From positions 698-64,697 of the forward strand of contig JAVZZP010000002.1 in the NCBI GenBank assembly GCA_038885615.1: a stretch of 64,000 bases of DNA, read 5' to 3'. The position numbers and the translations under genes are program-made. The notes under the pieces were generated by a model. That model was not told the origin of the DNA, ran no database searches, and was given only the letters and a program-made list of their open reading frames with translations. Source of the DNA: Candidatus Pacearchaeota archaeon (GTDB lineage Archaea; Nanobdellota; Nanobdellia; Pacearchaeales; GW2011-AR1). Shown in pieces: positions 1-64,000 of this stretch (position 1 is its first letter; each line of letters opens with the position of its first letter).

Positions 1-1376
1 TTTTAAATGGTTTTATTGAGAGCAGTGGTAGTGGTGTTGTTTTGTCCAATGTTCAAAATTCCCTTGTCAGGAATGTCAGCTTTTCAGCTAACAGCGTCGG
101 GCTTAATTTGAGCGGTTCAAATAATTCTGTTGAGAATTCTAATTTCTTGAATAACGAGCTTGCTCTTTCTATGACTGGCAATAATCAGCTCCTTTTCTCT
201 AACTCTTTTGGAGAGATTAAATGGGTTGGCGACCTTGTTGTCGGCGGAAAAACTATGGTGAATAATTGTGAAGGCATGCCTTTCCCTGAGTGTTTTATAG
301 AAGTAACTAAATACTCAAGAATGGATAGTTCCACTATTTCAATAGGAAAGGGCAGCATAACAATAAGTTCTTTGCTTCTTAATGATAATCCTTCATTGAA
401 TTCGTCGGTTGTTGTGAAGTTCTACGATGCTTACAGAACTGGTTTTTCACCGAAATTCTTGGGAATGGGGGTTTCTGGAATAAGGTGCGACAATACGACA
501 AATCCTTCATGCTTCAACTCAACTTCGTTGATGGCTACGCCGGCGGTTTTCAACGCTTCTAATGTGGGAGATGGAAGAATCTCATTAGGTTTCATGCCTA
601 GATACAAGAAAGAGATTTCAGGCCATCAAGGTTGGAATTTGGTCGGGTTTTCTAATCCAGCTGTTAAGAGAGAGGAAAACTCTATTTATACTGATTTGGA
701 GATAAATCTTTCAAAAGGATGGAATATCGTGAATTATCCTGTTCCTAATGAAAGGAATTTCAGAGAAGTTGTTTTTATTGAGAATGCTAGCTTGGCGAAT
801 GCTTCAAGAGAGGGCAAAGTAAGGGGAGGGCTTGTTTATTACGGAAAAGCGGCCAATGAGAATGCTCCTTCTTTCAAGTTCGTCGGGGTGAGAAATTCAG
901 GCGAGAGCACTTTAAGAGAAAACAGGGGCTATTACATTTATGCAGAGGAAAACACAACATTAAAGCTTAAAGGAGTTGTCCCTGTCCAGCACGAAGCCGC
1001 AGTCAAAAACTACAAAGTCAAAATAGGCGACATCCACTTCATCAACAAGTCAAGCGGAGAGGTGAGAAATATAACGAGGGCGGTTGAGGTTTTGAATAAG
1101 AGTTTGTGTATACCTTCTAAGAATAATACTATTTCAAGAGAGGGAATGTGGTTTGGTTATGGTATTTGTTATTGCTTAATGAATAATCCCAACTTTTGTG
1201 GTTGGAGATATACAAATTCAACGATTTACTGGTGGGATGCTGCTGGCGGAAATCCAAAGAATGCTGACTTTCAAATGAAATCTTATGATAGATACACAGA
1301 TGAGTTAGATGCATCCAAAGGTGTTTTCGTGAAGTTTAATTATCCTGATTTAGCAATATTGCTTCCTGGCGAATAA
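1..1376 (+). CDS. secreted parallel beta-helix-repeat surface protein, 5' partial (frame open to window start)
   Basis: ORF 42..1376; same frame has no stop back to nt 3. Repetitive N/S/V-rich strands (NVSFSANSVGLNLSGSNNSVENSNF) resemble right-handed beta-helix (NosD/pectin-lyase-like) repeats. Many N-x-S/T sequons. Confidence 0.45.
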   Translation, partial: LNGFIESSGSGVVLSNVQNSLVRNVSFSANSVGLNLSGSNNSVENSNFLNNELALSMTGNNQLLFSNSFGEIKWVGDLVVGGKTMVNNCEGMPFPECFIEVTKYSRMDSSTISIGKGSITISSLLLNDNPSLNSSVVVKFYDAYRTGFSPKFLGMGVSGIRCDNTTNPSCFNSTSLMATPAVFNASNVGDGRISLGFMPRYKKEISGHQGWNLVGFSNPAVKREENSIYTDLEINLSKGWNIVNYPVPNERNFREVVFIENASLANASREGKVRGGLVYYGKAANENAPSFKFVGVRNSGESTLRENRGYYIYAEENTTLKLKGVVPVQHEAAVKNYKVKIGDIHFINKSSGEVRNITRAVEVLNKSLCIPSKNNTISREGMWFGYGICYCLMNNPNFCGWRYTNSTIYWWDAAGGNPKNADFQMKSYDRYTDELDASKGVFVKFNYPDLAILLPGE

Positions 1377-1526
1377 GATTAAGTGTATTAATAGTGATGA
1401 CTTGTAGGCAAGATTATATTTTATGACTAAACTTCTTAAGATTTAAAGAAATAAAAAATAAAAAATTCGCGCGCGGCTTTTTGTTTTTAACTTCTTAATA
1501 GTAACAACCGAAAAGTTTAAATACTT

Positions 1527-2279
1527 GTGTTTTTTTATTTATGTATGGCAAAGAAAAACTTGAAGAGCATAATCGCAGCAGGATTAGTTGGTGCTTCTAG
1601 TTTATTTTTACCTACAAAAGTAAAAAGCGATTTAGTAGATGTTTTCTTATATGAACCTTCTAGGGAAGATGTAGGAGGTTCAATGATGACCTTGCGAAAT
1701 ATGGAAGGCGGGGAGTTGGGTTATGATGACATAGATGATCCTTTTTGGCCTGGAAGACCTCCTGGAAGTCCTGATGTTTGGTTAAGAGTTTATTCTGATC
1801 AATGGAAAGTTTATTATAATGAATCTTCTTTTCCACCAATTCGTGTTGATGCTCGTCCTTATTCTGGTCCGGATGCGAATCAGCCATTTCCGTTGAGGGC
1901 GGATGTTCAGGGATTAGGAGAGGGAGAGACAATCAGCGCGAACAATTGTTATTTCACTTTCCAAGCTCAAAATGGTTATGGGACAAATGGCGGTTATAGA
2001 GATGAGGGATTGAGAGATATCTACACTTGGACTTTAAGTTTAAATCCAACTTATGCTCAATTCACAGACGGAAGCTACACAAAGAGCGGAAGCTTTGATT
2101 TGAGACAAGGCCAAACATTCAATACACCTGCTTTTAACATTTATAATGTTCCTGGAAACACAAAATTTCTTGAATGGACTTTACAAGCAATACCAGAGCC
2201 ATCTACAATAAGCTTTATTGGTCTAGCTGGTGGAGCAGCTCTTTTAGGTAGAAGATTAAGAAGAAAAAAAGAAAAATAA
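1527..2279 (+). CDS. secreted protein with C-terminal PEP-CTERM-like sorting signal
   Basis: N-terminal Sec-type hydrophobic segment (IIAAGLVGASSLFLP). C-terminus IPEPSTISFIGLAGGAALLGRRLRRKKEK = PEP motif + hydrophobic helix + Arg-rich tail. Confidence 0.5.
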   Translation: MFFYLCMAKKNLKSIIAAGLVGASSLFLPTKVKSDLVDVFLYEPSREDVGGSMMTLRNMEGGELGYDDIDDPFWPGRPPGSPDVWLRVYSDQWKVYYNESSFPPIRVDARPYSGPDANQPFPLRADVQGLGEGETISANNCYFTFQAQNGYGTNGGYRDEGLRDIYTWTLSLNPTYAQFTDGSYTKSGSFDLRQGQTFNTPAFNIYNVPGNTKFLEWTLQAIPEPSTISFIGLAGGAALLGRRLRRKKEK

Positions 2280-2913
2280 AGAAGCCGGCAGGGTTAAAGT
2301 TAGAGAAAGCTTGGTTTTTGGGGTTTTTATAAGGGATTAGAGAAAATCTTAATTCTTTAAATTTTCAGGAAAATGAATTTTATTTTGCAGGAAAAAGATA
2401 GGATTTGAGAAATAGGGTTTGAAAAAGTTTTCTTCTTGTTTAATTCGTGGAAATTATTTTTACAAAAAATTCTATGGAAAGAATGAAAACTAGAATAACA
2501 GAAAAGAATAAGTTATTCAAACTATAACAATTAATTTTGTTGTTTATCTTCCTCAGAAATAAGTTTATTTTAATGATATTCCTTTTTCTTTTGCTTTTTT
2601 TTATTGTAGATTTCATAAGGAGCAGCATTAGCAACATCAGGCTATCTTGAAAGAGTATGCTCTGTATAAATCTTTCCTTTGAATAGCTTCCAAAACAATG
2701 TTTGCATAGAAGATTACATCTTGTTGTTAAATTTATGTAACAAGAATGGGGAGAAGCATAAACTTCTTTAGATATTTTCTATGTTTTTGTATGATCAACC
2801 TTAAATCCTAGGAGAATCTAAATTAATTAATTTAATAAAGATAGTTAATATCATTTTCATATAATATAAATGCAAGAAGAAAATTCCTAGAAAGAGTTGT
2901 CTTTTTATTTTTA

Positions 2914-2984
2914 TGGACCTGCCGAGAATCGAACTCGGATCTTCTGACTGCCAGCCAGACGTTCTACCATTAGACCACAGGCCC
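2914..2984 (-). tRNA. tRNA-Ala (anticodon GGC)
   Basis: Minus-strand sequence GGGCCTG..CAGGTCCA folds as a cloverleaf. Anticodon loop CTGGCAG, T-arm CCGAG-TTCGATT-CTCGG, G3:U70 Ala identity pair. No encoded CCA, no intron. Confidence 0.8.
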
Positions 2985-3005
2985 ACTAGTTTTTTAAAAA
3001 AGAAA

Positions 3006-3018
3006 TCTATAAAAAGCT
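3006..3018 (-). promoter_or_regulatory. putative archaeal TATA box (TTTTTATAG on minus strand) about 25-30 nt upstream of tRNA-Ala
   Basis: A/T box at the canonical -26/-27 distance from the tRNA 5' end. Confidence 0.3.
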
Positions 3019-3036
3019 TTCATTTGTTTAAACTTA

Positions 3037-3384
3037 ATGGAAAAGGACTGCATTTTCTGCAAGATTGCGAAAGGAGAAATAAAAAGCGATATTTTTTTTG
3101 AGAGTGATAATTTTATTGCCATAAAAGACATTCATCCTATCTCTCAAGGACACTCTTTAATAATCTCAAAAAAGCATTATGAAAATGTCCTGGATTTTCC
3201 AAATCTTCTTGGAAATGAGTTAATTAGTGTTATAAAAGAGGTTTTTTTCAAGCTTCAAAAAGAAACAAGCTGCGAGGGCTTTAATGTTGTGCAGAATAAT
3301 TTTTTAGCAGCAGGTCAAGTTATTAATCACATACATTTTCATATTATTCCAAGAAAGAAAAACGACGGAGTTAAACTTAATTAA
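3037..3384 (+). CDS. HIT-family (histidine triad) nucleotide hydrolase
   Basis: CIFCKI N-terminus, GHSLIISKKH, histidine triad HIHFHIIP. Confidence 0.8.
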   Translation: MEKDCIFCKIAKGEIKSDIFFESDNFIAIKDIHPISQGHSLIISKKHYENVLDFPNLLGNELISVIKEVFFKLQKETSCEGFNVVQNNFLAAGQVINHIHFHIIPRKKNDGVKLN

Positions 3385-3713
3385 TGGACTTTAAAGAATA
3401 TCAGGAAAAAGCGAAAGAAACAGCAGTTTATCCTAAAACAGAACCTTCTTGGGTTTATCCTTTGCTTGGCTTGGCCGGAGAGAGCGGCGAGATTTTTGAA
3501 AAGTTAAAAAAAGTCATTCGCGACGAGAAAGGAAAAATTTCAGAGGAAAAAATTGAATTGCTAAAAAAAGAGATAGGAGATGTTTTGTGGTATTTAGCAA
3601 CACTTTCGACGGAACTCCGGCTTGATTTTAATGAAATAGCAGAAGAAAACATAAAAAAGCTTTTTTCAAGAAAAGAGAGAAATGTCCTTCATGGAAGCGG
3701 TGATTTAAGATAG
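3384..3713 (+). CDS. MazG-like nucleotide pyrophosphohydrolase
   Basis: LLGLAGESGEI...EIGDVLWYLATL motif of all-alpha NTP-PPase (MazG) fold. ATGA start/stop overlap with the HIT gene. Confidence 0.7.
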   Translation: MDFKEYQEKAKETAVYPKTEPSWVYPLLGLAGESGEIFEKLKKVIRDEKGKISEEKIELLKKEIGDVLWYLATLSTELRLDFNEIAEENIKKLFSRKERNVLHGSGDLR

Positions 3714-3771
3714 TTGATGAGGGTTAATTTTCTAATAGATGAAGAAAAAAATGCTTTGAACATTTGGAAAG

Positions 3772-4101
3772 TTGAAAACTCAGATGAGAATTTTTTTAGA
3801 TGCTTTAAAAAAATCATGGAAGAATATAGAAGATGAATTCTTTTGCAGAGCAGATAAAATTTTCAATAAAAAACTAAACGAAAAATTTAATTGTTATTTA
3901 ACGACAATAGAAAGATGCTCTTACGATATTAAAGAAAATTATTTTTTTGTTTCTTTTTTTTATTCTTTACCGAAAGCACTTTTGTCAATTGGTCATGAAA
4001 TTTTTCATTTTTATTTTCACAGATTTTATTTTAAAGAATTAGAGAAGAAAATAGGAAAAGATAAAACAAACGACTTTAAAGAGGTCTTAGCGGTTTATTA
4101 A
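3772..4101 (+). CDS. hypothetical small protein with HExxH motif (GHEIFH)
   Basis: ORF only; possible minimal metallopeptidase-like motif. Confidence 0.25.
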   Translation: MKTQMRIFLDALKKSWKNIEDEFFCRADKIFNKKLNEKFNCYLTTIERCSYDIKENYFFVSFFYSLPKALLSIGHEIFHFYFHRFYFKELEKKIGKDKTNDFKEVLAVY

Positions 4102-4253
4102 ATTTGGAGTTTAATGATTTGTTTTTAATTGAGGATAAAGGTTATGAAAAGCATAAAGATTTAAGAGAGTTCATTAAGGAGAAATGGTTAAAGAGAAAAA
4201 GCTTTGATTTCTTAATAAGCAATCTTTAAATATCTCTTTTTCTCTATAATTAT

Positions 4254-4556
4254 ATGGAAGAAAAGCTTGTTCGTGATAAGGTTCCAGAGATTATTGAAAA
4301 AGAGGGAAAAAAAGCAGTTTTTAGAAAAGCCTCCGACGGGGAATATTGGACAATGCTTAAAGTGAAACTAAAAGAAGAAGTTGAGGATTTTTTAGCAAAC
4401 CCGATTGAAGAAGGGCTTGTTGATATTTATGAAGTTATGAATGCTATTTATGATTTTATGAATGTGAAGAAAGAAAACTTGAAAGAGCTCGCAGAGAAAA
4501 AAAGAGAGGAAAAAGGTTCTTTTAAGGAGAGAGTTGTTTTAAAGAAAGTTGAATAA
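4254..4556 (+). CDS. all-alpha NTP pyrophosphohydrolase-like protein (MazG/PRA-PH superfamily)
   Basis: LVRDKVPEIIEKEG...EEVEDFL...LVDIYEVMNAIYDF pattern typical of house-cleaning NTP-PPases. Confidence 0.5.
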   Translation: MEEKLVRDKVPEIIEKEGKKAVFRKASDGEYWTMLKVKLKEEVEDFLANPIEEGLVDIYEVMNAIYDFMNVKKENLKELAEKKREEKGSFKERVVLKKVE

Positions 4557-4590
4557 AAAACTTAATAAACACTTTTTCTTTTGATTTTTT

Positions 4591-6339
4591 ATGATAACTC
4601 GCAAAGATTTAATAAAAAAATATTTGGACTTTTTCAAGGAGAAAGGGCACAAGGAAGTGCAAAATGCTTCTTTAGTTCCTGAAAATGACCCTTCTGTGCT
4701 TTTCACTACGGCAGGAATGCATCCTTTAGTGCCTTTTTTGCTCGGCGAAAAACATCCTTCGGGAAAAAGAATTTGCAATGTTCAAAGATGTGTAAGAACA
4801 GGCGACATTGATTCTGTCGGGGATAGTTATCATCACACTTTTTTTGAAATGCTTGGAAATTGGAGTTTAAACGATTATTGGAAAGAAGAGGCAATAAAAA
4901 TGACTTTTGAATTTCATACAAAGATTTTGAAAATTCCTCTTGAAAGATATGCTGTTTCAGTGTTTAATGGGGACGAAATTGCCCCTCGGGACGAAGAAAC
5001 AATAAAAATCTGGAAAAAACTTGGAATTAAAGAAGAAAGAATTGCTTTGCTTGGAAGAAGTGATAATTGGTGGGAAACAGCAGGAGCAGGTCCTTGCGGG
5101 CCTTGTACAGAGCAGTTTTTTTACAAAGGAAAAAATCCTCCGGAAGTTTTTAATCCAGAAGATAAAAATTGGGTTGAAATTGGCAACGATGTTTTAATGG
5201 AATATGTTAAAGACAAAGAAGGAAACTACAAAAAATCTTCTTTAAAAAATATTGATTTTGGCGGAGGAGTTGAAAGAACACTTGCTGTCTTAAATGGTTT
5301 GGAAGACAATTATTTAACAGATTGCTTTTTGCCAATAATAAGAAAAATAGAGGAATTATCTGGAAAAGAATATGGAAAAAATGAAGAGGAAACAAGAGCA
5401 ATGAGAATTATTGCTGATCATTTGAAGGCAAGTGTTTTTATTCTTGGCGACGGAGTTTTGCCTAGCAATGTTGAAAGGGGTTATGTCTTGAGAAGATTAA
5501 TAAGAAGAGCAATAAGATTTGGAAGAAGTTTAGGAATAAAAGAATTCACAAAAAAAGTTGCTTTGGCAGTTTTTGATATTTACGACGACTATGGCATTCT
5601 GAACAAAAATAAAATTTTCATTTTGGACGAGCTTGAAAAGGAGGAAAAAAGATTTTTAGAGACATTGGAAAAAGGAATAAAAGAGTTTGAAAAAATAACA
5701 GAAAAATCAAAAGAAATTTCAGGAAAGGACTCTTTTTTGCTTTACCAAAGTTTTGGTTTTCCGTTGGAATTGACAAAAGAGTTGGCAAAAGAAAAAGGAA
5801 TTTCCGTTGATGAAAAAACTTTTTATGAAGAATTAAAAAAACACCAAGAATTAAGTAGGAGTTTGTCGGCAGGAGTTTTCAAGTCGGGGCTTGCAGATGA
5901 TTCGGAAAAAACAAAAAAATTGCATACGGCAACGCATTTGCTAAATGAAGCTTTAAGAGTTGTTTTAAACGACAGAAACATTTGTCAAAAAGGAAGCAAC
6001 ATAACTCCTGAAAGATTAAGATTTGATTTCAATTTTCCGAGAAAGCTTACAAGCGAAGAATTGAAAAAAGTTGAAGATTTAGTCAATAAAAAAATACAAG
6101 AAGGTCTTAAAGTTGATTTCAAAGAGATGTCTGTGGAAGAAGCTAAAAAAATAGGCGCCCAAGGAGTTTTTGAGTCAAAATATGGTGATAAAGTGAAGGT
6201 TTATTTTATAGGCGATTTTTCAAAAGAAATTTGCGCAGGACCACACGTTTCTAACACAAAAGAGCTTGGCAAGTTTAAAATTATTAAGGAAGAATCATCA
6301 AGTGCAGGAGTTAGAAGAATTAAGGCAGTTTTGGAGTAG
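4591..6339 (+). CDS. alaS: alanyl-tRNA synthetase, short bacterial-type form (catalytic + editing domains, no C-Ala domain)
   Basis: N-terminus similar to bacterial AlaS (LVPENDPSVLFTTAGM; cf. E. coli LLFTNAGM). Editing-site HxxxH (HTATHLL) and CxxxH (CAGPHV). Only 582 aa. Confidence 0.85.
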   Translation: MITRKDLIKKYLDFFKEKGHKEVQNASLVPENDPSVLFTTAGMHPLVPFLLGEKHPSGKRICNVQRCVRTGDIDSVGDSYHHTFFEMLGNWSLNDYWKEEAIKMTFEFHTKILKIPLERYAVSVFNGDEIAPRDEETIKIWKKLGIKEERIALLGRSDNWWETAGAGPCGPCTEQFFYKGKNPPEVFNPEDKNWVEIGNDVLMEYVKDKEGNYKKSSLKNIDFGGGVERTLAVLNGLEDNYLTDCFLPIIRKIEELSGKEYGKNEEETRAMRIIADHLKASVFILGDGVLPSNVERGYVLRRLIRRAIRFGRSLGIKEFTKKVALAVFDIYDDYGILNKNKIFILDELEKEEKRFLETLEKGIKEFEKITEKSKEISGKDSFLLYQSFGFPLELTKELAKEKGISVDEKTFYEELKKHQELSRSLSAGVFKSGLADDSEKTKKLHTATHLLNEALRVVLNDRNICQKGSNITPERLRFDFNFPRKLTSEELKKVEDLVNKKIQEGLKVDFKEMSVEEAKKIGAQGVFESKYGDKVKVYFIGDFSKEICAGPHVSNTKELGKFKIIKEESSSAGVRRIKAVLE

Positions 6340-6428
6340 AAGGTTTATTATATAGGAAATTTTTTCTTTATTAATCTTTTTTTATAAAACGACCTGTGTT
6401 AATAGTTTATTAAAATCTTTTTCAGCCC

Positions 6429-7226
6429 CTAATAAATAAACTTTCTTCTTAGAATTTCTCTATTAACCTGTTCTCTTTTCATAAAATTTTCTTTATTTTT
6501 CAGGAATTTTCTTACAAACCAATTCATTTTTCCAGGCTCTCCTGCTAATGCCCTAGCAAAATTTTTTATTTCTTCTGCTGCCTTGCTTTTTGGATCTTTT
6601 ATTATTAAAGGTTGTTTGTAGAAGATACATTCTATCATTTTCTTCTCTTCAGGAATTTTTGCAACAACAGGCAAGGATGAGGCCCATTCCACTTCTTCGC
6701 AACTCATTTCATAAGGAACATTTTTTGTTCTATTTATAATGATTCCTTCTATTGGTGTACCTTGAGATTTCGCTATTTGAGCAGCTTTTAAACTTGTTGC
6801 TAGAGTTACTTTGTCAGGCGTTGTCACGACAAAAATCATCTCAGAAGCAGCAACTATCGGAACCATCTCGGAATAATGAGGTGAAGAGTCAATAATAATA
6901 TAGTCATATTTATTTTTTATTTTTTCTATGATTCTTTTCAATCTAAAAATGTCTGTTTTATCGTAGTGATCTAGGGCTGCTGGAACAACATCAACTCCAT
7001 AACTCTCATAGACTGCTCTTTGAAAGCTTTCGCCTTTTAGAAGGTCTTGAAGAGAATTTTTATGGGTTAAATCCAGGTAAAGAGCAACATTCGGGGCGGA
7101 AATATTTCCGTCGATTAAAAGAACTCTTTTTCCAAAGTCGTTTGCTAAAGAAATAGCCACTTCCAGAGAGATGGTTGTTTTTCCTACCCCTCCTTTTACT
7201 GAAACAAAAGAAATTACTCTCGCCAT
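6429..7226 (-). CDS. MinD/ParA-family P-loop ATPase
   Basis: Deviant Walker A VKGGVGKTT, SIMIBI-type architecture. Confidence 0.75.
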   Translation of the reverse strand: MARVISFVSVKGGVGKTTISLEVAISLANDFGKRVLLIDGNISAPNVALYLDLTHKNSLQDLLKGESFQRAVYESYGVDVVPAALDHYDKTDIFRLKRIIEKIKNKYDYIIIDSSPHYSEMVPIVAASEMIFVVTTPDKVTLATSLKAAQIAKSQGTPIEGIIINRTKNVPYEMSCEEVEWASSLPVVAKIPEEKKMIECIFYKQPLIIKDPKSKAAEEIKNFARALAGEPGKMNWFVRKFLKNKENFMKREQVNREILRRKFIY

Positions 7227-7376
7227 ATCACCTCTTTAAATAATTATTTTTTTGGCTTTTTAATGTTTTTGGTGAGTGTTTTTTTGATTAATCGCTGTTA
7301 GGCGCCCCGAACGAAGTGAGAGTGCAATGTGCCGACAACGAATTGAGGGAGAGTTGCGGGTCTAGGATTTTTGCTA

Positions 7377-7874
7377 TTAACAACATCCTGCCAATATTTC
7401 ATCAATACAACCACCGCAGGATTTATTTTTATCTTCAATTGTCTGTAAAAATTCCTCACAAGAAACTTCTTTAAATTCTCCATCTTTTTTCAACTCAAAT
7501 TTATTTTGATATTTGCCACATATACTTGCTGAGTGAATTCCGAGACACGCTTGTTTTGTTTCTTTGGGAAATGAAAATCCGCTTATTAACTCATTTTTTT
7601 TATATTTTATTGAATCAAAATAGCAATGTTCACTAAAACCATCGAAACAATTACCAAAATATTCTATTTTGTCTTTTTCTTTGCATATGTCTTTTACGCT
7701 CTGTGATATACTTTGAGACCAGACACTTTTCTTTGAGTTGAAAGAAAAAATATATAGTCCTCCAATTACAACAATCAATAACAGGGTAATTATTAGAATT
7801 GTAATTTTGTTTTTTATATTCATAATATACTTTAAGGAGGTTAATAAATGTTTGCAAAAATCCGTTAAAGCCAC
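7377..7874 (-). CDS. membrane-anchored Cys-rich hypothetical protein (likely true start MNIKNK)
   Basis: N-terminal TM (ITILIITLLLIVVIGGLYIF), about 12 Cys in ectodomain. Confidence 0.35.
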   Translation of the reverse strand: MALTDFCKHLLTSLKYIMNIKNKITILIITLLLIVVIGGLYIFSFNSKKSVWSQSISQSVKDICKEKDKIEYFGNCFDGFSEHCYFDSIKYKKNELISGFSFPKETKQACLGIHSASICGKYQNKFELKKDGEFKEVSCEEFLQTIEDKNKSCGGCIDEILAGCC

Positions 7875-8145
7875 GCAATTTCACTTAACCTCTATTACTT
7901 TTACTTTTTATCTGAATTAAAAAAATTAGAAAAAGAACTAAAAATAAGAAAATATTCTGAAAGAACAATTGAAAATACTTTATGAATAAACTACTAAAGT
8001 CAAAAAGCATAAAGAGTTTTTTCTAATATTAAGCTAGGCAGGAATCCTTTAAGAATAAACTATTTTGCTATAAATTTTAAAAAAGAATTTTATAAAAAAA
8101 ATTAGGCTTAGTGGTCAAAAAAACAAAAATATAAATACCTCTTGC

Positions 8146-8163
8146 GAACAACTATTTAAATAA
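8146..8163 (+). promoter_or_regulatory. putative TATA box (TTTAAATAA) about 25 nt upstream of topoisomerase ATG
   Basis: A/T box at -26 relative to ATG at 8184; implies a leaderless mRNA. Confidence 0.25.
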
Positions 8164-8183
8164 CCTATCAAAACTAATTTAAT

Positions 8184-10244
8184 ATGCCAGAAAAAAAAGC
8201 ATGTTTGATTATTACAGAGAAACCGCAAGCAGCAGAAAAGATAGCTTTTGCTCTTTCCGATGGAAAAGACAGAAAAATTAAAGAAAAAAGTGGCGTTAGT
8301 TATTTTGAATTTGAGAAAAACGGGGAAAAATTTTTTGTTGGTTGTGCTGCGGGGCATTTATTTGGTTTAAAGCAAAAAAACGGGAAAGGTGAATTTCCTT
8401 CTTTTGATATAGAGTGGGTTCCTTCTTATGAAACAAAAGAGGCCTCTTTTACAAAGAAATTTTATGATTTGCTTAAAAAATTAATTAAAAATTCAGATGA
8501 GTTTATTGTTGCTACTGACTATGATGTTGAAGGAGAAGTTATTGGTTGGAATGTTCTAAGGTTTTTAGGAAAAAAAGATTTAGACAAGCAGGCAAAGAGA
8601 ATGAAATTCTCGTCTTTAACAAAAGAAGAATTAAAAAAATCTTTTGAAAATCTTTTACCGACAATAAATTGGGGAGAAGCAGTAGCGGGAGAAACAAGAC
8701 ATTATTTAGACTGGTTTTATGGAATAAATCTTTCGAGAGGTTTGATGAAGGCCATTTCAGAAACAGGAAAATTTCAAATTTTATCTATCGGTAGAGTGCA
8801 AGGACCAGCATTAAAAATAATTTACGACAAAGAATTAGAAATAAGAAATTTTAAACCAGAACCTTATTGGCATGTTTTTATTAAAGTTAAAGATGGAAAA
8901 AATCAATATTTAGAACTACTATATGAAAAAGTTATTAGGGAGGAAAAAGAGCTTTCTAAGTTTAATCTGCTTAAAGGACAGAAAGGAATTGCAAAAACCG
9001 AATTTAAAGAAGAAAAAATTTCTCCACCACTACCTTTTGATTTAACAACTTTGCAGACAGAATGCTACAAAAATTTTGGTTTAACCCCCTCGCAAACGCT
9101 AAGAATTGCTCAAAATCTTTATTTAGAGGGTTTAATTTCTTATCCGAGAACATCTTCTCAAAAATTTCCTAATATAAATCTAAAGGAGATTTTAGAAAAA
9201 CTGAAATCTTACACTGATTTGGTTAAATTTGCTGTTCGTGAAAAACCAACAGAAGGAAAAAAAACCGATCCGGCTCATCCAGCAATTTATCCTACAGGTG
9301 AATTGAAAAAGTTGGAAGGAAAAGAAAGGCAGGTTTATGATTTAATTGTGAGAAGGTTTATTTCTTGTTTTTCTGAAGATGCCTCTGTTTTGAAAAAGAA
9401 AGTTTCTGTTAGTGTTTTAAATTTTGTTTTTTTAACTAATGGTGTTGAGTTTAAGAAAAAAGGCTGGATGTATGTCTATCCTTCTTCTGTTAAAGAGAAG
9501 GAAATTCCGACAATAGAAGGAGAAGTAGACATAAAAGAAATAAGAATAGAACAAAAACAAACCCAACCGCCAAATCGTTATAATCCTTCATCTTTAGTTA
9601 AAGAGCTTGAAAAAAGAAATCTAGGAACGAAGGCGACGAGAGCAGCAATAATAGAAACTCTTTATGATAGGGGCTATATAAAAGGAAATCAAATAGAGAT
9701 AACTCCCTTAGGAATTAAAGTTGTTGAAAGTTTGCTTCATGTTTCTCCTATAATCTTAGATGAAAAACTAACAAGAGAGTTTGAAAAAGAAATGGAAAAC
9801 ATTTCAAAAAAGAAGAAAAGTTGGTTTGATAGCCAGAAAAAAGTTATTGAAAAAGCAAAAGAAAACATTATTCAAATAACAAATTTAATGAAAGAAAACT
9901 TTAAGAAAATTGGCGAGGAGCTTTTAGAAGCAAGAAATGAAATAATAAAGAAAGAAAACGAGGAGAAAAATTTGACATTATGCCCTGTCTGTAAGAAGGG
10001 AAATTTAAGAATTTCTTTCAATAAAAATGCTAAAAGATTTTTTATTTCTTGTTCAAATTATCCTGAATGCAAAACAACTTTTTCTTTGCCGCCAAATTCT
10101 TTAATAAAACCTTCAAAAAACGAGCAAGGGGAAATGGAGATGTGTCCAGACTGCAAAGATTTCCCTTTAATGCTTTCATTAAAGAAAGGAAAGAGGCCTT
10201 GGAAGTTTTGTTTTAATCCCGCTTGTCCTGGGAAGAAGGTTTAA
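8184..10244 (+). CDS. type IA DNA topoisomerase (Topo I/III-like) with C-terminal Zn ribbons
   Basis: TOPRIM N-terminus, catalytic-Tyr region LISYPRTSSQ, C-terminal CPVCKKGN / CPDCKD zinc ribbons. Confidence 0.85.
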   Translation: MPEKKACLIITEKPQAAEKIAFALSDGKDRKIKEKSGVSYFEFEKNGEKFFVGCAAGHLFGLKQKNGKGEFPSFDIEWVPSYETKEASFTKKFYDLLKKLIKNSDEFIVATDYDVEGEVIGWNVLRFLGKKDLDKQAKRMKFSSLTKEELKKSFENLLPTINWGEAVAGETRHYLDWFYGINLSRGLMKAISETGKFQILSIGRVQGPALKIIYDKELEIRNFKPEPYWHVFIKVKDGKNQYLELLYEKVIREEKELSKFNLLKGQKGIAKTEFKEEKISPPLPFDLTTLQTECYKNFGLTPSQTLRIAQNLYLEGLISYPRTSSQKFPNINLKEILEKLKSYTDLVKFAVREKPTEGKKTDPAHPAIYPTGELKKLEGKERQVYDLIVRRFISCFSEDASVLKKKVSVSVLNFVFLTNGVEFKKKGWMYVYPSSVKEKEIPTIEGEVDIKEIRIEQKQTQPPNRYNPSSLVKELEKRNLGTKATRAAIIETLYDRGYIKGNQIEITPLGIKVVESLLHVSPIILDEKLTREFEKEMENISKKKKSWFDSQKKVIEKAKENIIQITNLMKENFKKIGEELLEARNEIIKKENEEKNLTLCPVCKKGNLRISFNKNAKRFFISCSNYPECKTTFSLPPNSLIKPSKNEQGEMEMCPDCKDFPLMLSLKKGKRPWKFCFNPACPGKKV

Positions 10245-10972
10245 ATCCACCCTCTCTTCCTTATTCCCCCATCATAAATCTCGAAGTCAATTTGTTTTTC
10301 TGGGAGAGAGCGATGTTTTCTCAAAATTAAAGTTCTTTTTTCGTTGGATTTTTTTAATTCTACTAGACATTTTGACCAATACTTTAATAAATCTCCCCCG
10401 ACCATTGAAACCTCTCTTTCTTTCTGCTCTTCTTCATTTTTAGGAAAAAGAGAATAAACTTGGTTTGTTAAAAGAATGGGAATTTTGTGTTTTCTTGAAA
10501 TTTCATTTAAAACTCTTAACTGTTCAGCCAATTTTTTATTTACTTTTTGTATTTCAGAGGTTATTTCTGTTTTTATAGCATCAGCTAGTTCAATTCTGTA
10601 GAGCATCGCAATGCTATCAACAATTATTAGAGAAATTTCGTTCTTAAGATATTTTGAGAGATTTTTGAATATTTCTTCTTGTTCTTTAAAAGAGGTGGGA
10701 GTTAAAACAAGTATGTTCTGCAAAACTTTTTGAGTTTCTTCTTTATTTTTGTTCAATATTTGATAAACTCTTTCTGTTGAAAAGCCGCCTTCAGTATCAA
10801 TAAATAAAACTTTATTACCTTTCTTTGCTTGAGAAACAGCACATAAAATACACAGGTTTGTCTTCCCGCTTCCGGCAGGCCCATAAAATGTAGTTATGAC
10901 ATCTTTTTCGTAGCCTCCATAAAAGAATTTGTTTAAGTCATAGCTACCAGTAGAGATTCTGTTGTCTTCCAT
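10241..10972 (-). CDS. radB: RadB/KaiC-like RecA-superfamily ATPase (archaeal RadA paralogue)
   Basis: GPAGSGKTNLC Walker A, FIDTEGGFSTERV; about 240 aa without N-terminal HhH domain. Confidence 0.7.
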   Translation of the reverse strand: MEDNRISTGSYDLNKFFYGGYEKDVITTFYGPAGSGKTNLCILCAVSQAKKGNKVLFIDTEGGFSTERVYQILNKNKEETQKVLQNILVLTPTSFKEQEEIFKNLSKYLKNEISLIIVDSIAMLYRIELADAIKTEITSEIQKVNKKLAEQLRVLNEISRKHKIPILLTNQVYSLFPKNEEEQKEREVSMVGGDLLKYWSKCLVELKKSNEKRTLILRKHRSLPEKQIDFEIYDGGIRKRGWI

Positions 10973-11055
10973 AAATTTAAATAATGGTCAGTGGATTTTA
11001 AAGGATTTGTATAATTCTTTTCTAAAAACCGAAAGATTTATAAAGTATATATTTT

Positions 11056-11571
11056 ATGTATATACATGTAAATTATACAAAAAAGCAATACAAAATGGAT
11101 ATATTTGACAATAAAATACTATGTAAAAAATGCGGAAAAGAGATGGAGAAAGTTTTAATTCAGAAAAACGGCTTTAATTTAAGAGCTGTGAAATGTTCTA
11201 AATGCAACGAGGTTGTTTATCATCCGGATGATTTAAGAGAGTACGAGGAATTTATGAAACTTAAAGAAAAAGAATTCAATGTTAAAATGAGGATGGTTGG
11301 GAATTCTTATGCGGTTTCAATTCCAAAAGAAATAGTTGATTTTATGAAAGAGCAAGAAAAAATAATGAATAATGTTGTTAGGATGTGTTTTGAGGAAGCA
11401 GGAAAAATAAGTTTAAAGTTTAATGTTTCTCCTGAAAACTCAAGAGTTGTCGGTTTTAAAGAGGCGAGAGTTATAAAAAATGGGAAACCTGTTTTTTATG
11501 CAAGAAGAATTTATGATTCTGCAAATCCTCAACTAAATAAAGCGGAGGTTTATAGGGATGACGAAGAGTGA
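11056..11571 (+). CDS. Zn-ribbon + SpoVT/AbrB-like swapped-hairpin domain protein (likely true start MDIFDNK near 11095)
   Basis: CKKCGKEM...CSKCNE zinc ribbon; [14 protein letters not shown] AbrB/MazE-like motif; overlaps cdc48 start by 14 nt. Confidence 0.4.
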
Positions 11572-13855
11572 AGAACTAAAGTTAAAGGTTGCTGAGGCAA
11601 TACAAGAAGATGTTTATAAAGGAATTGCCAGGATAGATAATAGCTTAATGAAAAAATTAGATTTGCAAAGAGGAGATATTATTTTAATCAGGGGTGGAAG
11701 AGAAAGTTTTGTTGTGGTGGATAGAGCATACCCTGCGGATGAAGGGGCGGGTTTAATAAGGATTGATGGAATTACAAGAAAAAACGCTAAAACAGGTATA
11801 GGTGAATTAGTTTCTATAAAAAAAGCTGACTTGAAGCCATTGAAAAAAATAATAATTGCTCCTGCCCAGCAAGGAATTATGGTTCAAGGGAGTGCAGACA
11901 ATTTTAGAAGATCTTTATTAGGAAGACCATTTGTCAAAGGAGACATTTTTGTAATGGGAACTGGAAGAAAGAAGAGGGATATTTTTAATGAGGAATTTGA
12001 AGGTTTCGATGACTTTTTTGGTGATTTATTTAGCCAGTTTGGAATGGGAATGCCTGCTTTGAGTCAAATAAGATTTGTTGTTGTTTCTACTTCTCCTAAT
12101 CAGCCGGGAATTGTCAGTGAAGACACTGAGATTGTTTTAAATCCCAAAGCAGTTGAAGTTAGTGAGACGGAAAGTGCTGTGCCACAAGTTACATATGAGG
12201 ATATTGGTGGTCTAACAGAAGAAGTTAAGAAAATAAGAGAGATGGTTGAACTGCCTTTAAAGCATCCAGAAATTTTTGCCCGTCTTGGAATTGAGCCACC
12301 GAAAGGAGTTTTGCTTTATGGGCCTCCTGGAACAGGTAAGACATTATTGGCAAAAGCAGTTGCAAACGAAAGTGAGGCAAATTTTATCTTATTGAATGGA
12401 CCTGAAATTATGTCTAAGTTTTATGGTGAGTCAGAAAAAAAAGTTAGAGATATCTTCGAAGAAGCAAGCAAAAATTCGCCGGCTATAATTTTTATTGATG
12501 AGATTGATGCTATTGCTCCAAAAAGAGAGGATGTTCAGGGAGAGGTTGAGAGAAGAGTTGTCTCTCAATTATTAACGATGATGGATGGTTTGCAGTCAAG
12601 AGGGAAGGTTATTGTTATTGGGGCAACAAATAGACCGAACGCTTTGGACCCTGCTTTAAGAAGGCCTGGAAGATTTGATAGGGAAATTGAAGTCGGTGTT
12701 CCAGACAGAGAGGGAAGATTACAGATTTTAAAGATTCATACTAGAGGGATGCCCTTAGATAAAGATGTTTCTTTAGAGGAACTTGCGAATAGAACCCATG
12801 GCTTCGTAGGAGCAGATCTTCAAGCTTTAACAAAAGAAGCTGCGATGTCTTGTTTAAGAAGGAATTTAGACAAGTTTAACTTAGATAAAGAAGAAGTAAT
12901 CCCAGAAAAAGTTTTGCAGTCTTTGAAAATTACAAAAGAGGATTTTGAAAACGCTCTGAAAGTTGTTCGCCCAAGTGCCATGAGAGAGGTTTTAGTTGAG
13001 ACTCCAAATGTGAAATGGGAAGATGTTGGTGGAATAGAGAGCACAAAAAGAGAGTTAAGAGAGGCAATAGAATGGCCTTTGAAATTTCCAGAAGCATTTA
13101 AAAGAATGGGAATTAGAGCACCGAAAGGAGTTTTGCTTTATGGACCTCCTGGAACAGGTAAGACATTATTGGCAAAAGCAGTTGCAAACGAAAGCGAGGC
13201 AAATTTTATACAGGTTAAGGGTCCTGAACTATTAAGCATGTGGGTTGGTAAGTCAGAGGAAGGAGTGAGAAAAGTTTTTGAAAGGGCAAGACAAGTTTCT
13301 CCTTGTGTTATATTCTTTGATGAGATTGACTCTTTAGCAGGAAGAAGAGGGCTTCATGAAGGCGGTTCAAAAGTTACGGAATCTGTTTTAAATCAAATGC
13401 TCGCAGAAATGGACGGGATTGAAGAATTGAGTAATGTTGTAGTTATAGGAGCAACAAATAGGCCTGATATGTTGGACCCTGCTTTGCTAAGACCTGGAAG
13501 ATTTGACAGAATTGTTTTTGTTCCTGTACCTGATGAAAAGGGCAGGTTGGATATTTTAAAGATTCACACAAGAAATACTCCGATAGAAAATAAAGAAAAA
13601 CTTATTGAAAAGTTGGCAAAAGAAACAGAGGGCTATACTGGTGCTGATTTAGAAGCTCTTGTAAGAGAAGCAGCAATGTTGGCTTTAAGAGAAAATAAAG
13701 AGGCAAAAGAAGTCAAAGAAGAGCATTTCAAGAAAGCTATGGAGAAAGTTGCGCCTTCTGTAACAAAAAGCGATTTAGAAAGGTACAAAAACATAGAGAA
13801 AAAATACTTGAGAAGTGCAAAATCTGCTCTTCCTGAAACAAGTTATACTGGTTAA
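11558..13855 (+). CDS. cdc48: CDC48/VCP-like AAA+ ATPase (two AAA domains)
   Basis: Two [17 protein letters not shown] Walker A modules, FIDEIDA/FFDEIDS Walker B, SRH regions. Confidence 0.9.
12297..12387. repeat. intragenic direct repeat copy 1 (cdc48 D1 P-loop region)
   Basis: About 91 nt identical to 13119..13209 except 2 mismatches. Confidence 0.7.
13119..13209. repeat. intragenic direct repeat copy 2 (cdc48 D2 P-loop region)
   Basis: See copy 1. Confidence 0.7.
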
Positions 13856-13908
13856 AAGTTATACTCAAAATCAATAAAATTTAAAAATTATTATTTGTTT
13901 ATCATTTT

Positions 13909-14409
13909 ATGCCAATTGATTATCTTGTTGAAATTTTTAAGCTGAATGGCGGAGGTAATCTAAGTGAAATTGAAAAGTACTGTCTTGTTTCAGATTTTCC
14001 TTTTTCTGTAGGCTTGGGCAGATGCGATATATCCTGTGAAGAAAATTCTATTTTTTTAGATTGTCCTAAGAGGATTTTGATAAAAGATTGTTCTGTTTCT
14101 TCTTCTCATGGAGTTATTAATTTTAGCAGCGACGGTTCTTTTTCTTATCATGATAATGGAAGTACTAATGGGAGCTATTTAGCTAGGAAGGATGGTGAAA
14201 GTTTAGTGATTGACCAAGAAAGAATTTCAAAGGTTTTTGGGAGAGATCTTTATATTGTTTTATCTCAGAGCATTCTTTTACACATTTACTCCCATACAAG
14301 AGATTATGCAAATACTCAAAGAATAAACAAACCAGAAGGACTTTTGCCTATAAATTCAAACCCTATTCCTTCTAAAAAAAGAAGTATTGTTATAAAACTC
14401 CCTAAATAA
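13909..14409 (+). CDS. FHA-domain-like protein
   Basis: GRCDI...SSSHGVI...HDNGSTNGSYL...FGRDLYIV pattern resembles FHA phosphopeptide-binding domain. Confidence 0.45.
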   Translation: MPIDYLVEIFKLNGGGNLSEIEKYCLVSDFPFSVGLGRCDISCEENSIFLDCPKRILIKDCSVSSSHGVINFSSDGSFSYHDNGSTNGSYLARKDGESLVIDQERISKVFGRDLYIVLSQSILLHIYSHTRDYANTQRINKPEGLLPINSNPIPSKKRSIVIKLPK

Positions 14410-14467
14410 TTTATTACTTTTATATGGTAACAAAAGAAAGATTTAAAAAGGTTTTTTTATACAAGAT

Positions 14468-14851
14468 ATGGGCTTAACAAATAATCAAAGGCAGAATAAA
14501 TTTGCTTCATGTTTGGATGATGTTGTTAGCGCTCTTTCTAGAAAGTTGAATAGGAATGTAGGAATACTAAGAGCAGACGACTCTTATATTTTTTATTTGC
14601 CACGTAATTTTGCAGGTCGTTTCAAAGAGCAGAAACACAGAATAGAGAAGGGTTTTCAGGATAATTATTTAGCAGAAATTAATCTAGATAAAGGTAGTTC
14701 TGTAATAGTAAAAGTAATAAACAGAAATGCAGGCTATCTCGTTGAGAATTTAATAAAAGGATACTGCGAAGAAGAAGGTTTTAATTTAGTAATTTTAGAA
14801 GATAAAAAAAATGAAAACTTATGTTATGCAGATTTTGAGAGGGCTAATTAG
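14468..14851 (+). CDS. hypothetical protein
   Basis: ORF only. Confidence 0.3.
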   Translation: MGLTNNQRQNKFASCLDDVVSALSRKLNRNVGILRADDSYIFYLPRNFAGRFKEQKHRIEKGFQDNYLAEINLDKGSSVIVKVINRNAGYLVENLIKGYCEEEGFNLVILEDKKNENLCYADFERAN

Positions 14852-15731
14852 TGGTAGTAGTATATTTTTTTCCTTCAAAGAAAACCAAAGTTTCTTCCGC
14901 TTGGCTTACAGGCATTTTTGATTTTTCAACAAGTATTGGAAAATTGTAAATAATTTTTTCTTTTTCGAGGAAAGATAAATATATTGATTTGAAACCTTCT
15001 TTTTCTAACCATCTTTTACAGAAAGGTTTTGTTTTATAATTCTCTTTAATAAACTCCAAAAGTTTTCTTGCTTCAATATTGCGCGGTTTTTTATTTTCTT
15101 CTATCAACATAAAAATTTCTGAAGGAGAACTTTCAATAACTTCCCCAATTCCTGTTGTTAAAAAAGGTTCAATTGCAATTGCTTTTTCTTTTAGCAAGGT
15201 TTCGTCTTTGTTTTTAATGTTTGGTATAGAAGGGTTTGCATGAATTTTATATTGTTCAAGAGAATGGCCTGTTAAATTTTTCACTATACTGAATTTTTTT
15301 TCTTTAAGTAAATCTGAAATTTTTTCCCCGATGTCACAGACTCTGCTTTCATAATTTATTTTTTCTATTGTTTCTTTTAAAATATTTTCATTAAGTTTAA
15401 TCATTTCCTCGAATTCTTTTTTTTCTGTTAAATCTAATGAAAAGGCCAAATCAGCAATAAAACCTTTGATTTCAACACCAAAATCAACTTTTAGCAATCC
15501 TCTTGCTTTTTTTTCATCTTTTAGAGAAGGGGTGTAATGAGCGGCAACCTCATTTAGAGATAGATTTACTGGAAAGGCGGGCTTTCCGTCGAGTTCTTCT
15601 ATGTTCTTTTCAATAAATTCTGCAATTTCAACTAAAAGCATGTCTTTTTCTATAAAGTTTTTTGCTTTTTCTCTCACTTCAGAAGCTATCTTTCCAGCTT
15701 TAATGTAACTTTCAAATTCTTCTTTCTTCAT
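14844..15731 (-). CDS. map: methionine aminopeptidase (M24, archaeal type 2)
   Basis: KIASEVREKA...NEVAAHYTP...FGVEIKGFIADLAFS pita-bread metal-site motifs. Confidence 0.8.
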   Translation of the reverse strand: MKKEEFESYIKAGKIASEVREKAKNFIEKDMLLVEIAEFIEKNIEELDGKPAFPVNLSLNEVAAHYTPSLKDEKKARGLLKVDFGVEIKGFIADLAFSLDLTEKKEFEEMIKLNENILKETIEKINYESRVCDIGEKISDLLKEKKFSIVKNLTGHSLEQYKIHANPSIPNIKNKDETLLKEKAIAIEPFLTTGIGEVIESSPSEIFMLIEENKKPRNIEARKLLEFIKENYKTKPFCKRWLEKEGFKSIYLSFLEKEKIIYNFPILVEKSKMPVSQAEETLVFFEGKKYTTTTN

Positions 15732-15763
15732 ATTTTTTCTGAAACAACAAATATTATAAAGTT

Positions 15764-16060
15764 TTGTTTTTTTATTATCATATGGGAGAAAATCTGCCTA
15801 TGTATAATTCAGGTGAGAAAGGTCTTTATCAAGAAGGTTTGATTAAACATCTCAAAGAGCAGAATAGATATTTGAGAAAAACCATAAGATCTATACTTGA
15901 AAAAATTGTTGGAAAAGAAATAAATTCAAATGAAGACATAGAATTATCAATGAGCTGTTTTTTTTCTTATTGGCCAGATATTCATAGAATAAGAGAGGAA
16001 TATAGTAAGGGGTACAATTCACCTAAAACAGCTGATGAAGAGCAAATAGACTTTTTCTAA
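15764..16060 (+). CDS. hypothetical protein
   Basis: ORF only. Confidence 0.3.
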   Translation: MFFYYHMGENLPMYNSGEKGLYQEGLIKHLKEQNRYLRKTIRSILEKIVGKEINSNEDIELSMSCFFSYWPDIHRIREEYSKGYNSPKTADEEQIDFF

Positions 16061-16539
16061 TTTTTTATTCTTCTCTCTTTTGGCAGATAATTATAAATTT
16101 TATTTTCTTTTATTTTTCCTGTCCCTATGAAATCATTTTTAAATTTTAAAGCAATAATCTCGCTTTTTATTTTTTCTTTTTGTTTTTCACTAAGAGCTAT
16201 TGCTTCTCCTTTGAACCATTGGTTTTTTTGTTCTTCGTCAATTTCAATTATTGATTTTTTTATTTGATCTTTGAAATAATGTAATGCATCAAGAGAAAGA
16301 CGAGTTTCTTTTATATTTTTTTTAATATTTACGATGTCTTTTATAGTATAAAGTCCAATTCCTTCAATCATAAAACTCCTCCATATTTTTTTTATTTCTT
16401 CTTTGTCAAGATGACCGCTAAACATTCTTATTTTTTCGCTTGTTCTTATGAATAAGTTTTCTGTTTTTAACTTGCCCAAATAAGACAATCTTTCTAGGAC
16501 TTCTTCTTTTTCTTTTTTGTTTAGAATTTCGATTTTCAT
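16057..16539 (-). CDS. hypothetical protein, possibly Nip7-like (C-terminal PUA-like segment)
   Basis: Size and C-terminal G-x-G-K beta-rich segment; 4-nt overlap with upstream kinase gene. Confidence 0.3.
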   Translation of the reverse strand: MKIEILNKKEKEEVLERLSYLGKLKTENLFIRTSEKIRMFSGHLDKEEIKKIWRSFMIEGIGLYTIKDIVNIKKNIKETRLSLDALHYFKDQIKKSIIEIDEEQKNQWFKGEAIALSEKQKEKIKSEIIALKFKNDFIGTGKIKENKIYNYLPKERRIKN

Positions 16540-17087
16540 TTTATTTTATTAATTATTTCTTCTACTATTTTTTCTGGAGTTTTATTTTCAGTATAAATAA
16601 TAATGTCACAGTTTTTCTTTAAAACTACTGGAAATCTTTTGTAGTTTTTTATTGTTTTGTACAACATAAAAAATTTATTATAATTTTTGAAATGTTTTCT
16701 TTTAGATTCTCTTTTAAATAAAATAATAATTGAGCTAAGGCTGATTTTTGAAGGAAGAAGCCCAACCACAAGAGATCTTTTTTTTGCTATTTCCATGACT
16801 TTTTTTGATGCTTCTTTAAATTTTTTTGAAGTAAAAGATCCACCAGAAAGATCAAAAACAAAATTTTTTTCTTTTTTGTATACTTTTTCTATTAGAGAAT
16901 ATCCTTTCTTCTCTATTATTTGGCTTATTTTTCCTGTTTTTATTGCCTTGTCTAAACCGCCTTCTTTTTTTAAAGCTTTGTTACCTATTTCATCTGAGGA
17001 AATATATTTTAGTTTTAGTTTTTTTGCTAGTAACTTTGATACCGTCGTTTTTCCTACAGAACGAGGACCGGTTATTGTAATTTTCAT
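16536..17087 (-). CDS. P-loop NMP kinase family protein (cytidylate kinase / Fap7-like)
   Basis: MKITITGPRSVGKTTVSKLLAKKL resembles archaeal CMP kinase / adenylate kinase 6 N-termini. Confidence 0.5.
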   Translation of the reverse strand: MKITITGPRSVGKTTVSKLLAKKLKLKYISSDEIGNKALKKEGGLDKAIKTGKISQIIEKKGYSLIEKVYKKEKNFVFDLSGGSFTSKKFKEASKKVMEIAKKRSLVVGLLPSKISLSSIIILFKRESKRKHFKNYNKFFMLYKTIKNYKRFPVVLKKNCDIIIYTENKTPEKIVEEIINKIK

Positions 17088-18097
17088 TTTTTCCTCAGCT
17101 TTGCTAAAAAAAATCCGTCGCTATCGTTATCTTGCGGATAGATTCTTTTGCAAAATTTAATTTTTTCATCGAATTTTTTTCCTTCCCATTCTAAAATACC
17201 TGGGCGTGTTTTCATCGGAATTTCGAAATCTTCAATTTCTAAATTAAAGTTTCTTAACATAAAATCAACAACTTCTTCGTTTTCTTCGGGTGTTAAAGTA
17301 CATGTCGAATAAACCAAGGTTCCACTTTCTTTTAGCAGAGGAATAGCAGAGGCACATATCTTTTTTTGTTGTTGCGACAAGTTTTTTATAAAATTTAAGT
17401 TCCATATTTCAATAGTGTGAGGGCTTTTTCTTATAGTTCCTTCGCCCGAACAAGGTACATCTAGAAGAATTTTGTCAAATTTTAATTTTATTTTTTTAGA
17501 CCATATCTTACAGAATTGAACAGCGTCTTTTCTTGTTACAATAGTGTTTGTAACACCACATTTTTCTAAGTTTGCATTTAGAATCATTGTTCTATCTATT
17601 GTTAAATCATTAGCAATTATTGTTCCTTTGTTTTTCATCATGGCAGCCATTTGTGTTGTTTTTGAACCTGGAGAAGCACATAAATCGAGTACTAGTTCAT
17701 TTTCTTTTGGGCCTAGTGCTATAGGAGACATCATTGAGGAAATGTCTTGTACATAATAATAACCCAAAACATGTTCGAGGGTTTTTCCTAATTCGCCAGG
17801 CTTTAGATTTGTTTCTTTTTCAATAATAAGAATTTCTGGATAGTTTTCAAAAGGTTGTTTTATTTTCCAACCATAAGAAATTAATCTTTTTTGTAGTTCA
17901 TTTGGAGAAATTTTAAGAGTGTTACATCTTATAGAATCTATTGCTTCTTTTTGGCAAAATTCCCAGAATTTTTTTCTGTCTTCTTCGTTTGGGAGAAGTT
18001 TTCTTATTCTCTCTTCGAAGAGAGGTTTCATTTGAAAGGTCTTTTCTGCCATTTTAAAACAATTTCTCCTGTTTTTCTTCATTAAAAGCTTTTTCAA
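17084..18097 (-). CDS. NOL1/NOP2/Sun-family RNA cytosine-C5 methyltransferase (probable true start near 18052)
   Basis: LDLCASPGSKT SAM motif, catalytic ILLDVPCSGEG and YSTCTL motifs. Confidence 0.85.
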   Translation of the reverse strand: MKKLLMKKNRRNCFKMAEKTFQMKPLFEERIRKLLPNEEDRKKFWEFCQKEAIDSIRCNTLKISPNELQKRLISYGWKIKQPFENYPEILIIEKETNLKPGELGKTLEHVLGYYYVQDISSMMSPIALGPKENELVLDLCASPGSKTTQMAAMMKNKGTIIANDLTIDRTMILNANLEKCGVTNTIVTRKDAVQFCKIWSKKIKLKFDKILLDVPCSGEGTIRKSPHTIEIWNLNFIKNLSQQQKKICASAIPLLKESGTLVYSTCTLTPEENEEVVDFMLRNFNLEIEDFEIPMKTRPGILEWEGKKFDEKIKFCKRIYPQDNDSDGFFLAKLRKK

Positions 18098-20405
18098 AAT
18101 TTATTCCAGATGTTTCTAAAATAGTTTTTGCTATCGGCTTTATTTGTTTTTCAACATAATGCTCATAATCAATTTTGTGTTTTAATTTTTGTATTGGTTC
18201 TGGGCCATTTGTTGTTATGTAATATTCTATGAGATTGCTTTCTAGAGAATCAAGTTGACGAGCAGCCTTTACATGCGGCGGAGTTGTTTTCGTGTATTCT
18301 TCTAGTTCTTTTCTTATTGATTTTCTGTAAACTAGTTCTTTGTCGAGTTTTCCTTCTTTTAATTTTTTGATATGTTCTTTGATAAATGGAATTGGATTTT
18401 CTTTTTTGAAAATTTTTATTAGCAATTCTTTTTGAAAATTTTTTGCAGCTTCTGTCCAATCTCCGCGAATTGCTTCAAGTCCAACAATTTCAAGCTCTTC
18501 TTTTCCATTTTTTTCAATTAAGCCAGCATATCTTTTTTTTGCTCCTCTTGTCTCTTCTTGTGCCCTCATTTGAGGGATAATTAAAGATAAATAGAAAGAA
18601 TCAAACTCTAGTTCAAGGAAAGATTTTCTATTGAATTTTTCTTTGACATATTTTTCATAAAAAGAGTTTATTTCTTTTGGTAGTTTTTCCGCTAGTTTTA
18701 TTGCTTCTTCTTTATTTAGTTTTGTATGCACAAAAATGCTATCTGTATCTCCATAAAGAACTTCAAAACCTTTTTCTTCTACTTTTTTGGCAGTCATTTT
18801 TATTATTTCTTGTCCAAAGTGGGTTATTGCATTCGCCATTCTTAAATCAAAATATCTGCAGTTAGGAGAAGCGAGAACACCAAAAAAAGAGTTCATTATG
18901 ATTTTTATTGCGTAATTTGAAAGCTCTCTTTTTTCTTTTTTTGCCTTTTCTCTTGCTTCGTGAAGTTTTCCAAGTATTTCTGGAAGAATTCCTTCTTGGT
19001 TTTTGAAACAAGCACCATTTGGAGAAACGATACAATTTTTTTCGGGTTTTTCTATAAAACTTGCAGGATCTATGTTGAATGTTTTTATTATTGAAGGATA
19101 AAGTGATTTAAAATCAAAAGTTAGAACATTTTCATAAATGCCTGGTTTTGGGGTCATTACATATCCCCCTTTGATTTTTTCTTCTTTTTGATTGTATTTT
19201 GTTGTTGGAGAAACAAGATTTCTTTTTCTAGCCTCTCTTATATATAAAGAATCAAAAGCAGCTATAGAACCTGTAAGTTTATTTAATTGTAAACCTGTCA
19301 ACTCACTTCTTTCTATTTCCAAGTCGATTATTTTAGCTTTTTCTAAGATTTCATAAACTAAAACACAATCATTTAGATTGTAGTCTATTAGTTTTTCTTT
19401 ATTTTTTTTGTATAGCTCTTCTATCTCTTTGTGCTTGTTCTTTTTGAAAGAAATTGTTTTACCCTTACCGAGAATTGCTTGTGAAACATCTTCTAGGGAA
19501 TAAGATTCTGCTTTTATTGATTTAATAAGAGGAGATTCTTGTATAAATGGGTCTTTAATAAGATTTAGTCCATCTAAAGCAATTCTTCCAGGAATTTCAG
19601 CGGTAGAATTTTTAAAGAAATTTTTTTCTATTCTTATTTTTGCTTCTTCCTTTTCTTTTCTTCCTATATCAAACAAAATTTTGTTTTTTTTGAAAATTTC
19701 TTTTAGATAAAACAAATCAAAATCTATAAGGTTCCATCCGGTTATTATATCCGGATCAAAAGAGATTATTTCTTTTTTTAAATCTTCAAGAAGTTTTTCT
19801 TCTTTTTCATAGTTCTGTGCATTTTTTATTTTTTCTTTTGATATGATAAAACTTTTTTGATAATTTTTAGAATATAAACTTACGCAATACAATTCTCCTC
19901 TTTCAGAGGTTTCAATATCTAGAGAGAGTACTTTTAATTTTGTTTTTTCTTCTGATGAAAATTTCTTTATTTCCGGTTCTATATAAAACCTATCAACTCT
20001 TTGTTCGCTATCTGTTTTATAATCTCCATACAATTCTATTCTTGAGAAAATGTCATTGTCAATTAAAAAGCGAGTGTTTGGCTTTAAGTCTGCTTCAAAA
20101 GTTTCTATTTTTAAACTATTTAATAACTTCAAGAATTCTTTTTGTTTTTCATAGTTTTTAAATACTATTTTAAGGCATTCTTTTCCAGAAAAAGTTTTCT
20201 CAGAAGTTCTTTCAATTTTTGCATCAAACCCTTTTAAGTCCCCTTGTATTTTCTTTTCATCTTCTTTTTTTATAAAAAAATACGGAAAAAAGCTTTTTTC
20301 AACGACGAAGCTATGTCCATTTGTTAAGCGACCATATAAATAAATGTAAGTTTTGTCTTCTTTTGTTTCGTAGTCAGAATAAACAATAAATCCTATTTGT
20401 TTCAT
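18054..20405 (-). CDS. polB: family B DNA polymerase
   Basis: Exonuclease motifs, SLYPSII and YGDTDS polymerase motifs, 783 aa, no intein. Confidence 0.9.
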   Translation of the reverse strand: MKQIGFIVYSDYETKEDKTYIYLYGRLTNGHSFVVEKSFFPYFFIKKEDEKKIQGDLKGFDAKIERTSEKTFSGKECLKIVFKNYEKQKEFLKLLNSLKIETFEADLKPNTRFLIDNDIFSRIELYGDYKTDSEQRVDRFYIEPEIKKFSSEEKTKLKVLSLDIETSERGELYCVSLYSKNYQKSFIISKEKIKNAQNYEKEEKLLEDLKKEIISFDPDIITGWNLIDFDLFYLKEIFKKNKILFDIGRKEKEEAKIRIEKNFFKNSTAEIPGRIALDGLNLIKDPFIQESPLIKSIKAESYSLEDVSQAILGKGKTISFKKNKHKEIEELYKKNKEKLIDYNLNDCVLVYEILEKAKIIDLEIERSELTGLQLNKLTGSIAAFDSLYIREARKRNLVSPTTKYNQKEEKIKGGYVMTPKPGIYENVLTFDFKSLYPSIIKTFNIDPASFIEKPEKNCIVSPNGACFKNQEGILPEILGKLHEAREKAKKEKRELSNYAIKIIMNSFFGVLASPNCRYFDLRMANAITHFGQEIIKMTAKKVEEKGFEVLYGDTDSIFVHTKLNKEEAIKLAEKLPKEINSFYEKYVKEKFNRKSFLELEFDSFYLSLIIPQMRAQEETRGAKKRYAGLIEKNGKEELEIVGLEAIRGDWTEAAKNFQKELLIKIFKKENPIPFIKEHIKKLKEGKLDKELVYRKSIRKELEEYTKTTPPHVKAARQLDSLESNLIEYYITTNGPEPIQKLKHKIDYEHYVEKQIKPIAKTILETSGINFEKAFNEEKQEKLF

Positions 20406-20444
20406 ATATTTTTATAAATAAATCTTTTTAAAATACTTTTTATT

Positions 20445-20948
20445 TTGTTTTTTATGGCTTCAAATACTAATTTGTCTTATATTGAACTAGAAAAAAAATT
20501 CAGGCATTTGATAAAGGACTTAATAAGAAGTTGGCCAGAAAGATATTGTTGTTTGGATTATAGACATCACTCTAAAATTGCTGATTCCATGCAGGATCAA
20601 AAATATAGGTTCGGTATAATTCCCCGTAGAGATGTTTCACCTAGGAATACAGGGCATTCTTTTGATTGTGGCCATTCTAGAATAGAACTTTTCTTGGGTG
20701 GAAATTTTGATGAAAGAGATTTGTTTGTGCCTAATTATTATAGGTGGGTTTTCTGTCCCTCTCTTTCAACAGATTTTTTTGTAGAGGGAATTAATGAACA
20801 ATTTAAGGAATATTGGCTAGCTTTTGGTAGGGAAGTTCTTTTTAGAAGAGATTTCTTTTCTTTTGTAGAGGGTTGTTTAGATATTGTTCAGGATAATCTT
20901 GCCGTTTTAAAAGACATTATTTCAAGAGAAAAGGAATATTTCTTTTAA
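20445..20948 (+). CDS. hypothetical protein (R/F/Y/W-rich, compositionally atypical)
   Basis: ORF only. Confidence 0.3.
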   Translation: MFFMASNTNLSYIELEKKFRHLIKDLIRSWPERYCCLDYRHHSKIADSMQDQKYRFGIIPRRDVSPRNTGHSFDCGHSRIELFLGGNFDERDLFVPNYYRWVFCPSLSTDFFVEGINEQFKEYWLAFGREVLFRRDFFSFVEGCLDIVQDNLAVLKDIISREKEYFF

Positions 20949-21001
20949 AATAACTTTTAATCTATATTAATTTTTAAAAAATATCTTTCTTTTATTTTTT
21001 T

Positions 21002-21364
21002 ATGGAATTTAAGTATGGTAAAGTATGGGAAATAGAAGACGATAAGGTGAGAGAATTAAATGAAAAAAGATGCGAGCTCAATGATCTTTCTTCAAGAATG
21101 GAAACGGCATATTCTTATTTTTATGCGACCGTTACTCCTACTAGTATAGAGAGGTATCTAAGTCAGATAGAAAATTTAGAGAATGAAATTAGCGGATTTA
21201 GAAAAGATAGGTTAAATCCCTTTGATAGAGCTGTTTTTATGGATATTTCGGGAAATGCAAGAAAACATAGGGCTTTATATGACTTTTATTACAATCAAGA
21301 AAAAAATATAGGACTAGAACAACTTTTAGATATTTTTTTGGTGATGGTACATAAAAGAGGCTAA
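21002..21364 (+). CDS. hypothetical protein, possibly the N-terminal part of a frameshift-split gene
   Basis: ORF. Frame of the downstream ORF opens 10 nt before this ORF's stop (see findings). Confidence 0.3.
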   Translation: MEFKYGKVWEIEDDKVRELNEKRCELNDLSSRMETAYSYFYATVTPTSIERYLSQIENLENEISGFRKDRLNPFDRAVFMDISGNARKHRALYDFYYNQEKNIGLEQLLDIFLVMVHKRG

Positions 21365-21576
21365 TCTCACTTAGAAGTAAAGGAGGTTTTCAATCAATAG
21401 ACTCCTTCGTTAAGGGGTTTTTTCCTTTTTGGAGTAGAGAGGTAAGAGATAACATTATCTTCTCTAGTTGTCAAAATATTTCAAAGTCATTTTCAGATTT
21501 AAGAGAATTTAAGTATCGTGAACTAGACAGAATAGCCAAAAGAGTAGCTTCGTGGTTTTCAGAAAGAGGAGCGGTT

Positions 21577-22320
21577 ATGAAAGAAAGAGAGCTAACTTAC
21601 GGTTTTTTGCCTTATGAAGAGGAAAATCAAGGAAAATTTGATAAAAACTCCGGAGCAATTCTAATAAATCCTACTAGCATTATAATATATAGAGAAGATA
21701 ACTCTTCATTTGGTATTAACTCTTCTCTGGCTATTCCTGTTTCTGTTCATGAATTATCACATAAAGTTCATACAGAGTACTCTTCAAAATTTTTTCCAAA
21801 TGGGTTAAATGACCGATTTTCAGAAGATAATTCTGGATTTTATGATTTACAGCAAGAAGGAAACGCAATGTTTAATGAGCAATTATTTTTGTCCGAAGGA
21901 GGTAAGTATTTTTTTGAGAAAGAATTAGCCTTGGCAAGAAAATATTTTAGAGCATATCTGCCTTTAAAAGCAGATTTTATTCTAGCAAGCATTTTGCGTC
22001 AAGAAGATGTTTTAGTTAATAAAACAAAAAGGAGCAAGAATTCCGAAGATTTTAAAGAAAAACTGGTTTTTTTGTCAGGCGTGAAGAGATATTCTATCGA
22101 TCAAGATTCTTTTAATTTTTGTTTGTCCGAGCTTTTTTCATTAGCAAATTATTCTGAAGGATTTTATAGAATGAAAAAACTAGATGACGATTTAAGAAAA
22201 AAAGGCGTTAGTGATGATTTAAGATTCTTTTCTAGATTTGCTGGTTTTTGGGCAGATTTTAATGCCTTTAGATATTTTGTCAATGATGTATTTGTGCCAG
22301 AGTTTTCTAGAGGAAATTAG
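21577..22320 (+). CDS. hypothetical protein with HExxH motif (VHELSHKVH), putative Zn-metallopeptidase-like
   Basis: HExxH motif. Reading frame is open for about 74 codons upstream of this ATG without any start codon. Confidence 0.35.
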   Translation: MKERELTYGFLPYEEENQGKFDKNSGAILINPTSIIIYREDNSSFGINSSLAIPVSVHELSHKVHTEYSSKFFPNGLNDRFSEDNSGFYDLQQEGNAMFNEQLFLSEGGKYFFEKELALARKYFRAYLPLKADFILASILRQEDVLVNKTKRSKNSEDFKEKLVFLSGVKRYSIDQDSFNFCLSELFSLANYSEGFYRMKKLDDDLRKKGVSDDLRFFSRFAGFWADFNAFRYFVNDVFVPEFSRGN

Positions 22321-22354
22321 AAAAATTAATAATCCCTTAATTCCTATTATTTTA

Positions 22355-23386
22355 ATGGGAGTACAAATAGCAGATATTATTCCTAGGAAAGAAATAGATA
22401 TTTCTCTTTTAAAAGGAAAGACAATTGCAGTTGATGCAATGAACACTCTTTATCAATTCTTAACTACGATAAGACAGCAAGACGGAACACCGCTGATGGA
22501 TTCTAAAGGCAAAATAACCTCTCATTTGTCAGGGCTTTTTTATAGAAATATTTCTTTGCTTAGCGAAGGAATAGAACTTGTTTATGTTTTTGATGGAAAA
22601 CCATCCGAGTTAAAAAGAAAAGAACTTGAAGAAAGAGCTGAAAGAAAAAAAGAAGCATTAGAAAAATATGAGGAAGCAAAAGAAAAAGGGGAAATAGAGG
22701 AGATGGCTAAATACTCAAGGCAGTTTGTTAGGATAAATGAAGAAATAATTAAAGAAAGCAAAGAACTTTTATCTGCCTTAGGAATTTCTTTTGTTGAGTC
22801 AATAAATGAGGGAGAAGCAGAAGCCTCTTTTTTGGCAAAATCTAACGTTGTATGGGCCTGTGCTTCACAGGACTATGATTCTTTACTTTATGGAACACCT
22901 AGGCTGATTAGAAATTTAACTCTTGCTAGAAAAAGAAGAACTTCTTCAGGAGTTTTGGTAGATGTTAATCTTGAGTTGATAGAGTTGCAGCATGTTTTAG
23001 AAACATTACAAATAGATAGAGATGGTTTGATTTGTTTAGGAATTATTGTTGGGACAGATTTTAATCCGGGTGGAATCAAAGGACTAGGTCAAAAAAAAGC
23101 TCTTGAAATTGTTAGAAAATACAAATATCCTGCATTGATTTTTGATTATCTGCAAAAAAGCGGAAAATATGTTATTGATTTTATTTGGACAGATATTTTT
23201 AAGGAATTTAAAGAATATAAAGGAAATAATATTTCAAGAGTAGAAAAGAAAAAAATTGATTTTGACAAAGTTAAGAAGATCCTTCTTGAGAGAGATTTTT
23301 CAGAAGAAAGAATAGACAATGCCTTAGAAAAACTTAAAGAGATTCAAGAACAGAAAAAGCAAGTTTCCCTTAAGGATTTTTTTTAG
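22355..23386 (+). CDS. fen: flap endonuclease FEN-1
   Basis: MGVQIADIIP N-terminus; XPG-N/XPG-I motifs (AVDAMNTLYQF, GEAEASFLAK); C-terminal PIP-like tail. Track ORF starts earlier at TTG 22238. Confidence 0.85.
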   Translation: MGVQIADIIPRKEIDISLLKGKTIAVDAMNTLYQFLTTIRQQDGTPLMDSKGKITSHLSGLFYRNISLLSEGIELVYVFDGKPSELKRKELEERAERKKEALEKYEEAKEKGEIEEMAKYSRQFVRINEEIIKESKELLSALGISFVESINEGEAEASFLAKSNVVWACASQDYDSLLYGTPRLIRNLTLARKRRTSSGVLVDVNLELIELQHVLETLQIDRDGLICLGIIVGTDFNPGGIKGLGQKKALEIVRKYKYPALIFDYLQKSGKYVIDFIWTDIFKEFKEYKGNNISRVEKKKIDFDKVKKILLERDFSEERIDNALEKLKEIQEQKKQVSLKDFF

Positions 23387-24183
23387 GGAGAATCTTCTTT
23401 TATTTCTTCTAAGATTTTTATTTCGAAGTTTATTTTATTGAATTCTTCATTTATATAAAAATCTCTTATCGAAGTAAAGTTATAAATTGAGTAAGTTATA
23501 GTTTTATTATTTTTATTTTCTTTTTTTTCTTCTACTTTAACATCGAATAAGTTTTTTGTTATGTTGTTCATACAATCCATGTCTTTTTTACATTCAAGTG
23601 TTTTGTGTATGTCGTAAAAAGGAAGAAGACCTATTTTTTTAAAAATTATCTCTGCATTCAATTTATCTTTTTTTGTAATTTCTGGTACTTTGAATTCTAT
23701 TTCTTTTAGTTTAATATTTATTTTTTCATCATCTAAAAATAAATCAAAGTTTAGGTCTTTTATTTTTTCTATTAAAATTTTTTTGTAAGTATAATTGTTT
23801 TTATTTTGAAAAGAGTTATATTCGTTAATTGCTTTTATTTTTAAGCAGTTTTTAGTTGCATTATTTAAACTTTCATTTATATCTTTTTTCATTTTATCAA
23901 AAAATAAAATCTCTTCAATTTCTTTTTCTTCGTAGAATTTTTTGTTTTTAGTTAAATTGTAGTAACTATAATATGTACATTCTTCAAGATATTTTTCTAA
24001 TCTATACTCCATGTCTTTTTTTTCCAGTTGAATTTCTTCTATACTATCATAGCCTTTCAATCTAAATTCAAACTTTTCATTGTATGAAGCAATTTTGACT
24101 AAAGCATAAACACAAATAATTAAAACCATTATTGTAAATATTACTATATCTAAGTTAGCTTTTTTATTTTTCATTTTTAGCAT
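23383..24183 (-). CDS. pilin-like protein with class-III-type signal peptide (KKA|NL + hydrophobic helix)
   Basis: N-terminus MLKMKNKKANLDIVIFTIMVLIICVYALV; last gene of a 6-gene minus-strand operon. Confidence 0.45.
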   Translation of the reverse strand: MLKMKNKKANLDIVIFTIMVLIICVYALVKIASYNEKFEFRLKGYDSIEEIQLEKKDMEYRLEKYLEECTYYSYYNLTKNKKFYEEKEIEEILFFDKMKKDINESLNNATKNCLKIKAINEYNSFQNKNNYTYKKILIEKIKDLNFDLFLDDEKINIKLKEIEFKVPEITKKDKLNAEIIFKKIGLLPFYDIHKTLECKKDMDCMNNITKNLFDVKVEEKKENKNNKTITYSIYNFTSIRDFYINEEFNKINFEIKILEEIKEDSP

Positions 24184-24800
24184 TCTTCTATGTAATATTT
24201 AATTAAAGCAAAAGATTTTTCTGGAAAGAAGAAACTATAACCGTAACTTAAATCTTCTATATCTGAAAATAATTTAAAATCAGTCTGGAAAGGATATTTT
24301 TTTCCTCTAGGGTATGAAAAACAATAATTTGCTCTTCCTTTTGAGTATGCAGAAACACCATCACCTATATAAGATAGCCCATTAACTATAAAAAAAGAAC
24401 TACAAATTTTGATTATTTTGTTTTTATCATTTAATCTTTTTAGATAGTCTTCCATTTTAGGATTTATTTTATTACTGCAAAATGGGTCAATCTTTTCTAT
24501 AAAATCTTCTGTCAAATAATAAAATTTTTTATTTTCCACTTCTTCTTCAAATAAATAAAAAAGTGCTCTTTGTTCCTCCTGTGATAAAAAAGCAGCTGTT
24601 CCTACAGTTTTTACATCATCTACAATGTTATTCTTTATGTCTTTAATATTTTTTAAGCCAGCAAAAAAAACAAAAATCATCAGAATAAAAAAAATAACTA
24701 TTGTTGCTACAAACCATGAGAGCGTACTTGAAATTTGTGCTTTTTTATTTTTTTTCATTTTAAACAAAACTTTTTTTATTTCCATGATTTTGAGAAGCAA
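24177..24800 (-). CDS. pilin-like protein (KKA|QI class-III-type signal, probable start MKKNKKAQ at about 24761)
   Basis: MKKNKKAQISSTLSWFVATIVIFFILMIFVFFAGL. Confidence 0.45.
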   Translation of the reverse strand: MLLKIMEIKKVLFKMKKNKKAQISSTLSWFVATIVIFFILMIFVFFAGLKNIKDIKNNIVDDVKTVGTAAFLSQEEQRALFYLFEEEVENKKFYYLTEDFIEKIDPFCSNKINPKMEDYLKRLNDKNKIIKICSSFFIVNGLSYIGDGVSAYSKGRANYCFSYPRGKKYPFQTDFKLFSDIEDLSYGYSFFFPEKSFALIKYYIEEC

Positions 24801-25272
24801 CCAATAACTCCACGATTAAGATTTCTTTTTTATTTTCTGTTTCGTTAAAGTAATTTACGAGAATTTTTGTTTGGGAGCAAGCAGGAAGGTATGGCCCTTT
24901 TTGTTTAATTGTGCAATCATTTTCATACGAGAACTGGCCGAATCTAAATTTTTTTATTTCAAATTCATATTCATTCTTTATTTTTAAATGTAAAAATCTT
25001 GTTGTATTTTTTTCTTCTTTAAAAGATTCTTTGTTTAAACCACATTCATCAAAAAACGCCCCCTCATTCCACAAAAGAACTTCATTTTTTAGATAACCAT
25101 TCTTTATAATGCAGTCTAAAATCTTTTGTTGAAGCATAGATATTTCTTGAGCTCTGACATCTATCGGAGAACTAAAATAATTTAGTGTAACTATTGTTAC
25201 AACTAGTCCAACTAATGCTAAAGAGACAAACCACCACAAAGAGAAAATTTTTTCATCGGCTTTTTTATTCAT
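24760..25272 (-). CDS. pilin-like protein (NKKA|DE class-III-type signal)
   Basis: MNKKADEKIFSLWWFVSLALVGLVVTIVTL. Confidence 0.45.
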   Translation of the reverse strand: MNKKADEKIFSLWWFVSLALVGLVVTIVTLNYFSSPIDVRAQEISMLQQKILDCIIKNGYLKNEVLLWNEGAFFDECGLNKESFKEEKNTTRFLHLKIKNEYEFEIKKFRFGQFSYENDCTIKQKGPYLPACSQTKILVNYFNETENKKEILIVELLVASQNHGNKKSFV

Positions 25273-25700
25273 TTTATTCCTATTAAAAGTTTTCCTCCTA
25301 TTGTCCTATTTTGATTATCTACATCTAAATGAATTTTTGTTAAACTCTCATCAATTTCTATTTTAGAGAAAAAATGATAAACAAAACCCCCTTCTTTCTT
25401 TGTTTTAATTTGAACAAAACTTTCTGTTGTATTTATTATTATCATTTCTTCCTGCATAAATTTTGAATCCATTCTATTTTTTTGAGCATTTTTTATTAAG
25501 TCAGTTATATTTATCTCAAAGAAATCCCCTCTTTCTGCCCTATTTAGCATTAACCCAATTTTTTTTGCATAAATTTCTTCATAACGGAGAGCCTCAGAAG
25601 AAACTCTGTTAACAAAAATGAGCATTAACGACATAAAAATTATATTTAGAACTATAAAAATAACAATAGGATAAATCATATCGGCTCTTTTATTTTTCAT
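25269..25700 (-). CDS. pilin-like protein (KRA|DM class-III-type signal)
   Basis: MKNKRADMIYPIVIFIVLNIIFMSLMLIFV. Confidence 0.45.
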   Translation of the reverse strand: MKNKRADMIYPIVIFIVLNIIFMSLMLIFVNRVSSEALRYEEIYAKKIGLMLNRAERGDFFEINITDLIKNAQKNRMDSKFMQEEMIIINTTESFVQIKTKKEGGFVYHFFSKIEIDESLTKIHLDVDNQNRTIGGKLLIGIK

Positions 25701-25737
25701 TTTTTTATAAATAAAACTAATATTATAAATTTAACTT

Positions 25738-26772
25738 TTAACCAAGGCTTGCAATATAAAATTCTCCTTTTTCGTTAAATTTTTTAAATCCCTCACTTGT
25801 GTAATCTAATAAAAAAACCCCTGCTGCATACTCTGCTTCCGGAAACATTCCTTCGACTTTTAAAGATTTTAAATGAATCCAGTCTCCTGCTCCCCAACCA
25901 GCAACGCCGCCGATCATCGCGCCAGCAAAAGGGTGCCCTGCCTTAAAACCTAATAATCCTCCAACAATTCCGCCAACAGAAGCACCTATAAGCGCCCCCA
26001 TTGCTGTCGGTCTTGCTTCAACATACATTATTGCTTGGGTTGTTGTTAGATTTATTTTAGTATTTAGAAAATCACTAATTAATTCACTACTCTGAGGATT
26101 TCCTGAACTAGTGCTTCCGCTTCCAGAAACGCTTTGACCAAAAAGGATATTCATTGTTTCCCCATCATAAGAATTTCTTAAAAAATCCCAATAAGAAACA
26201 TTCATTTGGGGATGTTTATATCTCAATAAGTAATCATTAAAACCTTCTAACTCTTTTAATTGGGGATTATTATCTTTTTCTGTAACTGTTTCATCAAATT
26301 TTATTCTTGAACATATTATTCCAACTGAACCAACAGATTTTTTTACAGTTATTTCTCTCTTGAAAATTGCATAAGCCCCCCTTCCTAACATGTCCCAGCA
26401 GTCAGCCATTTCTCGTGCAAGCAAAGTTTTTATCTGTTTTTCTGCTTTTTCTTTATCTTTGCTTATTCTATATGTAGAGTATTTTCCTTCCAAAGAACCA
26501 AAATCTTTCTGGCATTCTCCTTTAAGTGGCCACCTGTTTGTTGTTACACAAATTTTTTTTGTTTTGCATTTTAATTGAACTAAGTCTTTTGCTTGTGACT
26601 CTAAAATGCTGTCAGGAATTGTTCCCCTCAAAACAGCACTTGTCTTGCATGTTTCTCTGTCTAAGTCTTCTGTTTTAATTAATTGATAATAAGTTAAAGC
26701 AATAATAACAATTGTAACAATAACGATTATAATTGCCACAATCATTCCAACACTCATTTCTCCTTTTTTCAT
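25738..26772 (-). CDS. pilin-like protein (KKG|EM signal) with C-terminal glycine-zipper domain
   Basis: MKKGEMSVGMIVAIIIVIV; C-terminal GALIGASVGGIVGGLLGFKAGHPFAGAMIGGVAGWGAG (GxxxG repeats). Confidence 0.45.
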   Translation of the reverse strand: MKKGEMSVGMIVAIIIVIVTIVIIALTYYQLIKTEDLDRETCKTSAVLRGTIPDSILESQAKDLVQLKCKTKKICVTTNRWPLKGECQKDFGSLEGKYSTYRISKDKEKAEKQIKTLLAREMADCWDMLGRGAYAIFKREITVKKSVGSVGIICSRIKFDETVTEKDNNPQLKELEGFNDYLLRYKHPQMNVSYWDFLRNSYDGETMNILFGQSVSGSGSTSSGNPQSSELISDFLNTKINLTTTQAIMYVEARPTAMGALIGASVGGIVGGLLGFKAGHPFAGAMIGGVAGWGAGDWIHLKSLKVEGMFPEAEYAAGVFLLDYTSEGFKKFNEKGEFYIASLG

Positions 26773-26901
26773 ATTTCTCCACTAGTCAATTTTTTAATTA
26801 AAAAATATAAAGCGCCAGACAAGAGGACAGTAATTAAAAACCAGATTATATATTTTCCTAATTGTTCAAAATTGCCTTGGGATTTTTTTTGAAATTTTAT
26901 T

Positions 26902-27882
26902 CTAAATTTCATTTTTTATATCTTCTAATTTTTTTCTTATTTCAACAATTTTTTTGATTATAGGAGTTCTTTTTTCTTTTAATTTTTTATATTCTTCATC
27001 ACTTATCTCAGAACCTTTTAATCTTAAAATATATTTGCTAAAAAAACTTATTTTTTGTGATTCATAATTAGTTTTATATTCTATGAAAAGCTTATTAATT
27101 TCAACTGACTCTTTTTCCAATTCACTTAACTCATTTCTGATCTGTTGAATTTCATTTTTTTTATTTTCATTATTTATTGTTTTTTCCAATTCACTTAACT
27201 CATTTTTGATGTCACCTACATTTTTTAAAATTGCAATATGTAATTCATTTAGTGCACTATCAAGTTTTGAGCCACTTTCTGCTTCTAATAAAAAAGAATC
27301 TATAAATTTGTCAATCGTCCATTCTTTTTCTACTCTATTTTTTATAACTACCTCTTTTTCTTTTACTGTTATTTCTAATTCTGTTGGACTCTCTATATAT
27401 ATTGGGAGATTATTTGTATAACCTTCTTTTATTATGTTGATACTTTCTATAATCGTATTAATTATTCCTTCTGGAGGATTGTTATTAATTGTTATAACTT
27501 TTTTACTTGTTTTTTTACATATGCCTTTACTTTCACATTCTCTTAAAGAATTTTTTTTTGTTGCAATTGTTGGAGTTGGACAAATACAAACACAATTTTC
27601 TCCACATGTTTGTGGTTTTTGTTCAAAATTTTGATATGGCCAAGCCAAAATCCACCACCCCTTCGGACTCTCAATAAAAGCATAACCTACTTCTCCTTCT
27701 TTTAAGGAGTTAATAGTATCTTCGATTTCTCTCATCGCAACTTTTGCTTGTTCGTATTCTGTTTTTTGTATTAAAATTCCGATAAGTTTGAACATAAGAA
27801 ATATCATTAAAACAATTCCAATAACACCAAGAACAATTTTTCCAGCTTCTTCTCCGAACCAAAGCCCCTTTTTGTTTTTCAT
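26902..27882 (-). CDS. pilin-like protein (KKG|LW signal) with Cys-rich module and repetitive coiled-coil C-terminus
   Basis: MKNKKGLWFGEEAGKIVLGVIGIVLMIFLMF; CGENCVCICPTP; repeated NELSELEK units (24-bp DNA repeat at about 27114 and 27182). Confidence 0.4.
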   Translation of the reverse strand: MKNKKGLWFGEEAGKIVLGVIGIVLMIFLMFKLIGILIQKTEYEQAKVAMREIEDTINSLKEGEVGYAFIESPKGWWILAWPYQNFEQKPQTCGENCVCICPTPTIATKKNSLRECESKGICKKTSKKVITINNNPPEGIINTIIESINIIKEGYTNNLPIYIESPTELEITVKEKEVVIKNRVEKEWTIDKFIDSFLLEAESGSKLDSALNELHIAILKNVGDIKNELSELEKTINNENKKNEIQQIRNELSELEKESVEINKLFIEYKTNYESQKISFFSKYILRLKGSEISDEEYKKLKEKRTPIIKKIVEIRKKLEDIKNEI

Positions 27883-27923
27883 TAATTTATAGAGAAAAAA
27901 GGATTAATAAGGGTTTTGTTATA

Positions 27924-28771
27924 TCACTTTTCTTCTTTTTCTAGACGTCTGATTATTCTAAAACCAACATTATCTCCGAATAAATTCTTGGAAGGAGAGT
28001 AACCGTTATCATAATGGTTTGGAAAATAATTTTTCATTTTTTCTATGCTTTCATCTTCTCCAGGAGTAAAATTTATTCCAGGGGTTATGCAAATAAAACA
28101 AGGATCTCCATCTATCTCTATAAAGCTCCTATCTTCTCTCATTTCTTCATAATTCAAAAAGAAATCTTTTTTTAATCTTCTTAAATTAATATTGACAAAC
28201 TCTGCAGCATTTCCAAGCATATCATAAACTCCATACTGATTTGGTTTTAAGCTTTTTATTGGCATAATTTGGGTTGGTTTCTTTCCAGTATTTCTCTCAA
28301 CTCAGCCCATTCTCTTAAGTTTAGAGCTCCTCTGCTATTTTCCATTTCTTTTACTCTTCTTTCTAAGTCTTTATCAACCCAAAAGATGTTTGCTATTTCT
28401 CTATTTGTTTCTCCATAAATTCCTTCTTTTGGAATATTTTCTCCTCGCCAAGCAAGAAGCCATTCGCCAGCTGTAGGAATTCTATAGTTTTTTCCTGTTC
28501 TTGCAGAAAGATACTCAACAAAACGCAAAGCATTTAGAAAGCTAATTCTTTTCACAGGCATATTCGGATTTCTTATATTTTCAGGTACGCCTCCTTTTCG
28601 GTTATAAGTATCTTCTTTAGGATCATAACCTCTATCTCTTTCTAGATATGCTAACCATTGCCCTATTGTAATTTCACTCTCGCTTATCCAAAAAGGATCA
28701 ACACTTTCAATAAAAGTTTCACCCAAAGGATTCCTGAAAAGTTCTACTTCTCCTCCTTTGAAATAAAGCAT
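27924..28771 (-). pseudogene. formylglycine-generating-enzyme (FGE/SUMF1)-domain lipoprotein gene, disrupted (frameshift plus upstream in-frame stop)
   Basis: ORFs 28256..28771 (RIPTAGEWLLAWRGEN) and 27924..28265 (YGVYDMLGNAAEFV) are two halves of one FGE domain in different frames. An unlisted 45-codon lipobox leader (MEDLKKLGLIGILVASLLTSPICGC, starts about 29040) ends at a TAA. Confidence 0.55.
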
Positions 28772-29085
28772 TTTTATATTTAAATCAGCAAAGTTTTCAA
28801 CATAGTCTTTTCTTTCATCTCTTAGGGCAGATCTCTTTCTATGCCGCTCAATAATTTTTTGTGAAGATTTTTTTGGCGAGGTTGTTTCTTCTTTAGCAGT
28901 TGCTTAAGTTTGATATTCCGTTTTTTCTCTTGTTTCGGATAGTGTTTTTTCTTCCGTATTTTTTCCGCAACCACAAATTGGAGAAGTTAAAAGAGAAGCT
29001 ACCAAGATTCCTATAAGGCCTAACTTCTTTAAATCTTCCATTTTTTTAGAATTATTTTTAAAAATAAAAAAATAACAATATTTTT

Positions 29086-29886
29086 ATGGGTTTCAGGAAA
29101 ACTCTTACAGATATTGTAGGCAGGGGATTATTAGCAGGAACACTTCTTTTTAGTCCGATAAATAGTTATGCCCAACAACAAAGAAAAGCAGAAATTTCGT
29201 CAAGACAACAATATTCTGTTGAAGTTAGTAGAGAAAATCCCGAATTTTCTTTTGAAGTTCCGATGGACTTATACAGAGATACAACAACAAAAAGATTTTC
29301 TGAAGGAAACTTTCCAATTTATTTTGAAGGAAGAATGGATTATGATACAGGTACTTTTTATTTTTCTTATAGTGCTGGAAAAATGACAGAGGAAGGACCT
29401 TTGCTTGGAAAAAGAAATATTGAAGAAGCAAAAAAACTGCCCCCATACAATGTTCCTTTTTTAGATAATGACAAAACAAGAGCTTATTTTGTTTCAACTG
29501 GAGAGAATATTTTTTTGAGTAATTTGAAACAGTGGGAATGGGTTCATAATGGAAAGAATAATCCTCAAAGAGTTTTAATGGATTTTGCTGATACTCCTGC
29601 AGGAAGAATTTTTATGTGGGCAGCCAATAAAGGAGTTGATTATTTAGTTGATAAAGGGGATGCTTTTTTGACAGGAGGTTTGAATCTCGTTCCTTATCTT
29701 GGAGAAGTGGGGGAAGAACTAACTTCCGACTTAATAGACGAATTTGAACTTGGCCCATTAAAAAATTTAAAAAAATATCTTGAAAAAAGAGCAGAGGAAG
29801 CAAAAGAAAGAGAAAAGGTTGAATATAAACTGCATTTTCTAAAGAACGAAAAGCACTTTCTTTTTCTCTTTCTTTTGCTTCACTAA
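29086..29886 (+). CDS. secreted hypothetical protein
   Basis: Signal-like N-terminus (GRGLLAGTLLFSPINSYAQQ). Confidence 0.35.
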   Translation: MGFRKTLTDIVGRGLLAGTLLFSPINSYAQQQRKAEISSRQQYSVEVSRENPEFSFEVPMDLYRDTTTKRFSEGNFPIYFEGRMDYDTGTFYFSYSAGKMTEEGPLLGKRNIEEAKKLPPYNVPFLDNDKTRAYFVSTGENIFLSNLKQWEWVHNGKNNPQRVLMDFADTPAGRIFMWAANKGVDYLVDKGDAFLTGGLNLVPYLGEVGEELTSDLIDEFELGPLKNLKKYLEKRAEEAKEREKVEYKLHFLKNEKHFLFLFLLLH

Positions 29887-29912
29887 AATCTTCTACTGCA
29901 AGGGCTTTCGAA

Positions 29913-30269
29913 ATGACCTTGAGAAATGATGGTTTTGAAGACGAGAAAGTTGCTTTTTTAATAAAATCCTTGCCTGTAGAAAATAAATCAAGAGATTATG
30001 GAACAATTCATGGAGAGATTAGAGACATTGGGATTATTGTTAGCTTACCTTCGCTTGTTGATTTTAATAATTTTTTAGGAACTTGGGAAGTGGCTGACGG
30101 TGTTGGAGCAGGAAGGTATATGAGAAATGCGGTTTATGTTTTAGATATAGATAAGATTACCTTGATTGAAGGATCAAATAAAGATTCAATGCCTTTTGGT
30201 ACTAAAAAAGTTTTTGATAAAAGAACAATTGTTTTTTTCCACCAGAATCATTCAAAGCTGCTTTTTTAA
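29913..30269 (+). CDS. hypothetical protein
   Basis: ORF only. Confidence 0.3.
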   Translation: MTLRNDGFEDEKVAFLIKSLPVENKSRDYGTIHGEIRDIGIIVSLPSLVDFNNFLGTWEVADGVGAGRYMRNAVYVLDIDKITLIEGSNKDSMPFGTKKVFDKRTIVFFHQNHSKLLF

Positions 30270-30289
30270 GAAGTTTATCCCCCAATAGA

Positions 30290-31261
30290 ATGTGGATGAC
30301 TTTTAGTCGTTTTGATAATGAAGAAGAGTTTAGATCTTTTAGAGCTTCCGACTTAGAAAGGTTGTTTGAAGAAGATAGGGTGGAATTGAGATTGGCTGGA
30401 GGGAGAAAATTGTTTTCATCAGAACAAGAAAAAGAATTGGAGAAGTTGGAGGGGGTTTGGGCATTATCTAAAGAAAATGATAACGGAAAAAAGATTGTTT
30501 TCTTAAAAAAACCCCACATAATTCTTTTTGCTAGAGAAGATGAACCTTCAATAGTTTCTAGATATTCTGGATTTGAAAAGGATAGCAGAGGTTATTTTAG
30601 ATTTGATATTCTTAATGATTTCTTAAACGAGGGAGAAATTATGGAAGCACAAAGTCTTTTTTTTGAACCTCGCACTAAAATGGATAGGGAATTTATAACT
30701 CTTCATTTGAGAATAGAAGAGGAGGATATGGCTTTTGAGTTTAATAAAGAGAATATAAATGTAGAAAATCTTCGGTACTATTTTTATCCAAACCTATCAA
30801 GAAACATGCTCAATAAGGATTTCGTTATTGTTGGAATGAATTATCCGCTATTAAATAAAAAATTAAGGGGCGATTTTGGGACTATTTCTTTGGCAGAGGG
30901 AGGTAAGTTTGTTGTTCCTAAAAAGAGCGATCATCCTTTAGAAGATGGTAAACCTTTTACAATAGAAGAAGTTAGGTCTTTCAGAGGGTTGCCTTTTTTA
31001 TTTGTGAATGGAAGAAAAAAAGTAGAAGTTAACCATCCTGCTAAAGGGACTTTAGAAATATCTGTTTCGATGAATGGAGTTTTAACAGCTGACAAAGATG
31101 GATCTCCTATTTTTTCTATGTGTTTTACCGACTTTAATGAAGAAAATAACCTTACAAGAAATTTATCTGAAAAAGAAAACAATGAGGTCGTTTTAGAAAA
31201 ACTTCGAATAGCTGCAGGAGCTAGTTTTTTAGATGGTTATTATATCCTTAGTGAGAAGTAA
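30290..31261 (+). CDS. hypothetical protein
   Basis: ORF only. Confidence 0.3.
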   Translation: MWMTFSRFDNEEEFRSFRASDLERLFEEDRVELRLAGGRKLFSSEQEKELEKLEGVWALSKENDNGKKIVFLKKPHIILFAREDEPSIVSRYSGFEKDSRGYFRFDILNDFLNEGEIMEAQSLFFEPRTKMDREFITLHLRIEEEDMAFEFNKENINVENLRYYFYPNLSRNMLNKDFVIVGMNYPLLNKKLRGDFGTISLAEGGKFVVPKKSDHPLEDGKPFTIEEVRSFRGLPFLFVNGRKKVEVNHPAKGTLEISVSMNGVLTADKDGSPIFSMCFTDFNEENNLTRNLSEKENNEVVLEKLRIAAGASFLDGYYILSEK

Positions 31262-31350
31262 CACTTAATCTTCTTATGATTTCATCGTAATCGACTTTAT
31301 AGGAACTAATTTCCATTAGTCTGTTTCTATTTTTAAGGAGGATATTTTTT

Positions 31351-31620
31351 CTAAGAATCCAAGATTATCATTTGGACTCTCAACATTCTTCCACTTTGAT
31401 AAAATATTATTTTTTCTCCTTCAAAAACTTTATTATCTCGATTGGCGGATCTCCACACGTCTTTTTTTATGTATTTAAAATTGTTTCTGGCTCCAATTAC
31501 ATCTTTATAGTATCTAACTGCCCAAGCTCTTTCTCCGATTTCTTTATTAAGTTTATTTATTTCTTCTTGAGCAAAGGTTTCTATATTGTCTGTTGATCTT
31601 TTTTCAACTATTTCAATCAT
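31351..31620 (-). CDS. hypothetical small protein
   Basis: ORF only. Confidence 0.25.
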   Translation of the reverse strand: MIEIVEKRSTDNIETFAQEEINKLNKEIGERAWAVRYYKDVIGARNNFKYIKKDVWRSANRDNKVFEGEKIIFYQSGRMLRVQMIILDS

Positions 31621-31707
31621 TTGTTCATATATTTTTCTTCTTTCATTGCCAAATTTAATTTCTTTTTTCAGGAAATCTTCTAAGGTTCTATTATACTCTG
31701 CTTGTTT

Positions 31708-32745
31708 TTAAGGAGATCTTTTACCAAGAAAAGTATTATTTATCTCAGAGTAGTTTAAAAAAATATTTGTTTTGCAACCATATGGTTTTCCAGAAATATC
31801 TTTTAAAATATTATCTGGCATCTTTAATTCTTCTGGTTTAATATAATTTGAATAAATTCCCGTTATCCAAGATTTTCCTTCAATAGTACAATAAATAATT
31901 ATTCTTCCATCTTCAGAAATTTCCCCTACTGAGGATAATCTTCGTCCCCTAGCAGTAGTTAATTGCCCAAAATAAAGAAAGATTCTATCATTTTCTTTTT
32001 TTAAATAAAATTTGTCAACATTATTTCTTAATAATCCAAATACTAGATAGTCTTTAAGGTTTATAATTAAGTATTCTTCTTTTTTTTCTAAAATCCTCCT
32101 TCTAGTTTCTCCCCTCAAATCAACTATTCTTGGTTCTTCAACGCCCCAATAAATTAAGTTTAGCTTTCTTTCTAGGTCATCCCACGCCTCTTTTTTTTGG
32201 CAGACATAATTTGGGCCGCCCAAACCTTTTATTGTTGAGTTGTCTAAAAGAATAAGAGCTTTAAATAATTCTTCTCCTGTTTCCAACTCCTTTTTTAGAA
32301 CTTCTAAAAATTTAGAGCTTCCTCTAGTGAAAACAGAGTTATCAATATATATTTTTCTTTCGTGCGGGCCATTGAGAATATTTGAGCCAAGATATACTTC
32401 TCTAAAAGGTAAGGGTAGATTAATTATAATTTTGTCTCCTCCAACAACCCATTGTATTTCTGTCCTTTTGTAATTGCCACTTTCTTTTATATAAAAAAAA
32501 GAATTACTTGTTCCACTTTTAAATCTCCCAACTTCTTCATATCCATCTGGGCAAATATCAACTTGAATATTGTCTGGTACAATTTCTATATCTTCCCCAT
32601 CATTTCTTTGGTATTCTGGAAGATTTTTTATCCAGAGGTCAATCCTAGTTCTAAAAAGAAAGAAAGCAACCAGCAAGACGACCAGTATTACTACTATAAA
32701 AATTATAATAGGATCGCTTTGTAATTGTGCTTTTTTCTTTCCCAT
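31708..32745 (-). CDS. pilin-like secreted protein (KKA|QL class-III-type signal)
   Basis: MGKKKAQLQSDPIIIFIVVILVVLLVAFFLF. Confidence 0.4.
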   Translation of the reverse strand: MGKKKAQLQSDPIIIFIVVILVVLLVAFFLFRTRIDLWIKNLPEYQRNDGEDIEIVPDNIQVDICPDGYEEVGRFKSGTSNSFFYIKESGNYKRTEIQWVVGGDKIIINLPLPFREVYLGSNILNGPHERKIYIDNSVFTRGSSKFLEVLKKELETGEELFKALILLDNSTIKGLGGPNYVCQKKEAWDDLERKLNLIYWGVEEPRIVDLRGETRRRILEKKEEYLIINLKDYLVFGLLRNNVDKFYLKKENDRIFLYFGQLTTARGRRLSSVGEISEDGRIIIYCTIEGKSWITGIYSNYIKPEELKMPDNILKDISGKPYGCKTNIFLNYSEINNTFLGKRSP

Positions 32746-32748
32746 TTA

Positions 32749-32920
32749 TTCTCTTCCCCCAAATCTAAGAAAACCTTTGAAGTAATCTATTCCGTTAGAT
32801 AATTTTCCCCTTAATGCAAATATTATCAATAAAATTATTATCAATACTATTATCCCTAATATGAACCATCCTGTAAACTCTTGTGGCATTGAAAGAGCTC
32901 TTTTTTTAGATTTTTTCATA
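32749..32920 (-). CDS. small pilin-like protein (57 aa, below ORF-track cutoff; KRA|LS signal)
   Basis: Hand translation: MKKSKKRALSMPQEFTGWFILGIIVLIILLIIFAL...; stop TAA abuts ATG of 31708..32745. Confidence 0.3.
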
Positions 32921-32990
32921 TTTTTTATAAAAAATTTAGCTTAATAAATCTTTAGAAAAAGCTTATATATCTATTTTTTGATTTAAATTA

Positions 32991-33512
32991 ATGGAAAAGA
33001 TTAAGGCATATTTTTCTTCGGGCAAAATATTCTCGAACACAAAAGAAGCATTTTCTCTTTTAGAAGAAAGCTGTTTCGGAGAAAAAGATGGAGAAAAAGT
33101 TTTTTATTCTTCATTTGAATCGGTTTTTCTTTTAGAGGAAGGAAAAATGATTTTATCTAAAATTAATGAAAAAGAAATGTTTGTTGAAGAATTAATTGCT
33201 TTTTTCGAGAAAAAAGATAAAAGTTTTTCTTTAAAATACTTAGTTTTTAAGGATTTAAGAAATAAAGGGTATGTTGTTAAGAGCGCTTTAAAATTTGGAG
33301 CCGATTTTAGAGTTTATGAAAAAGGAAAAAAAGTTAGCGAAGAACATGCAAAATGGTTGGTTTCTGTTTTTTCAGAGCATGAAAAAATTTCATTTAAGGA
33401 TTTTTTTGCTAAGAATAGGGTTGCTCATTCAGTTAATAAAATTTTACTTTTAGCAATAGTTGATGATGAGAACGATGTTTCTTATTATGAAAATTTATGG
33501 AGGAGATTATGA
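32991..33512 (+). CDS. endA: tRNA-splicing endonuclease (homotetramer-type EndA)
   Basis: Catalytic-domain motif LRNKGYVVKSALKFGADFRVYEKG...HAKWLV (Tyr/His/Lys triad). Confidence 0.75.
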   Translation: MEKIKAYFSSGKIFSNTKEAFSLLEESCFGEKDGEKVFYSSFESVFLLEEGKMILSKINEKEMFVEELIAFFEKKDKSFSLKYLVFKDLRNKGYVVKSALKFGADFRVYEKGKKVSEEHAKWLVSVFSEHEKISFKDFFAKNRVAHSVNKILLLAIVDDENDVSYYENLWRRL

Positions 33513-34489
33513 CAATAAATGTTTCTTCTGTCAAGCAGAAAATAATTGAATACTTAAGAGAAAGAGGGCCTTCCTTACCTGTAAATTTAACGAAAATTAG
33601 CGGAATGAGCTTAACTTTTACTTCTGCCATTCTTTCTGAATTGTTGGCAGAAAGAAAAATAAAAATTTCAAACTTGAAAGTTGGTTCTTCTCCATTATAC
33701 TATTTGGAGGGTCAAGAAGAAAAACTTGAGAATTTTATTGATAACTTAAAGCCCGTTGAGAAAGATGCTTTTTTGAAACTGAAACAAAATAGAATTTTAG
33801 AGGATGAAAAACAAAGTCCTCAAATAAGGGTTGCTCTTCGTTCTATTAAAGATTTTGCTGTTCCTGTAAGAGTTGGAGAAAAACTTTTTTGGAAGTACCA
33901 TCTTTTGTCTGACGAGAAAGCAAAAGAAGCAATAGGCGGGGAGAAGAAAGAAGAAGTGGCAGTAGGCCAGGAGAGGGTTATTGGTCAAAGCATTTGGAAT
34001 GACATAAAAAAGGAATTTTCAAGGGAAGAAGTAGAGGATATTATAAGAAAAAGAGTTGCCGAAATTGTTGAAAAAATAAAAGAAGAAACTTTAGTTAATG
34101 AAGCGAAAAAAGAAGCGGAAGAAGCAAAGGAAGAGGGGGCAATTGAAAAACATGCTATCAAAGAAAAAAGAAGACCGCAAAAAAAGAAAAAGACAAACCC
34201 TCTTTTTGATTTTTCTAAAAAAGCAATTGAAGAGAAAGGTTTTGTTATAAAAGAAATACTTAAAGACACAAAAGATAAGGTTCTTTTAGTTTGTTCTATA
34301 GAAAGTAAAAATTACTTGGTTTTTGTGTATGGCAAAAAAAGTGTTGATGACAAGGAAATATTTAAGGATTACAAAAAGTATTATCAGAATTATGATGGAT
34401 TTTTTTTGTTTGTTCGAGAAGAAAAAAAGCAAGTTTTAGATATAAAAAAGAAGTTTTTTGAAGACATAAAGGAAATTTTTTCTTTTTAG
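33497..34489 (+). CDS. winged-helix protein, possibly TFE-alpha-like (no Zn ribbon), with K/E-rich linker
   Basis: N-terminal wH (IIEYLRERGP...SAILSELLAERKIKISNLKVGSSPLYYL); weak similarity only. Confidence 0.3.
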   Translation: MEEIMTINVSSVKQKIIEYLRERGPSLPVNLTKISGMSLTFTSAILSELLAERKIKISNLKVGSSPLYYLEGQEEKLENFIDNLKPVEKDAFLKLKQNRILEDEKQSPQIRVALRSIKDFAVPVRVGEKLFWKYHLLSDEKAKEAIGGEKKEEVAVGQERVIGQSIWNDIKKEFSREEVEDIIRKRVAEIVEKIKEETLVNEAKKEAEEAKEEGAIEKHAIKEKRRPQKKKKTNPLFDFSKKAIEEKGFVIKEILKDTKDKVLLVCSIESKNYLVFVYGKKSVDDKEIFKDYKKYYQNYDGFFLFVREEKKQVLDIKKKFFEDIKEIFSF

Positions 34490-34529
34490 GATTAGTAAAA
34501 TTTAAAAATACCTTTTTTAATGAATTTTC

Positions 34530-34739
34530 ATGGGAAGAATTAAATCAAAGCTAGTAAAAAAAAGTGCAGAGGATTTTATTTCTGCCTCTCCCGAATTATT
34601 TACTAAAAGTTTTGAAGAGAATAAAAAAATACTTGGAAATACAATGCCTAGCAAAAAGATAAGAAATCAAATTGCAGGTTATATTGCAAGAATTAAGAAA
34701 AGAGAGTTTAAATTAATTGAACATGGCAGTACAAACTGA
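34530..34739 (+). CDS. rps17e: ribosomal protein eS17
   Basis: MGRIKSKLVKKSA...SKKIRNQIAGYIARIKK matches the eS17 family. Confidence 0.85.
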   Translation: MGRIKSKLVKKSAEDFISASPELFTKSFEENKKILGNTMPSKKIRNQIAGYIARIKKREFKLIEHGSTN

Positions 34740-35046
34740 AAACAAAACGCAGGAAGTGAAAGAAAAACAAATTGAGAAGGGGGTTGTTCTAGTTGGAAGC
34801 AAACCTTTAATGAAATATGTAAGTGCAGTTGTTCTTCAGTTCAATACTGAAAACTTAAAACAAGTTACGATAAGGTCTAGGGGAAAATTTATTTCCAAAG
34901 CGGTTGATGTTGCAGAAGTTGTAAGAAATAAGTTCCTAAAAGACAAAAATCTTAAATCAAAAGTTTCAATCGGTACAGAAAACTTCACGGATAAGGCCGG
35001 AAAGCAGCTTTCTATTTCTACAATCGAAATTGTTTTGGAAGTTTAA
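34717..35046 (+). CDS. albA: DNA/RNA-binding protein Alba
   Basis: VVLVGSKPLMKYVSAVVLQFN...VTIRSRGKFISKAVDVAEVVRNKF matches the Alba/Sso10b family; overlaps eS17 by 23 nt. Confidence 0.85.
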   Translation: MNMAVQTENKTQEVKEKQIEKGVVLVGSKPLMKYVSAVVLQFNTENLKQVTIRSRGKFISKAVDVAEVVRNKFLKDKNLKSKVSIGTENFTDKAGKQLSISTIEIVLEV

Positions 35047-35456
35047 TTATTAAGAAATTAATTAGGCAGAATAAGGTCTAATATTTTTCAAAAATTATTC
35101 TTATGTTTTAATTAAGAAGTATATACAAAATTTCAGTTAAATTTAAAAAGTTCAATTATTTTTTTAATATATGCAAAGCCAATATATGCCTAAGAGCTGT
35201 ATTAAAGGAAGATTTTCCTTAGTTGGCTTTGTGACAATTCTAGGGGCCCATTATTGATTTTTTCGGGGCCTTTAGATATCACGAATTCTTTATTAATTAC
35301 ATCGCAGGGAGGGTATCTCAAGGTCTCTTAAAATCAGTAAGGTTTTCTAGAAAATTAAAAGAGGGAGGAGAAAATGAGAGAAGAAGAATGGGAGATAGAA
35401 GGGCTTGATGAATGGGAAGAAGAAGTGCTTAGAAGAGTGCATATGATAGAAGAGAA

Positions 35457-35732
35457 TTAATTCTTTTGTTTTTTTGAATTGTATTTTTTATCTATTTTAG
35501 ATTCGATTCTCTCTAATTTTTTTTCTATATAGTTGATTTTTTCATATATTTTTTGAATTTTTGATAATTTTTTGAATTTGATAATTTCGGTTATTGTTAA
35601 AAAGATTATATAAATAATTATAACTAATCCAACTCCTTGAAGGAACTTTATGATATAATACACTTCTGGAATTTCTTTTATTTGTTTTATAAAATCTGAT
35701 AAAATATTGCCCAGTATTTCTTTTTCACCCAT
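35457..35732 (-). CDS. small membrane protein, hypothetical
   Basis: One TM (GVGLVIIIYIIFLTITEII) + K-rich coiled tail. Confidence 0.3.
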   Translation of the reverse strand: MGEKEILGNILSDFIKQIKEIPEVYYIIKFLQGVGLVIIIYIIFLTITEIIKFKKLSKIQKIYEKINYIEKKLERIESKIDKKYNSKKQKN

Positions 35733-35745
35733 TATTTCTCTAGTT

Positions 35746-35762
35746 AAGAAAAGTTTATAAGT
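35746..35762 (+). promoter_or_regulatory. archaeal BRE/TATA promoter for tRNA-Met (GAAAAG + TTTATAAG)
   Basis: TATA centred about 28 nt upstream of tRNA 5' end. Confidence 0.4.
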
Positions 35763-35784
35763 TATTCGTTTTTCACTATTTTAC

Positions 35785-35856
35785 GGCTCTGTAGCTTAGT
35801 GGTAGAGCGCCGCTCTCATAAGGCGGAGGTCGCGAGTTCAATTCTCGCCAGAGCCA
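35785..35856 (+). tRNA. tRNA-Met/Ile2 (anticodon CAT), elongator-type
   Basis: GGCTCTG acceptor stem, D-arm GCTTAGTGGTAGAGC, anticodon loop CTCATAA, T-arm GGTCGCGAGTTCAATTCTCGCC; no intron, CCA not encoded. Confidence 0.8.
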
Positions 35857-35894
35857 TTCGCAAGATTTTTAATGTCCTATTTTTATATTGTTTT

Positions 35895-37424
35895 ATGGAG
35901 AATAAAAGAGGTGCTATTAAAAATATTTTGCTTGTTATAGTTTTGAACTTTTTTGTTGTTTTCTCTTCAGCGCAAAATGAGATCTCTATAAATTCGCGAT
36001 TAAATGACTTGGACGCAGAGTTTTTTATTAAATTTTTAGATGAATGTAGCAGTGACCCTTTTGATTCATATGATTTTATTTTGCCTCCTCTTATAGATGA
36101 TTATTCGCTTCTTTTTTCAAGATATAAGCAAGAGAATATTAATCTTTCTGTTGATTGTTGGAATCCTCGAGGAACAATGAACAAAACTCTTGATTTGGTT
36201 TATAAAGTTGTAAGCCCTGCGAATCAAACAGGAGAACTTTTTTTTTATTGGGATCCTTCTGATTTTTCTGGGCAGTATTTTAGAACAAATCCTGTTTTAG
36301 TTGATTTAGAAACAGGGCAAAGAATTAATATGTCTTCGCAATCTTCTGCTTCTTTTTCAAATTCTCAAAGAGAGAGAAATCTTTTTTTAGAGATGTATTT
36401 TGAGGGGTGCGGTGATGGAATAATAAATTTAGATGAGCATTGTGATGGACAAAATCTCGGAGGAAAAACCTGTGTTTCTTTGGGCTATGCCGGAGGAAAT
36501 TTAAGTTGTAATCCAAGCACTTGCCGTTTTGACCTCAGGCAATGTTTTGATGAGCAGGGAAACTTTCCTTCGAATGATGGTGGAGGTTCTGGTGGGGGCG
36601 GCGGTTCGGTACGAGAAGAAAAAAAATGCATAGACGAATGCGTACTTGGTTCTAGAAGATGTGTTTCAAACTCAAGTTTAAGGGTTTGTGGGGACTTTAA
36701 TGGAGATAATTGCACAGAATGGGGCAACGAAGAAAAATGCTTAGGAATTTCTCCTTTTTGTAAAGATGGATTTTGCTATGGTTGCTTGTCTGATAGAGAT
36801 TGCAGAGATGGTTTTTGTATTAATGGAAAATGTGAGATAAATTGTAACTTAACATGTAAGGATTTAGGTTACGAGTGCGGAGAATACTTTTTTTGTGGAA
36901 AGATTGTTAGTTGTGGGAATTGTTCTTCAGGTTTTTGTAATAAAGGAAGGTGTTCTAAATTGCCTGAAGATATTTCTAAATTAAAGGAAGGTGATTGTGA
37001 AGCAGATTTTTTATGTTCTCCTTGGTCTGAATGCAAAGTTTTTTTTGATTTTGAAAAGGTAATTTTGGGAAAAGATTGGTTCAAAGGAAAAAAAGAAAGA
37101 GTTTGCTTTGATAAGAATAAGTGTTATTCAGGTTTTATTGAGAAAGAAGATTGTTACCTTAAAAGGGAAGTTTTTTTTAGAGAGGTAACCTTGTGCGGAA
37201 AAAAATATATAGAGATTTATGATAAGAAGACAAATGAGCTTATTTCTAGGTTGACTGATTCTAGATATTCAAAAAAGTCGCTGGTCGAAATTTTTTTGTT
37301 GCCGGAGGTTTCTTTTCTTTGCGAAGAAGATAGGGAGTATTATAAAATATCTTTGTTTGATAGAGTAATGTTTTTTCTTAATTTAAGAAAGGTTTTGGGG
37401 GTTTTTGAATGGATAAAAGGATAA
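35895..37424 (+). CDS. secreted Cys-rich repeat protein (myxococcus-type CGDG...CDG repeats, EGF-like modules, Gly-Ser linker)
   Basis: Track ORF 35799.. reads through the tRNA; real start is MENKRG. Signal peptide, then CGDGIINLDEHCDGQN, GGGSGGGGGS, many C-x-C modules. Confidence 0.5.
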   Translation: MENKRGAIKNILLVIVLNFFVVFSSAQNEISINSRLNDLDAEFFIKFLDECSSDPFDSYDFILPPLIDDYSLLFSRYKQENINLSVDCWNPRGTMNKTLDLVYKVVSPANQTGELFFYWDPSDFSGQYFRTNPVLVDLETGQRINMSSQSSASFSNSQRERNLFLEMYFEGCGDGIINLDEHCDGQNLGGKTCVSLGYAGGNLSCNPSTCRFDLRQCFDEQGNFPSNDGGGSGGGGGSVREEKKCIDECVLGSRRCVSNSSLRVCGDFNGDNCTEWGNEEKCLGISPFCKDGFCYGCLSDRDCRDGFCINGKCEINCNLTCKDLGYECGEYFFCGKIVSCGNCSSGFCNKGRCSKLPEDISKLKEGDCEADFLCSPWSECKVFFDFEKVILGKDWFKGKKERVCFDKNKCYSGFIEKEDCYLKREVFFREVTLCGKKYIEIYDKKTNELISRLTDSRYSKKSLVEIFLLPEVSFLCEEDREYYKISLFDRVMFFLNLRKVLGVFEWIKG

Positions 37425-38182
37425 AAAATTTTGTTGAAAGCGCTTATAGAATGGGCAAAGATGAAAAATATGTTAGAGATTATCTTTTTGGAAAAATTAA
37501 AGACATAGAACTTAATGAAGCGTTAGAATATTTTAATAGTTTATCTAAAAAAAAGAAGAAATTGGTTTTTTTTAGTGTGATTTACTCTATTATAAGGGTT
37601 TTCTTTCTTTATATTTCTTTTTTAGCGGTAAGATTTCTTGTCTTTTTGAGAAATTCTCTTTCAAAAGAGAAGATAGCAGAAGTTGATTTTAGGCAATTTG
37701 AGGAGGAAATAAAAATAAAGAACATTTTTGAGAAAATAAAAAATTGGTTTCTTAAAAAAAGTGAAAAAGAAAAGAAGAAGATTTTGTTGATTTCGGCGCT
37801 TTTTTTGTTTTTTTTAGGATTATTGATTTATGCAAATTTTTTTTATTATATGAAATGCCCAAATGAAACTTGTTTTAGGGACAGGATGGAGAGATGCGAG
37901 AGAGCCAAATATGAAAGCAAAGATTTTATTTTGTTATTTAATAGAATTTATGGAAGAGATTTAGATAGTTGCAATTCAAGAGTTGCATTTTATGATAAGC
38001 AAAAAAATAAGAAGCTTGTTATGGAATGCTCTACCCCTCTAAGAGAAAGAAATCTTCCTTACTCGAGAATTGAGTATTGTACTGGAGAATTAAGAGAATA
38101 TATTCAGGAAAAAATGATTAATGAACTGCAATCAACTGTTAGCGAAAACATTTTAGAGTTAAATCATTTTTTTAGGAACTAA
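37409..38182 (+). CDS. membrane protein, hypothetical
   Basis: Two hydrophobic segments; ATG overlaps upstream stop. Confidence 0.3.
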   Translation: MDKRIKNFVESAYRMGKDEKYVRDYLFGKIKDIELNEALEYFNSLSKKKKKLVFFSVIYSIIRVFFLYISFLAVRFLVFLRNSLSKEKIAEVDFRQFEEEIKIKNIFEKIKNWFLKKSEKEKKKILLISALFLFFLGLLIYANFFYYMKCPNETCFRDRMERCERAKYESKDFILLFNRIYGRDLDSCNSRVAFYDKQKNKKLVMECSTPLRERNLPYSRIEYCTGELREYIQEKMINELQSTVSENILELNHFFRN

Positions 38183-39882
38183 TGGAAGAAATAATAAAGT
38201 TGAGCTTGGTTTTTTTGATTGTTCTTATAGTTTCAGTTATATTTAAAGCCCTTAAACAGCCCCTTATAATATCTTACATTTTCTCAGGTGTTTTAATTGG
38301 GCCGATTTTTTTTAATTTAGTCTCTTCTGAAAGCACTTTAAGAGTTTTTTCAGAGTTTGGAATTGCATTTTTATTGTTTATGGTAGGTCTAAATTTAAAT
38401 CCAACTATAGTAAGAGAGGTTGGAAAAGTTTCTTTGGTTACTGGAATTGGGCAAATTGTTTTTACCTCGGTAATTGGTTTTTTCATTTGCAAGGCACTTG
38501 GGTTTTCTGTTATAGCTTCTTTGTATATATCCATTGCGCTTACTTTTTCTTCAACAATTATTATTATGAAGCTTCTTTCAGATAAAGATGCCTTAGAGAA
38601 ACTTTATGGCAGAATTTCAATTGGTTTTTTAATTGTGCAAGATTTGGTTGCAGTGATTATTTTGATTTTTGTTTCTTCTTTTTCTAAAAATGTTGGCACT
38701 TTAAGCTCTTTCGCTTTTATTTTTTTGAAAGGAATGCTGGTTTTTTTTCTTCTGACTATTTTTGGAAAGATTGTTTTGAAAAGAATAGAGAATTTTCTTG
38801 CTAGTTCTCAGGAGTTTTTGTTTTTATTTTCAATTGTTTTTGGTTTATCAATTGCAGGTCTTTTTAATTATATTGGGGTTGGTTTAGAAGTAGGAGCTTT
38901 AATAGGAGGAATTATCTTGTCAAGATACTCTTTTGCTTTTGACGTTAGCTCTAAAATGAAGCCATTAAGAGATTTTTTTCTTATTTCTTTTTTTGTCCTT
39001 TTAGGTTCTGAGATGGTTTTGTCTAATATGTCTGGCCTTCTTTGGCCATCAATTATTTTCTCTCTTTTTATTCTGATAGGAAATCCATTAATAGTTATAG
39101 CTCTTATGGGTTATTTAGGTTATAGTAAAAAAACAGGTTTTATGGCAGGTCTTACGGTAGCGCAAATTTCTGAATTCTCACTTATTTTGATAGCAATGGG
39201 TGTTAGAGCAGGACATATTGTAATAGAAAAAGTTGGTGGTAGTTTTATTCATATTCCTTCTTTAGTTTCAATTGTGGGTATGGTGACCATAGCAGGTTCA
39301 AGTTATATGATTTTATATTCAGAAAAAATTTACAAAATTTTAGAAAGACCGCTTTCAATTTTTGAAAGAAAAAATATAAAAGAAAAAGAAATTCTTGGGA
39401 GAACTTTTTATGATTATGTTTTAATAGGTGAGAACAGGGTTGGTTTTTCAATAATGGAATATTTCTTAGAGAAAAAGAAAAATTATTTGATTATAGATTT
39501 TAATCCAGTTAGGGTTAAGAAATTAAAAGAGAAAGGAATTAATTGTGTTTATGGAGATGTTTCTAACGCCGCGCTTATAGAAGATCTTTATTTAGACAAG
39601 GCAAAGATGGTTGTTTCTACTGTTCCCGATGTTGATACAAACCTAACGCTTGTTTCAAAAATTAGAGAAAAGAACAAAGACATAATTATTATTGCTACTT
39701 GTAGCAGGGTTTCAGAAGTTAACTCCCTGTATAAAGTAGGTGCGGATTTTGTTATTGTCCCTAATGTTGTAGCTGGAGAAAGATTGGCTGAGCTAATAAG
39801 AAGTTTTGATTTAAATAAGAAAGATTATGAAAAATTGATGAAAAAACAGCTTAAAAATTTAGAAAAAAGATTAAAATATTAA
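38182..39882 (+). CDS. CPA2-family cation:proton antiporter (Kef-type) with C-terminal RCK/TrkA-N domain
   Basis: About 12 TM N-terminal domain; YVLIGENRVG...IIDFNP...GINCVYGDVSN Rossmann RCK. Confidence 0.8.
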   Translation: MEEIIKLSLVFLIVLIVSVIFKALKQPLIISYIFSGVLIGPIFFNLVSSESTLRVFSEFGIAFLLFMVGLNLNPTIVREVGKVSLVTGIGQIVFTSVIGFFICKALGFSVIASLYISIALTFSSTIIIMKLLSDKDALEKLYGRISIGFLIVQDLVAVIILIFVSSFSKNVGTLSSFAFIFLKGMLVFFLLTIFGKIVLKRIENFLASSQEFLFLFSIVFGLSIAGLFNYIGVGLEVGALIGGIILSRYSFAFDVSSKMKPLRDFFLISFFVLLGSEMVLSNMSGLLWPSIIFSLFILIGNPLIVIALMGYLGYSKKTGFMAGLTVAQISEFSLILIAMGVRAGHIVIEKVGGSFIHIPSLVSIVGMVTIAGSSYMILYSEKIYKILERPLSIFERKNIKEKEILGRTFYDYVLIGENRVGFSIMEYFLEKKKNYLIIDFNPVRVKKLKEKGINCVYGDVSNAALIEDLYLDKAKMVVSTVPDVDTNLTLVSKIREKNKDIIIIATCSRVSEVNSLYKVGADFVIVPNVVAGERLAELIRSFDLNKKDYEKLMKKQLKNLEKRLKY

Positions 39883-39913
39883 CCTTTTTAAACCTTTTTT
39901 TCTTTATTTTTTT

Positions 39914-42900
39914 ATGAAAAAGAGAGTGGTTTTTTCAAAAGTGTTATTATTTAGCCTATTTGTGCTAGTTTTTTTAGGTTTTTCCTTCGGAGCTTACACA
40001 ATAACAAAAATCTATAACTACACAGCAGAAGCTGTTTTAAATAATACAAAAGCAAATAATAATTTTCTTCATTTAGAGATTAATAATAGTGTTGAAAAAT
40101 ATTCTAATTTTAATGGTTTGTCTAATAATTACATAGGTTTGGGAAATATTAATGCTTATAAAATACCTTCTAAAACAATATCAGCTTGGATTTATAGAAT
40201 TAATGGAGGGACGCACGGAGTTTTTTCCTCTGCAAATAATAATTATTTCGTTGCAATTACAGGAACACAACCATATATAAATTATGCTAATTCAACAGAA
40301 AGCCAGAAACAATATTATGCTCCACCAAATTCTGCACCTTTAAATCAATGGAACCATATTGTTTGGGTTTATGATGTTAATGAGAGTAATGTCATAACAA
40401 GAATTTATGTTAATGGAAATTTAGTCTATAATAACACTCAAACAGACGGCTATTCTTCTACTTATGGAACTAATTTTGTAATAGGTGCTTTTAGTCCTTC
40501 TGTTATAAATTTTAATGGGAGCATAGATGATTTAGCTTTTTTTAATAGAGCTTTAAACCAAACAGAAATTCAAGAGCTATATAATTTAGGTAGAATAAAT
40601 TGTCCTTGTAATATTAGCGGAATAGTTAGTTTATGGGATTTTGATAATAATTTAAATGATTACACAGATAAAATAAGCGGATATAATGGTGTTAAATATG
40701 GGAATGTTTTTATACAAGCAGATGAAAGTTTGCCGGGAAATCATCCTTATGGCTCTCTTGTAGCTTATTGGAGTTTTGATGGAGATACAAATAACATATC
40801 TTATGATTTAAGTGGGAATAACTTAAATAGTGTTTATTATAATGGTTTAGTTAATAATAATTCCTGCAGTTTAGGTTATGGGAATTGCTTAACATTTGAT
40901 GGAGTTAATGATTATTTAGGAATAACAAATACGGCTTTTAATATATCAACATTTTCAGCAAGTTTATGGGTTTATATTGCTAATGAAACTACAAATAATC
41001 AAGGGATAGTTGGTATAGATAATGGTTATTATAATGGCTGGAGATGTGTTTATCTAAACACTAAAAGAATAGTTTGTCAGTTTGGAAGAGGAAGTCCAAA
41101 TACACCTTATGATTTATATTCTCCTATAAACTCTTTTCAAGCTAATAATTGGAATCATTTAGTTGTTACAAGGAATGTAAGTGGAAATGTTTCTATTTAC
41201 ATAAATGGGAATTTTTCTTCTTCGGGAATAAGCACTAACTTCACCTTAAACCAAGCTAATTTTAGATTAGGAGTAGATTTTGGCGGAATAAGTTATCTTA
41301 ATGGTTCTATTGATGAATTTATGTTTTTTAATAAAGCTTTAACACCAATAGAAGTTCAAAATATTTACAATAATCAATCACAAAGGTTTAAAAATAATGG
41401 AACGGCAACATTAAACTCAATACAACTAAATGAAACAGGAAACAATTTATTAAATTGGAAAATAAACAGCACGCAATTATTTAATACAAAGATTTATGGA
41501 AGTATTGGGGAATGTAATAATCAAACAAGTTTTTGTGGAAATAATACAGCAAACTATACATTTAAAGATGAAGTTGAGTTTATTAATGGAGAAGCAAACT
41601 TCACAATAAACACAAGTACAACAAACATTCTTCCAAGATTAAGGTTAGAAAGTCCGGGATTTTATACTCCGTATATTTTTACAAGTTCTGATTTTATAAT
41701 ATTCTCTCTGAAAGTTAATTTTTCCGGTGATACAACTAAAGAAGGAAATTTTTCGCAGGATTGGATTTATGCTAAAGTAGAGGGAGATCTTACAGGAGAT
41801 GTCAATATAACTCTATGGAATTCCTCTGGTTTAGTTGATTTTTTTATCGGAACAGAAAAGAATTTTACAAATCTTCAAGAAGATGCTTATTTTTTGAATG
41901 CAACAATAAAAGACATCGCCAACCAAACATTTTCAACAGAGACAAGAAAGATAATTTTAGACAGGACTCCTCCAACTGTTTTTATATTAGAACCAACAAA
42001 TAATTATTATTCTAATTCGAGCTCAAACTCTTTTAGATTTAATCTTTCAGATGAGCTTTCAGGGCTTAAAAACATTAGCTTAAGAATCTATAATTCTTCA
42101 GATGTTGTAAATACAACTTTTAAAGAAATTGCTGGCTACACAAAAGAAGAAGAAATAAATATTTCCTTAAATGACGGAGAATACTTATGGTATATAGATG
42201 TTTATGATACGGCAGAAAATTCTTTTGTTAGTCAAAACTATAGCTTAATAATAGACACTTCTTCTCCGAAGTTTTATAACTTAACTTACACTCCCAGCTA
42301 TTTAGGAGAAATAGACCCAAATACAACAATAACTTTCACTATAAATGCAACAGATGAAAGAACAAACATTTCTTCTGTAATACTAGAGATAAGAAATGAA
42401 ACTGATTCCCAATGGTATAACTTTCCCATGAACTTAATAGAAGGGGATTCTATTTCAGGTATTTACCAATACAACTTTACAACTTCTGAAGAAGAAACAA
42501 ACTACACTTTCAGAATATTTGCCAATGACTCTTCAAACAACATAAACAGAACTCAAGACATTTTCATAAGGTCGGAGTGGGACTGCACGTGGAATTTAAC
42601 AATAGAAGGATTAACAGGGAGCCATGTATTTGGCTTCAACCAAATAAAAGAAATAGGAAACATAACTTTCATAAATGATGGAGACAAAGAATACAAAAAT
42701 AACTCAGGTTGTTACATAAAATTCTCTCTTGAATACAATTCAACAATGATTGGTGAGTTCAGCTGGACATATATATCAAGGGCATTGCTTTCAGGTTATT
42801 ATCCTGGCTTAAGATTTAACCAAAGCTCTAATTGGGTTACTCCTTTTGATTTAGTAATAGAAAACAAAACAAATTTAACTCTTCCAATTTTAGGAGTTTT

Positions 42901-44776
42901 TCCTTCTGTTAGCTCTCCTTTAGAAGAATCTCCTGTTTTAAGAATTGACTCAAATATAACAGATACACTATTTAACAAAAACTATGAAACAATAAAAATA
43001 AACATGACAATAGCACAACCAGGAGCTTATTTAAGAAGGCCTGTTATAACTGAAAGCAAATCAGGAGTTATTTATTTAACAACCTCTTTATATGGAAATT
43101 ACACTAATTATACTTTCTACACAGAAAACATGGGTGGAACTGGAAATGAGAACTTTACTGCCTATAATGTTACACTAAACTGGAGCTTCCCATCTTCTTT
43201 TGTTTTAAGTTCTAATTCTTCAAGAGTTGTTGAAAACATGACTTATTCAGGAGTTTATGAATATCTAACAACAGAAGTTAATTGGGAAGAAAGCATAAAG
43301 AGCCTAGAAGAAGGTGTCTATAAAGTTTGTGCTTCTACTTTTGGTTATAAGAAAGAAAATGAAAATTATTCTTTAATACAGCATGCTAACGATGAAGTCA
43401 TCTTGGAGAATTGCTTAGATTTGTTTGTTTATTGCTATTCTCAGCCAGATGGAGTTTGTATTTCCTCATGCACTCATCTTAAAGATCCTGATTGTCCTGT
43501 TCCACAACAAACAAGCGCTGGAGGCTCTGGCGGAGGTAGTGGTAGCGGTGGAGGAAAGCAAGAAAAATCAGAAGCACAATTTGAATTAGTTATAGGAAAG
43601 CAGCAAGAGTTTATTCTTCCAATAAAGAACAAATATCCTCAGCCATTAACAAACTTAAAGATTTCTGTAGCAGGAATAAACTCTGAATTTATAGAAATAG
43701 TTCCAAAAGAAATAGAAAGAATAGAAGGAAATAAAGAATTTAATTTAACAATAAAAATAACTGCTCCAGCTTATTTTAAGGAAGGAAATTACACTTTAAG
43801 ATTTAAGATAGATGGATTTGTACAAACAAACCAGACAAAGTCGCCATATACAGAAACAAAATTAGTAACTTTGTATTTCTTAGACCTATCAAGAGAAGAT
43901 GCTTTAAAACTATTAGAAGAAGCAAACAAATTCATAGAAGAGATGAACAAGTCAAATCTTTATTTAAGAGAAGTTCTTTCTTTATTAGAAGAGATGAAAA
44001 AGAACTTGGAAGAAACAAAGTTTTCTTCTTTAAAGAGAAATTATGAAGAACTAAAGCTAATCTATGAAAGTGCTTTAGAAGCATTAAAGCTAAAACAAGA
44101 ACTTGAGCTATTAATAAAAGAAGCAAAGAACAATGGAATTAAAGTAATGGAAACAGAAAAGACATTTTTCTTGGCAGAAGCTGCTTTTAACAGAGGGGCA
44201 TTTAAAGAAGCTTCAGAGAAGTTTAAGCAAGCTAAATTAACCTATGCTGTTGAAACAAAAGGAGAGTTTAATCTTTATTATTATGTTAAGAACAATCCTT
44301 TAAGATCTGCTTCTATTCTAGCTTCTTTTTTAGTTTTAAGCTATTCTGCAGGTTTATTGACTAAAAGAGCTTTATTAAAAAGAAAACTTAAGCTATTGAA
44401 ACAAGAAGAATTGCTTTTGCTTGAACTAATGAAAACTGTTCAGAGAGAGTGCTTTGAGCTAGGCCATATGTCTATAGATGAGTATCAAACAGCAATGGCA
44501 CAATACGAAGAAAGATTAGGCCAGTGTGTTGAAGAAGAAATAAGAGCAGAAACCTCTTTAGCTCATTTAGGAAAAATAAAAGGCAAGAAAAAAGCACTAA
44601 ATCAAGAAAAAGAAAGATTAACAGAACTAATTAAGAAAACACAGGAGAAATACCTTGTTAAAGGAGAGATGGACACAAGAGTTTATTATTCAATGATAAA
44701 GAGCTATTCAAGAAGATTGACACAGGTTGAAGAAGAGCTTGCTTCTATTGAGTTGAAAGAGTGGATGAGGAGATAA
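39914..44776 (+). CDS. giant surface protein (1620 aa): signal peptide, two LamG/ConA-like lectin domains, sequon-rich beta domains, GS linker, coiled coil, TM, cytoplasmic coiled-coil tail
   Basis: WNHIVWVYD...GSIDDLAFFNRALNQTEIQELY and WNHLVVTRN...GSIDEFMFFNKALTPIEVQNIY (LamG); >100 N-x-S/T; SAGGSGGGSGSGGGK; TM SASILASFLVLSYSAGLL. Confidence 0.6.
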   Translation: MKKRVVFSKVLLFSLFVLVFLGFSFGAYTITKIYNYTAEAVLNNTKANNNFLHLEINNSVEKYSNFNGLSNNYIGLGNINAYKIPSKTISAWIYRINGGTHGVFSSANNNYFVAITGTQPYINYANSTESQKQYYAPPNSAPLNQWNHIVWVYDVNESNVITRIYVNGNLVYNNTQTDGYSSTYGTNFVIGAFSPSVINFNGSIDDLAFFNRALNQTEIQELYNLGRINCPCNISGIVSLWDFDNNLNDYTDKISGYNGVKYGNVFIQADESLPGNHPYGSLVAYWSFDGDTNNISYDLSGNNLNSVYYNGLVNNNSCSLGYGNCLTFDGVNDYLGITNTAFNISTFSASLWVYIANETTNNQGIVGIDNGYYNGWRCVYLNTKRIVCQFGRGSPNTPYDLYSPINSFQANNWNHLVVTRNVSGNVSIYINGNFSSSGISTNFTLNQANFRLGVDFGGISYLNGSIDEFMFFNKALTPIEVQNIYNNQSQRFKNNGTATLNSIQLNETGNNLLNWKINSTQLFNTKIYGSIGECNNQTSFCGNNTANYTFKDEVEFINGEANFTINTSTTNILPRLRLESPGFYTPYIFTSSDFIIFSLKVNFSGDTTKEGNFSQDWIYAKVEGDLTGDVNITLWNSSGLVDFFIGTEKNFTNLQEDAYFLNATIKDIANQTFSTETRKIILDRTPPTVFILEPTNNYYSNSSSNSFRFNLSDELSGLKNISLRIYNSSDVVNTTFKEIAGYTKEEEINISLNDGEYLWYIDVYDTAENSFVSQNYSLIIDTSSPKFYNLTYTPSYLGEIDPNTTITFTINATDERTNISSVILEIRNETDSQWYNFPMNLIEGDSISGIYQYNFTTSEEETNYTFRIFANDSSNNINRTQDIFIRSEWDCTWNLTIEGLTGSHVFGFNQIKEIGNITFINDGDKEYKNNSGCYIKFSLEYNSTMIGEFSWTYISRALLSGYYPGLRFNQSSNWVTPFDLVIENKTNLTLPILGVFPSVSSPLEESPVLRIDSNITDTLFNKNYETIKINMTIAQPGAYLRRPVITESKSGVIYLTTSLYGNYTNYTFYTENMGGTGNENFTAYNVTLNWSFPSSFVLSSNSSRVVENMTYSGVYEYLTTEVNWEESIKSLEEGVYKVCASTFGYKKENENYSLIQHANDEVILENCLDLFVYCYSQPDGVCISSCTHLKDPDCPVPQQTSAGGSGGGSGSGGGKQEKSEAQFELVIGKQQEFILPIKNKYPQPLTNLKISVAGINSEFIEIVPKEIERIEGNKEFNLTIKITAPAYFKEGNYTLRFKIDGFVQTNQTKSPYTETKLVTLYFLDLSREDALKLLEEANKFIEEMNKSNLYLREVLSLLEEMKKNLEETKFSSLKRNYEELKLIYESALEALKLKQELELLIKEAKNNGIKVMETEKTFFLAEAAFNRGAFKEASEKFKQAKLTYAVETKGEFNLYYYVKNNPLRSASILASFLVLSYSAGLLTKRALLKRKLKLLKQEELLLLELMKTVQRECFELGHMSIDEYQTAMAQYEERLGQCVEEEIRAETSLAHLGKIKGKKKALNQEKERLTELIKKTQEKYLVKGEMDTRVYYSMIKSYSRRLTQVEEELASIELKEWMRR

Positions 44777-44777
44777 A

Positions 44778-45437
44778 TTATTCTTTAATTTCTTCTTCTT
44801 TTTTGTTTGAGTTTTCTGATTTTTTTTGAACTTTTTCTTTATAACTTTTCAATTCATTGTATGTATCTATTAGAGGGTTCATTAATTTTGACATTGTTCC
44901 ATGAATATTATCTAGGTCTTTTTGAATTATCTTTGAGTTTTCTTCAAATTGACCGATTTTTCCAATTATTGCTTTTTGTAGGAAATCAAAACTATCCTCT
45001 ATTCTTTTTAGTCTTTCTTTTAAATTTTCTATTTCTTTTGCTAGATAAATATTCTCTTTTTTTAATGAATTCATACCTTCAATTAACTCCTTCATTTTTT
45101 TAGAAACAATTTGTTCTACTATTTCTGTCGTAGTATCTGCTGAGAATCCTTCAGAATAAGTTGGATATTGATAATACTCTTGACCGTATTGGGCATATTG
45201 TTCTTGCTGTCCGCCGTCGTAATTATAGTAACTTCCAGTAGCATTTTCTTGATTATAGCTCCCACTTTCTTGATATCCTTGTATATTGCTTGAGTTTATA
45301 GCGTTTTTTATTGCTGCTTGTGATGCAGCATCATTTATTTCAGCCATTGAGAAACCCTCTTCTTGAAGCATTTGATATATTTCATTCTCACTTTTGCCTT
45401 CTTTTTTTAGTTGATTATACCTTTCTAGAGCACCCAT
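44778..45437 (-). CDS. coiled-coil protein with Q/N/Y-rich low-complexity (prion-like) segment
   Basis: GYQESGSYNQENATGSYYNYDGGQQEQYAQYGQEYYQYPTY followed by heptad-rich C-terminus. Confidence 0.4.
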   Translation of the reverse strand: MGALERYNQLKKEGKSENEIYQMLQEEGFSMAEINDAASQAAIKNAINSSNIQGYQESGSYNQENATGSYYNYDGGQQEQYAQYGQEYYQYPTYSEGFSADTTTEIVEQIVSKKMKELIEGMNSLKKENIYLAKEIENLKERLKRIEDSFDFLQKAIIGKIGQFEENSKIIQKDLDNIHGTMSKLMNPLIDTYNELKSYKEKVQKKSENSNKKEEEIKE

Positions 45438-45442
45438 TTATT

Positions 45443-45793
45443 TTAGTTTTCTTTATTTTTAATTTTTTCTAAATATTCTTCTAGATCTTTTCTTCTTATA
45501 AATTCTAGTGGTTGGAAGTCCTTTAACATTCTTTCTATAAGTATCAAATCTTCTTTTTTTACAAATTTTGTTGTTTCTTCAAATATTGAATCTGCTTTTC
45601 TTTTTACGCTTTCAACTTTTAATTTAAGGTCCATATTCTCTTTCTCTATTTTTTCAATTCTTTTATCAAATTCCTCTTTTATTTCTATTAAACTTCTTGC
45701 CAACAAGTTTATTTTTTCTTTTAGTGATTCTATTTTTTCTTCTAATGAGGAGATTATAGCTCCCGCATCATAGTATTCACTTTCACCCGCCAT
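45443..45793 (-). CDS. small coiled-coil protein
   Basis: Heptad-rich; 5 nt upstream of 44778..45437 on same strand. Confidence 0.35.
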   Translation of the reverse strand: MAGESEYYDAGAIISSLEEKIESLKEKINLLARSLIEIKEEFDKRIEKIEKENMDLKLKVESVKRKADSIFEETTKFVKKEDLILIERMLKDFQPLEFIRRKDLEEYLEKIKNKEN

Positions 45794-45875
45794 AATATTA
45801 AAGGTTTTTTTTAATTTAAATAGTTTCTTATTTTTAGATAGAAAATGTTTTATACCTAGAATATTTTGTTTTTGT

Positions 45876-48119
45876 ATGTTTAAGGATAAATCTTTATTTT
45901 CAACGGAAATAATCAGAAAAGAAGGTGAAAATATTCTTTATATTAATTTTATTGGTTTAGAATTTACTCCCTCTCTTGTAAACTCTCCCGAGATAATGGC
46001 AAGAGTCATCGATATTTTATCGCAAAACCCGAATGTTTCTAGAATGGTCTTTGTTTCTTACAAAAATTATAATTTTAATTTTGAGCAAGTTAACATGCTT
46101 TTAGAATTGGCGGATTTTTATAACTTTTTAATGCAAAAAGAAAAGATTCTCTCGAGTAAAAAGCTTTCATTAGTAAAAGATCCTCAAAGAGCTTTTAATT
46201 TTTTATCTGATTTTTTAATAAATCGTCTTAAACAAGATCCTGTTTTGGCATTTAAGTTATTAGAAGAGGAAATGAATTTTGTTGAAAAATTTGATGAGAA
46301 TTATTTTAATCTTTTAGACGGAATACATGAAAAATTTTCCAAACTAAAGCTAATTACAGTACTTGGAAATTATATTTATGATAGTTCTTTTAAGGGAAGA
46401 GAAATTTACTCAAAAATTTTTTATCCAGAGATAACTCCAAATTTCATTTTTTCCAGGGTTTTGTCAAAAATTCCTTCAGAATCAGAAATAGTAGATGAAT
46501 ATTCTATAGGAACTAATTTTGATAGGAGCATTGTTACCATAATAAAAGATAAGGAAAGTGCAAGATATGTTTATCATTTGTCTTGTCCCGAATATTCTCT
46601 GAAGGAAAGTTATCAGATTTTGCTTCTATCCGCTAAAAAGGTTTTATCAGAACATAAACCAACAACAGAAGAGTTTAACGATTTTGAAAGAACGAGACAG
46701 GTTTTTTTCAATGTTGCTAAAGATTTGTTAAGAGATTTATCTTCTTCTCAGGGAATTCCAATAAATAGTTCTGACATGGATCTTTTAGCTTCTATTCTTG
46801 TTAGAAATACTATTGGTTTTGGCATATTAGAGATAATACTGCAAGATGAGAATGTTCAAGACATTTTGATAAACTCCCCCACTTCAGCCTCTCCCGTTTT
46901 TATAAAACACAATAATTTTGATGAATGCTCTTCAAATATTTTTGTTTCTTACGAAGACGTAGAATCTTGGGCAGCAAAATTTAGGATGCTCTCTGGAAGG
47001 GCATTAGACGAGGCACACCCTATTTTAGATTGCTCTTTAAATTTAGAAAAAGCAAGTGCGAGGGTCGCGATTGTCCAGCAGCCTCTTTCCTCTTCAGGAA
47101 TATCTTACTCTTTAAGAAGACATAGGGATAAGCCATGGACTTTGCCTCTTTTTATAAAAAATAAGACTATAAATGGTCTTTGTGCGGGTTTGCTCTCTTT
47201 TTTAGTTGATGGTGCTAGAACGATGCTTGTTGCTGGGGCAAGGAGTTCAGGAAAGACATCTTTGCTTGGTAGTTTGATGATAGAAATCATGCCAAAGTAT
47301 AGAATAATTACAGTTGAAGATACTATCGAACTACCGGTTTTACCAATGAAAAGATTAGGGTATGACATATTGTCTATGAAAGTAAGAAGCGCTTTGACAG
47401 GAGAATCCAATGAGGTCTCAGCAGAAGAAGGAATTAGGGCCTCTTTAAGGTTGGGCGATTCGGCACTTATTGTCGGTGAAATAAGAAGCGAAGAAGCAAA
47501 ATCTTTGTATGAGGCGATGAGGGTTGGTGCTTTAGCAAACGTTGTAGCAGGTACAATTCATGGTGTTTCTCCATATGGAGTATTTGACAGAGTTGTAAAT
47601 GACCTCAATGTTCCTATCACTAGCTTTAAGGCTACGGATTGTATAATTATTGTAAATCCTATAAAAACTCCCGATGGTATGAGATCTATGAGAAGATTGC
47701 TTCAATTGACAGAAGTAAGAAAACATTGGAACAAAGATCCTTTAGATGAAGGCGGTTTTGTTGATTTAATGAAATATGACGTTGAAAAAGACCAACTGCT
47801 TCCTTCGGATGATTTAATTAACGGGGATTCTGAGATAATAAAATCAATAGCTTCAAATGTCAAGGGGTGGGCTGGAAAGTGGGATGCAGTATGGGAGAAT
47901 ATTTTATTAAGACAAAAAATAAAAGAGGAATTAGTTTCTTTATCAGAAAAAACAAAAATAAATGATTTTTTAGAAGCGGAGTTTGTTGTTAAATCAAATA
48001 ATGAATTCCATGAGATTTCCCAAAAAGTAAGAGAAGAACTTGGTTCTTTGTCTTCGGAAGATATTTTTTCAAGATGGAAAGAGTGGCTTGAAAAAGAGGC
48101 TAAAAAGTTTAATCTTTAA
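45876..48119 (+). CDS. type IV pilus/archaellum-family assembly ATPase (FlaI/TadA/VirB11 superfamily) with long N-terminal domain
   Basis: Walker A GARSSGKTS, FlaI-type RIITVEDTIEL, His-box LIVGEIRSEEA. Confidence 0.8.
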   Translation: MFKDKSLFSTEIIRKEGENILYINFIGLEFTPSLVNSPEIMARVIDILSQNPNVSRMVFVSYKNYNFNFEQVNMLLELADFYNFLMQKEKILSSKKLSLVKDPQRAFNFLSDFLINRLKQDPVLAFKLLEEEMNFVEKFDENYFNLLDGIHEKFSKLKLITVLGNYIYDSSFKGREIYSKIFYPEITPNFIFSRVLSKIPSESEIVDEYSIGTNFDRSIVTIIKDKESARYVYHLSCPEYSLKESYQILLLSAKKVLSEHKPTTEEFNDFERTRQVFFNVAKDLLRDLSSSQGIPINSSDMDLLASILVRNTIGFGILEIILQDENVQDILINSPTSASPVFIKHNNFDECSSNIFVSYEDVESWAAKFRMLSGRALDEAHPILDCSLNLEKASARVAIVQQPLSSSGISYSLRRHRDKPWTLPLFIKNKTINGLCAGLLSFLVDGARTMLVAGARSSGKTSLLGSLMIEIMPKYRIITVEDTIELPVLPMKRLGYDILSMKVRSALTGESNEVSAEEGIRASLRLGDSALIVGEIRSEEAKSLYEAMRVGALANVVAGTIHGVSPYGVFDRVVNDLNVPITSFKATDCIIIVNPIKTPDGMRSMRRLLQLTEVRKHWNKDPLDEGGFVDLMKYDVEKDQLLPSDDLINGDSEIIKSIASNVKGWAGKWDAVWENILLRQKIKEELVSLSEKTKINDFLEAEFVVKSNNEFHEISQKVREELGSLSSEDIFSRWKEWLEKEAKKFNL

Positions 48120-48143
48120 TAGAAGAATTTATTAAGCTGTTTT

Positions 48144-50354
48144 TTGTCTTATCTTAAAAGAGGGAAGATGGATTCAAAAGAATTGATCAGGGCCTATGAA
48201 AATAGGTTAAGTGAGGAGATTAATAATTTTAGTAATGAAGGATATAGTACAAGTTATAAAGAATTTCTGAAAAGTTATGAGGTGCCTTTGTCTTCTTATG
48301 AAAGATGGTGCAAGGCCTTAGGAAACATTGTTAAACTAAACCCCTCTAAAAAAGAAGAAGAAAAAATTCAAAAATTCATTCAACAAGCGCATTTAAATAT
48401 AACTCCTTCAGAAGCACTTTCTTTTTCTTTTATGTCTTTTTTTGTTATTTTCATCTTAGGGTTTTTTTTGGTTTTGGGTTATTGGTATCTTTTTACCAGT
48501 GGAAATTTTGACGATTTTCCTTTCGGGGTTTTTCTTCTTATTTTGTTTTGTTCTATATTTATTTTTTATTTTACTTATGGAATGCCTGAGAGATTGGCTT
48601 TTTTGTGGAGATTAAAGGCAAGCACTCAGATGGTGCCTGCTGTTCTATACACCGTTATATACATGAAGAATACTTCTAATTTTGAGAAAGCTATCGCTTT
48701 TGCTGCGCAACATTTGGATCCACCTCTTGCTTTGGATTTTAAAAAAATATTTTGGAATGTGGAAGTAGGAAAATATAAAAATGTCAAGGAGAGCGTTGAT
48801 GCCTATTTAGAAGAGACATGGAGAGGATATTCTTTAGAATTTATAGAGGCCTTTCAGCTAATTGAGTCTAGTTTGTATGAGCCAAATGAAGAAAGGAGAA
48901 TTTCTTTTTTGGAAAGGGCTTTGCAAGTTATTTTAGACGGAGTTTATGACAGAATGTTAAGATACACACATGAAGTAAAATCTCCTTTGACAAACATTTA
49001 TATGTTAGGGATTATTTTGCCTACACTTTCTTTGGCGATAATTCCTTTGGCTTCGGCGATGCTTCAGGGCTTTATTAAAGCAGCACATTTGTTTTTTTTG
49101 TTTAATGTTATTGTGCCTTTTGGGGTTTTTTATTTGACCTGGAATGTTATAAGCAAGAGACCTGGTGGTTATGGAAATAGCTCTTATTTAGAAAAAAATC
49201 CTTTGTACTATAAGTATATCGATAAATCTGCTTATGTCAAGGCTTTCTTTTTAGTTTTTCCTTTATTGTTAATAGGTTTTATTCCATTAATTTTTATGCA
49301 TACTCCTCTTTACGAGTGGATTGGTCTAGAAAGCAGAGAAATTCTCTTAGAGAAAATAGGATTAGGTTTTTTTGGAAAAAATACAGGAGTTTTTGGTTTT
49401 ATAAATACAAGCGAGGGTTTTAAAGGACCATTTAGTTTTATTTCAGTTATCTTTTCTTTGTTTATACCTCTTTCTATTGCATTGTTTTTTATTACTGCTT
49501 TTAAAATAAGAACAGAAGAACTTATCAGAGAAAGAAAGCGTTATAAAGAAGTTGAAGAGAGTTTTACTTCTTCTTTATTTCAATTAGGCAACAGGCTTGG
49601 AGATGGTATGCCTGCAGAAATTGCATTTGGTAAGGTTGCAGAAACCTCTAAAGGAAGTTCTTCAGAGGGATTTTTTTTAGCAGTAGAACAGAATATAACT
49701 TCTTTGGGGATGTCAGTTAGAGATGCAATATTTGATGAAAATCGTGGTGCGATTATATTTTACCCTTCTTCTTTGATTGCTATTTCTATGAAAATAATGG
49801 TTGAATCAGTAAGAAAAGGATTGCAGATTGCAGCTAGAAGTTTGTTGTCTATAGCAGAATATGTAAAGAATATGAAGAAAGTTACAGATAGGATGAAAGA
49901 TTTATTGGCAGATATTGTTTCAGATATGAAATCAAATATGACTTTTTTAGCTCCCTTGCTTTCAGGAATTATTATAGGGCTTTCTGTTATGATTACTTCA
50001 ATTTTGTTAATACTTAAAAATTTTACTTCAGTTGTTGGCGGTGAGGCAGGAAATATCGGGAGTTTTGGTGAGGGCGGTCTAGCCAGCATTATTAAGATGT
50101 TTAATGTTGAGGAAATGATTCCACCTTTTTGGTTGCAGATTATCATAGGAATTTATCTTATTCAAATAATATTTATTTTAACATCTACTTTAGTTGCTAT
50201 TAGTGAAGGAGAAGATGATTTGGAAAGAACTTATCAAACTGCAAAAAATCTTCAAACAGGAATTACTCTTTATTTTGTTATTGCTTTAATTTCAATTTTA
50301 ATCTTGTCCTTTGTTGGGGCAGTTGTTTTAAAAGGAGTTTTAAGTGAGGGATAG
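48144..50354 (+). CDS. polytopic membrane platform protein (FlaJ/TadC-like, T2SS-F family)
   Basis: 736 aa, at least 8 TMs in two clusters; immediately downstream of the ATPase. Confidence 0.55.
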   Translation: MSYLKRGKMDSKELIRAYENRLSEEINNFSNEGYSTSYKEFLKSYEVPLSSYERWCKALGNIVKLNPSKKEEEKIQKFIQQAHLNITPSEALSFSFMSFFVIFILGFFLVLGYWYLFTSGNFDDFPFGVFLLILFCSIFIFYFTYGMPERLAFLWRLKASTQMVPAVLYTVIYMKNTSNFEKAIAFAAQHLDPPLALDFKKIFWNVEVGKYKNVKESVDAYLEETWRGYSLEFIEAFQLIESSLYEPNEERRISFLERALQVILDGVYDRMLRYTHEVKSPLTNIYMLGIILPTLSLAIIPLASAMLQGFIKAAHLFFLFNVIVPFGVFYLTWNVISKRPGGYGNSSYLEKNPLYYKYIDKSAYVKAFFLVFPLLLIGFIPLIFMHTPLYEWIGLESREILLEKIGLGFFGKNTGVFGFINTSEGFKGPFSFISVIFSLFIPLSIALFFITAFKIRTEELIRERKRYKEVEESFTSSLFQLGNRLGDGMPAEIAFGKVAETSKGSSSEGFFLAVEQNITSLGMSVRDAIFDENRGAIIFYPSSLIAISMKIMVESVRKGLQIAARSLLSIAEYVKNMKKVTDRMKDLLADIVSDMKSNMTFLAPLLSGIIIGLSVMITSILLILKNFTSVVGGEAGNIGSFGEGGLASIIKMFNVEEMIPPFWLQIIIGIYLIQIIFILTSTLVAISEGEDDLERTYQTAKNLQTGITLYFVIALISILILSFVGAVVLKGVLSEG

Positions 50355-50499
50355 CAAAAACTATTTAAACTTTTTTTTTATTTTAACTTTATGGATTATG
50401 GCATTCCAGAAAAGAGGAGAACAAAAAAGGATTTGAAGTTAAAGAGAAAATATAGAGTTTATAAAAAAGGCGGTCAATTCAGAGATCAAAATATAAATA

Positions 50500-51315
50500 A
50501 TGGAAGCTGAAATTTTTTTCTTTATTTTAGTTTTGCTCTTCATTGCTTCTTTGCAGGATTTTAAAAGAAGAGAGATTGATGTTTGGTTGAACTTATTTAT
50601 TTTCTTTTGTGGTCTTTCTTTTGTTATCTTCAAATCATTTTTTTACAATGAAGTTGCATATTTAGTCAATTTTTCTTTTTTGTTAGTTTTTGTTTTTATT
50701 TTAGCTCATTTAATTTATTTTGGAAAAGTTTTTGCTGGCGGAGATTGTTCTTTGCTTTTTTGTCTTTCTCCTTTTTTCGTATCAATAGACTTTTTTAGTA
50801 GTTTTAAGAATTTCTTATTTTTTTTTGTAGTACTTTTTGCTTTGGGTTCTTTTTATGGTTTTTTTTGGAGTTTTTCTCTTTTTGTTAAGAATTTTGCATT
50901 TGTAAGAAAAAAATTGTTTTCTGGTAGGGTTTTAATCTCCTCGGCTTTTATTTTTCTTTTTTTATTTTTGTCCTTCTTTTTTAAAGAGTTTATTTTTATT
51001 TTTTTTATCGGATTTTTTTTATTTTTTAGTTATTTATTTTTAAAGTTGGAAAAAGAGCTTTTTATCAAGGAAGTTTTAACGAAGGATTTAAGAGAAGGAG
51101 ATTGGCTTGAAAAAGATTTGAGGGTCAATGGAAAAATTATTAAAAGCACATTTGATGGTCTTTCAAAAAAAGATATTTACTTTTTAAGAAATAACTTAAG
51201 AAAGGTTAAGATAAAAGACGGAATTCCCTATGGTTTTGCTTTTTTTCTTGCCTGGATAGCCTATTACTTTTTAGATTTTATTATGGAATTCTTGGTTTCA
51301 AAATTGGTAATCTAG
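50500..51315 (+). CDS. prepilin/preflagellin peptidase (FlaK/PibD family, A24-like aspartyl protease)
   Basis: ASLQDFKRREID (cf. FlaK ASVQDFRSREIE) and AGGD second catalytic Asp motif; multi-TM. Confidence 0.7.
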   Translation: MEAEIFFFILVLLFIASLQDFKRREIDVWLNLFIFFCGLSFVIFKSFFYNEVAYLVNFSFLLVFVFILAHLIYFGKVFAGGDCSLLFCLSPFFVSIDFFSSFKNFLFFFVVLFALGSFYGFFWSFSLFVKNFAFVRKKLFSGRVLISSAFIFLFLFLSFFFKEFIFIFFIGFFLFFSYLFLKLEKELFIKEVLTKDLREGDWLEKDLRVNGKIIKSTFDGLSKKDIYFLRNNLRKVKIKDGIPYGFAFFLAWIAYYFLDFIMEFLVSKLVI

Positions 51316-51892
51316 ATTTTTCAGAAGTTTTTTTTTGAGGATTTTTATTCTTTTGTTTTTTTTCAATTTTAAGCTCTTCTTGAATTTTTTTAAGCTCTTC
51401 TTCAGAAGCCCTTTTTCTTTCTTTTTCATTTCCATAAATTGGTATGACTTCTATTAGAGAATGCCCCATTAATTTTGTGGGATTGATTTTTATTTCTTTT
51501 GGTTTGTATTTCTTTTTTATTTTTGAGAAAATTTTCTTTGCTATTGAAAATGTAGTTTGTGGTATTTTTTCTATTTCTAGGTGTTTTTTAGGAATAACTA
51601 ATGAATGTCCTTCACTTAAAGGATTTATTTCAAGAACGGCAATGTTTTCTTTATCTTCATATAATATAAAAGAGGGGATTTTTTTGTTTGTTATATTACA
51701 AAAAATACAATGGGAAGATTCTTGCGTTTGTTGTTCATTATACATTTCGTTTTGTTTTAGAAAAACTTCAAGCTCTTGCTTGTTCATTGAAAGAATTTTT
51801 TCTTTTATAAAATCTCTTTTGTCCTCTGGGAAATTTTTCAACTGAGACAGAAGTTGCTCTTTTATTTGTTTTTCTTGTTCGTCTGTTAGCAT
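51281..51892 (-). CDS. HIT-like fold protein with degenerate triad and K/E-rich tail
   Basis: CIFCNI and EGHSLVIPKKH as in HIT proteins, but triad reads GHSLIEV. Confidence 0.4.
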   Translation of the reverse strand: MLTDEQEKQIKEQLLSQLKNFPEDKRDFIKEKILSMNKQELEVFLKQNEMYNEQQTQESSHCIFCNITNKKIPSFILYEDKENIAVLEINPLSEGHSLVIPKKHLEIEKIPQTTFSIAKKIFSKIKKKYKPKEIKINPTKLMGHSLIEVIPIYGNEKERKRASEEELKKIQEELKIEKKQKNKNPQKKTSEKSRLPILKPRIP

Positions 51893-51934
51893 AAAATAAA
51901 TAGGGCATTTGTGGTTTTAAACTTATTGTTAGTT

Positions 51935-52228
51935 CTATTCTAACGCCCTTCTATAATCAACAACATCAACAGAAGAAATTCCTTTTATATTCCTTAGAGA
52001 ATCTTCCAAAGGAGAGGATTCTTCATTTTCATCAAGCATAATTACACTATTAAGAGATTTTAATCCAAAAGCAATTGGTTGTTCGCTTATTGAAAGAAGC
52101 TTCCCCTTATTTTTTTCTGCTGTTTCTTTTATTTTTTCTTTTAACTCTTCGAGGTTGGAACTAGGGCTCTCGGGCATTATTTTATAGGTTATTAACACTT
52201 TTCCCATTTTAAGGACCTTTAAAACCAC
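51935..52228 (-). CDS. elongation factor 1-beta (aEF-1beta); probable true start MGKVL at about 52207
   Basis: KIMPESPSSNLEELKEKIK...EQPIAFGLKSL...ISSVDVV matches aEF-1beta. Confidence 0.85.
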   Translation of the reverse strand: MVLKVLKMGKVLITYKIMPESPSSNLEELKEKIKETAEKNKGKLLSISEQPIAFGLKSLNSVIMLDENEESSPLEDSLRNIKGISSVDVVDYRRALE

Positions 52229-52358
52229 ATTTTTTACATTTGTATTCTATTGAAAGGCCGCGACATCTCATACACCGGACTATTTTGTTATCGCATTTCG
52301 GGCACTCAAAAATAACTACTTCTGTTCCTTCATAATTACATGAGTCGCATTTTACCAT
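52209..52358 (-). CDS. Zn-ribbon protein (49 aa, COG2888-like translation-associated), not in ORF track
   Basis: Hand translation MVKCDSCNYEGTEVVIFECPKCDNKIVRCMRCRGLSIEYKCKKCGFKGP; conserved neighbour of aEF-1beta in archaea. Confidence 0.5.
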   Translation of the reverse strand: MVKCDSCNYEGTEVVIFECPKCDNKIVRCMRCRGLSIEYKCKKCGFKGP

Positions 52359-52434
52359 AAAGAAATTTTTTTAAGATAGTTTATAAATGTTATTGTTCAA
52401 CAATATTTAAAAACTCTTCTTTTTTAGGAGTGAT

Positions 52435-53361
52435 ATGCAAAATTATAATCTTCTTTTAAAAAGAATTTCTTCCCAAACAGGGATTTCTGAAGAAGAGATA
52501 GAGAAAAAAATTGAGATGAAAATAGCTAAACTTTCTGGCTTAATTTCTAAGGAAGGCGCGGCCCAGATTGTTGCTAGTGAGTTGGGGGTTAATTTTGAAA
52601 ATATTGACTTAAAAATAGCTGAACTAATGCCCGGAATGAAGAAAGTAAATTTGCTTGTCAAAGTAGTAAAGATTTTTCCAGTAAGGGTTTTTAATAAGAA
52701 TGGGAGAGAAGGAAAAGTTGCTAATCTCATAGTTGCGGATGATAGTGGTTCCGGGAGAGTTGTTTTATGGGATGCAAACCATATAAAGCTAGTAGAAGAC
52801 GGAGAAATAAAAGAAGAAGATACAATTGAAATAAAAAATGCCTCCATAAGAGATTCTGAAATTCATTTAGCTTCTTTTTCAAACATAAAAAAAAGTTCTT
52901 TGTTAATCAATGAAGTAAAGATAAACATGGCCCCCATAGAAAAAAAGATTTTAGAATTAAAGCAAGGAGATAATGTTAAATTAAGAGGAACCGCGGTCCA
53001 AATTTTCCCCCCTAGATTCTTTTTTGTTTGTCCAGAATGTAAAAGAAAAGTTGTAAAAACAGAAGAAGGTTTTTTTTGTGACAAGCACGGAAAAATTAAT
53101 CCAACAGAAAGATCCTTGATTAGCTTTGTTTTAGACGACGGAACAGATAATATAAGGGTTATTTTGTTTTCTGAAAACTTATCAAAGATAGCGGATGAGG
53201 AAGAATTAAAAAATGAAGAAGGATTTAACAGGTTTAAAGAAAACTTTTTAGGGGAGGAACTAGAGATTTCTGGTTTTGTTAAAAAAAATATCTTGAGTGG
53301 CAGTTTAGAGGTCAGTTCAAATACTATAGGTTTTTTAGATTTAGACAAAATTTTATCTTAG
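52435..53361 (+). CDS. RPA-like single-stranded DNA-binding protein (OB folds + Zn ribbon)
   Basis: Two OB-fold-like segments, CPECKRKV...CDKHG zinc ribbon. Confidence 0.65.
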   Translation: MQNYNLLLKRISSQTGISEEEIEKKIEMKIAKLSGLISKEGAAQIVASELGVNFENIDLKIAELMPGMKKVNLLVKVVKIFPVRVFNKNGREGKVANLIVADDSGSGRVVLWDANHIKLVEDGEIKEEDTIEIKNASIRDSEIHLASFSNIKKSSLLINEVKINMAPIEKKILELKQGDNVKLRGTAVQIFPPRFFFVCPECKRKVVKTEEGFFCDKHGKINPTERSLISFVLDDGTDNIRVILFSENLSKIADEEELKNEEGFNRFKENFLGEELEISGFVKKNILSGSLEVSSNTIGFLDLDKILS

Positions 53362-54326
53362 TTTTTTTTGTGGGTAATTATGCTTATGGTTGAATAAAGA
53401 ATTAAAGGCCCAATTAATATTCCAAAAATTCCAAATAATTTTATACCTCCAAGAACCCCCAAAAACATTATAATCGGGTTTATTTTTGATTTTTTTGAAG
53501 CTATCGCATTTCTTAAAAAACTATCTATAGGGTACGATATTATTATTCCGTAGATTAAAATTAGAAAAGAGAAAAGATAGTTCCCTAATAACAAATTATA
53601 AACAAATGAAGGAAGCCAAACTACTGCAGGGCCCAAGATAGGAACAAAAGCAAGAAAGAAAATAATTACGGAGAGAGATAAGGAATATTTAAAACCCAAT
53701 AAACTGAAAAAAATGAAGGAAAAGACGCTTTCTATTACTGCAATTATTAGTGATGTTTTTGTTATAGAATCAAAAATTTCTTTAGTTTTATAAAAAATTT
53801 CTTCTTTGTTCTCGAAGGGAAGAATCTCATAGAATTCTTTTTCAATTTTTTCCCAATATACAAGAATAAAATAGCTAAATAAAAAGATGAGTATTATATT
53901 GATGAACTCTTTAATCAGAGCAAATAAGATTTTAGATAAAAAAACTATAGCTTGTTCGGCATAATTTTCTATTGTTGACGTAATATCTAGAGAAATATTA
54001 TATGATTTTGCTTTCCAATTAATTTTTTCAAATATTTCTTCTAGAGTTTTTTCTTCAATTAAGTTGTTTATTTGAGAATAAACTGTTTGTCCAATAAAAA
54101 AAATGACTATAGAAAGAATTGCGGCGGATAATAAAATGCAAATTAGTGAACTAACATTAGGGTTAATTTTTCCAGAGAGTTTTTTATGCAGGGGCAATAA
54201 GATGTAAGCCAATACAAAAGATGAGAGGGTTGCTGCTATAAAATCTTTTATAATAAGATAACTATAAAATAAAAGGATAAGGGAGAATCCTAAAAATAAA
54301 ATCTTATTTAGCTCTTTTTTTTCCAT
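53358..54326 (-). CDS. AI-2E/UPF0118-family membrane transporter
   Basis: 8 TMs, C-terminal LGVLGGIKLFGIFGILIGPLIL signature. Confidence 0.55.
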   Translation of the reverse strand: MEKKELNKILFLGFSLILLFYSYLIIKDFIAATLSSFVLAYILLPLHKKLSGKINPNVSSLICILLSAAILSIVIFFIGQTVYSQINNLIEEKTLEEIFEKINWKAKSYNISLDITSTIENYAEQAIVFLSKILFALIKEFINIILIFLFSYFILVYWEKIEKEFYEILPFENKEEIFYKTKEIFDSITKTSLIIAVIESVFSFIFFSLLGFKYSLSLSVIIFFLAFVPILGPAVVWLPSFVYNLLLGNYLFSFLILIYGIIISYPIDSFLRNAIASKKSKINPIIMFLGVLGGIKLFGIFGILIGPLILYSTISIITHKKN

Positions 54327-54338
54327 TATTTTTTTAAT

Positions 54339-54833
54339 TTGTCAAAGTTTTTAAAGTTTGTTTATTTTTCTAGTGATATGTTGTTTAGAACACATTTTGT
54401 ATTTTCACTTTTTATTTTTTTGATTAGTTTTAGAAATTTCGACAATTTATTTTTGTTTTCTTTATTTTTTCTTTTTGCAGTTCTTTTTGTTGATGTTGAT
54501 TCAAAAGATAGCAAAATGGGAAAAATTTTATTTTTTAGACCTCTTCAACTTTTTTTAAAACACAGGGGTGTTTTTCATAGTTTGTTTTTTTGTTTTGTTT
54601 TATATTTCTTATTTTATTTTTTAGTCGGGGAGAGTGCTGCTTTTGGTTTTTTTCTAGGTTTTTCAAGCCATCTCATTTTAGATTGTTTAACACTGCAAGG
54701 GGTTATGCTTTTTTGGCCAATTTCTAAAAAACGGATTAAGGGGTTTTTTAAAACAGGCGGAATTTCCGAACAGATTTTGTTTTCTTTTTTTCTTTTGTTT
54801 GATATTTATCTCGTCGGCAAAATCTTTTTTTAA
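54339..54833 (+). CDS. membrane-bound metal-dependent hydrolase (DUF457/YdjM-like)
   Basis: THFVFS...VDVDSKD...HRGVFHSL...SHLILDCLTLQGVMLFWP. Confidence 0.55.
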   Translation: MSKFLKFVYFSSDMLFRTHFVFSLFIFLISFRNFDNLFLFSLFFLFAVLFVDVDSKDSKMGKILFFRPLQLFLKHRGVFHSLFFCFVLYFLFYFLVGESAAFGFFLGFSSHLILDCLTLQGVMLFWPISKKRIKGFFKTGGISEQILFSFFLLFDIYLVGKIFF

Positions 54834-54886
54834 CCTCTATTTTAAAGAATATAAAAGTTTATAAAATACTCCAAGGTGTTCTTTTT

Positions 54887-55924
54887 ATGGCAGAAGATCT
54901 TGAAAAAATAAAAGAAGCTCTTTCTGATGAAGAAAAATCGAAGAAAAAAAAGAAAAAAGAGGAAGATGAGCCAAAATTAACTGATGTTCCAGGGATCGGT
55001 CCAGGAACTGTTGCTAAGCTTGAAGCAGCTGGAATTTATGACTTAATGGGGCTGGCTGTTTTGGGGCCGTCTGAGTTGGCAGAGCTTGCTGGTTTGGGGG
55101 AAGCGAGTGCAAGAAAAGCAATTCAGGCAGCAAGAAAAATGATGAATTTGGGTTTTTCAGATGGCCTTGAATTTTCTGAAAAAAGAAAAGAGATTTTTTA
55201 TATTACTACTGGAAGTAAAAACCTAGATAACCTTCTGGGTGGAAGAGGAATTGAAACAAAAGCAATAACAGAGGCATACGGAGCATTTGGCAGTGGGAAG
55301 ACACAACTTGGTTTGTCTCTTGCTGTCAATGTTCAATTGCCTGTTGAAAAAGGAGGAGCAAATGGAAAGGCAGTTTTTATAGACACTGAGGGAACATTTA
55401 GACCTGAAAGAATAAAACAACTAGCAGAAAGGTATGGAGCAAATCCTGATAAAGTTTTAAAAAATATTTTGGTTGCAAGAGCTTTTAATTCAGATCATCA
55501 GATTTTGTTGCTTGATAAGGTTAATGAATTAATAAAAGATGGCGAGCCAATAAGATTGATTATTGTTGATTCTTTGACAGCGCATTTCAGGGCAGAGTTT
55601 TCTGGGAGAGGGCAATTAGCAGATAGGCAACAAAGATTAAATAAATATTTGCATCAACTTTTAAAATTAGCTGAGCAACATAATTTGGCCGTTTATGTTA
55701 CAAATCAGGTTATGGCAGATCCTGCGCAAATGTTTGGGGATCCGACAAAAGCAGTAGGAGGAAATATTGTTGCACACGCTTCAACTTATAGAATTTATTT
55801 AAGAAGAGGGAAAAAAGATACAAGAGTTGCTAAATTAATAGATTCTCCTAATTTGCCTGATAACGAGACTGTTTTTGCAGTTGATACACAAGGTTTGAAA
55901 GATGTTGAAGGCGTTGGGGAATAG
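54887..55924 (+). CDS. radA: RadA recombinase
   Basis: N-terminal HhH (LTDVPGIGPGTVAKLEAAG), Walker A GAFGSGKTQ, FIDTEGTFRPERI. Confidence 0.9.
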   Translation: MAEDLEKIKEALSDEEKSKKKKKKEEDEPKLTDVPGIGPGTVAKLEAAGIYDLMGLAVLGPSELAELAGLGEASARKAIQAARKMMNLGFSDGLEFSEKRKEIFYITTGSKNLDNLLGGRGIETKAITEAYGAFGSGKTQLGLSLAVNVQLPVEKGGANGKAVFIDTEGTFRPERIKQLAERYGANPDKVLKNILVARAFNSDHQILLLDKVNELIKDGEPIRLIIVDSLTAHFRAEFSGRGQLADRQQRLNKYLHQLLKLAEQHNLAVYVTNQVMADPAQMFGDPTKAVGGNIVAHASTYRIYLRRGKKDTRVAKLIDSPNLPDNETVFAVDTQGLKDVEGVGE

Positions 55925-56246
55925 TTTTGTCAAGGAGCATACTTATAGGTGATAAATTTTGTGCAACATATAACTTCTAAAAGAGCTAATGGTTAACTTT
56001 TAATGATTTTTTATTTTTAAAAACTGGTTTTTTGATTTCAATATTATTTATTAAGTGTTGTTTTTTGTTTTATATACCCTTGTTAATGTTTGCTGATATC
56101 TTATATTTTTGGCATATAATTTGGCTTTAAAAATGAGCGGAAGGAAAGCTTTCTTCTGCAGAAAAGCCAATTTTTTGATAAGCTTATTAGTTTTTTAGGG
56201 CGGAAAAGCTTATAACTTTTTTTATTAAGAATAAGGAGGTTAGTTA

Positions 56247-56498
56247 ATGGAAGTAAAAGCAGGCATTCCTTTAGGAGTAAGAATTCTTGCAGTATTTCTT
56301 TATTGTTTTTCTCCACTCTTCTTATTAATAAGTTTTTTCTTTTTTTTTGTTTCTAATATAATTAAAAATTTTTTATTAGAAAGCAATATTTCTTCCTCTA
56401 AAAAATTTTATTTTTTTACGGCCAACATTTCTATTTTCGCAGTAATATTTTTTTTTCTTAGCACTATCTTACTTTTTTTTGGCCAAAGGATTATTTAA
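56247..56498 (+). CDS. small membrane protein, hypothetical
   Basis: SD AAGGAGGT 6 nt upstream; two TMs. Confidence 0.25.
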   Translation: MEVKAGIPLGVRILAVFLYCFSPLFLLISFFFFFVSNIIKNFLLESNISSSKKFYFFTANISIFAVIFFFLSTILLFFGQRII

Positions 56499-56717
56499 AG
56501 GCTGGCCTTTAGCGAGGCTACTTTCTATACTGTTGTTTCTAGGTAATTTTTTTGTTTCAATTTTTTTATTTTTCGTGGAATTTTTTAGAATTTTTTGTTT
56601 TTATTCTTATTATAAATCTCTCTTTTTTAATTTATTTTTTATTTAGCAAAAAAGTGAAAGAATTTTTTCAATAACTTTTTTCAAAACTCTTTTAAAACCC
56701 TCTTTCTTTAATTTTTT

Positions 56718-58310
56718 ATGGATTTGAACACTTTGTGGTTTATTTTAGTTGGGGTCGTTCTTTTTATTTTTGGAATTGAGAATTTTAGCAGCGAGATTCA
56801 GCGAGGGGCTGGAAGCTGGCTCAATAATATTTTAAAAAAGGCAACAAAGAATCGTTGGTATGGTGCTTTTTTTGGTTTTTTGACAACTGCCTTAGTTAAT
56901 TCCAGCACTGCCACAACCTTGATTGCCGTTGGTTTGGTAAATGCTGGGTTGATTTCTTTTGCCCAATCTTTGCCTTTAATTTTTGGGGCAAATATTGGTT
57001 CTACAATAACGGCGCAATTAATTGCTTTCAAAATAACAAGGTATGCTTTTATTTTTTTGATTTTTGGTTTTGTTTTAAGCTTTTTTAGAAAAACAAAATT
57101 TGTAGGCAAATCTCTTTTTTATTTTGGTTTGGTCTTTTTTGCTTTTAATTTAATTTCCGAAGCAGTCGCCCCATTTTCAAAAGATCCTGAAGTTATAAAA
57201 ATTTTTTATTCTTATAATAATTTTTATTTGTTAATCTTAATTGGCTTTTTGTTTACTGCAATTGTTAATTCTAGTGCTCTAACTTTAGGAACAATTATTG
57301 TTTTAGCTTTCAATGGTTTTTTTGGTTTAAATGAGGCCTTTCCTTTAATTTTAGGGGCTAATCTTGGAACAACACTAACATCTTTTGTTGCTTCTTTCAG
57401 AATGGATTTGCATGCAAAAAGAGTTGCTTTTTCGCATATTCTTTTTAATGTTTTAGGAGTTTTTTTAATAATTCCATTTTCCATGCCTTTTTTGAAGTTT
57501 ATCGTTTTTTTAGGAGGAGATATAGGCAGGCAAGTTGCAAATGCGCATCTTTTTTTTAATCTTTTTGTAGCATTATTTTTTCTTTTTCTTTTGAATCCTT
57601 TTAAAAGAATTATTGAAGTTTTAGTAAGGGGAAACGAAGAAGAAATTGTTCTAACTCCAAAGTATTTAACCGGAGAAAAAATTCCCGAGAAGAAAAGCGA
57701 GGTTTTTTCTTTAGTGGAAAAAGAACTTAAATATGCTATGGAAATAAATGAGAAAATATTGATTTATTCTAAAGAATATCTGACCAAAGGAGAAGAAAAA
57801 ACTTTAAGAAAATTAGAAAAACTTTGCAGACTTTCTAATGTTGTTACCTCAAAAATAGGTGAGACTTTGTTTAAGTTTTCTGTTAGAAAATTAACAGATG
57901 AGGAGGCAAAGAAAGTTTTGTATTTGATAAGGTTAGTTAATGCGAGCGAGCAGTTGGGAGATTTAGCAGGCGATTTGGCTTTTCTTCCAGAAAAATTAAG
58001 AGAGAAAAACTTGCCCCAAAGAGCAGATATAAAAAAGATAAGTTTGCTTTTTGATTTATCAATTGATTTATTAAAAAAAATAAATTCCGGCTTCCCAAGA
58101 GGTTTAGATAAAAAAGAGTTTAATCGTCTTCATAGCGATAAGATTGTTAAACTATTAGATAAGCAATATTCTTCTAATATTGATGAGTTGAAAAAAGAAG
58201 ATTATTCTGAGGGAAGCTTTTTTGTTGAGGCCTCTTCAATTCTCGAAGAAATTCTTTTTAAGATAAGAGAGATAACTCTTTTGTGTAATGATTTATCAAA
58301 GTTAGAGTAA
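56718..58310 (+). CDS. Na+/phosphate cotransporter family protein (NptA-like) with C-terminal PhoU-like domain
   Basis: Duplicated GANIGST / GANLGTT motifs, helical C-terminal domain. Confidence 0.75.
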   Translation: MDLNTLWFILVGVVLFIFGIENFSSEIQRGAGSWLNNILKKATKNRWYGAFFGFLTTALVNSSTATTLIAVGLVNAGLISFAQSLPLIFGANIGSTITAQLIAFKITRYAFIFLIFGFVLSFFRKTKFVGKSLFYFGLVFFAFNLISEAVAPFSKDPEVIKIFYSYNNFYLLILIGFLFTAIVNSSALTLGTIIVLAFNGFFGLNEAFPLILGANLGTTLTSFVASFRMDLHAKRVAFSHILFNVLGVFLIIPFSMPFLKFIVFLGGDIGRQVANAHLFFNLFVALFFLFLLNPFKRIIEVLVRGNEEEIVLTPKYLTGEKIPEKKSEVFSLVEKELKYAMEINEKILIYSKEYLTKGEEKTLRKLEKLCRLSNVVTSKIGETLFKFSVRKLTDEEAKKVLYLIRLVNASEQLGDLAGDLAFLPEKLREKNLPQRADIKKISLLFDLSIDLLKKINSGFPRGLDKKEFNRLHSDKIVKLLDKQYSSNIDELKKEDYSEGSFFVEASSILEEILFKIREITLLCNDLSKLE

Positions 58311-58347
58311 GCTTTTAATACTTACATTATTTAATTAATATTGAAAG

Positions 58348-61300
58348 ATGGTGAATAAAAAGTCTCTTGGTTTAATTTTGTTATTTGGAATGTTATTCTT
58401 TTTAGCTTTTTTTGTTTTTGCTGTACAATGGAATGAAGGTATTGAAAATTTTCAAGCTTTAGAAGATTATTTATATTTTTATAATGTTTCTCTGAATGTC
58501 ACCAATGTTTCTTGGAATTTAGAGATATCATTTATACCTGACCAAACAGATTCTATTCAGTGGGATAATGGAGCAACAATTTTAAATTTTACAAGTTTAG
58601 AACAGATACCCTGGTTTTTTTATAATTACTCCTCTTTTATTTTGAGAATAAATTCAACATTAGATAATCAGAGTGGAAAATTTCGTATTTTGTTTAGAGC
58701 AAAAGACAATGAAACCCTTGCAGGAGTTAATAATTATCTTTTTTTTATCATTAACGCAACAAACGACGCACCGGTTTTTTTAAATCTTCAAAATTTTTTG
58801 AATCCTTACAATACAAGTGCACCTGTTGGTGGAAGTTCTTTTTTTAATGTGAGTTTTAGTGGTTGGGATGAGGAAGTCCATTATCCATTAGAGATCACAA
58901 GCTTAAATTTTTTAGAATGTGCTAAGGCGCCTTGGACGAACACCTCAAATTGTTTTTTAGAAAATTCTTTTTATAGTATTGGAAATACAACTTTAATAAT
59001 TAATTTTACTAATCTAACAAAAGAAAATGTTGGAATTTATAATTTAAGTGTTTGTATCAAGGATAACATAAATTCAACAATTAATTATCCTATTTATAGG
59101 GTTTCTGATTATAATGAAAACAAGACATCTTGTCAAAATTTTTCTTTAAATGTTTTTTATTATTTAAGTATCGATGCTTCTAATTGTTCAGGGCTTTCTT
59201 TGGTTGAAGGACAAGATCTTTTTTGCTACATTAATGTTACGACGAAAAAATCTTCTGAAAGTTTTAATATATGGAGCAATGCTTTTTTGAATTTTTCAAA
59301 TGCGGATTCTTTTATAAATCAGCTGACTGGAAAAGATTGGTTTTTATCTTTGAATCAAAATAACTCGCAAGATTTTTTTAAACAAGTTTTTATTAATATA
59401 ACTAATCTGACTAAAATAAACGTCGGAAATTGGACTATAAATGTAAGTGTTAATTTAACAGACGGAAGTTTTGCTTCGCAAAATATTTCTTTTTTCGTAA
59501 ATAAAACAAATTTTGTACCGGTTTTTCTTTTTAATTTTTCTAATCCAGATAATAAAACAGCAGTTAATTCTTTAGCTTATTTTAATTTTTCTTTTTACGA
59601 CGAGGATTTTTTAATCCCGGACAAAAAATTTTATAATGAGACAATAAACTTGACAATAAGAGTCTTTAATAATTTTTCCGGAGAAGAAGTTTTTTGGCAG
59701 AATTTTACAAATAGAACTTTTGTTTATCAGGGAAATTCTTCTTATTCTAATCAGAGTTTAATTTTTACTTCAAATATAAGTCAGGTTGGAATTTGGAGAA
59801 TTAATTTTAGTTATTTGGATAAAGAAGGAAATTATGGGGAGGAAAATTTTTTCTTTGAAGTTTTAAGCAATCAACCACCAATGTGGAATCAAACAATTAT
59901 CTATGTAACCTGTTTGGTTAATTCTACAGAATCAACTACCGATTTTTGTCTCCAAAACATTAATTTAACAAACTCTTCCAATGGTTTTTTATATGCTTAT
60001 GATTTAGATAACGACACTATGGGTTTTTCTGTTATTGGGCAAGCGCCGCCAAGTTTTAGCCTAACACAAAACGGAATTTTAAATTTTAAGCCTTGGAAAA
60101 GAGATGTTTCAATTTACAGGGGGAATTGGGATTTTAATTTGAGTGTTTCTGATCCTTATTTTACAAATTCTAGTTTAAGATTCATAATAAATGTTTCAAA
60201 TGTAAATTCATTACCGAGAATAGAAAATTTAAGCTACCCTCTTTCTACAGATGAAAACAATTTAACTTTAATTTCTTTTAGAGTTTATGATGATGATTTG
60301 TTGATACCTCTGGGTTATACTTCCCCTCGAGAAGGCAATTTTACTTTTTCAAAAATTTCTTATGCTTTGTCAGGGCAACAAAATTTATCTCTTTCAGATT
60401 TTTCAGATTGGTCCCATTTAATAGACGGAAGTTCAAACAATTTTTTAGTTAATTTTTCATTTACTCCGAACAAATCACATGTTGGAAATCACACAATAAA
60501 CATAAGCGTTTATGACAGATTTGGAATTTCAACTTTGAATTGGACAGCTTTTAATATAACTGTTTTTGGAATAAACAACAAGCCAGAGTTTTCGCAAAAT
60601 TTAACTAATATTAGCACCGCTATAGGAAGAAACTTTTATTTAAAAGTCAATGCGACCGATATTGAAGATGGGGATGATTCCCAAGGAAATTTAGTTTTTA
60701 ATTATTCTTTACTAAGTAGAACTTTTTGGGGCAGAAATACGAAAACAGAAAGAATTTTTGATTGCGAAGGTTGTTTTAATTTTACGAGAGGAATTTTTAA
60801 TTTAAGTTTAAATCAAAGTCATGCTGGTGTTTATGCTATAAATGTTAGCGTTATGGATAGGGGATATTCAAATAAACCAAATGAAACTTCTTGGCAGGTT
60901 TTTTGGCTTTTCTTTTATGATTATCCAGAAATATTATCTCCGGCAGAAAATTTCCAGTTTAATTTTTCAGAGAACTCAACACAGAATTTTATTTTTTTAG
61001 CTAACCATTCTGTCGGAGATCCTCTGGTTTATGAGATTTATGTTGACAGGGTAAAATGTGCTTACCAAAATCCAAACTCTTGTATTTATGAGAATCTTAC
61101 TAGAGTTGGTCAAACAATCTATCTTGGAAATGGAATAAATGAGTACAACTTTTCAAGATATTTTGGTTTTGATGAGGAAACATATGGAAATTTAAAGAAT
61201 CTAACGTTGGTTGTTTATCCTGCTAGCGAAAGCTTGGACAACAAATCGCTTCTGAATTCTTCTAGAAATTTCAAGCTTAATATAACGCATGTTAATTTTC

Positions 61301-62361
61301 CACCAAATATATCAAATATAGGTGCTCATGGGAGTACTTATGGCACTACGACACCTATTAGAATTAATATGTCTCAATATGTTTTTGATTATGATAAGGA
61401 AGATTCTTTTTATAAAGAGAATTTAACATACTATATACAAAGCACTTCTTCAAGAAGTGAAATTTATTTAGGTTCTACTGATAGCGGAGATTTTTTATTG
61501 CCCAAAATTACAAATAATAGTTTAATAGAATTGTATGCTTTAAAGGAACTTTCAGAAACACTTTATGTTATTGCTAATGACTCTTCTAATAATTCTGTTA
61601 GAAGCAATAATTTTTCAGTTGTTTTTTCTTCACCAAATGTTCAGCAGGTTCAGGTGCCCTCTTCTGGCGGAGGAAGTTCAGCAACTCAAACGAAATTTGT
61701 TTCTTTATCTATTAGTGTTCCTACAGTTATTAGAGCAAAACTTAATGACTCTTTGGAAGTTCCGATAATAATAAGCAATAGCGGGGAAATGAAAATTTCT
61801 CAAATAAATATTGTTTCTGGTTTTAAGCAAATTTCAGATGAAAAAATAATGATTAATCTATCTTCTGATTTTATTGAGTCACTTGATATAGGTCAGTCAA
61901 AAAATATTACGGCATACCTTAAGGTAGACGCTAGAAGAGCAGGAAGATATTTGGCTTTTATAAACGCCTCTTCAAACAATCCTAGAATTTTTCAGGAAGC
62001 AAATTTTTACATAGAAATAGAAACGATTCCCGGAGTAAATGTTGAAGAAGTGTTGGTTTTTACCGAGAAGATATTGGCAGACAATCCGGAGTGTGCAGAG
62101 CTTAGGGAAAGGGTAAGAGAAGTTGAGAAATTAAGGGAAAACGGAGATTTTGAAAAAGCTATTAAATTGGCAAATGAAATTGTTGATTCTTGCAAAAAAA
62201 CAATATCTCAAAAAAGAAATTTTATTATTTTTCAGAGAGAAGTTCCTAAAGTTATTTTTATTTTAGCTTCTTCAATAGTAATAATTTTTATTGCATTTAT
62301 TTCCTTTATTATTTATAAAAGAGTTAAATTTAATAAGTCAATTAAAGAGGAATATATATGA
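58348..62361 (+). CDS. giant surface protein (1337 aa): signal peptide, sequon-rich beta domains, GS linker, C-terminal TM anchor
   Basis: MVNKKSLGLILLFGMLFFLAFFVFA; >120 N-x-S/T; SSGGGSSATQ; TM VIFILASSIVIIFIAFISFIIY + KRVKFNKS tail. Confidence 0.55.
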   Translation: MVNKKSLGLILLFGMLFFLAFFVFAVQWNEGIENFQALEDYLYFYNVSLNVTNVSWNLEISFIPDQTDSIQWDNGATILNFTSLEQIPWFFYNYSSFILRINSTLDNQSGKFRILFRAKDNETLAGVNNYLFFIINATNDAPVFLNLQNFLNPYNTSAPVGGSSFFNVSFSGWDEEVHYPLEITSLNFLECAKAPWTNTSNCFLENSFYSIGNTTLIINFTNLTKENVGIYNLSVCIKDNINSTINYPIYRVSDYNENKTSCQNFSLNVFYYLSIDASNCSGLSLVEGQDLFCYINVTTKKSSESFNIWSNAFLNFSNADSFINQLTGKDWFLSLNQNNSQDFFKQVFINITNLTKINVGNWTINVSVNLTDGSFASQNISFFVNKTNFVPVFLFNFSNPDNKTAVNSLAYFNFSFYDEDFLIPDKKFYNETINLTIRVFNNFSGEEVFWQNFTNRTFVYQGNSSYSNQSLIFTSNISQVGIWRINFSYLDKEGNYGEENFFFEVLSNQPPMWNQTIIYVTCLVNSTESTTDFCLQNINLTNSSNGFLYAYDLDNDTMGFSVIGQAPPSFSLTQNGILNFKPWKRDVSIYRGNWDFNLSVSDPYFTNSSLRFIINVSNVNSLPRIENLSYPLSTDENNLTLISFRVYDDDLLIPLGYTSPREGNFTFSKISYALSGQQNLSLSDFSDWSHLIDGSSNNFLVNFSFTPNKSHVGNHTINISVYDRFGISTLNWTAFNITVFGINNKPEFSQNLTNISTAIGRNFYLKVNATDIEDGDDSQGNLVFNYSLLSRTFWGRNTKTERIFDCEGCFNFTRGIFNLSLNQSHAGVYAINVSVMDRGYSNKPNETSWQVFWLFFYDYPEILSPAENFQFNFSENSTQNFIFLANHSVGDPLVYEIYVDRVKCAYQNPNSCIYENLTRVGQTIYLGNGINEYNFSRYFGFDEETYGNLKNLTLVVYPASESLDNKSLLNSSRNFKLNITHVNFPPNISNIGAHGSTYGTTTPIRINMSQYVFDYDKEDSFYKENLTYYIQSTSSRSEIYLGSTDSGDFLLPKITNNSLIELYALKELSETLYVIANDSSNNSVRSNNFSVVFSSPNVQQVQVPSSGGGSSATQTKFVSLSISVPTVIRAKLNDSLEVPIIISNSGEMKISQINIVSGFKQISDEKIMINLSSDFIESLDIGQSKNITAYLKVDARRAGRYLAFINASSNNPRIFQEANFYIEIETIPGVNVEEVLVFTEKILADNPECAELRERVREVEKLRENGDFEKAIKLANEIVDSCKKTISQKRNFIIFQREVPKVIFILASSIVIIFIAFISFIIYKRVKFNKSIKEEYI

Positions 62362-63329
62362 AAAAAGAGGTTGATTTAAATGAAGTTCCAGTTTTTATTG
62401 AAAGAATAGACAGAGAGTTGAGCAAAATAATAGTTGGCCAGAAGGGAATTTTTAAAGATATTTTCAGAGCAGTTCTTTGCGAAGGGCATGTTCTTTTGGA
62501 AGGAGTTCCAGGAATTGCCAAAACTTTAATGATTCAATCTTTAGCTAAAATTTTGGGTTGCAACGCCAATAGAATTCAATTTACAGTAGATCTATTGCCA
62601 ACAGATATTCTTGGAATTACTATGTATAATGAAATGGAAAAAAATTTTGAAATAGTTAAAGGACCGATTTTTGCTAATTTTTTAATTGCTGACGAGATAA
62701 ATAGGAGTCCGCCGAAAACACAATCTGCTTTGTTGGAAGCAATGCAGGAAAGGAAAGTTTCTATTGGAAAAACAGATTTTCCTTTGCCAAGGCCTTTTTT
62801 TGTTATGGCAACACAGAATCCGATAGAACAATCAGGCGTTTATCCTTTGCCAGAGGCGCAAGTAGATAGGTTTTTGTTTAAGCTTATTATGAAATATCCT
62901 AACAGCGAAGAAGAAGAAAAAATATTGGAAACAAACATTACAACAAAAAATTTTAATGATTATGACTTAAAGGCAGTTTTAAGCCCAGAAAAAATTATTG
63001 ATTTGCAAAAAAAAGTTAAGAATGTTTATTGTTCTCCGGAAGTTAAGAGGTATATTGTGGATATTGTTCAATTAACAAGAGAGAAAAATACTGAAATTTC
63101 AAAGTATTTGGTTTATGGTGCTAGTCCAAGGGCTTCTATTTCTTTGTATATTGCTGCTAAAGCAGAAGCATTAATGAACGGGCGAAATTATGTGGTTCCA
63201 GAAGATGTTAAGAATGTTGCTCATGTTGTTTTAAGACACAGGCTAATTTTGAGTTTTGAGGCAGAGGCAGATAAAATATCCTCTGATGAAATTGTTGATT
63301 ATTTAATAAAAAATGTTCCAGCACCATGA
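62358..63329 (+). CDS. MoxR-family AAA+ ATPase
   Basis: LLEGVPGIAKT Walker A, DEINRSPPKTQSALLEAMQE. Confidence 0.85.
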   Translation: MKKEVDLNEVPVFIERIDRELSKIIVGQKGIFKDIFRAVLCEGHVLLEGVPGIAKTLMIQSLAKILGCNANRIQFTVDLLPTDILGITMYNEMEKNFEIVKGPIFANFLIADEINRSPPKTQSALLEAMQERKVSIGKTDFPLPRPFFVMATQNPIEQSGVYPLPEAQVDRFLFKLIMKYPNSEEEEKILETNITTKNFNDYDLKAVLSPEKIIDLQKKVKNVYCSPEVKRYIVDIVQLTREKNTEISKYLVYGASPRASISLYIAAKAEALMNGRNYVVPEDVKNVAHVVLRHRLILSFEAEADKISSDEIVDYLIKNVPAP

Positions 63330-63330
63330 A

Positions 63331-64000
63331 ATGGAAAACAAGGTTTTGCAAATTGACTACAAAAAAGAATCTGTTGCTTTTGAAAAAATTTTAAAGAAGT
63401 TTCAGCTAAAAAAAATAATCTATAGGACTCTATTTAAGGGCAAGGGTTTAGAATTTGATGGTTATAGGTTTTTTTTACCGGATGACGATTATTATCAGAT
63501 AGATTGGAAAGCTAGTTTGCGTGTAGGAAAAAAGATGATTAAGCAATATAGAGAAGAAAGAGATGTTTCTGTTTTTTTTCTTGTTGATTGTTCTTCTAGC
63601 GTTCTATTTGGGAGCGGGGATTTATTGAAAGCAGAATACATCGGAAAAATTGTTTGTGTTCTTTCTGATTTGGTAGTTAATAGTGGAGATAAAGCATCTT
63701 TGATAATGTTCTCAGACAAATTAGTAAGGTTTGTTCCTCCCTCATCTAAGAAAGAGCAGGTCTTAATTTTTCATAAATTTCTTTCTGATTTGAACAATTA
63801 CGGGGGAGAATTTGATTTAGAGAGACTTTTGAACTATCTAGCAAGCATAGTCGGTTTTTCTTCTTCTAATTCTTTTGTTTTAATTTCTGATTTTCTTTAT
63901 TTGAAAAGAGGTTTTGAAAAAATAATTCCTTCATTATTAAAGAAAGGAGATTTTTTTTCTATAATGGTTAGAGATAAATTTGATGAAATTCTTCCAAAAG
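63331..64000 (+). CDS. DUF58-family protein (MoxR partner), 3' partial
   Basis: Hand translation MENKVLQIDYKK...GKGLEFDGYRFFLPDDDYYQIDWKAS (DUF58 signature); frame open to window end; not in ORF track (no stop). Confidence 0.65.
   Translation, partial: MENKVLQIDYKKESVAFEKILKKFQLKKIIYRTLFKGKGLEFDGYRFFLPDDDYYQIDWKASLRVGKKMIKQYREERDVSVFFLVDCSSSVLFGSGDLLKAEYIGKIVCVLSDLVVNSGDKASLIMFSDKLVRFVPPSSKKEQVLIFHKFLSDLNNYGGEFDLERLLNYLASIVGFSSSNSFVLISDFLYLKRGFEKIIPSLLKKGDFFSIMVRDKFDEILPK

Follow-up and report, generated by a model that had tools for sequence, protein, structure and literature searches.

Type IV filament systems of archaea and the Pacearchaeota locus

Archaeal type IV filament (TFF) machines include a group called system 2, or ATPase clade 2, of which the PilB/PilC pili of Haloferax are an example (PMC4858521; bioRxiv 10.64898/2026.04.22.720090). 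Under the definition of Sivabalasarma and Albers (2026, bioRxiv 10.64898/2026.04.22.720090), such systems have an ATPase extended at both ends and one platform gene, with several pilin genes at the locus and large adhesin-like proteins encoded close by. Further marks of the group are the signature pilin arCOG02911 and a PilY-like adhesin. The variable N-domains of the ATPases track the archaeal TFF subsystems, and N-terminal extensions are the rule among the ATPases of non-archaellum systems (10.64898/2026.04.22.720090). A second set of loci, in which genes for a CpaF-like ATPase and a TadC-like platform are accompanied by one or two for coiled-coil proteins ('CCP'), was reported by Hamm et al. 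(2024, Nat Commun, PMC11291902) to be conserved across cluster-2 DPANN (Nanohaloarchaeota, Woesearchaeota, Pacearchaeota, Nanoarchaeota, Aenigmarchaeota and Undinarchaeota), for which that study proposes a role in host interaction. The system is common in the Pacearchaeota lineage and is not new to the literature. The main text of the same study gives FlaF/PilA for its locus 1 only; a pilin cassette, mini-pilins and an operon-linked A24 peptidase are not described there (PMC11291902).

The 64-kb stretch of DNA analysed here (the window) derives from a Ca. Pacearchaeota MAG, which bears out the DPANN-like organism supposed in an initial annotation of the sequence. At 45876-51315, the three plus-strand ORFs reported in that annotation were verified at their coordinates. 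They encode the type IV pilus-type assembly machine of this tiny archaeon, and the defining features of assembly ATPase, platform and prepilin peptidase are all present. Known here from its genes, the whole is probably a complete non-archaellum type IV filament (TFF/T4P-like) system in two genomic pieces within the window (Table 1). The initial annotation had taken the trio for a core without archaellins; it overlooked nine ORFs with class-III-signal-like starts, at 23.4-27.9 kb and 31.7-32.9 kb, as well as two conserved divergent coiled-coil genes.

The architecture of system 2 recurs here in the N-extension of about 205 aa, the C-extension, the one platform gene and the five to seven pilin-like genes present in the operon of relatives. 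According to the literature, however, system 2 occurs mainly in Euryarchaeota, and the likeness is one of architecture. Moreover, the pilin-like proteins of the window match none of the known families, the platform is far more diverged and has no Pfam match, and the coiled-coil pair and the fold of the N-extension are lineage-specific.

Table 1. Coordinates and characteristics of the genes and protein regions discussed in the text
Feature	Position	Strand	Length (aa)	Characteristics
pil266	23383..24174	-	263 from internal Met (ORF to 24183)	MKNKKA/NLDIVIF...; last cassette gene
pil207	24177..24758	-	193 from internal Met (ORF to 24800)	MKKNKKA/QISSTLSWF...
pil170	24760..25272	-	170	MNKKA/DEKIFSLWWF...
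pil143	25269..25700	-	143	NKRA/DMIYP, then hydrophobic helix
pil344	25738..26772	-	344	MKKG/EMSVG, then hydrophobic helix; Cys-containing globular part
Mini-protein B	26769..26912	-	47	Basic N-terminus, hydrophobic helix, short tail
pil326	26902..27882	-	326	KKG/LWFGEE..., Glu at +5; first of displaced seven-gene cassette
Pilin-like protein	31708..32745	-	345	KKKA/QLQSDP, then hydrophobic helix; abuts mini-pilin A
Mini-pilin A	32746..32919	-	57	KKRA, hydrophobic helix, short tail G..S..ID.FK.FLRFGG
Giant surface protein	39914..44776	+	1620	Sec-type signal, two LamG_3, Ig-like domains, C-terminal TM, cytoplasmic coiled-coil tail
CC219	44778..45437	-	219	Soluble coiled-coil protein; second conserved accessory gene
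CC116	45443..45793	-	116	Small soluble coiled-coil protein; divergent from ATPase
Secretion (assembly) ATPase	45876..48119	+	747	Assigned by motifs and profile matches
ATPase N-terminal extension	residues 1-~205			Lineage-specific; beta/alpha module 9-88, helical bundle 94-180
ATPase N-domain	residues ~206-400			Canonical GspE/FlaI type
ATPase core	residues ~400-650			RecA-like
ATPase C-terminal extension	after RecA-like core		~60-100
Platform	48144..50354	+	736 from TTG	Polytopic; T2SSF fold
Class III signal (prepilin) peptidase	50500..51315	+	271	Family A24; assigned by Pfam, FlaK alignment and motifs

Assembly ATPase, platform and prepilin peptidase

The four motifs of the GspE/VirB11/FlaI superfamily are all present in the ATPase, namely GARSSGKTS (Walker A), VEDTIEL (Asp box), IVGEIR (Walker B) and GTIHG (His box), and they are invariant across 36 homologues. 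Profile searches had been proposed in the initial annotation as a check of its reading, and both enzymes passed: the ATPase matches Pfam T2SSE (2.6e-13, 49.8 bits; cut-off 24.9) and the peptidase Pfam Peptidase_A24 (5.5e-7, 30.4 bits; cut-off 26.5). The ATPase also aligns to the NCBIfam models of TadA (TIGR03819, 5.9e-39, 134 bits against a cut-off of 373) and, with a slightly lower score, FlaI (NF058587, 8.9e-38, 130.3 bits against a cut-off of 550), and it is not a FlaI equivalog by the latter threshold. The labels FlaI-, FlaJ- and FlaK-like given to the trio are sound at the level of the superfamily but fail as equivalog assignments, every such cut-off being missed widely. Profile matches among solved structures comprise afGspE of Archaeoglobus, which is the closest relative with a solved structure, CpaF and FlaI; afGspE and CpaF rank above FlaI, and the ATPase is closer to these two than to FlaI.

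The N-terminal domain of about 400 aa, which had been considered unusual, divides into a true extension of about 205 aa and a canonical GspE/FlaI N-domain of about 200 aa. In particular, the alignment with afGspE begins at profile position 209 and that with the FlaI model at residue 269. As the ATPases of non-archaellum TFF systems in archaea are reported to carry such extensions as a rule (bioRxiv 10.64898/2026.04.22.720090), the present one is not unusual in kind; no recognisable fold was found in it.

One fused gene encodes the platform, a protein with two helical domains of the T2SSF (GspF/PilC/TadC/FlaJ) type in the cytoplasm and about 9 TM spans; translation likely starts at the ATG at 48168, giving 728 aa. 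It has the T2SSF fold and is strongly diverged from FlaJ, TadC and PilC: searches of Pfam and NCBIfam gave no direct match to any FlaJ or T2SSF model, and the duplication of the two domains is not detectable by hhalign. Its cytoplasmic domain superposes on EpsF, PilC and TcpE. The one platform gene distinguishes the locus from archaeal TFF system 1 (Epd), which has two (10.64898/2026.04.22.720090), and from Tad systems, in which TadB and TadC are split. Although TadA and CpaF are among the best matches of the ATPase, the Tad/Flp likeness is limited further by the missed TadA cut-off and by the absence of TadZ, TadE/F and secretin genes.

The peptidase carries the two catalytic aspartates of an A24 class III signal peptidase, D20 in LQDFKRREID and D82 in AGGD. 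Its only solved relative is FlaK (3S0X), to which it aligns at 2.5e-5 with both Asp motifs included. In relatives, G[GA]D is found in 44 of 44 and QD..RE in 38 of 44 sequences. The protein has about 8 hydrophobic spans, and a soluble insert of about 55 aa precedes the last span. The EppA-type peptidase of system 1 (Epd) has 9 TM spans.

Pilin-like genes and their place in related loci

Nine minus-strand ORFs (23383-27882 and 31708-32919) begin with N-K-[KR]-[GA] followed by a hydrophobic helix. These pilin-like genes lie 13-22 kb upstream of the core, on the opposite strand and in two tight operons, so co-regulation with the core is not evident in the window. The modal arrangement in relatives is different: CC219- CC116- ATPase+ platform+ pil326+ pil344+ pil143+ pil170+ (pil207+) peptidase+ HIT-. 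In 47 of 66 related loci, the platform and peptidase genes flank homologues of the genes at 24.2-27.9 kb, which keep their order and share the strand of the platform, and the peptidase is downstream of the platform in 48 of 65. The locus comparison proposed in the initial annotation thus upholds a conserved core, but not a core on its own, because the pilin-like cassette usually adjoins the platform.

Homologues of pil326 are found just downstream of the platform or a mini-pilin, on the same strand, in 35 of 80 loci; those of pil344 (43/80, in conserved order), pil143 (41/80) and pil170 (39/80) are as frequent or more so, and pil207 is detected in 8 of 80 by tblastn and in more by blastp of cassette ORFs. 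Consensus N-termini are NKKG/FLLAEETLKI for pil326 (motif in 24 of 26 members), NKKG/ELTTQQIV for pil344 (32 of 33), NKKG/NILxENIIFI for pil143 (28 of 30), NKKG/xDKIxSVYWF for pil170 (32 of 34) and NKKA/QxGETxTW for pil207 (31 of 33). Across six families the N-K-[KR]-[GA] motif is kept by 92-100% of members. The pil143 consensus shares with pil326 a Glu at +5, as in bacterial pilins. Two proteins are placed in the system with more reserve: we infer the membership of pil266, which has no homologue in the flanks of related loci, from its tight packing with the preceding cassette genes and its class-III-like N-terminus, and motif and adjacency suggest the same for the 345-aa protein, for which neither a homologue in those flanks nor a family match was found.

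The two smallest proteins also have positional counterparts. Mini-protein B sits between the pil326 and pil344 families, where relatives have ORFs of 36-44 aa (tblastn E 8e-4 to 5e-3). In relatives, the platform is followed first by a gene of the mini-pilin A family; by tblastn, mini-pilin A matches mini-ORFs directly after the platform, for example in L055 (42% over 55 aa) and L019 (46% over 41 aa), and an ORF of this type (about 50 aa) starts the row of genes behind the platform, no more than 1 kb from its end, in 28 of 66 loci. The prepilin motif of Flp is G/xxxxEY. The consensus of the mini-pilins, G/(I/V)(I/V)S(E/D)Y, is similar, with a Glu-Tyr offset one residue shorter. Mini-pilin A, a subunit of about 50 aa made of little more than a leader and a hydrophobic helix, is reminiscent of Flp and of the Epd major pilin, both of which have no globular head (10.64898/2026.04.22.720090), and it is a tentative candidate for the major filament subunit. 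Flp_Fap, however, gave no match for 10 mini-pilins at E<=5, and cassette proteins and mini-pilins matched no described pilin, archaellin, Flp or TadE family.

Proposed mechanism, use and neighbouring genes

By analogy with established T4P, T2SS and Tad biology, the peptidase (D20/D82) would act at the cytoplasmic face of the membrane and cut each cassette protein behind the G/A that closes its short basic leader, as motif and context predict, and the cassette proteins are quite likely to be substrates of the machine. The platform would offer its two cytoplasmic helical domains as a docking site to the hexameric ATPase, whose ATP-driven movements would pull processed subunits out of the membrane into a helical filament. 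With mini-pilin A as the likeliest major subunit, the product would be a thin fibre of the Flp/Epd type that lacks a globular head; the larger pilin-like proteins, four to six in number, may serve as minor pilins, priming assembly or capping the tip and bearing binding surfaces. Most likely, the filament attaches the cell to surfaces or to a host cell, and adhesion or host contact has an even chance of being the primary role. Host attachment has already been published as a hypothesis for DPANN (PMC11291902, PMC6142677). The data fit an adhesive pilus and a short pseudopilus alike.

The gspE-F-G-H-I-J-K...O and comGA-GG/comC operons encode, in turn, an ATPase, a platform, a small major (pseudo)pilin, minor pilins and a peptidase. 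The order in relatives (ATPase, platform, small subunit, 4-5 minor pilins, peptidase) mirrors them, which would suit a short pseudopilus or piston (T2SS/Com-like) that takes up DNA or nutrients from the environment or the host, or that secretes across the S-layer. The system is near-ubiquitous in the lineage: the platform was found in at least 575 GTDB species, and the distribution spans 1222 clusters at 50% identity. Moreover, ATPase and platform are conserved like informational genes (median identity 57% and about 53%, against 49% for RPA, 43% for EF1b and 72% for RadA of the same loci) and lie in the conserved housekeeping neighbourhood of EF1b, RPA and RadA. For archaea, it has been proposed that functionalised TFF machines scavenge substrates (10.64898/2026.04.22.720090), and a piston of this kind would give a metabolically reduced symbiont an essential trophic function. 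Nevertheless, such a role is the less likely one: the locus has no linked gene for a ComEC-like channel, a substrate-binding protein or a secreted substrate, and the cassette proteins have no SBP domains. The locus further differs from T2SS and comG in its archaeal A24B-type peptidase and in having no secretin, GspL/M or N_methyl motif match, the last searched among the cassette proteins of relatives.

It is improbable that the cassette proteins are signal-anchor surface proteins rather than cleaved pilins, with the ATPase/platform pair engaged in other export or membrane remodelling, possibly with the coiled-coil proteins. No cassette protein falls into a pilin family by sequence, several families have a few polar or charged residues between the putative K-[GA] cleavage site and the hydrophobic helix and are less canonical than model archaeal pilins, and archaeal T4P-like loci without identifiable pilins, whose function has perhaps changed, have been described (Makarova 2016, PMC4858521). 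On the other hand, six unrelated families share one motif, they lie between platform and prepilin peptidase genes, and the operon keeps a dedicated A24 peptidase with its catalytic Asp intact; this is the pattern predicted by a shared processing site.

An archaellum core with archaellins and FlaF/G/H elsewhere in the genome is highly improbable and largely refuted, and the non-archaellum reading of the initial annotation stands; the trio very probably belongs to a TFF machine of another kind. The trio and FlaI/FlaJ/FlaK (ArlI/ArlJ/ArlK) do share three protein superfamilies and their catalytic motifs, annotation pipelines name homologues 'FlaI', the FlaI model matches at 8.9e-38, and one study (PMC11606122) reports flaB, flaH, flaI, flaJ and flaK by KEGG in most of its Woesearchaeota MAGs; archaellins or a second TFF system may be encoded outside the window. 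Yet the ATPase, for which TadA scores as high, has extra N- and C-terminal domains, whereas archaellum ATPases are described as minimal and without either (10.64898/2026.04.22.720090), and in relatives it shares its operon with pilin-like proteins that are not archaellins. Arch_flagellin, FlaF/G and FlaH had no match among the window ORFs searched (64 kb) or among 144 cassette proteins of relatives, and a six-frame search of the window found no archaellin N-terminal motif. The sole KaiC-type match in the window scores best as Rad51/RadB, and a KaiC-like gene is near the locus in only 3 of 80 relatives.

Together with the ATPase N-extension, the two coiled-coil proteins probably form a system-specific cytoplasmic scaffold or regulatory module. 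CC116, on the minus strand in 42 of 60 related loci, has a heptad periodicity above 300 of 300 shuffles and no hydrophobic segment; no solved relative was found. CC219, present in 46 of 59, has a helical module at its N-terminus, which a Q/Y/N/G-rich linker joins to a C-terminal coiled coil (~102-219); its heptad score likewise exceeds 300 of 300 shuffles (max KD 0.32), profile searches gave weak matches to coiled-coil families only, and the PDB held no real relative. By architecture and taxon, the window, with its two divergent genes, resembles the loci of Hamm et al., and CC116 probably corresponds to their 'CCP' genes, published for Nha. antarcticus (PMC11291902). A viral-attachment-like role was suggested there for the coiled-coil proteins, but both lack a signal peptide and TM, so a cytoplasmic scaffold seems more likely here.

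The giant surface protein next to them (Pfam LamG_3, 7.7e-45) is possibly an adhesin beside the locus, and its membership of the system is uncertain. It shows 46% identity over 755 aa with the product of the gene in the corresponding place of L001, but only 3 of 48 GTDB loci have it.

Core genes of the pilus locus

The initial annotation read three consecutive plus-strand genes as the ATPase, platform and prepilin peptidase of an archaeal type IV pilus machine, and all three genes were confirmed at the coordinates listed in the table. The DPANN-like nature of the organism was also correctly recognized: the proteins of the first two of these genes are 100% identical to P0121 and P0001 of a Candidatus Pacearchaeota archaeon MAG.

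Features of the pilus locus and other genes of interest in the window (pil, pilin-like protein named by its length in amino acids)
Feature	Coordinates	Strand	Length (aa)	Remarks
Assembly ATPase	45876-48119	+	747	
Platform	48144-50354	+	736	NCBI start at ATG 48168 gives 728 aa
Prepilin peptidase, family A24	50500-51315	+	271	
CC116, coiled-coil	45443-45793	-	116	divergent from ATPase; kept on minus strand in 42/60 loci
CC219, coiled-coil	44778-45437	-	219	divergent from ATPase; kept on minus strand in 46/59 loci
First pilin-like cluster	23383-27882	-	326, 47, 344, 143, 170, 207, 266	seven overlapping or abutting genes
Mini-ORF between pil326 and pil344	26769-26912			window counterpart of the 36-44-aa family
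Second pilin-like cluster	31708-32919	-	57, 345	two genes
Mini-pilin A	32746-32919	-	57	42% identity over 55 aa to the relative in locus L055
Insert between clusters	27924-31620			three unannotated plus-strand ORFs at 29086-31261
LamG/Ig protein	39914-44776		1620	
HIT-family gene	51281-51892			convergent with peptidase
Second HIT-family gene	3037-3384			
MinD/ParA-family ATPase	6429-7226			approx. 39 kb from the core
Second giant surface protein	58348-63326 (region)		1337	
Secreted protein	1527-2279		250	

The ATPase matches Pfam T2SSE over residues 391-574 (2.6e-13, exceeding the gathering score). The NCBIfam models for TadA (5.9e-39) and FlaI (8.9e-38) both score approx. one-quarter to one-third of their curated cut-offs; because these scores lie so far under the cut-offs, the protein, judged by its sequence, is a member of the secretion-ATPase superfamily and an equivalog of neither TadA nor FlaI. 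The Walker A (GARSSGKT), Asp box (VEDTIEL), Walker B (IVGEIR) and His box (GTIHG) motifs are invariant in the alignment, and a profile of 36 homologues ranks the solved structures of afGspE (2OAP, 3.6e-29) and CpaF (6.2e-27) above that of FlaI (1.3e-16). The description of the ATPase as FlaI-like therefore holds at the level of the superfamily, but not at that of the FlaI equivalog.

The peptidase matches Pfam Peptidase_A24 over the gathering score, and its only solved relative is FlaK (3S0X, 2.5e-5), to which it aligns via both catalytic Asp motifs (ASLQDFKRREID with ASVQDFRSREIE, and AGGD with GGGD). Its orthologues retain G[GA]D in 44 of 44 cases and QD..RE in 38 of 44. The window protein scores far short of the cut-off for a FlaK equivalog, and its approx. 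eight hydrophobic spans fit cleanly neither the 5-TM PibD/FlaK nor the 9-TM EppA form described by Makarova et al. (PMC4858521).

In the first reading, the polytopic FlaJ/TadC-like platform had been the least secure of the three, and its identity was reached only via structure and a deeper family alignment. The protein itself gives nothing significant against Pfam and NCBIfam (T2SSF, E=0.41), no precomputed Pfam domain is recorded for any of its 120 nearest homologues, and a PDB profile search with close homologues returned no match. An exhaustive profile search extended the family to 1222 representatives of 50%-identity clusters, and 24 of 50 divergent members individually match Pfam T2SSF (best 3.2e-10), some in the N-terminal half and others in the C-terminal half, which argues for a two-domain architecture. 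The best PDB match of the deeper profile is GspF (E 0.18, aligned via the segment QLgn.L..G.P.E.AL), and hhalign gave non-significant values for an internal duplication with both the shallow (E 0.42) and the deep alignment (0.053). Taken together, these lines of evidence establish the protein as a genuine, highly diverged, single-gene T2SSF platform.

A displaced cassette of pilin-like genes

The initial annotation described the core of the machine and overlooked nine pilin-like ORFs. A scan of all window ORFs for a hydrophobic helix preceded by a basic leader with [KR][GAS] at its end flagged these nine in two tight minus-strand clusters. The 145-bp gap between the platform and peptidase genes contains no pilin-like ORF in the window. 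To place the clusters in context, 80 related loci were collected from GTDB species representatives with the platform alignment as the query, and their architecture was established by tblastn of window proteins. The modal order is CC219 and CC116 (both minus), ATPase, platform, pil326, pil344, pil143, pil170, optionally pil207, and peptidase (all plus), HIT and EF1b (both minus), and RPA and RadA (both plus). Of 66 loci with sufficient flanking sequence, 47 carry homologues of the window genes at 24.2-27.9 kb between platform and peptidase, on the same strand and with the order kept; the remaining 19 are compact, as are the window and its closest relatives. In the window genome the cassette is displaced upstream and inverted.

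Six families in the related loci have in common the motif N-K-[KR]-[GA] with a hydrophobic helix within approx. 3-6 residues (24/26, 32/33, 28/30, 32/34, 31/33 and 6/6 members). The family consensuses read KKG|FLLAEETLKI, KKG|ELTTQQIV, KKG|NILxENIIFI, KKG|xDKIxSVYWF and KKA|QxGETxTW, and that of the mini-protein family (approx. 50-57 amino acids) reads KKG|(I/V)(I/V)S(E/D)YLPW. The latter, mini-pilin A, is the first gene 3' of the platform in 28 of 66 loci, and its C-terminal tail G..S..ID.FK.FLRFGG is common to the window ORF and its relatives. A second mini-ORF family lies between the pil326 and pil344 families. Because otherwise unrelated proteins share a putative processing site and are encoded between the platform and peptidase genes, a single class III peptidase is predicted to process them all. 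None of 144 cassette proteins from relatives matched a known pilin, archaellin, Flp, TadE or N-methyl family in Pfam and NCBIfam, and ten mini-proteins, eight window pilin-like ORFs and two relatives' ORFs fell into no known family of either database; this absence of pilin-family matches weighs against the pilin reading. In loci L001 and L002 the core genes are separated by inserted genes, which were also considered as possible pilins and rejected, as they proved to encode Sec-type or coiled-coil proteins.

The two parts of the window cassette are separated by an insert of approx. 3.8 kb, in which a disrupted FGE-sulfatase gene lies with unannotated ORFs. Adjacent minus-strand ORFs of 113 and 171 amino acids each match Pfam FGE-sulfatase and look like one split or frameshifted gene; the three plus-strand ORFs and an 89-aa ORF complete the segment. 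Its GC content (0.326) exceeds that of the flanks (approx. 0.28; whole window approx. 30%), which suggests an insertion or foreign DNA. A sigma-70 promoter/terminator scan, the model of which is not applicable to archaea, found no enrichment.

Conservation, assembly mechanism and relation to known filaments

The platform alignment matches at least 575 GTDB species, and the matches listed carry Pace-, Woese- or Nanoarchaeota labels with the exception of a single Iainarchaeum and a single 'bacterium' record. Locus L036 (DAITPU010000001.1) is titled 'bacterium' yet has a full archaeal locus and cassette, so the MAG is probably mislabelled. Median identity to the window is 57% for the ATPase and approx. 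53% for the platform, and the corresponding values for RPA, EF1b and RadA in these loci are 49%, 43% and 72%; the locus is among the best-conserved non-housekeeping modules of the lineage.

All four defining parts of the superfamily of type IV filaments (TFF), with the pilin-like proteins as predicted subunits, occur in genetic linkage in this lineage. By analogy with type IV pili, T2SS and Tad systems, the basic leader would be removed by the peptidase, and an ATPase hexamer acting via the cytoplasmic domains of the platform would pull the subunits out of the membrane to build a filament. The mini-pilin, a headless helix like the Flp or Epd major pilin, is the strongest candidate for major subunit, and the larger pilin-like proteins would serve as minor or tip pilins. 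We consider this explanation as a whole probable, and give adhesion as the function an even chance. A short pseudopilus for uptake or secretion is a serious rival because the gene order parallels gspE-F-G-H-I-J-K...O and comGA-GG. The conservation of ATPase and platform, together with the housekeeping neighbourhood, suggests a near-essential function, which the adhesive-pilus and pseudopilus readings both accommodate.

It is possible, though rather unlikely, that the locus represents an unclassified, lineage-defining TFF subsystem of Pace-, Woese- and Nanoarchaeota. Such a subsystem would comprise a headless (Flp/Epd-like) major pilin of approx. 45 amino acids with approx. five minor pilins from families foreign to Pfam and NCBIfam, a platform too diverged for any profile to recognize, and an ATPase with a new N-domain as docking site for two soluble coiled-coil proteins. 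On that reading, since ATPase and platform are conserved like informational genes in at least 575 species, the symbiotic lifestyle could depend on the system as an essential organelle (for host capture, or as an uptake conduit) rather than an optional adhesin. In tests of membership the locus fell within the TFF by its ATPase, platform and peptidase, and outside the archaellum, bacterial Tad/Flp and archaeal system 1 (Epd). It matches the description of system 2, which combines an extended ATPase, a platform encoded by one gene, several pilins and adhesins close by (bioRxiv 10.64898/2026.04.22.720090).

An archaellum is the least probable identity, as the initial annotation had argued, and a non-archaellum TFF system is very probable: among the window ORFs tested (64 kb) none matches Arch_flagellin, FlaF/G or FlaH, no frame of the window encodes an archaellin N-terminal motif, and the ATPase carries extra domains and scores nearer to afGspE/CpaF than to FlaI. 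The sole KaiC-type match in the window is RadB. The JGI annotation labels homologues of the window ATPase 'FlaI'. In one Woesearchaeota study, flaB, flaH, flaI, flaJ and flaK were assigned by KEGG in most MAGs (PMC11606122); given the 'FlaI' label, some of these calls may refer to this pilus system, which may also account for part of the 'archaellum/motility' calls made in DPANN MAG studies.

Across cluster-2 DPANN, including Pacearchaeota, Hamm et al. described two conserved loci in which genes for coiled-coil proteins (CCPs) neighbour CpaF/TadC genes; the window locus has matching architecture, and CC116 and CC219 fit these CCPs by architecture (PMC11291902). As type IV pilus-mediated DPANN-host contact is also in print (PMC11291902; PMC6142677), the discovery is an incremental one: for these lineages, earlier publications already cover host attachment as an idea as well as TFF loci that include coiled-coil proteins. 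Four points did not appear in the literature consulted: that a pilin cassette sharing one cleavage motif is conserved, that a mini-pilin exists, that the platform has diverged to an extreme degree, and that the cassette is displaced in the window genome. Given its conservation, the locus offers a concrete handle on how Pace- and Woesearchaeota contact their partners. No member of either group is known to have been grown in culture. The shared N-K-[KR]-[GA] site defines a predicted peptidase-substrate set that can be tested heterologously, and the mini-pilin is a candidate major pilin for identification by antibody or cryo-ET.

Accessory and neighbouring genes

The heptad periodicity of CC116 and CC219 beats 300 of 300 shuffles, and neither contains a hydrophobic segment; PDB searches with both found no solved relative, only compositional noise (e.g., MHC chains). 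Given their solubility and the absence of signal peptides, we consider a role as cytoplasmic scaffold or regulator, analogous to ArlX and ArlCDE, more likely than one in attachment after export. The LamG/Ig protein comprises two LamG_3 domains and a C-terminal TM helix followed by a cytoplasmic coiled-coil tail of approx. 170 amino acids, an unusual topology for an adhesin, and weakly matches the NCBIfam TafC fimbrial protein (1.2e-10, far under cut-off). It is syntenic in the closest relatives only (3 of 48 loci) and is thus at best a facultative adhesin.

KaiC-like genes occur near the locus in 3 of 80 relatives and a MinD-like gene in 1 of 80. The KaiC-like ATPase (288 amino acids; L001 3630-4496, and L009, L010, L078; approx. 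71% identical among these), which a minority of relatives carry beside the locus, may act as an optional FlaH-like regulator; as a FlaH-type component, the L001 gene was rejected owing to its absence from the window and its presence in only 3 of 80 loci. The window encodes a MinD/ParA-family ATPase far from the core. Stand-alone MinD/FleN ATPases have been proposed to serve clade 1/2 pili (Makarova et al., PMC4858521).

The HIT gene beside the peptidase is a conserved neighbour in 44 of 61 relatives and has an N-terminal extension of approx. 60 amino acids, but shows no evident functional connection with the pilus. The second giant surface protein has a Sec-like signal and a weak Ig-like match, and its stop overlaps the start of a MoxR-type AAA+ ATPase (AAA_3, 1.5e-61), with which it may form a chaperone/adhesin pair. 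Finally, the C-terminus of the 250-aa secreted protein gives a weak match of PEP-CTERM-like type (E 0.0012, slightly under cut-off), hinting at an archaeosortase-type sorting signal.
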